NCBI GenBank assembly: GCA_938041325.1
Contig: CALIAG010000387.1
Location: 1-13,084, forward strand
Length of the DNA stretch: 13,084 bases
Direction: 5' to 3'
Source of the DNA: an uncultured Saprospiraceae bacterium
GTDB taxonomy: Bacteria; Bacteroidota; Bacteroidia; Chitinophagales; Saprospiraceae
In this document: piece after piece, positions 1-13,084 of the stretch
How the letters are laid out: the number at the start of each line of letters is the position of its first letter
Numbering within the stretch: the stretch's first letter is position 1
Position numbers and translations under genes: made by a program
The notes under the pieces: generated by a model
The model's database searches: none
The model's input: the letters and a program-made list of their open reading frames with translations, nothing else
Told to the model about the DNA's origin: nothing

Positions 1-124
1 GAGTGGATATTATGTGAATACAGTTGGGCAATATGCTAACGAAGAAGTAATAAAAAAGAACCTTCAGAACCAAGGGAAGTCAAAATATACCGAGTTGCAC
101 CGAAATCAACTCAAATTATTTTGA
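1..124 (+). CDS. 3' end of an unidentified protein-coding gene (partial, about 40 C-terminal codons, TGA stop at 122-124)
   Basis: Open frame from position 2 to the TGA at 122-124 with no internal stops. Translation is ...SGYYVNTVGQYANEEVIKKNLQNQGKSKYTELHRNQLKLF*. There is no start codon in the window, so it was not listed in the ORF track. A hairpin follows at 127-150. Confidence 0.35.
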   Translation, partial: SGYYVNTVGQYANEEVIKKNLQNQGKSKYTELHRNQLKLF

Positions 125-126
125 TA

Positions 127-150
127 CCCCGACGGCTCTGCCTCGGGCTA
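127..150 (+). other. GC-rich hairpin (ccccgacggctctgcctcggg) just after the upstream stop codon; terminator-like but with no U-tract
   Basis: Stem CCCGA/TCGGG (5 bp, alternatively CCCCGAcgg) with loop cggctctgcc, seen directly. Its 5' half (ccccgacg...cgggg.tag) resembles the first hairpin of repeat copy 1 at 341-360. Confidence 0.3.
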
Positions 151-344
151 GTTCATTGATGATGGTTTATTTAATGTCCTAATAGACCAGGACGATTTAA
201 GAAGAGGGAATTTTAATAATTGTGAATTTGAATAGGCGCAATCATAAAAAAACGAACTGCCAACAAAACGTAAACGTAATGCGGAGTTTTGGGTTAAATC
301 CAAAGGTCTGTGTATATTTATTAAGTCACCAAACCTTATGCCCC

Positions 345-487
345 GACGCTTCGGGGTAGCTTTGGACAAGAAAAAATAAAACGAAACGATAAGCTTTAGC
401 TTTGTGCGCAGACCTGCCTCGCTGGTAGGCAGGCGGAAACGAAAAGTTTCCTTACTTCCGCACTAAGTTTAGCTCGAGCGTTGGGCA
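345..487 (+). repeat. Copy 1 of a ~143-bp structured intergenic repeat family; the core is a 3-stem module: closing helix, CCTGCCT..AGGCAGG hairpin, GGAAAC..GTTTCC hairpin
   Basis: About 85-90 percent identical to 4388-4530 in the same orientation (direct alignment of gacgcttcggggtagctttggacaag...gtgcgcagacctgcct...aggcaggcggaaacgaaaagtttcc...). Hairpins: CCCCGA/TCGGGG at 341-356, CCTGCCT/AGGCAGG at 414-433, GGAAAC/GTTTCC at 435-451, and a closing helix GTGCG(403-407)/CGCAC. It ends 47 nt before the ATG at 534. Confidence 0.75.
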
Positions 488-533
488 TAAGATAAAACCA
501 CAAACAAACTACTGACTAAAAACAATATAAATT

Positions 534-1622
534 ATGTCTAATAGTATCACTGAAATTGCAGTTTTTGGAAATGTCGTTGAATTAAAAGAGCATATTAAAA
601 AGAGTGCTGTTTTTTTACCAAGGGGAATTTTACAAGAAGTAATTTTCTCTGGATGGAATCAAGGGGAAAATGTCGAAATACTAGAGATATTAATTGAAGC
701 AGGTGCTAATATTGATGGTGTAGAAGGAAACTTAAATGCTACCCCATTATACACAGCGGCTATGATAGGTAGTTTTCCTGACAGGTCTTTTGCCGTAACA
801 GACTATTTATTAAAAAAAGGTGCAAATCCCAATATTAAAAACAGTAAAGGAGAAACGGCTCTATTTCAAGCCGTAAATACAATAGCAGACAAAACAGTTA
901 AAAGGTTAATTGAAGGAGGTGCAGATATTAATATTAAAAATAATGATGGTATTCCTTTATTACACAAATGCCTTTTAGCATACAAAGGTTTTTTAGCCGC
1001 TAACCTTGATGAATTGTTTGATGAAAAAACAAAAAAGTACGTGCTTAAAAATCTAGATCATGTATTACAATCGAATCCAGATTTTACATTAAGAAACCCT
1101 CAGAACCGCACTATTATTCAAGAGTGCTTGGTTCATAAAATTTTTTTAGAAAGAAAAATCACTTCAACTATTCTAAAGTCATTAATTGATAATGGCTGTC
1201 CTACCAACGTAAATATTATAATTCCTGAGGAGAATTTAGAATTAAGTCTACTTGCTTATGCTATAGTTACAAATCCAAAACATTCTTTTGAAGTGATAAA
1301 TATTTTAACAGATGAAAACAACATCTTGGAGAATGAATTGGGTACACCAAATATATTTGAGTTAATGTATTATAATCCTAAAGTTGGCATGGAAATATTG
1401 AAGTCAAGACCAACTTTAATTAAGAGCGAATATTTAGAAGGTACATTATTACATTACGCAATCGAATCTGAAAGTATCTCTGTAGAAATTATTGAATTTT
1501 TAATAGAAAAAGGTATCAACCCAAATAAAATAGATAGTTCAGGAAGTACAGTTTTATCATTAGCAATTAAAATGAATGTAGACAAACATATAATTGAACT
1601 ATTAAGTAAACATCAAAAATAG
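534..1622 (+). CDS. Ankyrin-repeat protein (362 aa)
   Basis: ORF with an ATG start. Repeated ankyrin-like units (e.g. LIEAGANIDGVEGNLNATPLYTAAMIGS, LLKKGANPNIKNSKGETALFQAV, LIEGGADINIKNNDGIPLLHKCL, LIEKGINPNKIDSSGSTVLSLAI). No signal peptide. Confidence 0.85.
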   Translation: MSNSITEIAVFGNVVELKEHIKKSAVFLPRGILQEVIFSGWNQGENVEILEILIEAGANIDGVEGNLNATPLYTAAMIGSFPDRSFAVTDYLLKKGANPNIKNSKGETALFQAVNTIADKTVKRLIEGGADINIKNNDGIPLLHKCLLAYKGFLAANLDELFDEKTKKYVLKNLDHVLQSNPDFTLRNPQNRTIIQECLVHKIFLERKITSTILKSLIDNGCPTNVNIIIPEENLELSLLAYAIVTNPKHSFEVINILTDENNILENELGTPNIFELMYYNPKVGMEILKSRPTLIKSEYLEGTLLHYAIESESISVEIIEFLIEKGINPNKIDSSGSTVLSLAIKMNVDKHIIELLSKHQK

Positions 1623-1847
1623 ATTAATAAATCCTATGCCTAACAAACTAAAAAACATAGGGCGTTTGTGCTAAACTCAATGTTCTGAGCATATAAGAAA
1701 AGTCCGCTAAAAATAAAATTGGGCGTTTATAAATGAAAAGATAAAAGCAAAATATTTGTAGTTAGCTAAGTAATAAACCGAAACAAAAGTGCTTATCAAC
1801 TGACCTACGTTTCTTATACTGAACGATAAAGACAATTAGAGAATCCA

Positions 1848-2687
1848 ATGAAAACAATTACATTACCCGACGAATTAAATTTAAGTTCTTCTAAGTCTAT
1901 TGTGGTTTATGATTATAAAAGCATCACTGAAATATCGAAACAACAAATTTTATTAAATAAAAATACGTTTAGCTTTCTTCAAGAAGGAACTAAAGAAGTG
2001 TTTTTCGACAATTCTGCATATGCTATTGATAATTCTCAATTTCTATTAATGAAATCGGGGCATTGTTTAATGACAGAAAAACTCTCTAACGACTCAGAAA
2101 ACTATCGCAGTGTATTGTTTTTCTTTTCTGACGAAGAAATTTTTAGATTTTTACGAAAATTCAAATTAGAAACTTCTAATTCTAAAAAACTGTACTCAAC
2201 ATATTCGTTCAATTATGATTCATTCATCGAAAGATTTGTCGAAAGCCTTTTAGATATTTCAAAACTTTCTAAGCCAATGCAAGAAAACATTTTGAAAACA
2301 AAACTCGAGGAAATAATGCTTTACCTCACAGACTTAAAAGGGTTAGACTTTATTTATTCCTTGATTAACAATAGTGATAATCAAAATCAAAAGTTCATCC
2401 AAACAATTGAAAGCAACAGATTAAATAAACTCACAATAAAAGAGCTTTCATTTTTATCCAATATGAGTGTATCGACTTTCAAGAGAGAATTTGAGAAAAA
2501 ATTTCATAGTTCACCTAGTAAGTGGTTTCAAGATAAAAGACTAGAACATTCAGCTTTTCTGCTAAAAAACGAGTCAAAAAGACCTTCAGATATTTTTGAA
2601 GAAATTGGATATGAAAACTTATCGAATTTTATTCAAGCTTTTAAATCAAAATTCGGAGTCACTCCAAAACAATACCAATCAAGTTGA
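1848..2687 (+). CDS. AraC/XylS-family transcriptional regulator (279 aa)
   Basis: The C-terminal ~100 aa carry the classic AraC-type double HTH (LTIKELSFLSNMSVSTFKREFEKKFHSSPSKWFQDKRLEHSAFLL ... IGYENLSNFIQAFKSKFGVTPKQYQ). The N-terminal domain is a ligand-binding-like region. Confidence 0.85.
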   Translation: MKTITLPDELNLSSSKSIVVYDYKSITEISKQQILLNKNTFSFLQEGTKEVFFDNSAYAIDNSQFLLMKSGHCLMTEKLSNDSENYRSVLFFFSDEEIFRFLRKFKLETSNSKKLYSTYSFNYDSFIERFVESLLDISKLSKPMQENILKTKLEEIMLYLTDLKGLDFIYSLINNSDNQNQKFIQTIESNRLNKLTIKELSFLSNMSVSTFKREFEKKFHSSPSKWFQDKRLEHSAFLLKNESKRPSDIFEEIGYENLSNFIQAFKSKFGVTPKQYQSS

Positions 2688-2781
2688 ACTTTTGTCAATA
2701 CTTTTTGAACTTTTCTGATTAACACAAAACCTGAATTGCTCTCTAGATTTGCATTATAAATTAATAATTAAAACAAATATT

Positions 2782-3339
2782 ATGACAAAATCATTTCAAA
2801 TCTTAACAGTATTAATTGCTTTATCAACCTCAGTTTTCGGACAAAATACATTTACTTTATCAAGTAATGACTTAGGTGGACAAGCTACAATTAACGAAGA
2901 ATTCAACGGCTTTGGATGTACTGGCGAAAATCAATCCCCACAGTTATCTTGGAAAAATGCTCCAGTAGGTACCAAAAGTTTTGCTATAACAATGTACGAC
3001 CCTGATGCGCCTACGGGCAGCGGATGGTGGCACTGGGTTGTATTTGATATCCCAGCAAGCACGAATGAGTTCGTATCTGGAGCTGGAAATACGGAACTAA
3101 ATCTAACACCTGAAGGTGTTATACAAAGTATTACAGATTATGGAGCAAATGGTTATGGTGGACCTTGCCCTCCAGAAGGACACGGTTTACACCAATATAT
3201 AATTACAGTTTACGCTCTTAAAACAGATAAACTTGGATTAAATGAAAGTACAAATCCTGCCGTAGTTGGATATTACCTATGGAATAACACATTGGCTAAG
3301 GCGAGTATTGTGACTTATTATCAAAGAAGCAAGAAATAA
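2782..3339 (+). CDS. Secreted YbhB/YbcL-type PEBP family protein (phosphatidylethanolamine-binding / Raf-kinase-inhibitor-like), about 185 aa from the ATG
   Basis: PEBP signature YDPDAPTGSGWWHWVVFDIP and PCPPEGHGLHQY (the YDPDAP..HW and GxHxY motifs). The ORF-track start at 2749 is a TTG codon. The ATG at 2782 gives a clean signal peptide, MTKSFQILTVLIALSTSVFGQ. The stop is at 3337-3339. Confidence 0.85.
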   Translation: MTKSFQILTVLIALSTSVFGQNTFTLSSNDLGGQATINEEFNGFGCTGENQSPQLSWKNAPVGTKSFAITMYDPDAPTGSGWWHWVVFDIPASTNEFVSGAGNTELNLTPEGVIQSITDYGANGYGGPCPPEGHGLHQYIITVYALKTDKLGLNESTNPAVVGYYLWNNTLAKASIVTYYQRSKK

Positions 3340-3404
3340 AAACTGTCTCTAATAAGGGTAACCGTTGCACAAGCCCCTTAATCGGCAAAATGATGGATTG
3401 ACAC

Positions 3405-3427
3405 AAGCCTCGTAAAGAGGCTTTTTC
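3405..3427 (+). terminator. Rho-independent terminator downstream of the PEBP gene
   Basis: Hairpin aagcctc-gtaaa-gaggctt (7-bp stem) followed by ttttcc, 66 nt after the stop codon. Confidence 0.6.
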
Positions 3428-3656
3428 CTTATTGAATCAGGGTTGGAAGTGAAGATGAAGGCTTCCCTGTTTGATAGATGTCCAAATCGACCACCGACCT
3501 CAAATGCCTGTAAAATTGTTCTTGGGAACCCTGAACAAAAGCTGCTAACATCCAGGATGACAATTAATTTCACAGATTATATCACTAAATAAAGGGAAAA
3601 AATGTTTAGTTTAAAATAATTTATAAGCAATCCCAAAAATTGAAACCATAAGAATA

Positions 3657-4283
3657 ATGAACAATGAAGCGCAACATTCAAATGATATAGGTCTTGATAA
3701 ATTGATTTCAAAAGCTAAAAACAATTCAGCTAAAGACATGTATGACACCAAAAAAGAACCAAGAAAATCAATGGGAGTCTATTTGAAAAATCAAAATAGA
3801 CTCATAATGAATTCAATTGCGATCGCAGATAAAAAAGCAGCAATTTTGATTAGAATAAACACTGCAATAATATCTGCTTTAATTGTATTTGAAAGTTACT
3901 TTGAAAATACATCTTTTAATAATCAAATTATACCAATACTAATTATTGGGCTTTCTATTTCATTGATTTTTGCCATTCTCGCAGCAAAACCTTTCAGCTA
4001 TATTATGTATAAAGTTTTTAATAAAATCATCAAAAAGAAATATCCAAATTTAGAAGAAAATAACTTCATGATTTTTGAAGTACCAGAATTTGAGAAGTAC
4101 GAATTATCAATGCAAAAGGTTTTAAAGAGTCAAAACTTACAAATTGGTAACCTTACTAGATTTAATTATTTTATGAGCAAAAGCATCTCTAGGAATTACT
4201 TACAACTAGAAATTGCTTACACTGTTTTTTTAATTACATTCTTAATAGTTGCTGTTTTCTATATAAGTTCAAACTACTTTTAG
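3657..4283 (+). CDS. Hypothetical membrane protein with three predicted TM helices (208 aa); function unknown
   Basis: ATG start. The hydrophilic N-terminus of about 60 aa is followed by two adjacent hydrophobic helices (AAILIRINTAIISALIVF; IIPILIIGLSISLIFAILAA) and a third at the C-terminus (AYTVFLITFLIVAVFYI). No recognizable catalytic motif. Confidence 0.6.
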   Translation: MNNEAQHSNDIGLDKLISKAKNNSAKDMYDTKKEPRKSMGVYLKNQNRLIMNSIAIADKKAAILIRINTAIISALIVFESYFENTSFNNQIIPILIIGLSISLIFAILAAKPFSYIMYKVFNKIIKKKYPNLEENNFMIFEVPEFEKYELSMQKVLKSQNLQIGNLTRFNYFMSKSISRNYLQLEIAYTVFLITFLIVAVFYISSNYF

Positions 4284-4387
4284 CAAGCAACAAGCGGCAA
4301 AACATTTGTTGTGAACTGTAATTAAGATGGTGGAACCGACCCACCAAAGTCGTTTTATAGGAGAAGGTGTTAAACCACCTAAAGGAC

Positions 4388-4530
4388 ACTTCGGAGTAGC
4401 TTTGGACAAAAAAAGAAAAAACAAAACAATAAGCCTTAGCTTCGTGCGCAGACCTGCCTTGCCGGCAGGCAGGCGGAAACAAAAAAGTTTCCTTGCCTCC
4501 ACACTGCGCTTAGCCGAACTGTTAGGTGAC
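4388..4530 (+). repeat. Copy 2 of the ~143-bp structured repeat family, same orientation as copy 1
   Basis: Aligns with 345-487. The near-perfect palindrome cctgccttgccggcaggcagg at 4453-4473 is followed by GGAAAC-aaaaaa-GTTTCC. The closing helix GCGCAG (4445-4450) / CTGCGC (4507-4512) is shifted by a few nt relative to copy 1. It ends 12 nt before the ATG at 4543. Confidence 0.75.
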
Positions 4531-4542
4531 AAATTAATCAAT

Positions 4543-4920
4543 ATGAAAGTTACTGCCGAAAAAAATGAAAAAGTTGCCAATATGATATTTGCATCCATTT
4601 ATCCACTTTACCTGAATAGATTGGAGAAAAATGAAAGAACAAAAGAAGAACTCGATCAAGTAATTAAATGGTTCACTGGTTTTGATCAAGATGCCTTACA
4701 GGCTCTTATTGATGAAAAAGCAACCTTTAGAACATTTTTTCAAAAAGCTAAAATAAATCCAAACGCACACTTGATCAAAGGAGTCGTTTGTGGTTATCGT
4801 ATTGAAGAAATAGCGGATGAATTTGAATTGTATAAACAATGCAGACGTATGGAAAAGCTGATCGATGAATTGGCAAGAGGTCGTAAAATGGAGAAAATTT
4901 TGCGTGAAGAAAAAAAGTAG
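4543..4920 (+). CDS. DUF2200-family protein (125 aa)
   Basis: The ORF-track frame 4327-4920 is taken from the ATG at 4543. The upstream 72 codons lie over the repeat element and read as low-complexity K/R-rich text. The product MKVTAEKNEKVANMIFASIYPLYLNRLEKNERTKEELDQVIKWFTGFD...GVVCGYRIEEIADE...LIDELARGRKMEKILRE matches my recollection of the conserved DUF2200 family (family assignment is from memory). Confidence 0.65.
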   Translation: MKVTAEKNEKVANMIFASIYPLYLNRLEKNERTKEELDQVIKWFTGFDQDALQALIDEKATFRTFFQKAKINPNAHLIKGVVCGYRIEEIADEFELYKQCRRMEKLIDELARGRKMEKILREEKK

Positions 4921-5054
4921 AAACCGGTGCTAACAAAACCTCAATTGGATTAAAGCACAGTTTAACCGAAACGTTGGCATTCCAACACAACGGGTCCAAA
5001 TCGTATCCTGTGCAATAGAGAAAAATTTTACTGCCTCTGAGTGCAAATCCTTAG

Positions 5055-5077
5055 TATATTTGCGTATCATATACGCA
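5055..5077 (+). promoter_or_regulatory. Bacteroidetes-type -7 promoter box (TAtaTTTG, 5055-5062) overlapping a perfect palindrome TGCGTAT-cat-ATACGCA (5061-5077), immediately upstream of the nrtR-like gene
   Basis: TAnnTTTG matches the established Bacteroidetes sigma-A -7 consensus. The 7+3+7 palindrome spans the predicted TSS about 5 nt upstream of the ATG at 5082. This is a candidate (auto)repressor operator. Confidence 0.45.
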
Positions 5078-5081
5078 TATA

Positions 5082-5756
5082 ATGAAAAATACCATTCAAC
5101 TTACTGTAGATGCCGTCGTGTTTGGATACGAGTCGGGAAATATTTCCGTGCTACTAGTGAAACGTAAATACGAACCATATAAAAACGCATGGGCATTGCC
5201 AGGAGGCTTTGTGCTAGAAAATGAAAATCTTGAACAAGCCGTGGAAAGAGAGCTCTCTGAAGAAACCGGTGTAAAGATCAACTATCTCGAACAGTTGTAT
5301 ACGTTTGGTGATGTAGCACGTGATCCTAGGGGCAGGGTCGTATCGATAGCCTATTTTGGGTTGGTTAAACCAAATGCGTTTAAACTGCATGCATCGACCG
5401 ATGCCCAGAAGGCCGAGTGGTTCAATATCGCTCAACTACCAAAACTGGCCTTTGACCATAAAAAGATTGTACAAATTGCCATTGAAAGGCTTCAGGGAAA
5501 GATTACCTATGAACCTATTGGCTTTGAATTACTAGATAAAAGGTTTCCTTTTTCCGATTTAGAGAAATTGTATACAACCTTGTTGGGCAGGGAAATAGAT
5601 CGGCGAAATTTCAAAAAGAAAATTACAAGTCTAAAGGTATTAGACGAATTAGACGAGAAGGTTTCTAAAGGGCGAGGCAGGCCTGGCAGTCTTTTTAGCT
5701 TCAATCAAAAGCGTTATTTCCAACTTAAGAAAGCGGGAATCATCTTCGAAATATAA
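5082..5756 (+). CDS. nrtR: NrtR-like Nudix-related transcriptional regulator (N-terminal Nudix fold plus C-terminal winged helix), 224 aa
   Basis: Nudix box GGFVLENENLEQAVERELSEETGV (the GX5EX7REUXEEXGU pattern). The C-terminal ~80 aa are basic and wHTH-like (KKKITSLKVLDELDEKVSKGRGRPGSLFSF). It is positioned directly upstream of nadV-prs, as in described NrtR regulons (established knowledge). Confidence 0.75.
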   Translation: MKNTIQLTVDAVVFGYESGNISVLLVKRKYEPYKNAWALPGGFVLENENLEQAVERELSEETGVKINYLEQLYTFGDVARDPRGRVVSIAYFGLVKPNAFKLHASTDAQKAEWFNIAQLPKLAFDHKKIVQIAIERLQGKITYEPIGFELLDKRFPFSDLEKLYTTLLGREIDRRNFKKKITSLKVLDELDEKVSKGRGRPGSLFSFNQKRYFQLKKAGIIFEI

Positions 5757-5796
5757 CCCTTTTTAGTCGTGTCAAAATTTAATTTGCGTAAAAAAA

Positions 5797-5855
5797 ACAC
5801 AAAATAGGTTGTGTGTTGAAAAAGCGCATATTATATTTGTGTCATAATTACACAA
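5797..5855 (+). promoter_or_regulatory. Candidate promoter and operators of the NAD-salvage operon: -7 box TAtaTTTG (5832-5839) overlapping inverted repeat TTGTGT-N7-ACACAA (5837-5855); a second everted ACACAA-N8-TTGTGT site lies at 5797-5816
   Basis: Palindromes seen directly. They are placed in the 221-bp gap between the nrtR-like gene and the nadV-like gene. TAnnTTTG is the Bacteroidetes -7 consensus. Confidence 0.45.
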
Positions 5856-5977
5856 ATAAATGATATTTGAAAGAGAGACTAAATGTGGGAATTGAATTTT
5901 AAATATTACGAGATTAATAGCGTTATGTTTCAATATTAGAGGCCCATATTTCCAATAATAAATAAAAATCGAAAATT

Positions 5978-7432
5978 ATGAACGGATTACTACTCACCGA
6001 TGGATATAAGACCGGACACCACCAGCAATACCCAAAAGGAACAGAAGAAGTATATTCTAACTGGACACCTAGAAGTAACAAATACGCACCAAAAGGCTGT
6101 GACAAAGTACTTTCCTTTGGACAACAATATGTGATGCAGTGGTTGCATGATTATTTTGAGGATAATTTCTTTTCAAAACCAAAAGCATCCGTTTGCGATG
6201 AAATAAAAACCGAATTATCATTATACCTTAATGCGGACTATGATGTGACACATTTCGAAGATTTGCATGACCTGGGTTATTTGCCCATTCGAGTGAAGTC
6301 TCTAGACGAAGGGGTCGAGGTTCCCATTCGCGTGCCGATGCTAACGGTAGTAAACACCGATCCTAAATTTTACTGGGTCACCAATTTTCTTGAAACTATA
6401 TTATCGACCATGTTGTGGTTGCCCATGACCTCGGCTTCCATTGCATTGACCTATAAACGTATTTTCAAAAGATGGGCCTTAAAAACAGATGCCGAAAATA
6501 TAGCTTTTATTGATTTTCAAGGGCACGATTTTTCAATGAGGGGCATGGGTGGTCTTCAAAGTGCAGTAGCTTCGGGCATGGGTCATGCGGCCGTATTTTT
6601 AGGATCCGATACGTTGCCGGTGATTCACGGACTTCGAAAGTATTATGAAGCGGAAGGCTTTGTAGTTGGATCTGTGAACGCTACCGAGCACTCCGTAATG
6701 TGTGCTGGCACCAAAGATGATGAAATAGGTACGTTTCGACAGTTGATGAAAACCTACCCCACGGGAATTTTATCTGTAGTGAGTGATACCTGGGATTTAT
6801 GGAAAGTGCTAACGGAGTACCTTCCAACATTAAAAGAAGAAGTATTGGCCCGCGATGGTAAACTGGTGATACGCCCCGATAGCGGTGACCCTGTTGATAT
6901 TATCTGTGGAACAAATACTCAAATGAGTAAGGGCACTCCGGTTGAAAAAGGAGTTGTCGAATTACTTTGGGATGTTTTTGGGGGAACAACGAACAAGGAG
7001 GGCTTTAAAGTATTAGACCCACATATTGGAGCTATTTATGGTGACAGTATCACCACAACACGTGCTGCGGATATTTGTCAACGATTGCATGACAAAGGTT
7101 TTGCCACAACCAATGTGGTATTGGGTATTGGTTCGTTTACCTATCAATTTAATACCAGGGATACCTTCGGGTTTGCTATGAAAGCTACTTCGGTAGTAGT
7201 TGACGGCGCGCGCAGGGAAATTTTCAAAGACCCTATTACAGATGACGGCGTAAAAAAATCTGCAAAAGGATTAATTCGGGTCGATAAAGTAGATGGCGAT
7301 TATGTGTTGGTTGATGAAGTAACGGAAGCAGAAGAACAAAATGGGGAATTAAAGGTGATTTTCGAAGACGGCAAGTTCGTACATAAAACCGCTATAGAAG
7401 AAATTAGGGCTCGAATAAACGAACGGGTTTAG
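5978..7432 (+). CDS. nadV: Nicotinamide phosphoribosyltransferase family protein (NadV/Nampt; possibly the Namat-type NAD-reconstitution enzyme), 484 aa
   Basis: The N-terminus LLLTDGYKTGHHQQYP and the overall length are typical of NadV/NAMPT. It is followed by a prs homolog as in nadV-prs operons. Confidence 0.9.
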   Translation: MNGLLLTDGYKTGHHQQYPKGTEEVYSNWTPRSNKYAPKGCDKVLSFGQQYVMQWLHDYFEDNFFSKPKASVCDEIKTELSLYLNADYDVTHFEDLHDLGYLPIRVKSLDEGVEVPIRVPMLTVVNTDPKFYWVTNFLETILSTMLWLPMTSASIALTYKRIFKRWALKTDAENIAFIDFQGHDFSMRGMGGLQSAVASGMGHAAVFLGSDTLPVIHGLRKYYEAEGFVVGSVNATEHSVMCAGTKDDEIGTFRQLMKTYPTGILSVVSDTWDLWKVLTEYLPTLKEEVLARDGKLVIRPDSGDPVDIICGTNTQMSKGTPVEKGVVELLWDVFGGTTNKEGFKVLDPHIGAIYGDSITTTRAADICQRLHDKGFATTNVVLGIGSFTYQFNTRDTFGFAMKATSVVVDGARREIFKDPITDDGVKKSAKGLIRVDKVDGDYVLVDEVTEAEEQNGELKVIFEDGKFVHKTAIEEIRARINERV

Positions 7433-7454
7433 TGTAGCATTTAAAATTTTCAAT

Positions 7455-8213
7455 ATGAAATACGAAATAAAAAAATTTAGGGACGGACAGGTAGCTGCAA
7501 AAATTTTGGAAGAAGGCGATCTTGAAGTCCGCATTCGCGGGAATAGTTATGAAGACCTGTTTGCCATCGCAGCTATAAAGGACGCCTGGGATGCTGAGCA
7601 TAGTATGAACAAGACGGCTACGGCACGTTTAACGATATATTGCCTTATAGGGCAGCGATCCGATAGGCGTTTTAATGCAAAAGAATCTTTTGACTTAAAA
7701 GTGATAGCAAACTTCATTAATTCGATGGGTTTTGATAAGGTAGAAATTCTACATCCGCATAGTCCCATCTCCTTGGCTTTGATAGAAAACTCTAGTAAGT
7801 TATCCCATTTTCAATACGTTCAAAAAACCTTTGAAGCTATTGGAAACCCTGTTTTGGTAAGTCCGGATGCCGGGGCTTACAAAACCACCCATGAAATCGC
7901 TGAAAAGTTGGGAGCTGATTTGGTCCCCTCAAATAAAGTTAGGGTCGATGGCGCACCACAAATAAGTATTCAGGGAGATGTAAAGGATAAAGATTGTTTG
8001 ATTGTTGATGACTTGGCAGATGGGGGTCGAACCTTCAAGTTTTTGGCAGCAGCCTTAAAAGAACAAGGCGCGACAAGGGTGTATTTGTATGTGACGCATG
8101 CCCAATTCAATTATGGTTTTGATGAGTTGAAAGAGACCATTGACCATGTGTATTGCACCAATAGTTACAAGGATATTGATGATGAATTTGTGACGCAATA
8201 TAAAATTGTATAA
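7455..8213 (+). CDS. prs: Short ribose-phosphate pyrophosphokinase (Prs) homolog (possibly Adps-like), 252 aa
   Basis: Aligns to Prs along its length: FRDGQVAAKILEEGDLEV vs Prs FSDGEVSVQINENVRG; VLVSPDAGAYKTTHEIAEKLG vs [20 protein letters not shown]; the PRPP-binding loop DCLIVDDLADGGRTFKFLAAALKEQGATRVYLYVTHAQF vs [39 protein letters not shown]. It lacks about 25 N-terminal residues relative to canonical Prs. Confidence 0.85.
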   Translation: MKYEIKKFRDGQVAAKILEEGDLEVRIRGNSYEDLFAIAAIKDAWDAEHSMNKTATARLTIYCLIGQRSDRRFNAKESFDLKVIANFINSMGFDKVEILHPHSPISLALIENSSKLSHFQYVQKTFEAIGNPVLVSPDAGAYKTTHEIAEKLGADLVPSNKVRVDGAPQISIQGDVKDKDCLIVDDLADGGRTFKFLAAALKEQGATRVYLYVTHAQFNYGFDELKETIDHVYCTNSYKDIDDEFVTQYKIV

Positions 8214-8334
8214 AGTTAGTAAGGTGCCAGAAGAACTTGTTGTGAGTGATGGGGATGGTGTAAGTTTCCGGATACGACGTATCACAAGTTCAAAGTTTGG
8301 AAGAATTGATTGCCGATCTTAAAAAGAAAATGAG

Positions 8335-8889
8335 ATGAAATATTCACTGGAATTGGTCAAACAACAATTTGATTCGAATGAAAATATGAAATTCTTGTTC
8401 TTCTGGGGACATACCCCTGCCAAGGACGGTTCGGTGACCAAAAGCTGTTTCAGTCAATGGTGGAAAGCATCTTTTAGTAAAGAAGGTGAAACCTACAAAA
8501 CTGCAGAACATTTTATGATGGCCGAAAAGGCGCGTTTGTTTCAAGCTTTGGAAATAAGAGATGAAATTATAGCCTGTGAACATCCCGCAGCAGCTAAAAA
8601 ATTAGGGCGCAAGGTGAAAGGTTTTGATGCTGATATTTGGGACGAACATAAGTACGCCATCGTAAAAGAAGCAAATATGCTAAAGTTTTCGCAGCATGAC
8701 GCTTTAAAAGACTTTTTAGTAAACACAGGAAGTAGAATTCTGGTCGAGGCCAGTCCGGTAGATAACATCTGGGGGATTGGTTTGGCGCAAGACGACCCAA
8801 AGGCCCAAAACCCTCATCTATGGCAAGGTGAAAACTTACTTGGTTTTGCGTTGATGGAAGTTCGTGATCAATTAATTAAGAATCTATGA
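8335..8889 (+). CDS. NADAR-domain protein (YbiA/DUF1768 family, NAD and ADP-ribose related), 184 aa
   Basis: Family hallmarks: FLFFWGH..SQW, AEHFMMAEKARLF, LGRKVKGFD..W, ILVEASPVDNIWGIGL. The stop overlaps the next start (ATGA at 8886-8889). Confidence 0.85.
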   Translation: MKYSLELVKQQFDSNENMKFLFFWGHTPAKDGSVTKSCFSQWWKASFSKEGETYKTAEHFMMAEKARLFQALEIRDEIIACEHPAAAKKLGRKVKGFDADIWDEHKYAIVKEANMLKFSQHDALKDFLVNTGSRILVEASPVDNIWGIGLAQDDPKAQNPHLWQGENLLGFALMEVRDQLIKNL

Positions 8890-9422
8890 AAAAATATGCG
8901 GCGCTCTTCGGAGGTTCTGGAAACGATACGAATTCCAAAGAGTATCTTGAAACAGTTGAAATAGGTTCTTTTTTGACCAAACAAGGTTATATAGTAAAGA
9001 ACGGTGGATATGGCGGCATGATGGAAGCAGTTTCAAAAGGAACGACCGAATCCGGTGGCAGCGCAATTGGAGTTACATGCAAACAAGTGGGTCCTGCCGA
9101 GGGAAACCAGTATTTATCAGAGACGATAGTTACTGAGAAATTGTATGACAGACTCAAATTGTTGATCGAAAACACTACGGTTTTTATTGTACAGCGAGGT
9201 GGCATTGGAACACTTTCCGAGGTTTTTTTGGCTTTGGATATTATTCGGAAAGAGCCCAAATTATGGCAGCCTAAATTATATTTTGTGGGATACATTTGGA
9301 ATGATGTAGTGGCTTCTTTGAAAGCAACTTTAATTCCGGAGTACGAGCATGATTTATTTCAAATCGTAAAAGATTCCGAAGAACTATATCAACGAATATG
9401 TATAGATTTTCCTAAAAACTAA
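8886..9422 (+). CDS. LOG-family (TIGR00730, lonely-guy-type) Rossmann-fold nucleotide N-glycosidase-like protein, 178 aa
   Basis: Motifs GGYGGMMEA (GGGxGxMxA) and RGGIGTLSE (PGGxGTxxE) characteristic of LOG/SLOG proteins. Translationally coupled to the NADAR gene. Confidence 0.85.
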   Translation: MKKYAALFGGSGNDTNSKEYLETVEIGSFLTKQGYIVKNGGYGGMMEAVSKGTTESGGSAIGVTCKQVGPAEGNQYLSETIVTEKLYDRLKLLIENTTVFIVQRGGIGTLSEVFLALDIIRKEPKLWQPKLYFVGYIWNDVVASLKATLIPEYEHDLFQIVKDSEELYQRICIDFPKN

Positions 9423-9424
9423 AA

Positions 9425-9450
9425 AATGCGCTAGCTTTCACCAGCGCATT
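9425..9450 (-). terminator. Hairpin terminator between convergent genes; U-tract on the minus strand, so primarily terminating the SPFH gene
   Basis: aatgcgct-agctttcacc-agcgcatt (8-bp stem) preceded on the plus strand by aaaaaa (i.e. followed by UUUUUU on the minus strand). The SPFH stop is at 9458. Confidence 0.6.
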
Positions 9451-9457
9451 CACAAAT

Positions 9458-10558
9458 CTATTTATTGACGGAGAAAATCTCCTTCAATTGTTTTACCATA
9501 CCCCCGTTTCCAGAGACGGTAATCTCGCCGATTTTCTCGGCGATCTTCTCCACGTATTCCATTTCCTTCAGTTTGAAGAGCATTTCGTTGTCTTCCATCA
9601 GTTTTGCGGTGTTCAGCAAGCTTCTGGTAGACGCCGTTTCTTCACGTCGGGTAATGATATTCGCTTGGGCTCTCTTCTGAGCCACCAAAACTTGGTTCAT
9701 GATATCCTTCATTTCACCGGTTAGGATCACGTCACGAATACCGCAACTCAAAACTGCAACACCCAATTGGGTGGCCGCTGTCTTGATATCACCGAACACA
9801 GCTTCCGCGATGCTTTCTTTTCGCTCTAGAAGTTCATCTAGCGTATAGGTGCCGATATACGCACGCAATACCAACTGCATTGCAATGTACAACTGCTTCT
9901 CGTAGTCTTTGCTACCCAGCAAAGCCTTTTCGATATCGATAACCTTATACTGCGTATAGAAGTTGATACGAATGGCGGCCTTGTCTTTGGTCAGCAGTTC
10001 TTGACCAGAAATCTCCAATTGCAATTGACGCATATCCGCCTTGGCAATTTTGATAGGGATGTCATTTTTCCAGAAATGGTAGGTACCACTTTCCAGCGTT
10101 TTGACATAAACATCATCGACCAAAAGGACTGCTTTTTCATATGCCGCAACTTCCAAAACACGAACGTAAGTACGCAATTGTGCATGGCTCAACATCGCTT
10201 TGCCAATAGCCTCGGTGATATAGATCTTACTCAAATCGGCCATCACGAACTTGTAGTTCATCAAACCTTTCCAGAAGGCGTATTTACCGGCTGTAAGTAC
10301 TTGCTTCAAGTTTCCGTTTTCGGAAACCAAAGCCAGTTCAGCATCTTTTACTTCGATGATATGCAACATAGCATCCAAGCCTTGGTCCTGTAGCAAGATT
10401 TCTAATGCTATAGGAGCAACAAAGGCTTTGGTAAGGTCATAAACCTTAACCATATTTCTAAAGCCTACCCAATGCGTACCTTGGGTAATCACTTTTTGGT
10501 AGTCGCCTCTTTTAAAGACCAAACCTACTTTTCCTGCATTGATTCTTACTCTTTTCAT
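9458..10558 (-). CDS. SPFH/band-7 (stomatin/prohibitin/flotillin-like) domain protein, 366 aa
   Basis: SPFH-like core (LTKDKAAIRINFYTQYKVID, LRAYIGTYTLDELL) followed by the A/E/R-rich coiled segment typical of the family (QKRAQANIITRREETASTRS). Convergent with the NAD-salvage operon. Confidence 0.8.
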   Translation of the reverse strand: MKRVRINAGKVGLVFKRGDYQKVITQGTHWVGFRNMVKVYDLTKAFVAPIALEILLQDQGLDAMLHIIEVKDAELALVSENGNLKQVLTAGKYAFWKGLMNYKFVMADLSKIYITEAIGKAMLSHAQLRTYVRVLEVAAYEKAVLLVDDVYVKTLESGTYHFWKNDIPIKIAKADMRQLQLEISGQELLTKDKAAIRINFYTQYKVIDIEKALLGSKDYEKQLYIAMQLVLRAYIGTYTLDELLERKESIAEAVFGDIKTAATQLGVAVLSCGIRDVILTGEMKDIMNQVLVAQKRAQANIITRREETASTRSLLNTAKLMEDNEMLFKLKEMEYVEKIAEKIGEITVSGNGGMVKQLKEIFSVNK

Positions 10559-10890
10559 TACTTAAAATTTGTGTCCGCCAGTCTGCTGACGGACGAACGG
10601 GTTAAACTATTATCATGTATTACTATTTATTTCATTTTTTAAAAACAGTAGGTGCATATCATCTTTCTGATACGGAAATACTGGTTTTTGATACTGCTTG
10701 CAATTCGTTTTGTAGCATGCTTCCAATTGTGTTATTGATAAAATATTCATCAATTCTCCAGAAAGAAGGATGACCAAAAAGGGTTTTGCCTTTCGCATCA
10801 AAAAATCACCATTTCAAAGTAGCTTCATGATTGTCTTTGCTTCCCTTAGGAAACAATTACCGATTTACAGCTACTGCTTTTTGTCATTTT

Positions 10891-10905
10891 AAGCCCAACG
10901 GGCTT
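10891..10905. other. Small perfect hairpin aagccc-aac-gggctt at the proximal edge of the tRNA region
   Basis: 6-bp stem seen directly. It is flanked by short T-runs on the plus strand, but there is no clear U-tract in the minus-strand (tRNA) direction. Confidence 0.3.
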
Positions 10906-10936
10906 GGAGATCAGTTTTAAAAGATGATCGGCTTTA

Positions 10937-10981
10937 GGCTACATTATGAGTGTAGTGCTCTACCAACTGAGCTAAAGGGCC
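10937..10981 (-). pseudogene. Orphan 5' fragment of a tRNA with anticodon CAT (Met/Ile2-type): acceptor, D-arm and anticodon arm only
   Basis: Minus strand reads GGCCCTT-TA-GCTC-AGTTGGTA-GAGC-A-CTACA-CTCATAA-TGTAG-CC, then continues TAAAGCCGATCATC with no T-arm. Confidence 0.7.
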
Positions 10982-10989
10982 TAAAAAAG

Positions 10990-11055
10990 TGGCCTCTTGC
11001 AGGAGTCGAACCTGCGCGTCCTTCTGTTGTTCTAACCTAACTGAACTACAATCCC
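10990..11055 (-). pseudogene. Chimeric/degenerate tRNA remnant: 5' acceptor and D-arm of one tRNA (GGGATTG...) joined to a T-arm/acceptor of another; the anticodon arm is missing
   Basis: Minus strand: GGGATTG-TA-GTTC-AGTTAGGTTA-GAAC-A, then ACAGAAGGACGC, then GCAGG-TTCGACT-CCTGC-AAGAGGCC-A. The 3' acceptor strand cannot pair with the 5' strand. Confidence 0.55.
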
Positions 11056-11061
11056 ATTTGG

Positions 11062-11087
11062 GACTGATGGGATTCGAACCCATGACT
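11062..11087 (-). pseudogene. Orphan tRNA 3' fragment (T-arm plus acceptor: ATGGG-TTCGAAT-CCCAT-CAGTCCC-A); possible att-site remnant
   Basis: A canonical T-loop GTTCGAATC with the 3' acceptor strand but no upstream cloverleaf. Its acceptor (CAGTCCC) would pair with the GGGATTG 5' fragment that follows 3 nt later, suggesting tandem copies that are each partly deleted. Confidence 0.55.
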
Positions 11088-11089
11088 CA

Positions 11090-11400
11090 CAGAGTGGTGA
11101 TTGTTTTTTGGAAAACAATCGAAACCATCAAGTCAAGTTGTACATGAAGACAGTATACCTCTCGGCAAAACTCCATACAATAGTGCCCTACAGAAACACC
11201 CAACAAGACCCGCTTGATATCTTTATTCCCGCAAAGGCGGGAATCTCTATTTTAATGAACTTTTGTAAAAGCCTCACAACACTCCTTGTTGTTATGAGGC
11301 ACTACCACAAACTATGTTTTCACAAGCTTGTTTTTAATTACATGACAAAACTGAAACAGTACTACGCAATTATTATGCGTAGTTAAAATTTCTTTTGTTT
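11090..11400. other. About 310-bp noncoding, hairpin-rich segment of unknown function between tRNA-Arg and the tRNA fragments
   Basis: Hairpins: gattgtttt-ccaa-aaaacaatc (11090-11112, 9-bp stem); ttcccgc-aaag-gcgggaa (11226-11243); cctcacaaca..tgttgttatgagg (11271-11300, bulged); actacgca-attattat-gcgtagt (11361-11383, 8-bp stem followed by tttcttttgttttt on the plus strand). The only ORF (11108-11386, plus strand) has no RBS and atypical composition. Confidence 0.4.
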
Positions 11401-11404
11401 TTAG

Positions 11405-11477
11405 TAGGAGTAGCAAGACTCGAACTCGCATTTCTAGGTTCGTAGCCCAGCGTTCTATCCAATTGAACTATACTCCT
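11405..11477 (-). tRNA. tRNA-Arg (anticodon ACG), 73 nt, canonical
   Basis: Minus strand AGGAGTA-TA-GTTC-AATTGGATA-GAAC-G-CTGGG-CTACGAA-CCTAG-AAAT-GCGAG-TTCGAGT-CTTGC-TACTCCT-A. All four stems pair. Confidence 0.9.
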
Positions 11478-11478
11478 A

Positions 11479-11555
11479 TGGTGGAACAGACAGGACTCGA
11501 ACCTGTATCGTCGAATCTTCAATCCGCCGCATTGACCATCTTTGCTACTGTTCCC
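11479..11555 (-). tRNA. tRNA-Phe (anticodon GAA)-like with an encoded CCA and an extra 5' G; the D and anticodon stems each carry one mismatch
   Basis: Minus strand (G)GGAACAG-TA-GCAA-AGATGGTCA-ATGC-G-GCGGA-TTGAAGA-TTCGA-CGAT-ACAGG-TTCGAGT-CCTGT-CTGTTCC-A-CCA. Only 1 nt separates it from tRNA-Arg. Confidence 0.7.
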
Positions 11556-11558
11556 TCT

Positions 11559-11634
11559 TGGGGTGTACTCCGGGACTTGAACCCTGTTCCTCCCATTCAC
11601 AGCGGGGCGCTTTACCAGATAAGCTAGAGACACC
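11559..11634 (-). tRNA. tRNA-His (anticodon GTG)-like with G-1:C73 and an encoded CCA, but mismatches in the lower acceptor stem and the T-stem (possibly degenerate)
   Basis: Minus strand G(-1)-GTGTCTC-TA-GCTT-ATCTGGTA-AAGC-G-CCCCG-CTGTGAA-TGGGA-GGAA-CAGGG-TTCAAGT-CCCGG-AGTACAC-C-CCA. Mismatches at C5/T68, C7/A66 and A50/G64. The D-arm is perfect and G-1:C73 is the established His identity element. Confidence 0.6.
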
Positions 11635-11646
11635 ATTTTAGAGATT

Positions 11647-11795
11647 TTTTTGAAAGGTGTCGATTATTTTTCTACGTCCCTTTTTGCGCCCCACGTTGTT
11701 AAAATTTTCTAGCGTAGCTATGGCTATGCTGGAAAATTTTGCCTAGTTGCGCACCAAAAGTGAACTGTACAAATTCTAATCACACCTTTCAAAAC
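11647..11795. mobile_element. MITE-like ~150-bp element bounded by ~19-bp terminal inverted repeats (ttttgaaaggtgtcgatt ... aatcacacctttcaaaa), inserted between tRNA-His and tRNA-Gln
   Basis: Left arm 11647-11666 and right arm 11776-11795 are reverse complements (18/19 with a 1-nt indel). The interior is AT-rich with no ORF. It is the only large spacer in an otherwise tightly packed array. Confidence 0.45.
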
Positions 11796-11803
11796 AGTCT
11801 CTG

Positions 11804-11875
11804 TAAACCCGAAAGGATTTGAACCTTTACAACAAGAATCAAAATCTTGTATGCTAACCGTTACATCACGGGTCT
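11804..11875 (-). tRNA. tRNA-Gln (anticodon TTG), 72 nt
   Basis: Minus strand AGACCCG-TG-ATGT-AACGGTTA-GCAT-A-CAAGA-TTTTGAT-TCTTG-TTGT-AAAGG-TTCAAAT-CCTTT-CGGGTTT-A. Confidence 0.85.
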
Positions 11876-11900
11876 ATTTGCAAGCCTAACAAGATTTGAA

Positions 11901-11920
11901 CCTGCCTGCCGGCAGGCAGG
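11901..11920. repeat. Perfect 20-bp palindrome CCTGCCTGCC/GGCAGGCAGG, the same hairpin as in repeat copies 1 and 2, sitting inside a 130-bp non-tRNA spacer (11881-12010)
   Basis: acctgcctgccggcaggcagg is near-identical to 4452-4473 and related to 413-433. The neighbouring hairpin ttattt-c-aaataa is at 11965-11977. Confidence 0.6.
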
Positions 11921-12031
11921 CTCATATCTCAGGGTTAGAAATGCTTTTCTGCATTCACGAACTCCTTATTTCAAATAAAATGAGCATGAGCTAAATCCTG
12001 CGTGCTATCCATTACACCATAAGCTTAATTG

Positions 12032-12148
12032 TACCCCACCCAAGATTCGAACTTGGACTTGAAGGATTTTAAGTCCAGAACTTCGTTCGGTGCCTTCGCA
12101 GAAACTGTGTTTCTGCTCGTCAATCTCTGCCAGTTGGGCTAGTGGGGC
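12032..12148 (-). ncRNA. 117-nt tRNA-like element: perfect tRNA 5' and 3' ends (7-bp acceptor, canonical T-arm) enclosing about 45 extra nt that form three hairpins; possibly an interrupted tRNA or a novel tRNA-like RNA
   Basis: Minus strand GCCCCAC-TA-GCCCAACTGGCAGAGATTGACGA-[GCAGAAAC-aca-GTTTCTGC]-GAAGGCA-[CCGAAC-gaa-GTTCtGG]-ACTTAAAATCCTTCAAGT-CCAAG-TTCGAAT-CTTGG-GTGGGGT-A. The acceptor is GCCCCAC/GTGGGGT. The segment CTGGA-CTTAAAA-TCCTT resembles a weak anticodon arm (TAA). Confidence 0.5.
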
Positions 12149-12153
12149 ATTTG

Positions 12154-12226
12154 TACAGGGAGAGAGATTCAAACTCTCAGAGTACTGGTTCTAAGCCAGC
12201 TGCGTTTGCCATTTCGCCATCCCTGC
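12154..12226 (-). tRNA. Noncanonical tRNA with Leu anticodon TAG but a class-I (short variable arm) structure and A73
   Basis: Minus strand GCAGGGA-TG-GCG-AAATGGCAAA-CGC-A-GCTGG-CTTAGAA-CCAGT-ACTCT-GAGAG-TTTGAAT-CTCTC-TCCCTGT-A. All stems pair. The variable region is 5 nt, whereas bacterial tRNA-Leu normally has a long variable arm. Confidence 0.65.
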
Positions 12227-12230
12227 ATTG

Positions 12231-12303
12231 CTGAGGCATTAGGATTCGAACCTAAAACTTCCGTGTTAACAGCACGGTACTCTACCTATTGAGTTATACC
12301 TCA
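12231..12303 (-). tRNA. tRNA-Asn (anticodon GTT), 73 nt, canonical
   Basis: Minus strand TGAGGTA-TA-ACTC-AATAGGTA-GAGT-A-CCGTG-CTGTTAA-CACGG-AAGTT-TTAGG-TTCGAAT-CCTAA-TGCCTCA-G. Confidence 0.9.
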
Positions 12304-12308
12304 CTTTG

Positions 12309-12380
12309 TACTCTGTAGGGGAATCGAACCCCTATTTCCTGATAGAAAGTCAGGCGTACTAACCGTTATACGAACAGAGC
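12309..12380 (-). tRNA. tRNA-Glu (anticodon TTC), 72 nt
   Basis: Minus strand GCTCTGT-TC-GTAT-AACGGTTA-GTAC-G-CCTGA-CTTTCTA-TCAGG-AAAT-AGGGG-TTCGATT-CCCCT-ACAGAGT-A. Confidence 0.9.
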
Positions 12381-12384
12381 AAAT

Positions 12385-12483
12385 GTCTGAGAAGCAAGAT
12401 TGACTTCGTCTTTCTTGCAACTACTCCTTGTTAATCAAATTCGAGTAAACTTGATTTGATTAAGTCGTCTGAGAAGCAAGATT
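12385..12483. repeat. 17-bp direct repeat gtctgagaagcaagatt (12385-12401 and 12467-12483); the second copy is the 3' end of tRNA-Pro, the first an orphan copy 82 bp away (att-like duplication)
   Basis: The exact 17-mer occurs twice. The spacer between them contains the inverted repeat aatcaaat...atttgatt (12434-12461). Confidence 0.65.
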
Positions 12484-12539
12484 CGAACTTGCGACCTTCC
12501 GCGTCCAAGGCGGGTAAACAACCACCGTTATCTTCCCAG
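12468..12539 (-). tRNA. tRNA-Pro (anticodon TGG) with a C1-G72 start (as in E. coli tRNA-Pro) but G8 and an irregular D-arm
   Basis: Minus strand CTGGGAA-GA-TAAC-GGTGGTTG-TTTA-CCCGC-CTTGGAC-GCGGA-AGGTC-GCAAG-TTCGAAT-CTTGC-TTCTCAG-A. The anticodon loop is CTTGGAC. The T-arm and acceptor pair, but the D-stem is weak. Confidence 0.65.
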
Positions 12540-12544
12540 TTTTG

Positions 12545-12617
12545 CAGTACCGACGGGACTCGAACCCGTACCTTCCCGATAGACAGTCGGGCGCTCTAGC
12601 CTTTGAACTACGGTACT
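12545..12617 (-). tRNA. tRNA-Asp (anticodon GTC), 73 nt
   Basis: Minus strand AGTACCG-TA-GTTC-AAAGGCTA-GAGC-G-CCCGA-CTGTCTA-TCGGG-AAGGT-ACGGG-TTCGAGT-CCCGT-CGGTACT-G. Confidence 0.9.
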
Positions 12618-12620
12618 TTG

Positions 12621-12703
12621 TGGAAGTAGTAGGACTTGAACCTACATGTCATTTCTGAACCTGATTTACAGTCAGGCGAGCCAGCCAATTGCTCAATACT
12701 TCC
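12621..12703 (-). tRNA. tRNA-Tyr (anticodon GTA), 83 nt, class II with a long variable arm
   Basis: Minus strand GGAAGTA-TT-GAGC-AATTGGCTG-GCTC-G-CCTGA-CTGTAAA-TCAGG-TTCAGAAATGACAT-GTAGG-TTCAAGT-CCTAC-TACTTCC-A. Confidence 0.9.
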
Positions 12704-12711
12704 ATAATTTT

Positions 12712-12787
12712 TGGAGACAAGGATGAGATTCGAACTCATAAAAAACGGATTTGCAGTCCGCTACCTTAACCATTCAGCCACCTTGTC
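12712..12787 (-). tRNA. tRNA-Cys (anticodon GCA) with an encoded CCA; the D-stem is imperfect
   Basis: Minus strand GACAAGG-TG-GCTG-AATGGTTA-AGGT-A-GCGGA-CTGCAAA-TCCGT-TTTTT-ATGAG-TTCGAAT-CTCAT-CCTTGTC-T-CCA. The anticodon arm is identical in pattern to E. coli tRNA-Cys. Confidence 0.8.
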
Positions 12788-12795
12788 CATTTTTG

Positions 12796-12882
12796 CGGAG
12801 GGCAAAGGAATTGAACCTTCACTACCTTATGGTAGACTCGCTTAGCAGGCGAGCGCAACAAACCAGTATTTGCCTACCCTCC
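12796..12882 (-). tRNA. tRNA-Ser (anticodon GCT), 87 nt, class II
   Basis: Minus strand GGAGGGT-AG-GCAA-ATACTGGTTTG-TTGC-G-CTCGC-CTGCTAA-GCGAG-TCTACCATAAGGTAGT-GAAGG-TTCAATT-CCTTT-GCCCTCC-G. The variable-arm hairpin is CTACC-ata-GGTAG. Confidence 0.9.
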
Positions 12883-13053
12883 AATTGCTTCAGCCGTGGG
12901 AGTCTCAATTTCCCAGACTGGCAGAGAACCTGCATGTGCGGTTATCCGCTAAAACCTTTATTCATATTTTAATTATTCGCCTGCCCGGCTCGGGCCAAGA
13001 GTGTGGCCAGCGCCCTTTGGCTTGCTCTTCCTTTTTTCAATAAATAATGCGCA

Positions 13054-13084
13054 TAAAAAAAGCATCTCGTTATCGGAGATGCTT
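13054..13084 (-). terminator. Strong Rho-independent terminator on the minus strand at the window edge (terminates a minus-strand gene lying beyond position 13084)
   Basis: aagcatctc-gttatcg-gagatgctt (9-bp stem) followed in the minus-strand direction by TTTTTTTAT. Confidence 0.7.

Follow-up and report, generated by a model that had tools for sequence, protein, structure and literature searches.

What kind of element stands behind the direct repeats that precede unrelated genes in this genome fragment? The initial annotation of the window, that is, the whole stretch of 13,084 nucleotides analysed here, described two repeat copies and suggested a 5' UTR cis-regulator, a small RNA or a REP/MITE-like sequence. 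None of these three functions fits the evidence presented below, because the copies are co-oriented with the ORFs, their terminal 10-mers pair across cassettes, and the arrays are headed by an attI-like site and a tyrosine recombinase. In our reading of the sequences, the repeats are most probably attC-like recombination sites of an integron-like cassette array in a Maribacter-related marine flavobacterium. We found no published description of this integron-like system in the literature.

The repeat family and its arrays

The direct repeats at 345-487 and 4385-4530 do exist and are about 85-87% identical. An ungapped comparison of 345-445 with 4385-4485 gave 87% identity over 101 nt, and the copies show 84.6% identity over 130 nt, in an alignment that reaches approximately 487 and 4528. 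As described, both lie directly upstream of unrelated genes and end close to start codons, the ankyrin ATG (534) being 47 nt and the DUF2200 ATG (4543) 12-20 nt further on. Their supposed extent of ~143 bp has to be revised, since neither repeat covers more than the 3' two-thirds of an element of ~200-230 bp. Homology of the first copy to Maribacter loci begins at ~255, and the second reaches back to ~4284, with a decayed 5' third. Nor are there only two copies: the window holds three full elements (255-489, a diverged one at 1635-1827 and ~4284-4530) and one miniature (4925-4982), all on the plus strand.

The elements are part of a multi-copy family of structured repeats selected for pairing, as the initial annotation had supposed. 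A motif scan brought together at least 120 marine metagenome contigs and two Maribacter genomes; the pattern contained TAGCTTTRGACA and GGAAAC..GTTTCC, so that conservation of both blocks is inflated in the metagenome set. With nhmmer (at least 30 bits), the family comprises at least 272 elements in 124 marine contigs and the Maribacter genomes. All copies lie on a single strand in each of the 77 contigs with two or more of them. Neighbouring elements are separated by a median of 702 nt, and in 133 of 139 gaps the largest ORF shares the strand of the elements. Packing is tight, with medians of 25 nt from GTT to ATG and of 12 nt from stop codon to AAC. The cassette proteins are diverse: 150 of them match 61 different Pfam families, nearly all represented once, including Imm49, MazF/PemK, SMODS, CAP12-TIR, C5 DNA methylase and a beta-lactamase-fold protein.

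REP/BIME, ERIC and Correia-type MITEs are likewise short, structured, multi-copy intergenic sequences that can occupy 5' UTRs. A MITE of this kind, spreading intergenically and perhaps modulating transcription of flanking genes or mRNA stability, would suit the complementary ends of the repeats, the IS200/IS605 tnpA adjoining the first copy and a Logan contig that breaks off at window position 438, inside the element, as happens in assembly at repeats. Nevertheless, we regard this explanation as extremely improbable. The copies alternate regularly with single tightly packed ORFs, in a strictly uniform orientation that matches those ORFs, and no target-site duplications were seen. The termini of an element are complementary to each other over 4 nt at most, whereas the longer complementarity, the R box described below, spans the neighbouring ORF. 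The uniform orientation, this cassette-spanning R box and the dedicated attI-like site and recombinase at the head of the arrays all set the elements apart from such MITEs.

Cassette boundaries, attI-like site and recombinase

Conservation of the elements begins at YAAC and ends at GTTR. The 10-nt stretch that starts with the GTT of an element is reverse-complementary to the 10-mer ending in AAC in the following element, rather than to the element's own AAC 10-mer. In the metagenomic arrays, 72 of 76 adjacent pairs show complementarity between the outer 4 nt of R' and the R'' of the following element, and in 54 of the 76 the perfect complementarity is exactly 10 nt long; between R' and R'' of the same element it stays at the random level (mean of 1.63 out of 4, versus 1.49 for random pairs). 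Since pairing of the terminal 10-mers spans the gene in between, the unit is the cassette. Judged from sequence, this pattern is characteristic of circular gene cassettes with insertion at G/TT. Each cassette consists of TT plus 7 nt, one or a few tightly packed ORFs and a structured site of ~200 nt ending in G. In the excised circle the cassette ends would join into a site of four parts. Its R box has 10 bp (NNNNNNYAAC / GTTRNNNNNN) and is followed by an internal loop, which is asymmetric (~5 x 7 nt), and by an L box of 16 bp, in which two mismatches are invariant and read A.C on the coding strand and G.T on its complement; the fourth part is a variable interior.

Where the start of an array was captured, a conserved attI-like site lies ~50 nt past the stop codon of a co-oriented 375-aa tyrosine recombinase. 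This gene is directly upstream and on the same strand in four contigs, and the isolates Pricia antarctica and Croceitalea sp. MTPC9 have the same order of recombinase, attI and co-oriented array. The attI motif was found in 17 loci. Contigs L043 and L016 start within the 3' end of the recombinase, L048 keeps a remnant of it, and L002, L045 and L110 have an attI-like site with no recombinase gene upstream. Conservation of the attI-like site ends exactly at ACAATTGTT; together with GTT, the 7 nt that follow ACAATTGTT are the exact reverse complement of R'' of the first element (L094, L060 and L019). The chromosomal recombinase that heads the arrays is our candidate catalyst, and would both recombine attC-like sites with one another and join them to the attI-like site (...TATATACAATTG/TT).

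This enzyme has the Pfam domains Phage_int_SAM_4 and Phage_integrase, and scores 232-239 bits against NF040815, above the cut-off of 220. Against the integron integrase model TIGR02249 it reaches 208-215 bits, in two stretches and under the cut-off of 265. Alignment with IntI1, whose reference sequence was checked and is 100% identical to annotated intI1, showed that it is devoid of the ~40-aa IntI insertion, and the match to the PDB structure of IntI4 (2a3v) is also split in two. Its best match is to archaeal XerA (4a8e, 154 bits), and scores against XerD and IntI are about equal. It resembles Xer enzymes (XerC/XerD, archaeal XerA) in having simple core-binding and catalytic domains without the IntI insertion, but differs from them by an extra N-terminal region of ~105 aa. 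The Xer targets dif and pdif are double-stranded sites of ~28 bp, which alternate in orientation in the pdif modules of Acinetobacter plasmids; the sites studied here are, in contrast, structured, measure ~200 nt, share one orientation and have long-range helices that covary and R boxes specific to the cassette. Across genera, the recombinase shows 77-88% identity, which fits a vertically inherited chromosomal platform and would also suit a housekeeping Xer-type enzyme merely located beside the array.

The latter possibility belongs to another explanation, in which canonical integron attC sites are served in trans by a true IntI encoded elsewhere and the Xer-like enzyme next to the arrays takes no part, being for instance a resolvase of chromosome dimers located beside a recombination hotspot. 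The YAAC/GTTR cores, the GTT crossover triplet, the layout of R box, loop and L box and the cassette logic are all present, part of the arrays have no upstream recombinase, and the strong conservation of the enzyme across genera would agree with this. CALIN arrays with no nearby intI are indeed common (PMC4889954), and the flavobacterial arrays without an integrase recall them. We consider such an origin unlikely, given that the recombinase is found immediately 5' of the attI-like junction, in three genera, wherever the upstream sequence suffices and the gene is undeleted. Moreover, the R box has 10 bp with a free outer sequence, departing from RYYYAAC/GTTRRRY; instead of extrahelical bulges, the sites have two invariant A.C / G.T mismatches 5 bp apart; and they measure ~200-230 nt, whereas typical attC sites have 57-141 nt. 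In addition, the host clade is the Flavobacteriaceae, and IntegronFinder surveys found essentially no complete integrons in Bacteroidetes except in Salinibacter (PMC9024848).

As an integron-like system with its own recombinase, the arrays resemble sedentary chromosomal integrons such as the Vibrio cholerae superintegron with its VCR repeats. Both have a recombinase-attI platform followed by a long co-oriented array of compact and diverse cassettes, array-specific repeats of high mutual identity, YAAC...GTTR bounds with the cassette junction in GTT, a covarying structure made up of R box, unpaired spacer, L box and variable terminal part, and a strand asymmetry in which the bottom strand folds better. 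The attI-like site differs in lying 3' of a recombinase gene that reads towards the array, an orientation of the integrase gene also known from Treponema and Chlorobi, in integrons termed 'inverted'. The IntI-specific insertion, which defines the integron integrase family and is essential there (PMC4889954; PMC8138268), is missing from the recombinase described here, which has an unrelated N-terminal extension instead. The cassette system is presumably active at present. No cassettes common to contigs with different neighbours were identified, and only 2 of 107 cassette bodies recur, so that recent shuffling is a supposition.

Folded structure of the sites

The 16-bp long-range L helix is 91% Watson-Crick, and 8 of 14 pairs have changed on both sides in a compensatory way in 5% or more of the sequences. 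When the partner column was shifted by 1-3 positions, pairing fell to 17-30% and at most one pair had compensatory changes. Two positions of the helix are A.C in 219 of 222 sequences; its covariation is Watson-Crick only, with G.T at or below 2%. RNAalifold with DNA parameters returned the L helix alone as the consensus structure. Of the two strands, the bottom one has the more stable fold in 175 of the 222 copies in arrays, and also in 68 of the 76 circular-junction sites that were reconstituted. Covariation restricted to Watson-Crick pairs, together with the invariant A.C on the coding strand, points to sites that act as folded DNA rather than as sense-strand RNA. The recombination substrate would be single-stranded and, as for integron integrases, probably the folded bottom strand.

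The core proposed by the initial annotation, a closing helix plus two hairpins, is indeed given by single-sequence folding, but has no family support as a conserved structure. Watson-Crick pairing in the closing helix GTGCG/CGCAC amounts to 70% over the 222 unique members of the family, with zero compensatory changes, and the 3' strand of this helix covaries instead with a segment ~150 nt upstream; the register shifts said to maintain it find no backing in the family alignment. Hairpin 1 is a separate palindrome insertion present in 10 of the 222 copies. The sequence of hairpin 2 (GGAAAC/GTTTCC) is conserved, with no covariation.

These results also bear on a structured RNA, either encoded on the sense strand, as a 5' UTR cis-regulator or a small RNA, or transcribed in antisense, where the two A.C positions would turn into G.U pairs. 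The elements lie directly 5' of ORFs, their single-sequence folds beat shuffled sequences (z = -2.3 to -2.8), and the Bacteroidetes-type -7 box, with the consensus TAnnTTTG, is present as TAGCTTTG in many copies. Still, an RNA function seems very unlikely to us. The downstream genes are unrelated, and the Rfam check anticipated by the initial annotation gave no match at E<=1. The covarying helix is almost entirely Watson-Crick and would be disrupted twice by A.C on the sense strand, and the 10-bp R box, which no RNA model accounts for, pairs only once the cassette is circularised. TAnnTTTG occurs in only 38 of 102 copies not chosen by the search pattern. As a secondary role, a promoter inside the recombination site may drive the next cassette.

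Sites and cassettes in the window

The window seems to represent the distal, partly decayed end of a cassette array. An IS200-type tnpA is followed by the first site, the ankyrin cassette, the middle site, genes for AraC, PEBP and a PycTM-like membrane protein, the third site, the DUF2200 cassette, the miniature site and core NAD-salvage genes. As had been pointed out, recombination between copies could remove the block in between. The 3' end of the tnpA (IS200/IS605 family) is at 2-124 on the plus strand, in or beside the array (tblastn to annotated tnpA, 52% identity, E=1e-4).

The first site (255-489, plus strand; nhmmer 219 bits), aligned to Maribacter loci and the family consensus, includes the repeat at 345-487 as its 3' part. 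It comprises the R'' 10-mer at 255-264 (AAC 262-264), the spacer AAAAC at 265-269, L'' GTAAACGTAATGCGGA at 270-285, an interior at 286-456 into which two hairpins specific to the lineage are inserted (341-357 and 413-433), L' TCCGCACTAAGTTTAG at 457-472 and R' GTTGGGCATA at 480-489, whose GTT (480-482) is the crossover triplet. In its bottom-strand DNA MFE structure, the two ends pair and so do L'' and L'. The ankyrin-repeat cassette (481-1826, plus strand; ORF 534-1622) contains its own, previously overlooked site. Counted from the G in front of it, the first 10 nt of the cassette (GTTGGGCATA) agree with the reverse complement of TATGCCTAAC (1635-1644) at 9 of 10 positions.

This middle site (1635-1834, plus strand, or to 1827 when ended at its triplet) was delimited by a full-length consensus alignment, nhmmer giving a partial match at 1631-1751. 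After R'' TATGCCTAAC, it has L'' CTAAAAAACATAGGGC at 1648-1663 and L' GACCTACGTTTCTTAT at 1802-1817. Read from the sequence, its L helix shows many compensatory differences from that of the first site, with both A.C mismatches at identical places. The R' triplet is mutated to GAT (1825-1827), for which reason the site is probably inactive.

The third site (4284-4530, plus strand) was recognized by nhmmer (180 bits, 4290-4539) and by alignments. The 3' two-thirds (4385-4530) are well conserved, with L' TCCACACTGCGCTTAG at 4498-4513 and R' GTTAGGTGAC at 4521-4530; the 5' third, with R'' and L'', is degraded through substitutions and indels. Its R' is complementary to the following R'' over GTTAG only. 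This short match, the degenerate 5' arm and the GAT of the middle site suggest that the array may be a fossil. No recombinase or attI is present within the 13-kb window, so that this locus is linked to the system by site homology only.

The miniature site (4925-4982, plus strand) follows the DUF2200 cassette (ORF 4543-4920) and is the final site ahead of the NAD-salvage genes. It reads GCTAAC (AAC 4932-4934), AAAAC, a short interior, CCGAAA and CGTTGGCA (GTT 4973-4975). Both ends align to the consensus: R''/spacer and spacer/R' are retained as in the family and the long interior is missing. The site may be functional. A similar short site of 69 nt occurs in L002 (1607-1539).

The palindrome taken as hairpin 1 is an optional insertion, outside the family consensus, found as CCTGCCTcgctggtAGGCAGG in the first site (413-433) and as CCTGCCTTGCCGGCAGGCAGG in the third (4453-4473), inserted in both cases between GCGCAGA and CGGAAAC. 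As noted initially, the 20-nt palindrome CCTGCCTGCCGGCAGGCAGG recurs at 11901-11920, where none is expected by chance; this perfect, free-standing copy lies in the tRNA array, outside any cassette site, and has only the palindrome in common with the elements.

A family of long sites with a covarying helix

We read the repeats that precede the ankyrin and DUF2200 genes as attC-like recombination sites belonging to a cassette array of integron-like type, from the architecture of the sites, the boundaries of the cassettes, base-pair covariation, attI-like junctions and the association of such arrays with a recombinase gene. The initial annotation described them as two direct repeats, and as such they are real, with 87% identity over 101 ungapped nt (345-445 and 4385-4485) and 84.6% identity over 130 nt in blastn; the pairwise alignment shares approximately 347-487 and 4385-4528. 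Both stop near a start codon, as had been noted, with the ATG of the ankyrin gene at 534 and that of DUF2200 at 4543. Their extent had been underestimated: homology of the first copy to Maribacter loci begins at ~255, about 90 nt upstream of the proposed start, and the second copy reaches back to ~4284, its 5' third being decayed. We call the complete elements E_A (255-489) and E_B (~4284-4530, with GTT at 4521-4523).

A profile built from the Maribacter-locus copies revealed a diverged copy downstream of the ankyrin gene (1631-1751), which alignment to the family consensus extended to a full-length element, E_mid (1635-1827). After DUF2200 lies a miniature site of 58 nt (4925-4982, with GTT at 4973-4975), which keeps both family ends (GCTAAC-AAAAC ... 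CCGAAA-CGTTG) and is devoid of the long interior. The window begins within the 3' end of a tnpA gene of the IS200/IS605 family (2-124, recognized by tblastn against plasmids); then come E_A, the ankyrin cassette, E_mid, the genes for AraC, PEBP and a PycTM-like membrane protein, E_B, the DUF2200 cassette and the miniature site, followed by the NrtR, putative NamPT, putative PRPP synthetase, NADAR and SLOG genes. The ends of the ankyrin cassette match at 9 of 10 positions (GTTGGGCATA / TATGCCTAAC).

Scanning genomes with the two-hairpin core, including a rare palindrome insertion, returned three loci, in Maribacter huludaoensis, Maribacter sp. Asnod1-A12 and one MAG. The first of them has five co-oriented and mutually diverged copies between consecutive ORFs. 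A metagenome scan with the pattern TAGCTTTRGACA...GGAAAC...GTTTCC matched at least 120 contigs in TARA and further marine assemblies, and the resulting family set is therefore ascertained by a sequence pattern. Among the matches listed, nhmmer gave 293 hits in the collected sequences, 272 of them at 30 bits or more. The core pattern had no matches in viral contigs, and the phage collection matched the tRNA-Tyr alone and nothing on the elements.

The 222 unique full copies yielded the consensus tgaCAAC-AAAAC-CTAAACGTAATGCGGAC...(interior)...CTCCGCACTACGCTTAG-CCGAAC-CGTTGtca, in which a 5' R'' 10-mer ending in AAC and a 3' R' with GTT enclose the L'' and L' blocks. The 5' boundary is YAAC (AAC in 213/222, preceded by C in 128 and by T in 88) and the 3' boundary is GTTR (GTT in 212/222, followed by G in 118 and by A in 100). 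Constraint is limited to these inner motifs, positions 5-7 of R' showing R, R and Y in 41%, 52% and 45% of copies, respectively. Measured from R'' to R', the sites have a median length of 196 nt; those of the window span 230-245 nt. The spacers, AAAAC after R'' and CCGAACC before R', are unpaired.

The L helix joins the 5' block CTAAACGTAATGCGGA to the 3' block TCCGCACTACGCTTAG across about 150 nt. It is 91% Watson-Crick, and compensatory double changes occur in at least 5% of sequences at 8 of its 14 pairs (for instance CG 132 / AT 41 / GC 23 at one pair and GC 140 / AT 28 / CG 27 at another). Sliding the partner column by one to three positions reduced pairing to 17-30% and left at most one pair with compensatory changes. 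RNAalifold with DNA parameters returned the L helix as the sole consensus structure on either strand. The interior hairpin GCTAAATC/GATTTAGC also covaries, with TA 146, CG 38, AT 16 and GC 12 at one pair. Two positions of the L helix are A.C in 219/222 copies, although a single transition would restore Watson-Crick pairing at either; on the complementary strand they read G.T, a pair that does not exceed 2% elsewhere in the helix. Extrahelical (bulged) bases were not found in this covarying 16-bp helix, which has the two invariant A.C mismatches instead. Within the window, the L box of E_mid shows many compensatory differences from that of E_A and keeps both mismatches, and its R' triplet reads GAT.

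The structure proposed in the initial annotation, a closing helix plus two hairpins, fared less well. Each copy folded alone does adopt it (z -2.3 to -2.8), but the closing helix GTGCG/CGCAC gained no support from the family alignment, where it is 70% paired with no compensatory changes; changes in its 3' strand are compensated in the distant 5' block and not in GTGCG. The first hairpin (CCTGCCT...AGGCAGG), taken for part of a conserved core, is missing from the consensus and occurs in 10/222 copies. In the GGAAAC/GTTTCC hairpin the sequence is indeed kept, but the conservation is at the sequence level, in a block that also belonged to the search pattern.

An RNA family and a promoter were considered as other readings of the repeat. 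No covariance model of Rfam, Flavo-1 included, matched the elements at E<=1 when cmscan was run on the whole window, in agreement with the earlier impression that the repeat is no named family. A group-II-D1D4-2 match at 4329-4434, in the decayed 5' part of E_B, scored 28.6 bits against a cut-off of 36 and was treated as chance. A Bacteroidetes promoter inside the element was rejected: the -7-like box TAGCTTTG is in part a product of ascertainment, occurs in 38/102 unselected copies and is accompanied by no consistent -33 box.

Cassette boundaries and array content

The boundaries of the cassettes are written in the R boxes. For neighbouring elements less than 1300 nt apart, we compared the 4 nt after GTT of one element with the 4 nt before AAC of the others. 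These were exact reverse complements of the next element in 72/76 pairs, and the perfect complementary stretch, counted from the G, was exactly 10 nt in 54/76. Such complementarity across a gene is expected if the segment made up of TT plus 7 nt, the ORF, the element and the final G was once a circle, with a 10-bp R box and crossover in GTT. When these circular-junction sites were rebuilt and folded as DNA, the bottom strand was the stabler in 68/76 (mean -36.2 vs -33.4 kcal/mol), and the terminal R box was closed in the minimum-energy fold of 54-56 of the 76. The array copies as they stand also have the more stable bottom strand in 175/222. A window-wide search for complementary GTT+7 / 7+AAC pairs gave 40 matches against ~31 expected, too noisy for proposing further cassettes; the ankyrin pair in it coincides exactly with the annotated site ends.

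The match of an element to its own 5' end was at random level (mean 1.63/4 vs 1.49 for random pairs). A MITE or REP-type repeat, as considered in the initial annotation, was rejected on this ground, own-end complementarity being random beyond 4 nt, together with the lack of contigs with copies on mixed strands and of visible target-site duplications. Among the matches listed, all copies lay on the same strand in each of the 77 contigs with two or more copies, with up to seven copies per contig.

Elements in these arrays alternate with compact genes. The gap between elements has a median of 702 nt, its largest ORF lies on the element strand in 133/139 cases, and ORFs are tightly packed, the ATG lying a median of 25 nt beyond the G of GTT and AAC a median of 12 nt after the stop codon. 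Many of the 150 cassette proteins had no Pfam match, and the others fell into 61 families, nearly all represented once, including Imm49, a MazF/PemK toxin, SMODS, CAP12/Pycsar TIR, a C5 methylase, a beta-lactamase-fold protein and NUDIX. Since cassette bodies recurred between contigs in only 2/107 cases, the search for shuffling was uninformative. Co-oriented arrays of compact, functionally heterogeneous cassettes, which there mostly lack promoters, are a hallmark of canonical integrons, and storage of anti-phage and conflict genes has been reported for the chromosomal integrons of Vibrio. The SMODS, CAP12/Pycsar TIR, R-M, Imm49 and MazF cassettes suggest that the present arrays may likewise store anti-phage and inter-bacterial conflict genes.

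Recombinase and attI-like site

Searching all ORFs of the fetched loci with IntI1 uncovered four tyrosine recombinases of 375-380 aa (loci L094, L060, L078 and L019), each directly upstream of an array and on the same strand. About 50 nt past the recombinase stop codon, the loci share a sequence ending in ATATAGTAACTTGTTACTATATACAATTGTT, and similarity between them ends exactly after GTT. In three of the four (L094, L060 and L019), the first element opens with an R'' 10-mer that is perfectly reverse-complementary to this GTT and the following 7 nt; L078 probably has an overlooked site between the junction and the first detected element. The end of similarity at GTT and the complementarity to R'' therefore identify an attI-like insertion site. 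As in integrons, the point of cassette insertion lies beside the recombinase gene, although the geometry differs from the classical divergent intI/attI; in the window this arrangement is absent.

The attI motif occurs in 17 loci. Two of them (L043 and L016) begin inside the 3' end of the recombinase, and in L048 the coding sequence is reduced to its final ~45 nt. In the M. huludaoensis locus (L002, ~6500, minus strand), L045 and L110, the site has no recombinase gene upstream, ychF standing there instead in L045. Such recombinase-less arrays suggest either repeated loss of the gene, giving CALIN-like states, or servicing in trans. Upstream of the M. huludaoensis array (7000-7900, minus strand), we also observed tandem repeats of GGTTGTTGGTTGTT and other short repeats, one of them with CCTGCCTGCC within a 'tcatcctgag...gtcgaaggg'-type motif.

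Homologues of the recombinase with 77-100% identity are present in Maribacter, Arenibacter, Pricia, Cellulophaga, Croceitalea, Eudoraea and Psychroserpens, under the NCBI name 'site-specific tyrosine recombinase/integron integrase'. In Pricia antarctica and Croceitalea sp. MTPC9, the order is again recombinase, attI and then co-oriented accessory genes alternating with elements, the genes including an R-M system, DUF3800, DUF6090 and IS elements.

Pfam recognized Phage_int_SAM_4 and Phage_integrase (PF00589) in the recombinase, and the catalytic motifs are readable in the alignment with IntI1 (R in GLRRSE, HxLRH, LLGH and Y in EIYTHV), our IntI1 reference being 100% identical to annotated intI1 genes. 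The NCBIfam model NF040815 (XerA-type / 'integron integrase') scored 232-239 bits against a cut-off of 220; TIGR02249 (integron integrase) scored 208-215 bits in two stretches, below its cut-off of 265, and XerD ~200 bits, below 330. Against solved structures, archaeal XerA (4a8e) was the best match (154 bits), followed by IntI4 (2a3v; 136 bits, in two stretches) and E. coli XerD (120 bits). In the alignment with IntI1, the ~40-residue IntI-specific segment is missing. IntegronFinder defines IntI by this segment (PMC4889954), to which an essential role in integron function has been attributed (PMC8138268).

A conserved N-terminal extension of ~105 aa, absent in IntI1 and Xer proteins, precedes the SAM-like core-binding domain; Pfam gave no match to these first ~105 aa (for example in L060, 3044-4186, minus strand). 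Immediately upstream of the recombinase, in divergent orientation, P. antarctica and Croceitalea sp. MTPC9 have a conserved gene (9562-9936, minus strand) for a 124-aa protein with a zinc-ribbon/treble-clef N-terminus, for which a weak match to DUF2116 (zinc-ribbon) was the only one. No homology links this protein to the 125-aa gene next to the attI-like site of M. huludaoensis; the protein could be a platform component or a regulator.

Relation to integrons and state of the window array

Integrons are the textbook systems of gene capture and shuffling, and are defined by the extra domain of IntI and by attC hairpins with extrahelical bases. We compared the present system with canonical integrons after the criteria of IntegronFinder and of Messier & Roy. 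The two share attC cores (R''/R') with cassette junctions at G/TT, an attI and a cassette array. On the other hand, the array-associated recombinases are devoid of the IntI-specific domain near patch III, and the sites depart from the core RYYYAAC / GTTRRRY and from the length of ~57-141 bp. The system has the logic of an integron, fails the defining IntI test and differs in the features of its sites. IntegronFinder 2.0 reported one complete integron in Bacteroidetes, that of Salinibacter ruber M1, and earlier there were only In0 elements (PMC9024848). Our search of the full-text literature that is searchable turned up neither cassette arrays nor integron-like systems described for Flavobacteriaceae.

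Excision of cassettes as circles and strand exchange on a folded strand are established for integrons, and by analogy a similar cycle may be envisaged here. A cassette would be excised as a circle; one strand of the site would fold into an R box, an internal loop, a mismatch-bearing L box and a variable interior; and the recombinase would exchange strands within GTT, with attI or with another site. Conservation of structure rather than sequence, together with the cassette-specific R boxes, points to a single-stranded substrate. The bottom strand is probably the active one, as indicated by its G.T in place of A.C and by the energy asymmetry, and the mismatches may serve strand choice or recognition in place of extrahelical bases. 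Catalysis is presumably by the adjoining recombinase, which stands directly upstream of the arrays; in principle, this gene could also be a conserved neighbour of the arrays and not the catalyst. The excision of the 4-kb block between the first and second repeats, raised in the initial annotation, is reasonable as a site-specific attC x attC event that would release a composite cassette.

We see an even chance that these arrays represent a second cassette-capture lineage, with a Xer-like recombinase without the IntI domain, a new N-terminal module and long folded single-stranded sites in which two invariant mismatches, and not extrahelical bases, govern strand choice or recognition. Such a lineage would be vertically kept in many genera of marine Flavobacteriaceae and would store a very large ocean pool of accessory, immunity and defence genes. 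Integron-type capture would then have arisen more than once, or would predate the insertion in IntI.

Arrays with the cassette logic of integrons occur across a clade of abundant marine Flavobacteriaceae (Maribacter, Arenibacter, Pricia, Croceitalea and Cellulophaga). They are unusual in that the recombinase lacks the defining domain and the sites have other unpaired features, in a phylum for which integron surveys are nearly empty. Experimental confirmation would widen the definition of integron-like systems, provide a natural experiment on the recognition of folded DNA by tyrosine recombinases and account for a hypervariable region in the genomes of ecologically important ocean bacteria. It would also expose a large cassette reservoir, probably missed by current tools because these require the intI_Cterm profile and cap attC length, the cap being 200 nt; a handle for mining would be YAAC/GTTR ends and R-box complementarity to the next site.

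Four sites of the window fall within 4.7 kb, and its 13 kb contain neither a recombinase nor an attI; it is therefore the distal part of an array that continues past the left edge, beyond which a recombinase may lie. The CALIN class groups two or more attC sites spaced by less than 4 kb in the absence of a neighbouring integrase; the window array is a candidate member, for which its sites would also have to match the attC covariance model. Partial fossilisation of this array is suggested by the GAT triplet of E_mid, by decay of the 5' arm of E_B and by a DUF2200 cassette whose R box matches weakly. A search with the ankyrin protein returned, besides the ~13-kb source contig, only a 1.4-kb contig assembled independently from short reads (L004, Logan ERR9287623). 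It breaks inside E_A at window position 438, as would fit an element that is a multi-copy repeat of that genome.

Around the sites, several other features were observed. Pfam gave no identification for the 40-aa tnpA fragment, after whose stop codon lies a hairpin, CCCCGACGG..TCGGG (127-148). A role of the element as right end or REP partner of this tnpA, or as an omega-RNA-like sequence, was rejected, the family occurring without tnpA in >120 contigs. The hairpin CCCCGACGCTTCGGGG (341-357) sits in the loop of the E_A interior hairpin, is not part of the family consensus and resembles the one after tnpA; it may be a transposon-end-like or REP-like sequence related to the adjoining tnpA. The membrane protein upstream of E_B (3657-4283) has a weak match to a Pycsar effector (PycTM). 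Directly after the last cassette site stands an apparent NAD-salvage cluster (5082-9422), with an NrtR-type Nudix regulator, ORFs of the size of nicotinamide phosphoribosyltransferase and PRPP synthetase, NADAR and a SLOG/LOG-like protein; within this cluster, the assignments of the ORFs of 484 aa and 252 aa are putative.

The perfect 20-nt palindrome CCTGCCTGCCGGCAGGCAGG noted in both repeats does recur at 11901-11920, with no occurrence expected by chance. It acts as an independent insertion, found in the window at 413-433, 4453-4473 and 11901-11920 and elsewhere in L012 (670, 774, 1904), L093 (2140, 3959, 4076), L117 (1876, 2558), L112 (3768) and L001 (4773, 7511). Within sites it has two insertion points, one between GCGCAGA|CGGAAAC and the other splitting GTGTATA|TTTAT, and beyond the cassette arrays it also appears among the tRNA genes and in an unrelated MAG. 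Neither target duplication nor a consistent target sequence was seen at these insertions.

The tRNA array (10929-12882, minus strand) has 11 tRNAs called by ARAGORN (Arg, Phe, His, Gln, Leu, Asn, Glu, Asp, Tyr, Cys and Ser) and two extra weak Rfam tRNA matches, at 12470-12537 and 10929-10981. Sub-threshold YrlA and tmRNA-like matches lie at 11021-11129. Fragments resembling tRNAs but left without a call bear T-arm-like GGTTCGAATCC repeats (~11000, 11066, 11890 and 12041), one of which adjoins the palindrome at 11901-11920.

What the first reader, a model, noticed from the sequence alone, without database searches (positions are those of the whole stretch)
5055..9422. NrtR-controlled operon combining a NadV/Namat-type enzyme, a short Prs/Adps-type enzyme, NADAR and LOG: a candidate ADP-ribose-to-NAD reconstitution module with two extra nucleotide-processing enzymes
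Seen in sequence: five co-directional genes encode a Nudix-wHTH regulator, a NadV-family protein, a Prs homolog lacking about 25 N-terminal residues, a NADAR domain protein and a LOG-family protein. The last four have overlapping or short junctions, and there are operator-like palindromes.

Established knowledge: NrtR regulators sense ADP-ribose and commonly control nadV-prs operons. As I recall, a phage NAD-reconstitution pathway was described in 2024 in which a Prs homolog (Adps) makes ADPR-pyrophosphate and a Nampt homolog (Namat) condenses it with nicotinamide to form NAD, countering NAD-depleting immune effectors. NADAR enzymes hydrolyse ADP-ribose adducts, for example reversing DarT guanine ADP-ribosylation. 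LOG/SLOG enzymes cleave N-glycosidic bonds of nucleotides.

Inference: the combination (ADPR sensor + ADPR-to-NAD enzymes + ADPR-adduct hydrolase + nucleotide N-glycosidase) would form a coherent ADPR-triggered NAD repair / anti-depletion unit. I have not seen this four-enzyme arrangement described as a system.
Basis: partly seen in the sequence, partly recalled or inferred. Interest (0 to 1): 0.75.

Follow-up and report, generated by a model that had tools for sequence, protein, structure and literature searches.

The report
ADP-ribose-switched NAD rebuilding operon, Flavobacteriia
A marine flavobacterium carries a chromosomal operon, apparently switched on by the NAD breakdown product ADP-ribose, that most likely rebuilds NAD from ADP-ribose and nicotinamide with the two-enzyme route first found in phages. 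It also carries two optional helper glycosidases drawn from a fast-changing pool of ADP-ribose-processing genes.

Summary
Five co-directional genes at 5082-9422 encode NrtR, a Nampt-family protein, a short Prs-like protein, a NADAR protein and a LOG/SLOG protein.

- **Regulation:** three 21-bp palindromes (TTTGYGT-N7-ACRCAAA) lie in front of nrtR and the operon. This layout recurs in about 49 related loci. The proximal site overlaps the promoter -7 box.
- **Core enzymes:** the 484-aa protein carries the published Namat signature (GSFTYQFNTRD). The 252-aa protein carries the Adps hallmarks: lost C-terminal helices, DGGRTF loop and adenine-contacting Phe residues. The core is therefore most likely a bacterial NARP1 pathway (ADPR + ATP to ADPR-PP, then + nicotinamide to NAD) under an ADPR-sensing repressor.
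- **Helpers:** NADAR and LOG are not a fixed part. Only 10 of 55 related Flavobacteriia operons have either, and 5 have both. They belong to a rapidly turning-over accessory cassette that also includes DrHyd-like, ARH, Macro, KptA, metallophosphatase, HAD-like and unknown families. The window keeps the scar of a deleted DrHyd-like gene.
- **Linkage:** NADAR linkage to NAD reconstitution is strong, with several gene positions, phage loci and all four orthologues sampled. LOG linkage is narrower.

nrtR-prs-nadV clusters, bacterial NARP1 and feeder enzymes inside NARP1 operons are already published, so I rate this a new variant of a known kind. No enzyme activity was tested.

The parts
5059..5079 (.). 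NrtR operator in front of nrtR (TTTGCGTATCATATACGCATA). It ends 3 nt before the ATG, and a -7-like box TATATTTG (5055-5062) overlaps its left half.
   Evidence: One mismatch to TTTGYGT-N7-ACRCAAA. An equivalent site lies about 23 nt before nrtR in 42 related loci.
5082..5756 (+). nrtR: Nudix domain plus NrtR winged-helix repressor, with an intact Nudix box (GFVLENENLEQAVERELSEETGV).
   Evidence: Pfam NUDIX and NrtR_WHD. NF050029 scores 154.6 bits, below its cut-off of 400. The Nudix box was read from the translation.
5783..5803 (.). Distal NrtR operator O1 (TTTGCGTAAAAAAAACACAAA), just upstream of the -33 TTG at 5809-5811.
   Evidence: Zero mismatches. Tandem partner sites 53-54 bp apart occur in 49 loci.
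5836..5856 (.). Proximal NrtR operator O2 (TTTGTGTCATAATTACACAAA). Its left half overlaps the -7 box TATATTTG (5832-5839).
   Evidence: Zero mismatches. The TAnnTTTG overlap is seen in 48 of 49 loci, and a TTG lies 15-23 nt upstream in 38 of 49.
5978..7432 (+). Namat-type nicotinamide ADP-ribose transferase (Nampt family).
   Evidence: 528 bits to SPbetaL1 Namat 9W5X/9W5W against 204-230 bits for bona fide Nampts. SCH motif GSFTYQFNTRD, SCL K-Y and the catalytic residues are kept. 45-54% identical to ICP1, FADO and Felixounavirus Namat.
7455..8213 (+). Adps-type ADP-ribose pyrophosphokinase (PRPS-like, short at both ends).
   Evidence: TIGR01251 scores 104.9 bits, below its cut-off of 113. That matches validated Adps (96-119) and not E. 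coli Prs (423). The C-terminal tail is lost, and the DGGRTF loop and F8/R68/F73/K161/F194/F196 match ICP1 Adps residues.
8227..8332 (+). Scar of a deleted DrHyd-like (PF15891) gene in the adps-nadar spacer.
   Evidence: tblastn of the L001 gene: residues 130-151 match 8267-8332 (50%, E 0.002) and residues 7-18 match 8227-8262. The DNA synteny break lies at w8241/w8266 versus L001 8788/9142.
8335..8889 (+). NADAR (YbiA-type) ADP-ribosyl N-glycosidase; accessory gene.
   Evidence: Pfam NADAR 187 bits, TIGR02464 173 bits. Best solved relative is 8BAU NADAR. Orthologues sit in NAD-reconstitution operons.
8886..9422 (+). LOG/SLOG-family phosphoribohydrolase-like protein; accessory gene, start overlaps the nadar stop by 4 nt.
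   Evidence: Pfam LDcluster4 and Lysine_decarbox. RGGIGTLSE aligns to the PGGxGTxxE motif of the solved LOG 5ZI9. Orthologues at 60% identity or more all lie in NrtR-NARP1 operons.
9424..9451 (.). 12-bp-stem hairpin between log and the convergent SPFH gene; likely shared terminator.
   Evidence: Terminator scan; sequence read. The T-run is on the minus strand only.

Best explanation
This is a chromosomal, NrtR-repressed NAD reconstitution operon of a marine flavobacterium.

**Regulation.** At rest, NrtR dimers occupy two tandem 21-bp operators. These bracket the -33 element and cover the -7 box of the operon promoter. A third operator sits on nrtR's own promoter. When NAD is cleaved, ADP-ribose accumulates, binds the Nudix domain and releases NrtR. 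This step is inferred from characterised NrtR proteins.

**Core pathway.** The 252-aa Adps-type enzyme transfers pyrophosphate from ATP to ADPR, giving ADPR-PP plus AMP. The 484-aa Namat-type enzyme then joins ADPR-PP to nicotinamide to give NAD. The inducer is therefore also the substrate.

**Accessory genes.** NADAR and LOG are co-transcribed members of a variable cassette of ADPR-processing genes.
- NADAR most likely frees ADPR from N-glycosidically linked ADP-ribosyl adducts or derivatives, so that they feed the pathway.
- LOG most likely hydrolyses an N-ribosyl 5'-phosphate side product. Candidates are the AMP made by Adps, which inhibits Adps, or NMN, which would yield nicotinamide.

**Shown here:** gene content, signature residues, operator and promoter architecture, and gene-neighbourhood linkage.

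**Inferred:** every enzymatic activity, the ADPR response and the substrates of NADAR and LOG.
For: **Operators**
- Three matches against 0.02 expected by chance.
- The same three-site layout occurs in 42-49 loci. The -7 box overlaps the proximal site in 48 of 49 loci.
- The sites fit the published NrtR rule, GT-N7-AC in a 21-bp palindrome, and ADPR releases NrtR in vitro.
- Where accessory genes lie between nrtR and namat, the operators precede them.

**Namat**
- 528 bits to the SPbetaL1 Namat structures against 204-230 bits to bona fide Nampts.
- Exact fit to GSX-Phi-X-Phi-X-Phi-TRD with aromatic X. K-Y sits at the SCL stacking position. F189, D215, R306 and the catalytic His are kept.

**Adps**
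- It fails the Prs models to the same degree as validated Adps.
- It lacks the C-terminal module that the structure paper calls a defining signature.
- All ICP1 Adps ligand and catalytic residues are matched. Three Phe residues (F73, F194, F196) correspond to V, L and K in E. coli Prs.
- Its 137 nearest cluster representatives of 220 aa or more measure 220-440 aa (nearly all under 300), and 133 of them carry the Adps-type Phe.
- No NMN adenylyltransferase was seen among the annotated genes of the related operons.

**NADAR**
- It is linked at three different positions in Flavobacteriia operons.
- It is present in 6 of 80 viral NARP1 loci, lying between adps and namat in 5 of them.
- All four orthologues sampled are linked to NAD reconstitution genes.

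**LOG**
- It occurs in 7 operons of 55, plus one divergent NrtR-NARP1 operon from a metagenome.
- The Arg and Glu of the LOG motif align with those of a solved LOG.

**Other**
- AMP inhibits Adps.
- RyDEP is a published precedent for a feeder enzyme inside a NARP1 operon.
Against: - No activity was measured.
- Pairwise scores for the Adps-like protein are ambiguous: 108 bits to ICP1 and Felixounavirus Adps, but 82 to E. coli Prs and only 56-82 to Gram-positive phage Adps.
- phrog_619 does not separate Adps from Prs.
- Only one canonical Prs was available as an outgroup.
- Namat enzymes keep PRPP-dependent Nampt activity in vitro.
- NCBI's nicotinate/nicotinamide PRTase model is passed (539 bits against a cut-off of 405).
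- A solved homologue without the Namat motif (9KE8, GAQTYQRNTRD) still scores 465 bits, so score alone is not decisive.
- NADAR and LOG are absent from most related operons, and LOG is absent from the 80 viral NARP1 loci.
- The intact Nudix box in NrtR could mean that it destroys ADPR rather than only sensing it.
- Co-transcription across the 121-nt adps-nadar spacer is inferred only.
Confidence: 0.65

Rival explanations
1. Classical reading (Rodionov 2008): the pair is a nicotinamide phosphoribosyltransferase (NadV) with a dedicated PRPP synthetase paralogue. It would salvage nicotinamide through NMN, and NMN would be adenylated by an enzyme encoded elsewhere.
For: - The nrtR-prs-nadV annotation in PMC2330246.
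- NF006629 is passed at 539 bits.
- Namat retains PRPP-dependent activity in vitro.
- The 252-aa protein keeps somewhat more similarity to E. coli Prs (82 bits) than phage Adps do (35-60 bits).
- Residues shared by Prs and Adps are all present.
Against: - The Namat selectivity-clamp signature is complete.
- The Adps-specific loop, the Phe residues and the C-terminal loss are present.
- The protein fails every Prs model cut-off.
- No NMN adenylyltransferase was seen among the annotated genes of the related operons.
- A bacterial pair of this kind was shown to make NAD from ADPR.
Confidence: 0.12
2. The NARP1 core is as described, but NADAR and LOG are passengers with unrelated jobs. Examples would be YbiA-type clean-up of riboflavin intermediates and cytokinin-type or general nucleotide phosphoribohydrolase activity. 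They would have landed in a recombination-prone spot.
For: - TIGR02464 names the NADAR a riboflavin-intermediate N-glycosidase (173 bits).
- Only 10 of 55 operons carry either gene.
- The spot turns over quickly: a deletion scar and different gene sets in the closest relatives.
- LOG is absent from the phage NARP1 loci.
Against: - NADAR was recruited at three positions in Flavobacteriia, and it lies in viral NARP1 loci.
- 4 of 4 sampled NADAR orthologues lie in NAD-reconstitution operons, including a PnuC-NadR one.
- All LOG orthologues at 60% identity or more are inside NrtR-NARP1 operons.
- The rest of the cassette is ADPR-themed: ARH, Macro, KptA, PARG, SIR2.
Confidence: 0.15
3. The cluster is a phage- or mobile-element-borne counter-defence cassette (NARP1 as in phages) sitting in a prophage or island, not a host function.
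For: - NARP1 is mainly a phage pathway.
- The upstream flank is not syntenic with relatives, and a 101-nt direct repeat (about 87% identical copies) brackets the neighbouring 4-kb block.
Against: - No phage genes are present in the window.
- The downstream SPFH gene and tRNA array are syntenic with contigs of 0.76-1.26 Mb.
- The core is conserved across many Flavobacteriia genera at one regulated locus with its own repressor.
- Published surveys place bacterial NARP1 mostly outside mobile elements.
Confidence: 0.03

Closest known systems
Phage NARP1 (Adps + Namat; Osterman et al. 2024; structures PMC12774641 and PMC13586617)
   Same: The two core enzymes carry the same diagnostic residues and are adjacent. 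The predicted chemistry is the same: ADPR + ATP to ADPR-PP, then + nicotinamide to NAD.
   Different: The locus is chromosomal. The gene order is namat-adps. It sits under an NrtR repressor with promoter-occluding operators. The Adps N-terminus is shorter (7 residues before the Phe, against 13-25). Extra NADAR and LOG genes are present.
NrtR-regulated prs-nadV operons (Shewanella, Acinetobacter, Cytophaga hutchinsonii; Rodionov et al. 2008, PMC2330246)
   Same: The same three gene families are present. Tandem 21-bp GT-N7-AC operators lie between nrtR and the operon. ADPR is the expected anti-repressor.
   Different: There the pair was read as PRPP synthetase plus Nampt. Here the sequence signatures point to Adps/Namat. 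The Nudix box is intact here, whereas it is degenerate in the two proteins that were assayed. An accessory cassette is present.
Chromosomal bacterial NARP1 of Paenibacillus foliorum (PMC12774641)
   Same: A bacterial, non-phage Adps-Namat pair. That pair was shown to make NAD from ADPR and nicotinamide.
   Different: A different phylum. No NrtR or accessory genes were reported there. The authors left the physiological role open.
RyDEP inside a mycobacteriophage NARP1 operon (PMC13232231)
   Same: An extra glycosidase gene is embedded in a NARP1 operon, and its product, ADPR, feeds Adps-Namat.
   Different: RyDEP is a RyR-domain O-glycosidase for 2'/3'cADPR. Here the extras are NADAR and LOG, which are N-glycosidase families, and their substrates are unknown.
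NADAR/YbiA hydrolases (DarT1-NADAR, YarT-YbiA; PMC11543638, PMC11125620) and the Macro-NADAR-SLOG-Nudix network described for viruses (PMC9503650)
   Same: The same domain family, of the YbiA type. The literature already predicts that NADAR and SLOG process N-glycosidic ADPR derivatives and notes NADAR next to NAD salvage genes in phages.
   Different: No ADP-ribosyltransferase toxin partner is present here. The partner is a NAD reconstitution pathway under ADPR control.

Membership tests
NrtR regulators | N-terminal Nudix domain fused to a C-terminal NrtR-type winged helix | tested here: met
   Pfam NUDIX 76.2 bits and NrtR_WHD 74.1 bits
NrtR regulators | 21-bp palindromic operators with a GT-N7-AC core upstream of NAD genes | tested here: met
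   Three sites against 0.02 expected. They are conserved in 42-49 loci. The rule comes from PMC2330246.
NrtR regulators | NCBIfam equivalog NF050029 cut-off | tested here: not met
   154.6 bits against a cut-off of 400. This is a distant member of the family, not of that narrow equivalog.
NrtR regulators | DNA binding relieved by ADP-ribose | not testable with these tools
   Needs EMSA with and without ADPR
Namat (NARP1 ligase) | Nampt-like catalytic core (F189, D215, R306, catalytic His) | tested here: met
   The aligned residues are identical to 9W5X.
Namat (NARP1 ligase) | SCH signature GSX-Phi-X-Phi-X-Phi-TRD with aromatic X | tested here: met
   GSFTYQFNTRD
Namat (NARP1 ligase) | SCL loop supplying a stacking residue (Arg, or Lys/Tyr followed by the stacker) | tested here: met
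   K-Y is aligned to R40-V41 of SPbetaL1 Namat
Namat (NARP1 ligase) | Adps homologue encoded next to it | tested here: met
   22-nt junction. The pair is adjacent or in one operon in 51 of 55 loci.
Namat (NARP1 ligase) | Preference for ADPR-PP over PRPP | not testable with these tools
   Needs an enzyme assay
Adps (NARP1 kinase) | Loss of the C-terminal alpha11-alpha12 module of PRPS | tested here: met
   15 residues follow the TNS motif, against 13-31 in Adps and 41 in E. coli Prs.
Adps (NARP1 kinase) | Remodelled PP loop and donor lid (DGGRT-F type, not DTGGT-L) | tested here: met
   VDDLADGGRTFKF. F is present in 133 of 137 nearest representatives, and E. coli Prs has L.
Adps (NARP1 kinase) | ADPR-contacting F18/R87/F92 and catalytic K185 equivalents | tested here: met
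   F8, R68, F73 and K161. E. coli Prs has V101 at the F92 position.
Adps (NARP1 kinase) | Placement in the Adps clade, separate from Prs | tested here: inconclusive
   The NJ tree puts it with validated Adps, but only one Prs outgroup was available. Pairwise bit scores are ambiguous, and phrog_619 does not discriminate.
Adps (NARP1 kinase) | ADPR + ATP to ADPR-PP + AMP | not testable with these tools
   Needs an LC-MS assay
Canonical class I Prs | Passes the ribP_PPkin/PRK Prs models | tested here: not met
   TIGR01251 scores 104.9 against a cut-off of 113. All equivalogs score 90 or less against cut-offs of 296 or more. E. coli Prs scores 423-533.
NADAR / YbiA family | Full-length NADAR domain above the curated cut-offs | tested here: met
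   PF08719 187.3/35.1 over positions 1-162 of 163. TIGR02464 173.4/73.7.
NADAR / YbiA family | Hydrolysis of guanine- or other base-linked ADP-ribose | not testable with these tools
   Needs an assay on ADP-ribosylated oligonucleotides and small ADPR derivatives
LOG / SLOG family | SLOG/LOG domain above the Pfam cut-offs, with the PGGxGTxxE motif and upstream Arg | tested here: met
   LDcluster4 64.7/26.3 and Lysine_decarbox 53/27. RGGIGTLSE and the Arg of DRL align to 5ZI9. The first Pro is replaced by Arg.
LOG / SLOG family | Cytokinin-type LOG equivalog and subfamily models | tested here: not met
   TIGR00725 69.7/106.9, TIGR00730 68.1/96.35, CtkRMPhLog 41.6/300. I do not file it as a cytokinin LOG.
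Phage anti-defence NARP1 | Encoded on a phage or mobile element | tested here: not met
   Chromosomal synteny with large contigs, and no phage genes

The most novel reading that the evidence does not exclude
The NrtR-NARP1 operons of Flavobacteriia would be general recycling centres for ADP-ribose derivatives. The swappable genes are NADAR, LOG, DrHyd-like, HAD-like, Macro/PARG, ARH, KptA with a metallophosphatase, and unnamed families of about 330, 138, 158 and 409 aa plus DUF4291. Each would convert a different NAD-derived product into ADPR or nicotinamide for NAD resynthesis. Candidate products are base-linked ADP-ribose, cyclic ADPR isomers, ADPR 1''-2'' cyclic phosphate from KptA, AMP and NMN. 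In that reading the LOG here has a new, non-cytokinin substrate, and the operon also quenches ADPR-based signals or toxins in the host itself.
Probability: 0.25. Interest if true: 0.75.

Novelty: new variant of a known kind. Interest (0 to 1): 0.5.

Why it matters
The 2026 Namat structure paper leaves open why bacteria keep chromosomal NARP1. Here the pathway sits behind a repressor of the family known to be released by ADP-ribose, so the substrate would switch on its own recycling. This also explains the 2008 puzzle of why a 'Prs' paralogue is co-regulated with NadV.

The variable cassette around the core is partly shared with phage NARP1 loci (DrHyd-like, HAD-like, Macro, NADAR). It gives a short list of candidate enzymes, some from unnamed families, that may feed ADPR derivatives into NAD synthesis in the way RyDEP does.

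The window itself is a reduced version of that system.

Tried and rejected
- **phrog_619 as evidence for Adps.** Rejected after a control: E. coli Prs scores 193 bits against 188 for the window protein.
- **Pairwise BLAST or NJ placement of the Adps-like protein.** Not decisive, because Adps proteins are as far from each other as from Prs and only one Prs outgroup was available.
- **Raw score to the Namat structure as a classifier.** Weakened by 9KE8, which scores 465 bits without the Namat motif. A literature search for 9KE8 found nothing relevant.
- **The 121-nt adps-nadar spacer as an internal promoter or terminator.** No consensus site was found. It turned out to be a gene scar.
- **Rfam on the long 5' leader and the whole window.** Only tRNAs were found.
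- **de Souza and Aravind 2012, which named NADAR.** Not held. How far it anticipated these neighbourhoods rests on my memory only.
- **Source organism.** Not recovered. The best relatives are uncultured Flavobacteriaceae and Maribacter.
- **The best 'phage' NADAR hit.** It is a mislabelled Acinetobacter chromosome.
- **The unnamed 330-aa accessory family.** No Pfam, NCBIfam, PHROG or PDB sequence match.

Full report
**1. Observation**

The five co-directional ORFs exist as described: 5082-5756, 5978-7432, 7455-8213, 8335-8889 and 8886-9422.

- Pfam assigns Nudix plus the NrtR winged helix, NAPRTase plus NAMPT_N, Pribosyltran/Pribosyl_synth, NADAR, and SLOG cluster 4 plus the LOG ('Lysine_decarbox') domain. 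All are above the curated cut-offs.
- NCBIfam gives the same families.
- Junctions are 221 nt, 22 nt, 121 nt and a 4-nt overlap.
- A simple scan finds no credible + strand terminator inside the cluster. It finds a 12-bp-stem hairpin at 9424-9451 between log and the convergent SPFH gene.

**2. Regulation**

Three were found against 0.02 expected from 200 shuffles.
- I fetched 55 loci from species-representative genomes with the 252-aa protein. All are marine Flavobacteriia or close relatives, at 67-92% identity.
- In 49 of them two such sites lie 53-54 bp apart in front of the first structural gene. In 42, a third, weaker site lies about 23 nt before the nrtR start.
- The left half of the proximal site overlaps TAnnTTTG in 48 of 49 loci. 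A TTG lies 15-23 nt upstream, between the two sites, in 38 of 49.
- From my own knowledge, TTG and TAnnTTTG are the -33 and -7 elements of Bacteroidetes promoters. On that basis the two operators bracket and cover the promoter.
- The motif obeys the published rule for NrtR sites: a 21-bp palindrome with a GT-N7-AC core. Tandem sites before prs-nadV were shown by EMSA in Shewanella, and ADPR released the protein (PMC2330246).
- The Nudix box of this NrtR is intact (GFVLENENLEQAVERELSEETGV). In that paper an intact box correlated with ADPR pyrophosphatase activity.
- That NrtR here responds to ADPR is inferred, not shown.

**3. The 484-aa protein**

- Its best solved relatives are 9W5X and 9W5W at 528 bits. 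These are the SPbetaL1 Namat structures. Bona fide Nampts score lower: Xanthomonas about 220-230 bits and the vertebrate enzymes about 204-210.
- Score alone is not enough. 9KE8, which has GAQTYQRNTRD at the critical place, still scores 465 bits.
- The structure paper defines a Namat-specific signature, GSX-Phi-X-Phi-X-Phi-TRD with aromatic X, that stacks on the adenine of ADPR-PP. It also defines a loop residue: Arg, or Lys/Tyr followed by the stacking residue.
- The window protein reads GSFTYQFNTRD and has K-Y at the loop position. It keeps F189, D215, R306 and the catalytic His.
- It is 50, 54 and 45% identical to the Namat of ICP1, FADO and a Felixounavirus.

**4. The 252-aa protein**

- A control changed my first impression. 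The PHROG family it hits (188 bits) is hit equally well by E. coli Prs (193 bits), so that result says nothing.
- NCBI's Prs model TIGR01251 does discriminate. E. coli Prs scores 423 bits. Validated Adps of ICP1, FADO and a Felixounavirus score 98, 96.5 and 119. The window protein scores 105, under the cut-off of 113.
- The Adps structure paper names loss of the C-terminal alpha11-alpha12 module as a defining signature, and lists the ligand residues.
- In an alignment with 137 representatives of its nearest sequence clusters, the window protein has a 15-residue tail after the TNS motif. Adps have 13-31 and Prs has 41.
- It has the DGGRTF-type loop. Phe is present in 133 of the 137 representatives, and E. 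coli Prs has Leu.
- It has equivalents of every ICP1 residue listed: F8, R68, F73, H102, D138, K161, D185, D186, D189, T193, F194 and F196. E. coli Prs differs at V101, L229 and K231.
- Pairwise scores are ambiguous: 108 bits to the Gram-negative phage Adps, 82 to E. coli Prs and 56-82 to Gram-positive phage Adps. I had only one canonical Prs as outgroup, so clade membership is probable rather than proven.
- None of the annotated genes in the related operons is an NMN adenylyltransferase, which a Nampt route would need.

**5. NADAR and LOG, and the surroundings**

The core nrtR-namat-adps is nearly universal in the 55 loci. NADAR or LOG is in the operon in 10, and both are present in 5.

Thirty-seven operons carry at least one gene from a recurrent accessory pool:

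| Accessory family | Loci (of 55) |
|---|---|
| Nucleoside 2-deoxyribosyltransferase-like (PF15891) | 20 |
| About 330 aa, no database match | 12 |
| 129-aa HAD-like | 11 |
| NADAR | 8 |
| LOG | 7 |
| ADP-ribosylglycohydrolase | 6 |
| KptA/Tpt1 | 4 |
| Metallophosphatase, 2OG oxygenase, Macro and others | fewer |

- Where such genes lie between nrtR and namat, the operators precede them.
- The closest relatives each have a different set:
  - DrHyd-NADAR-LOG(-KptA) in L001, L002, L003 and L005
  - LOG alone in L006
  - SPFH-like, NAD-kinase-like and ARH genes in the operon of L052, with NADAR just beyond it at the contig end
- In the window, the 121-nt spacer between adps and nadar retains the first roughly 30 nt and last roughly 70 nt of the DrHyd-like gene. 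The four-gene arrangement therefore arose by deletion.
- Downstream, the SPFH gene and a tRNA array are syntenic with contigs of 0.76-1.26 Mb, so the locus is chromosomal.

**6. Strength of the linkage**

*NADAR*
- It occupies three different positions relative to the core in Flavobacteriia.
- In 80 viral NARP1 loci from IMG/VR, homologues of the same families lie beside or between adps and namat: DrHyd-like 27, HAD-like 19, Macro 16, NADAR 6, metallophosphatase 2. LOG, ARH and KptA were not found.
- I sampled four NADAR orthologues at 61-66% identity, and all sit in NAD-reconstitution operons:
  - Three lie in large clusters that begin with adps (Kordia, Aquimarina, Flavobacterium oreochromis).
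    - nrtR precedes adps in Kordia and Aquimarina.
    - The clusters run to namat in Aquimarina and F. oreochromis. The Kordia locus ends at a SIR2 gene.
    - They contain ARH, Macro, PARG, KptA, 2OG oxygenase, metallophosphatase, a metallo-beta-lactamase-fold protein, DUF4291, SIR2 and unnamed proteins.
  - One sits next to PnuC-NadR in Paenibacillus.
- In the Aquimarina locus (L149) and the metagenome locus L142, the same operator motif precedes both adps and namat.

*LOG*
- The evidence is narrower. All orthologues at 60% identity or more lie in NrtR-NARP1 operons: seven genomes plus one divergent metagenome operon with KptA and the metallophosphatase.
- Homologues at 47% identity or less are not linked. 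LOG is rare in phage genomes.
- Its Arg and the GGxGTxxE motif align with those of a solved LOG. It fails all NCBI LOG subfamily cut-offs, so I do not call it a cytokinin LOG.

**7. Mechanism**

I think the most likely reading is an ADPR-induced, NrtR-repressed NARP1 pathway with optional feeder or clean-up enzymes.

- NADAR enzymes remove base-linked ADP-ribose (PMC11125620). They have also been predicted to act on small N-glycosidic ADPR derivatives (PMC9503650). A feeder role like that shown for RyDEP is plausible.
- For LOG I can only offer candidates:
  - AMP, which the Adps reaction makes and which inhibits Adps to about 35% residual activity at 0.5 mM
  - NMN, which would give nicotinamide
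  - an ADPR derivative connected with KptA
- These substrate proposals are inference.

**8. Comparison and novelty**

Already published:
- nrtR-prs-nadV clusters, including Cytophaga
- chromosomal NARP1 in bacteria, with one pair assayed
- the idea of a feeder enzyme inside a NARP1 operon
- the Macro-NADAR-SLOG-Nudix network, and NADAR next to NAD salvage genes in phages

No paper in the searchable library links NrtR with NARP1 explicitly. I could not read the 2012 paper that named NADAR, which may show related neighbourhoods.

What seems new:
- the explicit equation of an NrtR operon with NARP1 on residue evidence
- the promoter-occluding operator layout in Flavobacteriia
- the fast-changing accessory cassette shared in part with phage NARP1 loci
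- the LOG association

I rate it a new variant of a known kind, of moderate interest. The window itself is a reduced example.

Noticed in passing
window 11404-12882 (minus strand); also 10929-10981 and 12470-12537: An array of 11 tRNA genes (Arg, Phe, His, Gln, Leu, Asn, Glu, Asp, Tyr, Cys, Ser) lies within 1.5 kb. Two further borderline Rfam tRNA hits were not called by ARAGORN. Parts of the array are syntenic with a 1.26-Mb Flavobacteriaceae contig (L006).
   Followed up: partly
window 345-445 and 4385-4485: A 101-nt direct repeat, with copies about 87% identical, brackets the 4-kb block that encodes the ankyrin, AraC, PEBP and membrane proteins. It contains a GC-rich hairpin. The second copy gives a sub-threshold Rfam hit to a group II intron D1-D4 fragment (28.6 bits against 36). 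It also inflates the DUF2200 ORF with an about 80-residue false N-terminus. A related stretch occurs in L052.
   Followed up: partly
window 3657-4283: A 208-aa multi-pass membrane protein has weak, sub-threshold matches to Pycsar TM effectors (Pfam 21.8 bits against 27.2; PADLOC about 26 bits). No cyclase gene is nearby.
   Followed up: no
window 5082-5756: The Nudix box of this NrtR is fully intact, unlike the two NrtR proteins assayed in 2008. It may therefore hydrolyse ADPR as well as sense it, which would compete with Adps for the same molecule.
   Followed up: partly
window 8227-8332: The adps-nadar spacer is the scar of a deleted nucleoside 2-deoxyribosyltransferase-like gene. That gene is intact in L001, L002, L003 and L005.
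   Followed up: yes
L148 (Kordia), L149 (Aquimarina), L151 (Flavobacterium oreochromis), L050, L142: These are very large ADPR-themed operons that begin with adps. nrtR lies just upstream in L142, L148 and L149, and they run to namat in all but L148, whose locus ends first. They hold up to ten genes between the core genes: ARH (up to three copies), Macro, microbial PARG, NADAR, KptA, 2OG oxygenase, metallophosphatase, a metallo-beta-lactamase-fold protein, DUF4291, SIR2, and unnamed proteins of about 138, 158, 330 and 409 aa. In KptA-containing operons, LOG, Macro and the 330-aa family tended to replace one another, but the sample is small.
   Followed up: partly
L062-L141 (IMG/VR viral contigs): In phage NARP1 loci, a 129-aa HAD-like protein (19 of 80), a DrHyd-like protein (27 of 80) and a Macro protein (16 of 80) often sit between or beside adps and namat. 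I did not find these companions discussed in the NARP1 papers I read.
   Followed up: partly
L150 (Paenibacillus cellulositrophicus): A NADAR 61% identical to the window's sits directly after PnuC and a NadR-like gene. That pair is the gene combination described as NARP3 in phages.
   Followed up: no
L060 (CAKLQH020000014.1, 'Acinetobacter phage MD-2021a'): This record in the phage collection carries thrS, infC, rpmI, rplT, pheS and pheT. It is evidently bacterial chromosome, so its NADAR hit is not a phage gene.
   Followed up: yes
window 5857-5977: The operon leader after the proximal operator is about 120 nt here and in L001-L004 and L006, against about 31-37 nt in most relatives. There is no Rfam match. 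In L052 two extra genes occupy this position, so it may be another insertion or deletion scar.
   Followed up: partly

Follow-up and report, generated by a model that had tools for sequence, protein, structure and literature searches.

The 13,084-nucleotide stretch of DNA analysed here (the window), which comes from a marine flavobacterium, carries a dense cluster of tRNA genes, which raises the question of whether this is an ordinary housekeeping tRNA locus or an accessory set of tRNAs, and, in the latter case, what such a set may be for. An earlier note on this DNA had favoured the second view and had likened the cluster to the tRNA arrays of mobile elements and of a minority of bacterial genomes. 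All of the features of the window described below are on the minus strand.

Organization of the tRNA Array

Twelve tRNA genes span positions 11404-12882 in the order Ser-Cys-Tyr-Asp-Pro-Glu-Asn-Leu-Gln-His-Phe-Arg, and the results from ARAGORN and the Rfam tRNA model agree exactly with the head-to-tail order claimed earlier. With default settings, ARAGORN identified 11 of these genes (viz. Ser GCT, Cys GCA, Tyr GTA, Asp GTC, Glu TTC, Asn GTT, Leu TAG, Gln TTG, His GTG, Phe GAA, and Arg ACG). Nine array genes score 56-67 bits against the Rfam model (E ~1e-10 to 1e-13), including tRNA-Cys(GCA), which has U73 and an encoded CCA (12712..12787; 63.2 bits), the class II tRNA-Tyr(GTA) (12620..12703; 56.1 bits), tRNA-Asp(GTC) (12544..12617; 61.7 bits), tRNA-Glu(TTC) (12308..12380; 61.3 bits), tRNA-Gln(TTG) (11803..11875; 62.4 bits), and tRNA-Arg(ACG), the final gene of the array (11404..11477; 63.0 bits). 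Besides Pro, the lowest scores were obtained for the class II tRNA-Ser(GCT) (12795..12882; 38.8 bits) and for tRNA-His (32.8 bits). The spacers, measured from the discriminator base to position +1 of the next tRNA gene, are 8, 11, 3, 5, 5, 4, 7, and 4 nt long at eight junctions, bearing out the dense packing noted before, and the array contains about 8 tRNA genes per kb. Three wide gaps of 87, 278, and 170 nt contain inserts or pseudogenes.

A terminator-like hairpin with a T-run (13060..13084), detected by a sequence scan and kept in all close relatives, closes the unit upstream of the array. Directly upstream of the first tRNA-derived sequence is a putative promoter region (13031..13052) containing TTATTTATTGAAAAAAGG, which loosely resembles the Bacteroidetes -7 motif TAnnTTTG; this call is based upon conservation in an alignment with relatives, a sigma-70 scan being uninformative for this phylum. 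Past the last tRNA, a hairpin (11361..11383) that is conserved in relatives may act as a terminator or processing site. Of the twelve genes, only Cys, His, and Phe have an encoded CCA, as the earlier note had stated. Each of these three occurrences is one base away from the sequence of the closest relatives; they are single-base accidents and not a meaningful trait.

Unusual Members of the Array

The stem mismatches reported earlier in four of the genes are real. That in tRNA-Cys is a single one, in the D stem. The tRNA-Pro(TGG) (12467..12539), which has an odd D arm and A37, is mismatched at 27-43 and 13-22, with C27-A43 being specific to this genome. This gene was missed by ARAGORN at its default setting and found at a relaxed threshold (-ps95), and its Rfam score of 29.8 bits compares with a gathering score of 29; it is orthologous to a Pro gene in L001 and other relatives that ARAGORN calls normally. 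The anticodon loop of the array Pro (C32/A37/C38) differs from that of housekeeping Pro (U32/G37/A38), which fits the proposal that spare tRNAs evade anticodon nucleases (PMC10264068). Next to it is a degenerate duplicate of the 3' part of Pro (12386..12466), comprised of a hairpin, a T stem whose loop is enlarged, and a second copy of the acceptor 3' strand, which is present at 77-99% identity in L015, L009, L007, L045, L042, and L062.

The tRNA-Asn(GTT) (12230..12303; called by ARAGORN) is, as indicated by orthology, derived from an array tRNA-Lys(TTT), from which it differs in the alignment with relatives by T34->G (U34->G) and A73->G. G34 and G73 are the Asn identity set. This Lys-to-Asn switch is common to two species, viz. 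this genome and Zobellia uliginosa (L015). The tRNA-Leu(TAG) (12153..12226; ARAGORN, alignment) has a Leu-like D arm and A73; the earlier note overlooked that this gene is only 74 nt long, that it lacks the long variable arm, and that its T loop carries a C56->T change. The long variable arm is absent family-wide from both array Leu tRNAs (TAG and TAA), while the C56->T change is private to this genome and is probably harmful.

The ARAGORN-called tRNA-His(GTG) (11559..11634) has G-1, C73, and an encoded CCA together with four stem mismatches (5-68, 7-66, 27-43, and 50-64), and its odd sequence is kept in about 22 relatives. The tRNA-Phe(GAA) (11479..11554; ARAGORN, 62.6 bits), with an encoded CCA and mismatches at 27-43 and 13-22, possesses an unusual D arm (GCAAAGATGGTCAATGC). 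This D-arm signature was found in 33 viral contigs, mostly within phage tRNA arrays, and about two-thirds of these contigs have 10-24 tRNA genes around the match; the other array members showed little similarity to the phage tRNAs examined. The identity elements retained in the array are G-1/C73 in His, U73 in Cys, A73 in Leu, and the G73 that was gained with the Asn anticodon.

Disrupted Genes and Insertion Elements

The gaps within the array and the region upstream of it also contain disrupted Leu TAA, Arg TCT, and Ser TGA genes, which had previously gone unnoticed. The tRNA-Ser(TGA) pseudogene (~12884..13030), when aligned with the intact Ser(TGA) genes of L006, L007, and L010, has its 5' 35 nt intact, insertions in its anticodon and T loops, and a 3' acceptor strand that has lost its pairing; the same derived form is present in L015, L001, L009, L011, and L020. 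In the tRNA-Leu(TAA) pseudogene (12032..12148), about 47 nt are inserted, relative to the intact 75-nt gene of relatives, where the D stem meets the anticodon stem, a lesion that is also found in L011. The tRNA-Arg(TCT) pseudogene (11881..12026) was observed in alignment with relatives to carry two insertions, viz. an element of about 53 nt in the anticodon loop (11942..11994), from a family adjoining TTCGAA/TTCTAA, and a 20-nt GC-rich palindrome (GCCTGCCTGCCGGCAGGCAG) in the T arm (11902..11921). Of the former family, 26 copies are present in 25 of 82 loci, every one of them inside arrays, and the copies in L007 and L040 are read as introns by ARAGORN -i. The palindrome recurs within the arrays of L009 (two places), L017, and L023. 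The arrays are riddled with small elements whose target is TTCGAA in the loops of tRNA genes.

The MITE-like insert described earlier is a 168-nt long palindrome in the Gln-His spacer (11639..11806), which matches its own opposite strand with 74% identity over 163 nt. It is absent from all relatives, no further copy was found beyond itself, and it is private to this genome. Altogether, 4 of the 16 ancestral array genes are broken or lost here, with Trp being absent, and due to this and the C56->T change in Leu(TAG), this copy of the array may be drifting toward loss.

Chromosomal Location and Supernumerary Nature of the Array

The locus is anchored by a slipin (SPFH/Band 7) gene (9458..10558; Pfam PF01145), whose homologues are 75-96% identical across the Flavobacteriaceae. 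Among the 73 Flavobacteriaceae loci with at least 4 kb of upstream sequence, a homologous array is present at the same site upstream of slipin in 59, while ten have 1-4 genes and four have none. The number of array genes among relatives varies from 0 to 19, and therefore the array cannot be essential. Its position between a TPR gene and the core slipin gene is fixed in more than 20 Flavobacteriaceae genera. The closest relatives share the order (WYL regulator)-rtcB-x-rtcB2-prfH-TPR gene-array-leader with two tRNA mimics-slipin-variable defence/NAD island, so that rtcB, prfH, and the TPR gene are found directly upstream of the array. The array borders a variable accessory/defence region, in agreement with the accessory neighbours noted earlier. 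PrfH in these relatives was identified by TIGR03072 (228.7 bits versus a cutoff of 166.65). Only about 25 of 80 loci have rtcB-prfH alongside the array, and we infer this linkage for the source genome from relatives whose flanks show 89-96% identity.

Two relatives (L009 and L020) have, besides the array Pro(TGG), a second, GC-rich Pro(TGG) of canonical type downstream on the opposite strand, at a distance of about 10-13 kb in L009 and about 3 kb in L020, and L017 has the canonical gene only; the canonical sequence is unrelated to that of the array Pro(TGG). The broken array copies of Leu-TAA and Arg-TCT imply that functional copies are present elsewhere in this AT-rich genome. These observations uphold the earlier contention that this is not the main housekeeping locus: the contrary case, that no other copies of these isoacceptors exist, does not hold for Pro in relatives nor, by logic, for Leu-TAA and Arg-TCT, as their array copies are broken. 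For the 21 tRNA types with at least five distinct array sequences, compensatory changes were observed at 3-18 of 11-27 predicted pairs and 96-100% of the cells were paired, values that are biased in that the aligned set contains only sequences which ARAGORN recognised as tRNAs. The predicted cloverleaves are preserved by compensatory change.

tRNA-Like Modules in the Slipin Leader

The region from the array to the slipin start codon is a conserved non-coding leader (10559..11330; about 80% identity to relatives), which holds two tRNA-like modules and several covarying hairpins. The sequences downstream of the array had been described as fragments, but they are not debris: the two modules form a conserved, covarying tandem tRNA-like RNA element (10939-11093), which is present in 78 of the 84 sequences searched, with 27 of its 40 pairs covarying. 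Module 1 (11023..11093), a circularly permuted form supported by covariation, matches positions 20-89 of Rfam YrlA (34.9 bits) and consists, in order, of a closing helix, a T arm, a 7-bp acceptor-like hairpin, and a D arm. Module 2 (10939..11022), also circularly permuted and supported by covariation, consists of a variable-loop-like linker, a T arm, an acceptor-like hairpin whose loop carries AC(C) and a T-run, a D arm, and a complete anticodon-like arm (CAT), and its 3' part is a weak Rfam tRNA match at 10929-10981. These tRNA mimics cannot decode. A search by Pfam within about 10 kb (both sides in L001-L004, upstream only in L015) revealed no Ro60/TROVE gene.

Possible Function of the Array

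We favour, with moderate confidence, the explanation that the array represents a supernumerary, L-array-like set of tRNAs that differs from the housekeeping ones and resides at a fixed chromosomal locus, and whose most likely role is that of a back-up tRNA pool for translation damage. Transcription of the array would probably run as a single unit from a promoter immediately before the first tRNA-derived gene, and its tRNAs, a second set that may be aminoacylated, would likely serve as replacements or decoys upon damage to the normal tRNA pool or the ribosome, possibly by anticodon nucleases, ribotoxins, or translation inhibitors. RNA repair and ribosome rescue, by the RtcB ligases and PrfH encoded nearby, would belong to the same response. 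The Phe member is of a type found in phage tRNA arrays, and the set is partly decayed in this genome, with Ser-TGA, Leu-TAA, and Arg-TCT broken, Trp absent, C56 of Leu-TAG mutated, and a palindrome splitting the array. In Anabaena, the L-array is silent, is induced together with rtcB by translational stress, and helps survival, and the phyla listed with L-arrays include Bacteroidetes (PMC8421152), while ribosomes cut by colicin E3 are repaired by RtcB2-PrfH (PMC9304027).

A considerably less probable explanation is that an old phage-derived or otherwise horizontally acquired tRNA cluster became fixed here and is now a neutral, functionless relic in this genome that is being eroded by small insertions. 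Although the three pseudogenes, the degenerate Pro duplicate, the C56->T change in Leu-TAG, the low-scoring His, at least four independent insertions within 2 kb, the gene content of 0 to 19 among relatives, and the T-loop-targeting disruptive elements in 25 of 82 loci are consistent with such decay, compensatory pairing has been kept across genera whose slipins are only 75% identical, which is unexpected for neutral DNA. Further, the coordinated anticodon and discriminator switch argues for selection on tRNA identity, and eight or nine of the genes score as normal tRNAs.

It is unlikely, more so than a relic, that the array RNAs and the two mimics mainly serve as a sponge for tRNA-targeting nucleases or other tRNA-binding proteins and are for the most part not translation-competent. 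The Leu tRNAs without a variable arm, the A37 of Pro, the conserved mismatched His acceptor, and the adjoining conserved mimics that are unable to decode would suit such decoys, and a sponge has been suggested for the Anabaena array (PMC8421152), but the identity elements kept in His (G-1/C73), Cys (U73), Leu (A73), and Asn (G73) are unexpected for pure decoys.

An ordinary housekeeping operon for these twelve amino acids is very improbable: dense same-strand tRNA operons are known in many bacteria, most members score well, and the site is conserved in the family, but relatives have from 0 to 19 genes and a canonical Pro(TGG) elsewhere, the broken Leu-TAA and Arg-TCT would be lethal were no other copies present, and bacterial Leu tRNAs are not normally class-I-like. 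Equally doubtful is that an integrated prophage, ICE, or other mobile element carries the array. Its Phe type is common to phage arrays, and the adjoining variable island holds defence genes in relatives, but more than 20 genera show synteny of both flanks (the TPR gene, and slipin together with its leader), neither an integrase nor an att duplication nor phage genes were found in the window or in the examined neighbouring genes of relatives, there was no plasmid match, and phage matches were confined to single tRNAs or adjacent pairs covering at most 8% of the query. Hence, of the likeness proposed earlier, the accessory L-array or tRNA-array-unit character stands but the mobile carrier does not.

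Comparison with Known Systems

The array is of a known kind, whereas its partial decay, its site common to the family, and the two conserved mimic modules that follow it appear undescribed in the literature searched, in which no association of RtcB2-PrfH with a tRNA array was found either. The RtcB2-PrfH module itself is known (PMC9304027, PMC9223846), and in the closest relatives this gene pair immediately precedes the array, outside this window. The L-arrays, e.g., the trn operon of Anabaena sp. PCC 7120 (Santamaria-Gomez et al., 2021; PMC8421152), show the same co-orientation and very short spacers, and they are likewise supernumerary beside housekeeping genes, with pseudogenes, RNA-repair genes (notably rtcB) nearby, and a plausible function as a stress reserve. 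However, they contain 26-43 genes and are sprinkled by HGT, whereas this array has 12 genes that look intact (no more than 19 in relatives) and is chromosomal and syntenic family-wide; it also differs from them in its class-I-like Leu tRNAs, prfH partner, and downstream tRNA-mimic modules. The tRNA array units (Tran et al., 2016, PMC4758250; Mycobacterium, PMC5966550) share its high density and accessory character, but they are formally defined by at least 20 tRNA genes, more than are present here, and no plasmid or phage carrier was found for this array. With the phage anti-defence tRNA clusters (PMC10264068, PMC11555353) it shares the Phe D arm and a Pro anticodon loop that differs from the host copy, but unlike them it lies between core genes of a bacterial chromosome.

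The bacterial Y RNA YrlA (Chen et al., 2014, PMC4201824; RF02553) has a tRNA-like core to which module 1 can be aligned, the two sharing the closing helix, T arm, closed acceptor stem, and D arm. The acceptor stem of module 1 is of 7 bp as in the YrlA of M. smegmatis, which is cut by RNase P and has CCA added. Nearby RtcB genes are also common to this locus and YrlA. However, the score of 34.9 bits is below the YrlA family threshold of 69, the Ro60-binding stem is unmatched, and the modules here are in tandem, the second with a full anticodon-like arm, in a slipin leader. The circularly permuted tRNA genes of Cyanidioschyzon merolae (PMC3978253) and the two-piece tmRNA genes have the same order as the modules, viz. 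T arm, 3' acceptor strand, (ACCA), linker, 5' acceptor strand, and D arm. In those systems a mature tRNA or tmRNA arises via defined processing, whereas here module 1 is without an anticodon loop and the break in module 2 falls where the anticodon arm would join the variable loop.

Organization of the tRNA Gene Array

The tRNA genes form an array on the minus strand at positions 11404–12882, where 11 genes were identified by ARAGORN and one more, for Pro, was added by Rfam. An earlier note made from the sequence had described twelve genes in the order Ser-Cys-Tyr-Asp-Pro-Glu-Asn-Leu(TAG)-Gln-His-Phe-Arg; this order was recovered by ARAGORN and Rfam together, and the other features that it had pointed out, viz. 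very short spacers, a CCA encoded on the Cys, His, and Phe genes only, and stem mismatches in the His, Phe, Pro, and Cys genes, were borne out by a cloverleaf parse. The spacers, measured from the discriminator of one gene to position +1 of the next, are 8, 11, 3, 5, 5, 4, 7, and 4 nt (3–11 nt at eight junctions), and there are three long gaps of 87, 278, and 170 nt. The mismatches comprise four in His, the pairs 27–43 and 13–22 in both Pro and Phe, and one in the D stem of Cys. Encoded CCA was also considered as a meaningful mark of the array, but as each of the three CCAs is one base off the closest relatives, they carry no signal. The array contains 12 tRNA genes in 1.48 kb, or 15 genes if pseudogenes are counted; the maximum observed in relatives is 19.

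The Rfam tRNA scores are 56–67 bits for nine of the genes, 38.8 bits for Ser and 32.8 bits for His. The match to Pro (12470–12537) is weak, with 29.8 bits against a gathering score of 29. This gene, Pro(TGG), was also called by ARAGORN (12467–12539) once its threshold was relaxed, and its orthologues in relatives are called at default settings.

Genomic Neighborhood of the Array

The protein encoded next to the array (9458–10558, minus strand) is a slipin (SPFH/Band 7 protein), whose closest homologues, with 92–96% identity, are from Maribacter, Zobellia, Flagellimonas, and uncultured Flavobacteriaceae. Contigs of relatives were obtained through the slipin homologues and by a scan of one genome per species (80 loci); individual loci are designated below by L numbers. 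In their common layout, a tRNA array on the same strand as slipin is located in a gene-free stretch upstream of it, and the region past slipin is variable (SIR2-pAgo, AbiE, CBASS, or Macro/KptA genes), with NrtR at its end. Upstream of the array, the nearest relatives have rtcB, prfH, and a gene for a small TPR protein. The prfH assignment is based upon TIGR03072 (228.7 bits against a cutoff of 166.65), and in Zobellia uliginosa (L015) the order is a WYL/WCX regulator, an rtcB paralogue, an unknown gene, rtcB, prfH, the TPR gene, and the array. The window ends ~200 nt upstream of the array, and on the basis of these relatives rtcB and prfH would be expected upstream of the array in the source genome. 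An exact search of metagenomes with 45 nt from this edge of the window gave no match.

Beyond slipin, a cluster of plus-strand genes in the window (5082–9422) begins with that of the NrtR regulator and continues with those of a NAMPT-family enzyme, a Prs-like phosphoribosyltransferase that is short at 252 aa, a NADAR protein, and a protein resembling SLOG/LOG. It occupies the slot held in relatives by SIR2-pAgo, CBASS, or AbiE beside the same NrtR, and it could be a NAD+ salvage or reconstitution set tied to NAD-depleting defence; we take its pairing of NAMPT and Prs-like enzymes to resemble the phage NARP1 pair. Elsewhere in the window, a 208 aa protein (3657–4283, plus strand) shows a weak match, below cutoff, to PycTM, the Pycsar effector transmembrane domain (E = 2.6e-4), and the best NCBIfam matches of an ankyrin-repeat protein (534–1622, plus strand), which are also weak, are to Legionella Dot/Icm ankyrin effectors, a type of protein that is unusual in a free-living flavobacterium.

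Two further observations concern the relatives. In Maribacter algarum RZ26, slipin is present in two copies (L005 and L008), both with 96% identity to the window protein and both ~1–2 kb from scaffold ends. This suggests a duplication of the locus or else a tendency of short-read assemblies to break in the array region. Additionally, a conserved non-coding block of ~1.1 kb is located between the last tRNA of the array and the conserved leader in one locus (L001, 5315–6423) and also in L006, L010, and partly L007. This block, which is absent in the window and in Z. uliginosa, contains T-arm-like and D-arm-like motifs and matched nothing in Rfam at the gathering score.

Relationship of the Array to Housekeeping tRNA Genes

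The distribution of the array was examined in the 73 Flavobacteriaceae loci for which at least 4 kb of sequence upstream of slipin was available. Counting any locus with one gene or more, the array is syntenic in 69 of them; at least five array tRNAs (up to 19) are present in 59 loci, one to four in 10, and none in four. A Trp gene found in some relatives is missing from the array of the window. As the content ranges from 0 to 19 genes among relatives, the array cannot be an essential set. In two relatives (L009 and L020), the array Pro(TGG) is accompanied by a canonical GC-rich Pro(TGG) gene on the opposite strand, ~13 kb and ~3 kb downstream, respectively, and a third (L017) has the canonical gene without an array copy; the array and canonical Pro(TGG) sequences are unrelated. 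In the window, the Leu(TAA) and Arg(TCT) copies are broken, and since UUA/UUG and AGA codons need to be read in this genome of ~40% GC, other Leu and Arg tRNA genes presumably exist elsewhere in it. To judge from these sequences, the array is probably a spare (supernumerary) set, as is seen for Pro(TGG) in the relatives and as the broken genes imply for the window.

The alternative that this locus is a housekeeping tRNA operon is contradicted by its variable content in relatives, its pseudogenes and the second Pro(TGG) of relatives. In regard to the origin of the array, derivation of the whole from a phage was also rejected: blastn searches against phage genomes matched one or two adjacent tRNAs, covering at most 8% of the query, and a foreign origin is suggested solely by the phage-type tRNA-Phe described below. 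A plasmid origin was rejected, the blastn search against PLSDB having yielded one trivial single-tRNA match.

Unusual anticodons were also found to recur at conserved array positions in relatives (e.g., L045 at 8953, L064 at 7948, and L084 at 9001 and 9074). A Tyr-like ATA occurs in 11 loci, Ile TAT in four, Asp ATC and Phe AAA in two each and His ATG in one, and a single TTA anticodon, a potential ochre suppressor, is present in the array of Winogradskyella sp. R77965.

Structural Conservation and Unusual Members of the Array

Consensus folds were obtained for the 21 tRNA types represented by at least five distinct array sequences, using alignments that took in ARAGORN-positive sequences only. 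In each of these types the fold is largely cloverleaf-like, with 96–100% of the cells paired, and both-sided changes were observed in 3–18 of the 11–27 predicted pairs per type. This evidence indicates that the array tRNAs are functional RNAs in many lineages.

Several members of the array are unusual. Bacterial tRNA-Leu is a class II tRNA. The array Leu(TAG) is 74–78 nt long in all 40 distinct sequences and Leu(TAA) is 75 nt, and both are without the long variable arm; the Leu-type D arm and A73 are retained. Leu tRNAs of the phage arrays that were examined are mostly 81–89 nt in length. In the window, the T loop of Leu(TAG) reads TTTGAAT instead of TTCGAAT, and this change of C56 to T is found in one of the 40 sequences. 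The Asn(GTT) gene is orthologous to the Lys(TTT) gene of relatives, from which it differs by T34 to G and by the discriminator change A73 to G, both of them shared by the window and Z. uliginosa. In Escherichia coli, G34 and G73 make up the Asn identity set, and the Lys-to-Asn change looks like a selected identity switch. The mismatched His gene (G-1, C73) is nearly invariant in ~22 relatives, and a perfectly paired variant is present in other genera. The Pro gene of the window has an additional C27-A43 mismatch, which is private to it, and loop positions 32, 37, and 38 differ between array Pro and housekeeping Pro. Lastly, tRNA-Phe (11479–11554) has an unusual D arm (GTAGCAAAGWTGGTCAATGC) in common with the tRNA-Phe genes of 33 IMG/VR viral contigs (L085–L117). 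About two-thirds of these contigs have 10–24 tRNA genes around the match, and phage contigs of 200–400 kb with 20–24 tRNA genes are among them.

Disrupted Genes and Inserted Elements

When the window was aligned with five close relatives, the long gaps were found to hold disrupted tRNA genes. These consist of Leu(TAA) (12032–12148), with ~47 nt inserted, and Arg(TCT) (11881–12026), which has an insert of ~53 nt in its anticodon loop (~11942–11994) and, in its T arm, a palindrome of 20 nt. Upstream of Ser(GCT), at ~12884–13030, Ser(TGA) is present in rearranged form. Between Gln and His there is a long imperfect palindrome of 168 nt (11639–11806), which is private to the window genome and of which no second copy was detected in the data examined. 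An 80-nt block following Pro is a degenerate duplicate of the 3' part of this gene and is kept in six other species. The 20-nt GC-rich palindrome of the Arg gene (GCCTGCCTGCCGGCAGGCAG, 11902–11921) recurs in array tRNA genes of three other species (L009 6875–6902 and 7783–7809, L017 8960–8984, and L023 8581–8603), its context, ATGA^GTTC, being identical in the window and at the first of these sites. The array in the window genome is eroding.

The ~53-nt insert belongs to a family of 26 copies, ~53–65 nt in size, that was found in 25 of 82 loci, every copy being located within arrays (e.g., L007 8526–8603, L016 6486–6564, L040 8896–8970, L120 483–561, and about 20 more). The family has conserved ends and an internal covarying hairpin. 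Each copy ends in CGTGAATGC-N3-6-GCAT and directly adjoins a palindromic TTCGAA or TTCTAA; most copies are inverted and lie in T loops, and those in Arg anticodon loops are in the forward orientation. Because a metagenome allele is identical in its exons to an intact allele and copies occur in both orientations, we favour the interpretation that this is a small site-specific mobile element. That it is an ancient intron is less likely: two copies are read by the intron mode of ARAGORN as tRNA-Arg with introns of 52–54 nt, and the anticodon stems around them covary, but the 26 related copies and the TTCGAA sites, in addition to the above two considerations, argue against it. A bacterial group I intron can be dismissed, as the insert is ~53 nt against ~200 nt or more for the ribozyme and has no Rfam intron match. 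Small elements of this kind, with the TTCGAA of tRNA loops as their insertion site, may represent a so far undescribed sort of tRNA-gene parasite; no loop-targeting insertion elements were described in the literature searched.

Tandem tRNA-Like Modules Upstream of Slipin

The 770 nt leading up to the slipin start codon, downstream of Arg(ACG), show ~80% identity to relatives, which is on par with coding sequence. What the earlier note had called fragments, which lie in this stretch, proved instead to be a conserved and covarying tandem tRNA mimic, made up of two modules that were found by nhmmer in 78 of 84 sequences, always 400–650 nt upstream of slipin and at array-less loci as well. Module 1 (11023–11093, minus strand) is comprised of a closing helix strand, a variable-loop-like linker, a T arm, the 3' acceptor strand, a short loop, the 5' acceptor strand, a D arm and the other closing helix strand, and it matches the tRNA-like core of the YrlA Y RNA (Rfam model positions 20–89, 34.9 bits, local E = 5e-6). 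In module 2 (10939–11022, minus strand), besides a T arm, an acceptor-like hairpin and a D arm, there is an anticodon-like arm, which is complete and carries CAT. In CAT-type variants, ACC(A) and a T-run come after the 7–8 bp stem of the second hairpin, the arrangement of a tRNA whose 3' end has been linked to a 5' end.

For these modules, 40 pairs were predicted by RNAalifold on 62 sequences, and compensatory changes were observed in 27 of them; in the two acceptor-like hairpins all 12 pairs covary. Of the cells in the 60 distinct rows of this alignment, 96.6% are paired, against 38–48% when the partners are slid by 1–3 columns, and 438 cells show double changes, against 47–88 in the slid controls. 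None of 500 shuffles matched the observed values on four of five measures; on the fifth, the number of further pair types, 34 of 500 did so. A near-invariant sequence that can form a hairpin (CCCGTTCGTCCGTCA..ACTGGCGGACACAAA, 10570–10600, minus strand) is also present just upstream of the slipin start in all aligned relatives, and it may be a translational or stability element.

We consider it somewhat probable that the tandem modules belong to a new class of tRNA-mimic RNA, one which is independent of Ro60 and conserved throughout the family. This is much more probable than a reading in terms of splicing and permuted processing, according to which interrupted and permuted tRNA-like genes of Flavobacteriaceae would give mature RNAs after cutting by proteins and rejoining that depends on RtcB, the structured ~53-nt Arg inserts being removable introns and the modules, with an acceptor loop encoding ACCA, giving rise through RNase P and the CCA-adding enzyme to two-piece tRNA-like RNAs that act with RtcB/PrfH. 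The latter proposal, which if true would mean enzymatic tRNA splicing or circularisation in bacteria, seems to us very improbable. A tmRNA or permuted tmRNA was rejected, as the matches are weak, partial, and confined to the T arm. Among known large or structured RNAs (GOLLD, ROOL, group I/II introns, tmRNA, T-box), searches of the window and of three relatives (L001, L003, and L004) gave only tRNA at the Rfam gathering score, and the module-1 pattern matched only ordinary phage tRNA-Asn genes in viral contigs.

Possible Role and Significance

The comparisons reveal a conserved set of co-oriented tRNA genes that is under structural selection and, as a probable spare set, is distinct from housekeeping genes. 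In relatives, RNA ligase and ribosome-rescue genes flank this set, and the conserved tRNA mimics follow it. Its promoter would lie immediately past the terminator hairpin, which is at the edge of the window; a sigma-70 promoter scan, which is ill-suited to Bacteroidetes, was at background (6 against 4.6 expected). Maturation of the transcript would involve RNase P, 3' trimming and CCA addition, and the tRNAs might serve as a reserve or as decoys upon translation damage. Published systems support this model by analogy. The L-array of Anabaena is silent, is induced together with rtcB under translational stress and helps survival (PMC8421152), and ribosomes cut by colicin E3 are repaired by RtcB2-PrfH (PMC9304027, PMC9223846). 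Anticodon nucleases are evaded by phage tRNAs with altered anticodon loops (PMC10264068, PMC11555353), and the differences in the Pro loop at positions 32, 37, and 38 would fit such an escape. In one defence system, the target of cleavage is the variable loop of a class II tRNA (PMC13096335); that such cleavage is the rationale for Leu tRNAs without a long arm is speculative.

The spare tRNA arrays known so far are mostly sporadic oddities acquired by horizontal transfer, and that of Anabaena is the one example that has been studied. Here an array is held at one chromosomal address across a large marine family while its content turns over quickly, and it adjoins both ribosome/RNA repair genes and a hot spot of defence genes; the dozens of natural variants provide material for asking what arrays do. 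The arm-less Leu tRNAs, the Lys tRNA re-assigned to Asn by two coordinated changes and the conserved His tRNA with a mismatched acceptor stem provide test cases for tRNA biology, and with the covarying permuted modules, tRNA mimicry of the Y-RNA type is extended to loci where, in the relatives examined, no Ro60 gene was found within ~10 kb. In the literature searched, a search that was incomplete, no description of a family-wide syntenic array in Flavobacteriaceae was found; the same literature contained no description of the array-prfH link, of class-I-like Leu tRNAs of arrays, of a Lys-to-Asn tRNA conversion in an array, or of a tandem tRNA mimic without a Ro60 gene nearby.

Comparison with Known Systems

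Module 1 has the tRNA-like domain of YrlA (RF02553; Chen et al., 2014), viz. a T arm, a closed acceptor stem and a D arm that are all enclosed by a helix. However, its 34.9 bits fall below the YrlA gathering threshold of 69 bits, and the Ro60-binding stem (model positions 1–19 and 90–114) is unmatched. YrlA RNAs have been reported beside Ro60 genes, and the YrlA of M. smegmatis, with a 7-bp acceptor stem, is cleaved by RNase P and receives CCA (PMC4201824). No Ro60 (Rsr/TROVE) gene was found among the Pfam-annotated genes within ~10 kb on both sides in four relatives (L001–L004), nor a TROVE domain among the upstream ORFs of at least 100 aa in Z. uliginosa or the window ORFs scanned. The modules are YrlA-like in architecture, yet they are not filed here as members of the YrlA family. 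With circularly permuted tRNA genes the modules share the order in which the 3' half is upstream of the 5' half. In such genes the two halves together encode a complete tRNA, the anticodon loop being formed from the termini, whereas module 1 has no anticodon-loop sequence at its termini, and module 2, which does have an anticodon arm, is interrupted at positions 43/44; a search of the tandem modules revealed no BHB motif.

Arrays of tRNA genes of this general type are already known. The density of the window array exceeds the 2 tRNA genes per kb of a tRNA array unit (Tran et al., 2016), but its gene number is below the minimum of 20. It shares with L-arrays (Santamaria-Gomez et al., 2021) the many co-oriented tRNA genes at a spacing that would permit co-transcription, the largest gap here being 278 nt. 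Lists of phyla that contain L-arrays include the Bacteroidetes, and the cyanobacterial arrays have been noted to lie near rtcB. However, L-arrays have a patchy distribution that indicates spread by horizontal transfer, whereas the array described here is syntenic in Flavobacteriaceae.

Follow-up and report, generated by a model that had tools for sequence, protein, structure and literature searches.

The tRNA-Leu(UAA) gene of cyanobacteria and plastids carries a group I intron of ~200-300 nt, which lies between U34 and A35 and has a P1-P9 ribozyme core, and small palindromic or miniature elements (MITEs, Rickettsia palindromic elements) land in RNA genes. Long accessory tRNA arrays (L-arrays, e.g. 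the Anabaena trn operon) contain pseudogenes and show frequent insertions, duplications and deletions between relatives (PMC8421152). In archaea and eukaryotes, tRNA introns are spliced by proteins, with a bulge-helix-bulge motif at the junctions and ligation by RtcB (PMC4090602).

We analyzed a stretch of 13,084 nt, here called the window, in which 11-12 ordinary minus-strand tRNA genes spaced 1-8 nt apart (ARAGORN, Rfam) surround a 117-nt element (12148..12032 on the minus strand) that lies 4-5 nt from both of its flanking tRNA genes. Like the L-arrays (PMC8421152), this is a set of accessory, horizontally distributed and closely spaced tRNA genes, with inactivated members and a content that varies between relatives. 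It differs from them in lying downstream of an RtcB-PrfH operon in Flavobacteriaceae and in its lesion, which is a clean hairpin-forming insert of 43 nt net rather than point decay. On the minus strand the element reads GCCCCAC-TA-GCCCAACTGGCAGAG-[ATTGACGAGCAGAAACACAGTTTCTGCGAAGGCACCGAACGAAGTTCT]-GGACTTAAAATCCTT-CAAGT-CCAAGTTCGAATCTTGG-GTGGGGT-A, and its features are listed here by window position.

12032..12148, minus strand: interrupted tRNA-Leu(UAA) gene, full 117 nt (sequence, alignment to intact orthologues, ARAGORN)
12125..12148, minus strand: 5' part, 24 nt, comprising the acceptor 5' strand GCCCCAC, UA, the D-stem 5' strand GCC and the D loop CAACTGGCAGAG (exact 24-mer in relatives)
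12077..12124, minus strand: insert ATTGACGAGCAGAAACACAGTTTCTGCGAAGGCACCGAACGAAGTTCT, 48 nt replacing native GCAAA, net +43 (gap in all other arrays)
12100-12124 and 12075-12092, minus strand: alternative reading of the insert as 25 nt + 18 nt, with native GC-G-AAGG between them (alignment)
12098..12116, minus strand: perfect 8-bp hairpin GCAGAAAC-ACA-GTTTCTGC inside the insert (sequence; both free and constrained folds)
12075..12090, minus strand: second small hairpin CCGAAC-GAA-GTTC(T)GG, which overlaps the anticodon-stem remnant by its last two G (sequence, constrained fold)
12062..12075, minus strand: anticodon-arm remnant GGA-CTTAAAA-TCCTT, with the anticodon TAA at 12069-12071 (identical to orthologues, in which the full stem is AAGGA/TCCTT)
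12040..12056, minus strand: intact T arm CCAAG-TTCGAAT-CTTGG (sequence; the T-stem pairs covary in the orthologue family)
12032..12039, minus strand: acceptor 3' strand GTGGGGT and discriminator A, CCA not encoded (sequence, alignment)

A sequence-only reading of this DNA had described perfect tRNA termini around an interior of hairpins, and each of these parts is indeed present on the minus strand: the acceptor GCCCCAC/GTGGGGT, the discriminator A, the UA (at positions 8-9) and the T arm at the ends, and the 8-bp hairpin, CCGAAC-GAA-GTTC(T)GG and GGA-CTTAAAA-TCC within. The 7-bp acceptor, discriminator base and T arm with a GTTCRANYC loop are those of a canonical bacterial tRNA; a contiguous D arm, a 5-bp/7-nt anticodon arm and a length of ~73-93 nt are missing. 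ARAGORN in default mode did not call the 117-nt element and neither did Rfam at its gathering score (the tRNA model reached 18.8 bits over the 3' part only, vs. a gathering score of 29); ARAGORN returned tRNA-Leu(taa) only in intron mode or once the insert was removed. The same reading had likened the central stretch to the anticodon arm of tRNA-Sec, and this resemblance proved superficial: the stretch is the 3' two-thirds of a Leu(UAA) anticodon arm. What the element has in common with tRNA-Sec and allo-tRNA is a chance GGA-CTT.AAA-TCC match and an unusual length, whereas its acceptor/T helices are 7/5 rather than 8/5 or 9/4, it has no long variable arm (its variable region is CAAGT, 5 nt) and its anticodon is UAA, not UCA. 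We rejected tRNA-Sec/allo-tRNA on these helices, this variable region and this anticodon, together with the plain 75-nt orthologues, and the suggested new noncanonical (allo-tRNA-like) fold fails on the same points and on an insert that is conserved nowhere. A group I intron-containing tRNA was likewise rejected: the same isoacceptor is interrupted, and in a bacterium, but the insert of 43-48 nt has the wrong size and the wrong position (the D-stem/anticodon-stem junction), and no Rfam intron or ribozyme family matches it at E <= 10.

In each of 11 bacterial loci with a related array (L002-L006, L015, L025-L028 and L030) we found an intact tRNA-Leu(taa), which has a called length of 75-77 nt, the sequence GCCCCACTAGCCCAACTGGCAGAGGCAAAGGACTTAAAATCCTT(C/A)AAGTCCAAGTTCGAATCTTG(G/A)GTGGGGTA or a covarying variant of it and the anticodon arm AAGGA-CTTAAAA-TCCTT. 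In the arrays that were aligned, this gene occupies the identical slot, after tRNA-Leu(UAG) and before tRNA-Arg(UCU/UCG), and the window element shares the slot, the neighbours and the tRNA body. At both ends, over 24 nt on the 5' side and 45 nt on the 3' side, its copy is identical to those of L004 and L025, an agreement far beyond chance, and 43 extra alignment columns are found in the window copy alone. The insert is thus delimited in position and extent, absent from every orthologue recovered and flanked by perfectly conserved sequence, which is a structural lesion not seen in the orthologues. Of the several possibilities raised by the sequence-only reading, this outcome bears out a tRNA carrying a small inserted element, with a lineage-specific interior, and the homologous-locus comparison that it had proposed as a check counts against the exotic readings.

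Across the orthologue family, 99.3% of cells are paired, compensatory changes occur in 9 of the 20 pairs and no shuffle is as good (0/500), a combination which argues that the family is a genuine tRNA under structural selection. Bacterial tRNA-Leu usually has a long variable arm; tRNA-Leu(UAG) (window 12153-12226, minus strand) and the tRNA-Leu(UAA) orthologues are 74-75 nt long with a 5-nt variable loop, a class-I shape. The exact 5' 24-mer of the element occurs in six genome contigs (Zobellia uliginosa, Maribacter, Cellulophaga, Spongiimicrobium, a Flavobacteriaceae and a Saprospiraceae), in one marine metagenome contig and in one phage contig, and with <=3 mismatches also in L025-L028; a metagenome scan with the 24-mer yielded one new array plus the phage contig already known. 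In that phage contig, L001, the 24-mer belongs to a tRNA. A search of the phage collection found no close match to the window, and the proteins of the window are bacterial-looking (ankyrin, AraC, PEBP, NrtR-NadV-Prs, LOG, slipin). The closest locus found is that of Zobellia uliginosa, with which the window is collinear at 90-98% identity and which does not have the Leu insert; by this collinearity the window appears to be part of the chromosome of a marine, Zobellia-like flavobacterium. Because the closest locus is without it and the flanks are without decay, the insertion appears to be recent.

The insert can be described in three ways that all fit the sequence: 48 nt in place of GCAAA; two insertions of 25 and 18 nt; or 31 nt inserted plus 14 nt in place of AA. 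Removing it under any of the three gives an ARAGORN tRNA-Leu(taa) call. In the two-insertion reading the native GC-A-AAGG is kept as GC-G-AAGG, with A26 to G the sole changed native nucleotide; the native 7-mer with one mismatch (GCGAAGG) also turns up in 11% of shuffled inserts, and the one-insertion and two-insertion readings are inseparable and equally good. The change is located where the D stem, position 26 and the anticodon stem meet, and the D-stem 3' strand and the anticodon-stem 5' strand are deleted, displaced or split in every reading.

As to where the insert came from, a short-word blastn search of the window and ~100 kb of related loci returned only the self-match and no second copy. 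The sequence-only reading had proposed looking for further copies of the 19-nt hairpin; none was found in the window or in the viral collection (0 matches), and within the window the 8-bp hairpin stays unique at <=3 mismatches (0.01 matches expected by chance). A 17-mer of the insert gave six unrelated matches in the viral collection, several of them in apparently coding sequence, and the plasmid and phage collections gave only chance-level matches. We found no terminal inverted repeats and no flanking or target-site duplication for the insert, no significant similarity to the ~52-nt insert family of neighbouring genes (p >= 0.06), no ribozyme or intron family in the element (Rfam, E <= 10) and, when looking for a promoter or terminator created by the insert, a weak consensus match on the opposite strand only. 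The insert resembles MITEs and Rickettsia palindromic elements in being short, hairpin-forming and placed in a structured RNA gene; it differs from them in that the window, the ~100 kb of related loci and the viral, plasmid and phage collections show neither multiple copies nor inverted repeats nor a duplication.

Taken as a whole, the comparison makes it likely that in this element we see the tRNA-Leu(UAA) gene of a dispensable accessory array of a Zobellia-like flavobacterium, recently interrupted, and that it is a young pseudogene whose product is neither charged nor used in decoding. The event took place at the DNA level, either as 48 nt replacing GCAAA or as the insertion of two hairpin-forming pieces (25 and 18 nt). 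With only 4-5 nt to the flanking tRNA genes, the interrupted gene would still be co-transcribed with them. RNase P relies on the acceptor/T-arm module to recognize its substrates, and because the acceptor stem and T arm, used by RNase P and in 3' processing, are intact, the 5' and 3' ends of the transcript may still be matured. Because the D-stem 3' strand and the anticodon-stem 5' strand are displaced or split, the D/T elbow of the L-shape and a normal 5-bp/7-nt anticodon arm would not form, and a product with neither an L-shape nor a normal anticodon helix would most likely not be aminoacylated and not be used by the ribosome. Interruptions affect other array members in other lineages as well, and a tRNA-Ser(UGA) that was interrupted earlier is much diverged in its 3' half, as would be expected if interruption kills the gene. 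What looked like an exotic 117-nt tRNA-like RNA would then be an accessory tRNA gene that was disrupted not long ago; this is in itself an ordinary finding, and the context of the locus is more useful than the element.

We considered whether the 117-nt RNA could itself be functional, as an expanded decoding tRNA or as a tRNA-like decoy or regulator in an RNA-repair locus, and regard this as improbable. The structure prediction that the sequence-only reading had called for speaks in its favour: the 117-mer is more stable than its shuffles (z = -2.83; 0/200 shuffles as good), and enforcing the intact acceptor and T arm gives a cloverleaf-compatible fold with extra arms at -38.5 kcal/mol, 0.9 kcal/mol higher than the unconstrained MFE of -39.4 kcal/mol, so that some tRNA-like RNA could be made from the element. 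A YrlA-like tRNA mimic is also present in the same locus. The constrained fold has an additional arm, formed by the 8-bp hairpin, and a GAAGG/CCUUC stem within which lie the CCGAAC/GUUC-GG hairpin and an unpaired CUUAAAA; the predicted structure is tRNA-like at its ends and its anticodon arm is not normal. Known tRNA geometry does not accommodate a split D stem or a hairpin that bulges from the anticodon stem. Against a function there is also the insert, which is not conserved in any of the 11 orthologous bacterial loci and appears very recent, with flanks that have undergone no adaptive or compensatory change; the suggestion of a tRNA-derived regulatory RNA accordingly found no support in a sequence conserved nowhere.

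The surroundings of the array bear on a further alternative. In relatives, the array lies between a gene cluster (RtcB, a PrfH-like protein of 230-239 aa with an RF-1 domain, and a ~180-aa protein) and a slipin gene, with the RtcB-PrfH genes upstream of the array in L025 (1-2092), L026, L027, L028 (1-1657) and L005 (677-3421). The long PrfH form corresponds to the "PrfH-CT" subfamily of Flavobacteriia (PMC11741408), a paper in which we found no mention of a linkage between a tRNA array and RtcB-PrfH. The window ends at a terminator just upstream of the array, and we therefore infer its own RtcB-PrfH linkage by synteny. In L033-L035 the 182-aa gene of the cluster adjoins slipin and the tRNAs are absent, and in L032 two tRNAs are left; by this comparison the array is dispensable, accessory and variable between relatives.

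With an RtcB gene and a PrfH-like RF-1-domain gene directly upstream of the array in L005 and L025-L028, the insert might be intron-like, with an endonuclease cutting the precursor and RtcB rejoining the halves into a functional 74-nt tRNA-Leu(UAA), an explanation that we hold to be very improbable. In its favour, excision under the two-insertion reading leaves an intact tRNA, and the neighbouring tRNA-Arg(UCU) carries a clean ~54-nt insertion 5' of its anticodon loop, with a homologous insert at the same place in the independent array L015. As in protein-spliced introns (PMC4090602), the intervening sequence is short, such sequences sometimes occupy non-canonical positions, and an RtcB-type ligase gene is nearby in relatives; the differences from such introns are that the host here is a bacterium, the insert is not conserved, predicted folds show no bulge-helix-bulge motif at the junctions by eye, and the loci examined show no splicing endonuclease gene. 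These differences, and the absence of an Rfam intron or ribozyme match at E <= 10, speak against splicing, as do the uniqueness of the Leu insert and the retention of GCGAAGG at a level that is not significant given its frequency in shuffled inserts. The ~52-nt family is found in both orientations relative to transcription, which fits targeting at the DNA level rather than a signal in the RNA; in other arrays, 5-6 tRNA nucleotides are lost at several hairpin inserts, which therefore cannot be spliced back; and the 3' half of the interrupted tRNA-Ser(UGA) is much diverged in three arrays. Extended to the locus as a whole, the idea would be that the hairpin inserts of RtcB-PrfH-linked arrays are tolerated through RNA cleavage and RtcB ligation, a protein-dependent tRNA splicing in a bacterium, or, in a weaker version, that interrupted tRNAs serve the neighbouring RNA-repair system as substrates or sensors; we give this conjecture very little credence indeed. 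If the inserts were spliced after all, which is unlikely, a new bacterial RNA-processing pathway would be at hand.

An artefact of assembly or amplification, with an intact tRNA in the real genome, would agree with the orphan nature of the inserted sequence, and is extremely unlikely given that the insert repeats no nearby sequence in inverted or direct form, as amplification chimeras usually do, that small insertions of a comparable kind are present in other, independently assembled arrays (genome assemblies, ENA, Logan), and that three further lineage-specific insertions lie within 400 nt.

Relative to Zobellia uliginosa, the window has about four new insertions in ~400 nt of array and none in the adjacent 2 kb that was aligned (P ~0.013 under uniform placement), and other arrays carry insertion sets of their own. 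In Flavobacteriaceae, a variable tRNA array sits between an RtcB-PrfH ribosome-repair operon and slipin, beside a Y-RNA-like tRNA mimic, and this array collects small insertions at recurrent tRNA positions.

The gene next to the element, tRNA-Arg(UCU) (window 11881-12026, minus strand), is interrupted twice, by inserts at 11940-11993 and 11901-11920. The first (~54 nt) lies on the 5' side of the anticodon loop (TAGCTCAT...TTCGTGAATGC-loop-GCATT); the second is a perfect 20-nt palindrome, CCTGCCTGCCGGCAGGCAGG, between the T stem and the T loop, and this palindrome is dispersed. At the anticodon-loop position of the first insert, Arg(UCU) in L015 and Arg(UCG) in L005 have homologous inserts of ~50-55 nt, and members of the family are found in the opposite orientation in the T loops of Cys in L003 and Gln in L005. 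As we read the junctions, the DNA target of these inserts resembles GGWTT^TCKAAC, a T-loop sequence, and this likeness would suggest that they are a small DNA element with specificity for tRNA loops. In the viral collection, the conserved end of the ~52-nt family occurred at eight loci, in unrelated contexts and with no tRNA genes. If the inserts are target-specific mobile DNA, the arrays would be a natural trap for elements recognizing tRNA-loop sequences.

A different kind of insert was observed in L003 (Maribacter), where five T loops have the 5 nt after GGTTC swapped for a 16-nt hairpin YCCCGR-N4-YCGGGR, and two D loops are likewise replaced; the hairpin sites include 6360, 6450, 6851, 7042-7055, 7097, 7217 and 7508 of L003 and 3868 of L027. 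Outside the arrays, the 16-nt hairpin occurs once (window 341-356) in ~113 kb. GC-rich palindromes like the array inserts are present outside the array at window 341-356 (CCCCGACGCTTCGGGG) and 4453-4473 (CCTGCCTTGCCGGCAGGCAGG).

Insertions are also present between genes. At window 11640-11802, between tRNA-Gln and tRNA-His, there is a MITE-like insertion of 163 nt, whose terminal inverted repeats are 21 nt long (AGAGATTTTTTTGAAAGGTGT / ACACCTTTCAAAACAGTCTCT) and which is not present in any of the other arrays. In the window (12385-12483, minus strand), tRNA-Pro and tRNA-Glu are separated by a 65-nt insert that is also found in L002 and L030 (3470-3575). A perfect 17-nt direct repeat of the T-loop-to-3'-end segment of tRNA-Pro (AATCTTGCTTCTCAGAC) flanks this insert, which looks like a scar left by integrase-type insertion into the T loop. 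The tRNA-Ser(UGA) remnant (window 12888-13032, minus strand) has its anticodon loop interrupted after CTCTTG by GCCCGAGCCGGGCAGGCGAATAA... and carries another insert in its T loop. The window shares the anticodon-loop insert with L005, L025/26 and L028, and L003, L004, L015 and L027 do not have it; in the window, L005 and L025 the 3' half of this gene is much diverged, and its acceptor halves appear by eye to be non-complementary.

On the slipin side, a match to the YrlA tRNA-like module (RF02553) lies at window 11021-11094 on the minus strand (34.9 bits vs. a gathering score of 69; E = 1e-5), in the order T arm, stem, D arm, within a noncoding stretch that is ~79-90% identical in L002-L005. 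It is followed at 10929-10981 (minus strand) by the 5' two-thirds of a tRNA-Met(CAU)-like sequence (acceptor 5' strand, D arm and anticodon arm) and then, up to the slipin gene, by conserved non-tRNA sequence (10559-10928); from the tRNA-Met-like piece to slipin no Rfam family was found at its gathering score. Near the tRNA-Met-like site, L004 and L006 hold ~1.1 kb of extra, apparently noncoding sequence with tRNA-like pieces. Downstream of slipin, relatives have variable defence-type genes (SIR2+Piwi, AbiEii, SMODS/E2 CBASS, Macro, Tpt1). Within the array, one slot (window 12230-12303, minus strand) holds tRNA-Asn(GTT) in the window and L002 and tRNA-Lys(TTT) in L004-L006, L015 and L025-L027; since the gene body is nearly identical, this is a single-base anticodon switch.

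Follow-up and report, generated by a model that had tools for sequence, protein, structure and literature searches.

Type I tRNALeu, in which a leucine anticodon and a complete cloverleaf are combined with a variable loop of 4-5 nt, have already been described in animal mitochondria and in Streptomyces coelicolor. The S. coelicolor type I tRNALeu(CAA), with a 5-nt variable loop, is encoded by a single, essential, chromosomal gene alongside genes for class II tRNALeu, and its leucylation by a bacterial LeuRS has been shown experimentally. The U8-A14 pair matters for its recognition and A73 is no identity element for the S. coelicolor enzyme, ScoLeuRS (PMC6614811). The E. coli LeuRS failed to leucylate this tRNA, the sole bacterial type I case tested, and ScoLeuRS was deemed exceptional (PMC6614811). 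Short-arm bacterial tRNA-Leu has accordingly been treated by textbooks and by this 2019 Streptomyces study as a rare exception that goes with an exceptional LeuRS. The type I tRNALeu of animal mitochondria, which also combine a short variable loop with A73 (PMC6614811, introduction), are charged by a mitochondrial LeuRS of their own, and their elbow is often degenerate. Lastly, in tRNA clusters of cultured phages (Vibrio phage 6E35.1a and Mesorhizobium phage Cp1R7A-A1 are examples), the pipelines of the depositors have labelled genes of 76-77 nt as tRNA-Leu.

Recognition by LeuRS has been traced to A73 and the tertiary core of the tRNA, specifically U8-A14, A15-U48 and the elbow formed by G18G19 with U55-C56; the anticodon is not read and is dispensable, and deletion of the variable arm mainly lowers affinity (PMC2377443; PMC6614811, introduction). 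As regards genomic setting, the closest described systems are the L-arrays, co-oriented, sporadic sets of at least ten supernumerary tRNA genes that are horizontally spread and occur in Bacteroidetes; in Anabaena, the array is switched on by translational stress and shares its regulation with rtcB (PMC8421152). Ribosomes damaged by ribotoxins are rescued and repaired by PrfH and RtcB (PMC9304027, PMC9223846), and a PrfH subfamily whose members have 225-250 aa is concentrated in Flavobacteriia (PMC12829566).

The DNA analysed here (the window) is a 13,084-nt stretch from an uncultured Saprospiraceae bacterium, and it contains a type I tRNA-Leu(UAG) gene at 12154..12226 on the minus strand. ARAGORN called a tRNA-Leu(tag) at 12153-12226 on this strand, and Rfam model RF00005 (gathering score 29) matched 12154-12226(-) end to end (model positions 1-71) with 61.5 bits and E=1.4e-11. 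The 73-nt RNA, read from the reverse complement of the window, is GCAGGGA UG GCGA AAUGGCAA ACGC A GCUGG CUUAGAA CCAGU ACUCU GAGAG UUUGAAU CUCUC UCCCUGU A. It forms a cloverleaf with all stems paired, an anticodon UAG in a normal 7-nt loop, discriminator A73 and a 5-nt variable loop (ACUCU) whose last base is U48; the hairpin-forming variable arm of more than 10 nt that defines class II is absent. The three pairs of the D-stem (G10-C25, C11-G24 and G12-C23; GCG/CGC) belong to a Leu-type D-arm. U8, A14, A15, U48, G18, G19 and U55 are all present, and in the T-loop, UUUGAAU, the near-universal C56 is replaced by U56, which allows only a G19.U56 wobble. Minimum free energy folding alone returned the cloverleaf (-23.7 kcal/mol, z = -1.95), and a composite D-arm/anticodon-loop/T-loop pattern matched once in the window and in none of 200 shuffles.

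A first-pass annotation of this gene had listed the acceptor and T-stems, both stem and loop of the anticodon arm, a variable loop of 5 nt and the discriminator A73, all of which we found in place. It had also called the cloverleaf fully base-paired, which holds in that the stems do pair but overstates the case, as two of the pairs (1-72 and 27-43) are G.U and the D-stem is limited to three pairs, with A13/A22 unpaired. Its premise that bacterial tRNA-Leu is class II was too strong in view of the S. coelicolor type I tRNALeu(CAA) (PMC6614811) and of the short tRNA-Leu annotated in cultured phages. The minus strand, the G.U pairs, the 3-pair D-stem and U56 had gone unmentioned.

Set beside the known systems, the gene is another member of a known but rare kind. 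With canonical class II tRNALeu(UAG) it shares the anticodon, A73, the D-arm (GCG/CGC, A14, A15, G18G19) and A15:U48; it differs in lacking the 10-15-nt variable-arm hairpin and in having U56. Its similarity to the S. coelicolor type I tRNALeu(CAA), judged by features, lies in a bacterial origin, a Leu anticodon, a 5-nt variable loop and the presence of U8 and A14. In contrast to that gene, it is accessory and array-borne, reads UAG, has a short UAA partner, comes from Bacteroidota and belongs to a family with strict A73 and A15:U48. Unlike their mitochondrial counterparts, the members of this family have a canonical D/T-loop elbow and are borne by bacteria or phages.

In order to assess how widespread such genes are, we used a pattern in which the Leu-type D-arm was fixed (UGGCGRAA..GGYARACGC), the stems and the anticodon were left free and the short-arm spacing to the T-loop was forced. 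With free anticodon, this pattern matched 67 IMG/VR viral contigs; well-formed short Leu genes of the type found in the window are carried by 46 viral contigs. Leu anticodons were present in 33 of the 40 unique well-formed viral cloverleaves (TAG 13, TAA 12, CAA 4, CAG 3, AAG 1), invariably with A73 (33/33). The remaining seven were His(GTG) with C73, Gln(TTG) with G73 (one with T73) and Asn(GTT) with G73, so that the discriminator was mostly the one expected for the isotype concerned. A version of the pattern restricted to TAG matched 115 genome stretches among 185,579 species, each represented by one genome, and about 100 of these formed perfect cloverleaves. Their hosts are overwhelmingly Bacteroidota (Chryseobacterium, Winogradskyella, Maribacter, Dokdonia, Aquimarina, Roseivirga, Saprospiraceae and Chitinophagaceae were found) and mostly Flavobacteriia, with Sorangium and Polyangiaceae also represented. 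The tRNA-Leu of the window is therefore unusual and not unique, being one of a large family that has been little described and that occurs in phage genomes and in accessory tRNA arrays of Bacteroidota.

All 112 unique short members have a Leu anticodon, and all 112 have A73 and U48, the latter giving A15:U48; the search pattern had left both of these bases free. The anticodon loop is canonical (Y32, U33, R37), and CCA is encoded in only 19 of the 112. RNAalifold applied to 60 diverse members returned the cloverleaf, with compensatory double changes in 15 of its 20 pairs. The family is thus under structural selection and looks leucine-specific. Copies from Maribacter, Cellulophaga and uncultured Flavobacteriaceae differ from that of the window at only two positions (U32 and C56), and the nearest gene in a cultured phage is only about 78% identical. 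BLAST of the 73-nt sequence, too short a query for databases of this size, gave nothing against phages at E <= 1e-3 and weak matches only at E <= 10, and gave no match in E. coli genomes; a strict pattern requiring the exact D-arm and a TTTGAAT T-loop had 0 matches in the viral contigs. Our literature search, which covered few papers in subscription journals, returned no description of the family in phages or arrays beyond the Streptomyces case, and a prior description may exist.

We propose that the gene encodes a type I, armless tRNA-Leu(UAG), that is, a leucine body without the class II hairpin, which serves as a supernumerary or back-up decoder of CUA within an array, and we put the probability of this reading at roughly 0.7. 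The array would be transcribed as one unit, from which RNase P and 3' processing would release the individual tRNAs. As CCA is not encoded in the gene, the trailer of which reads CAA, it would have to be added post-transcriptionally. LeuRS would then recognise the product via A73 and the D/T-loop elbow (U8-A14, A15-U48 and G18G19 with U55/N56), and the charged tRNA would decode CUA, which accounts for 11.4% of the Leu codons in the open reading frames of the window, and probably other CUN codons too, as leucine. A scan for sigma-70-type promoters, using a consensus that was not designed for Bacteroidota promoters, found 9 matches, the level expected by chance (7.0 +/- 2.5).

The gene lies in a tRNA array at 11404..12882 on the minus strand, supported by 11 ARAGORN genes and weak Rfam matches and by synteny with sister loci L085, L112, L121, L164 and L167. 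In the order Ser(GCU), Cys, Tyr, Asp, Pro-like, Glu, Asn, Leu(UAG), disrupted Leu(UAA), tRNA-like remnant, Gln, His, Phe and Arg(ACG), it holds 11-14 same-strand genes in 1.5 kb; taken with three weaker tRNA-like matches, the 11 ARAGORN genes span about 10930-12882, all on the minus strand. The array aligns, flanks included, with those of Maribacter (L085), Cellulophaga (L121) and related genomes, and it follows the order that recurs in Flavobacteriaceae, Ser-Ser-Cys-Tyr-Trp-Asp-Pro-Glu-Lys-Leu(UAG, 74 nt)-Leu(UAA, 75 nt)-Arg-Gln-His-Phe-Arg. Across 104 genome loci, at least five same-strand tRNAs lie within 2.5 kb of the short Leu gene in 97, and a short Leu(UAA) adjoins the short Leu(UAG) in 52. 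Such co-oriented, tightly packed accessory arrays recur in Flavobacteriia, other Bacteroidota, Sorangium and its relatives and many phage genomes. With its many co-oriented, closely spaced genes and sporadic distribution, the array of the window is an accessory L-array; functional ties to rtcB and translational stress have been described for L-arrays (PMC8421152). A term search of that paper gave no hit for an armless tRNA-Leu, a physical rtcB-prfH linkage, a Y-RNA-like mimic or SPFH (PMC8421152).

Several slots of the array are damaged in the window. The adjoining short tRNA-Leu(UAA) gene (12032..12148, minus strand), when compared with the intact 74-nt Leu(UAA) genes of the sister arrays, has 48 nt in place of the 5 nt GCAAA at the junction of the D-stem and the anticodon stem. 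A tRNA-Pro(UGG)-like gene at 12470..12542 on the minus strand was missed by ARAGORN and was identified from a 29.8-bit Rfam match, from blastn and from an ARAGORN Pro(tgg) call at the corresponding position of L164; an insert bordered by a 16-nt repeat comes after it. The stretch that holds this gene and tRNA-Asp (12467-12620) is about 99% identical to one in L112 and L164. A further slot is occupied by a tRNA-like remnant with a palindromic insert. As neighbouring genes are disrupted or bear insertions, selection on the array of the window may be relaxed, and the Leu(UAG) copy itself, with its U56 and its decayed neighbours, may be weakened.

These defects are what would be expected if the family were functional and this particular copy a decaying relic with little or no role in translation, its elbow and its recognition by LeuRS weakened by U56 within an eroding array. 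U56 is unique to this copy among the 112 members of the family, and in Aquifex, where the G19-C56 pair matters for LeuRS, its disruption abolishes charging (PMC2377443). The same Aquifex system, on the other hand, was sensitive to pairing and not to base identity, activity being restored by G19U:C56A, and G19.U56 can still pair; ScoLeuRS still accepted its type I substrate when U55/C56 had been deleted (PMC6614811). The gene also lies only two positions from the Maribacter/Cellulophaga consensus, every stem pair is intact, and its Rfam score of 61.5 bits is on a par with those of its intact neighbours. We consider a relic rather unlikely and favour a back-up decoder of CUA.

The surroundings of the array are conserved beyond the tRNA genes. 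Downstream of it, at 10939..11093 on the minus strand, lies a conserved structured RNA resembling Y RNA, a YrlA-type tRNA mimic with a sub-threshold match to Rfam YrlA (34.9 bits, E=2.9e-5). This element consists of two tandem circularly permuted tRNA-like domains; homologues are present at 28 of the sister loci, and four helices show compensatory changes. An SPFH/Band-7 (HflK-like) gene follows at 9458..10558, downstream of the array on the same strand (Pfam Band_7, 1.7e-25), and is linked to the array in 43 sister loci with up to 96% amino acid identity. On the upstream side, the sister loci carry same-strand genes for RtcB (Pfam, 283 bits; 15 loci), PrfH (230 aa, passing the NCBIfam equivalog cutoff; 10 loci) and a conserved 184-aa ORF, orf184 (31 loci), all of these counts being lower bounds as they were taken from 8-kb loci; this side falls just past the right edge of the window. 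Overall, the module of the Maribacter/Cellulophaga-type arrays runs from rtcB, prfH and orf184 through the tRNA array and the Y-RNA-like tRNA mimic to the SPFH gene. Adjacent tRNA arrays gave no hit in a term search of two of the PrfH papers.

The linkage of the sister arrays to RtcB, PrfH and the Y-RNA-like mimic suggests that the array is used when the translation apparatus is damaged. It could also be enlisted for a tRNA that takes no part in translation, such as a decoy, a regulatory ligand, or a sponge or substrate on which tRNA-targeting toxins or repair enzymes act; the mimic and the repair and rescue genes of the sister loci would suit such a role, as would the failure of some bacterial LeuRS to charge type I tRNALeu. 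The features of the family point the other way. A decoy would have no need to keep its anticodon matched to its acceptor identity, and yet the anticodons of the family are restricted to Leu triplets, its anticodon loop is canonical and A73 and U48 are perfectly conserved; the neighbours in the array are ordinary decoders for about 15 amino acids. The decoy or regulatory tRNA entertained in the first-pass annotation has gained no positive evidence, and we regard it as very improbable.

The window was also considered as a piece of phage DNA, and this origin was rejected. In contrast to the phage tRNA clusters, it has no phage structural genes and its array sits in a module of bacterial chromosomal type, with flanking genes that are likewise of bacterial type (ankyrin, AraC, PEBP, NrtR, NAMPT, PRPP-synthetase-like, NADAR and SPFH). 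The NAD-salvage genes, which lie further left in the window, are not conserved in the sister loci. When deposited phages were searched for near-identical counterparts of the array region, only an 82-nt tRNA-Tyr match was returned, from which the region appears to have no close relative among them, and the whole window matched plasmids only through a 126-bp repeat in a Persicobacter plasmid.

The leucine body assumed for a back-up decoder of CUA can be traced to class II tRNA-Leu. Anticodon-blind HMMs, one per isotype, were built from 1,660 tRNAs of the fetched loci. For the 5' part of the gene (positions 1-26, acceptor strand and D-arm), class II Leu scored 15.3 bits and all other isotypes scored 9.4 or less, including Gln at 9.2, Lys at 2.1 and Glu at 1.7. 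The 3' part (T-arm and acceptor strand) was undiscriminating, with Gly at 13.1, Cys at 10.3 and class II Leu at 4.3 bits, and in the summed scores Leu ties with Cys, which leaves the D-arm half alone informative. The most direct evidence comes from the Polyangium array L131, where a short Leu(UAG) shares about 93% identity with a long Leu(CAG) once the variable region is set aside, and the only structural difference between them is UUGGAU in the one against GCCCGAGAGGGCGUU in the other; at the level of sequence, derivation from a long-arm tRNA-Leu is thus displayed within a single array. Short and long genes number 131 and 14 for Leu, 1 and 74 for Ser and 6 and 62 for Tyr in the genome arrays; only Leu has lost the arm within arrays, and Ser and Tyr retain theirs. 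This restriction fits the biochemistry of the two synthetases: the long variable region matters for SerRS binding (PMC11541572), whereas for bacterial LeuRS the arm mainly contributes binding energy, with no base-specific reading (PMC2377443).

Because of the L131 pair and of the arms retained by Ser and Tyr, the gene is best described, on sequence grounds, as a class II tRNA-Leu body without the arm hairpin and not as a converted Lys, Gln or Glu tRNA. The first-pass annotation had offered both an unusual Leu isoacceptor and such a converted body that mis-decodes CUA. The former is borne out by the Leu-type D-arm, by A73, A14 and A15:U48, by the 112-member family and by the L131 pair; the latter is not supported, in view of the 5'-part scores and of the occurrence of the same body with UAG, UAA, CAA, CAG and AAG anticodons.

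Isotype conversion does have a precedent in yeast mitochondria, where a tRNA-Thr(UAG) reads CUN. A class I tRNA of another isotype that acquired UAG by mutation and inserted a residue other than leucine at CUA would account for the short variable loop, typical of class I, for the tie with Cys in the summed HMM scores and for the few phage His, Gln and Asn tRNAs with the same D-arm, but it is hardly credible here, since that body occurs with non-Leu anticodons only where the discriminator has switched to that of the other isotype, the L131 pair shows direct class II Leu descent, G3.U70 (Ala identity) and G-1/C73 (His identity) are absent, the anticodon loop has its normal 7 nt and, under the established identity rules, we know of no anticodon-reading synthetase that UAG would fit. 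Reassignment of CUN in the genetic code, as in yeast mitochondria, was rejected on the same evidence.

The picture at the level of the family, together with the linkage to rtcB-prfH and to a tRNA-mimicking RNA, is of more interest than the single gene. The data point to at least 100 distinct short-arm Leu genes (UAG, UAA, CAA, CAG and AAG), borne by phages and by accessory arrays of Bacteroidota and Myxococcota and invariably retaining A73 and A15:U48. Should these tRNAs be charged, type I substrates must be acceptable to many bacterial LeuRS, the accepted picture of tRNA-Leu identity would have to be revised and the family would offer natural material for studying how LeuRS manages in the absence of the arm. 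The physical link between the arrays and RtcB, PrfH and the mimic makes the proposed back-up role directly testable in culturable Flavobacteriia.

More speculatively, arm loss could be an adaptation of mobile tRNA sets, that is, of phage clusters and accessory arrays. The nucleotidyltransferase-type toxin MenT3 anchors on the long variable loop (PMC11541572), and class II tRNAs seem to be the preferred targets of the Abi toxin AbiEii (preprint 10.64898/2026.01.19.700257). An armless tRNA-Leu might evade toxins or defence enzymes that recognise class II tRNAs by their arm and would still be chargeable because LeuRS, unlike SerRS, needs no arm; the rtcB-prfH-array-mimic-SPFH module of Flavobacteriia would then amount to a kit for surviving attacks on translation, equipped with damage-resistant decoders. 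We hold this adaptive scenario to be quite doubtful. In genome annotation, the genes of the short-arm family should be labelled tRNA-Leu, even where an isotype model flags them as atypical.

Comparison with the sister arrays, the related loci that carry a short-variable-arm tRNA-Leu, revealed disrupted or invaded tRNA genes and a tRNA-like remnant in the window's own array, all on the minus strand. The short-arm tRNA-Leu(UAA) gene at 12032-12148, the usual partner of the short-arm tRNA-Leu(UAG), was found to be disrupted at the junction of the D-stem and the anticodon stem, where 48 nt (ATTGACGAGCAGAAACACAGTTTCTGCGAAGGCACCGAACGAAGTTCT) containing an 8-bp hairpin stand in place of the 5 nt GCAAA. 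The same slot in the sister arrays is occupied by an intact gene of 74 nt. A tRNA-Pro(UGG)-like gene was located with its insert at 12381-12542, scoring only 29.8 bits in Rfam and receiving no call from ARAGORN. It is followed by roughly 70-95 nt flanked by a 16-nt direct repeat, ATCTTGCTTCTCAGAC, which duplicates the 3′ end of the gene, and from the sequence this arrangement looks like a small insertion with target-site duplication. Lastly, a tRNA-like remnant at 11876-12020, in the slot that holds tRNA-Arg(UCU) in some sister arrays, is tRNA-like at both its 5′ and its 3′ end and has a TTTCTAA loop, with about 55 nt interrupting it. It contains a perfect 22-nt palindrome (GCCTGCCTGCCGGCAGGCAGGC), and a 35-nt piece of it occurs a second time, at 97% identity, elsewhere in the Maribacter array (L085). 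This recurrence points to a small repeat element invading tRNA arrays.

A conserved structured RNA was identified on the minus strand at 10939-11093, possibly beginning at about 11130, between the tRNA array and the SPFH gene. In it, two circularly permuted tRNA-like domains stand in tandem, and in each of them a T-arm is followed by a closed acceptor-like hairpin and then a D-arm. Domain 1 is closed by a long-range helix between TCTGT (11093-11089) and ACAGA (11027-11023), and the last element of domain 2 is a hairpin resembling an anticodon arm, CTACA-CTCATAA-TGTAG (10955-10939). In the Rfam search, YrlA, a Y-RNA-like family, matched below threshold (34.9 bits, E = 2.9e-5); homologues were found in 28 sister loci, and four helices show compensatory changes among them. 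No Rsr/TROVE gene was found within the window.

The adjacent gene at 9458-10558 (minus strand) encodes a weakly HflK-like SPFH/Band-7 product, a membrane-scaffold-type protein that travels with the tRNA array: the linkage was observed in 43 sister loci spanning Flavobacteriaceae, Weeksellaceae and Saprospiraceae, at 43-96% amino acid identity. In the sister loci, the stretch directly upstream of the array carries rtcB (RNA ligase), prfH and a conserved 184-aa ORF, all in the orientation of the array, as at L167 4-2605 (plus strand) and likewise in L164, L121 (Cellulophaga), L162, L082 and L096. PrfH passed the NCBIfam equivalog cutoff, and its length of 230 aa fits the Flavobacteriia C-terminal-tail subfamily; the 184-aa ORF had no match in Pfam or NCBIfam. 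The window's counterpart of this region falls just past its right edge, outside the sequence. The PrfH papers that were searched made no mention of a linkage between the PrfH-RtcB ribosome-repair pair and tRNA arrays.

Other odd tRNA calls were encountered in the genome arrays (for instance at L160 2007-2077 and L139 602-675). These comprised six short (<80-nt) ‘Tyr’ calls, with the anticodon ATA among them, one Phe(AAA) call and, in the L126 array, a call with a 4-base anticodon; Ile(TAT) genes were also present. Among the viral contigs, the Leu-type 3-bp D-arm was also carried by some tRNAs with anticodons for His (L006, L018 and L028), Gln (L012, L019 and L040) and Asn (L021 and L061). Their discriminators were mostly appropriate to the isotype, with C73 in His, G73 in Asn and G73 in two of the three Gln tRNAs, the third having T73. 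These phage tRNAs may have switched isotype from a Leu-like body, or the resemblance may be convergent.

Further left in the window, profile matches delineated an NAD-salvage/ADP-ribose-related cluster at 5082-9422 (plus strand), coding for an NrtR-like Nudix regulator, NAMPT (PHROG 448, 628 bits), a PRPP-synthetase-like protein, a NADAR domain protein and a SLOG/LOG-like protein, a set which resembles the NAD-reconstitution gene sets of phages. The cluster is not conserved beside the sister arrays, with the sole exception of a NADAR fragment in L112. A 208-aa ORF at 3657-4283 (plus strand) gave a weak match to PycTM, the Pycsar effector transmembrane domain, whose score of 21.8 bits lies below the cutoff of 27.2. 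Finally, a 126-bp stretch at 1699-1824, 90.5% identical to a plasmid of Persicobacter sp. JZB09, is probably a small repeat common to marine Bacteroidota.
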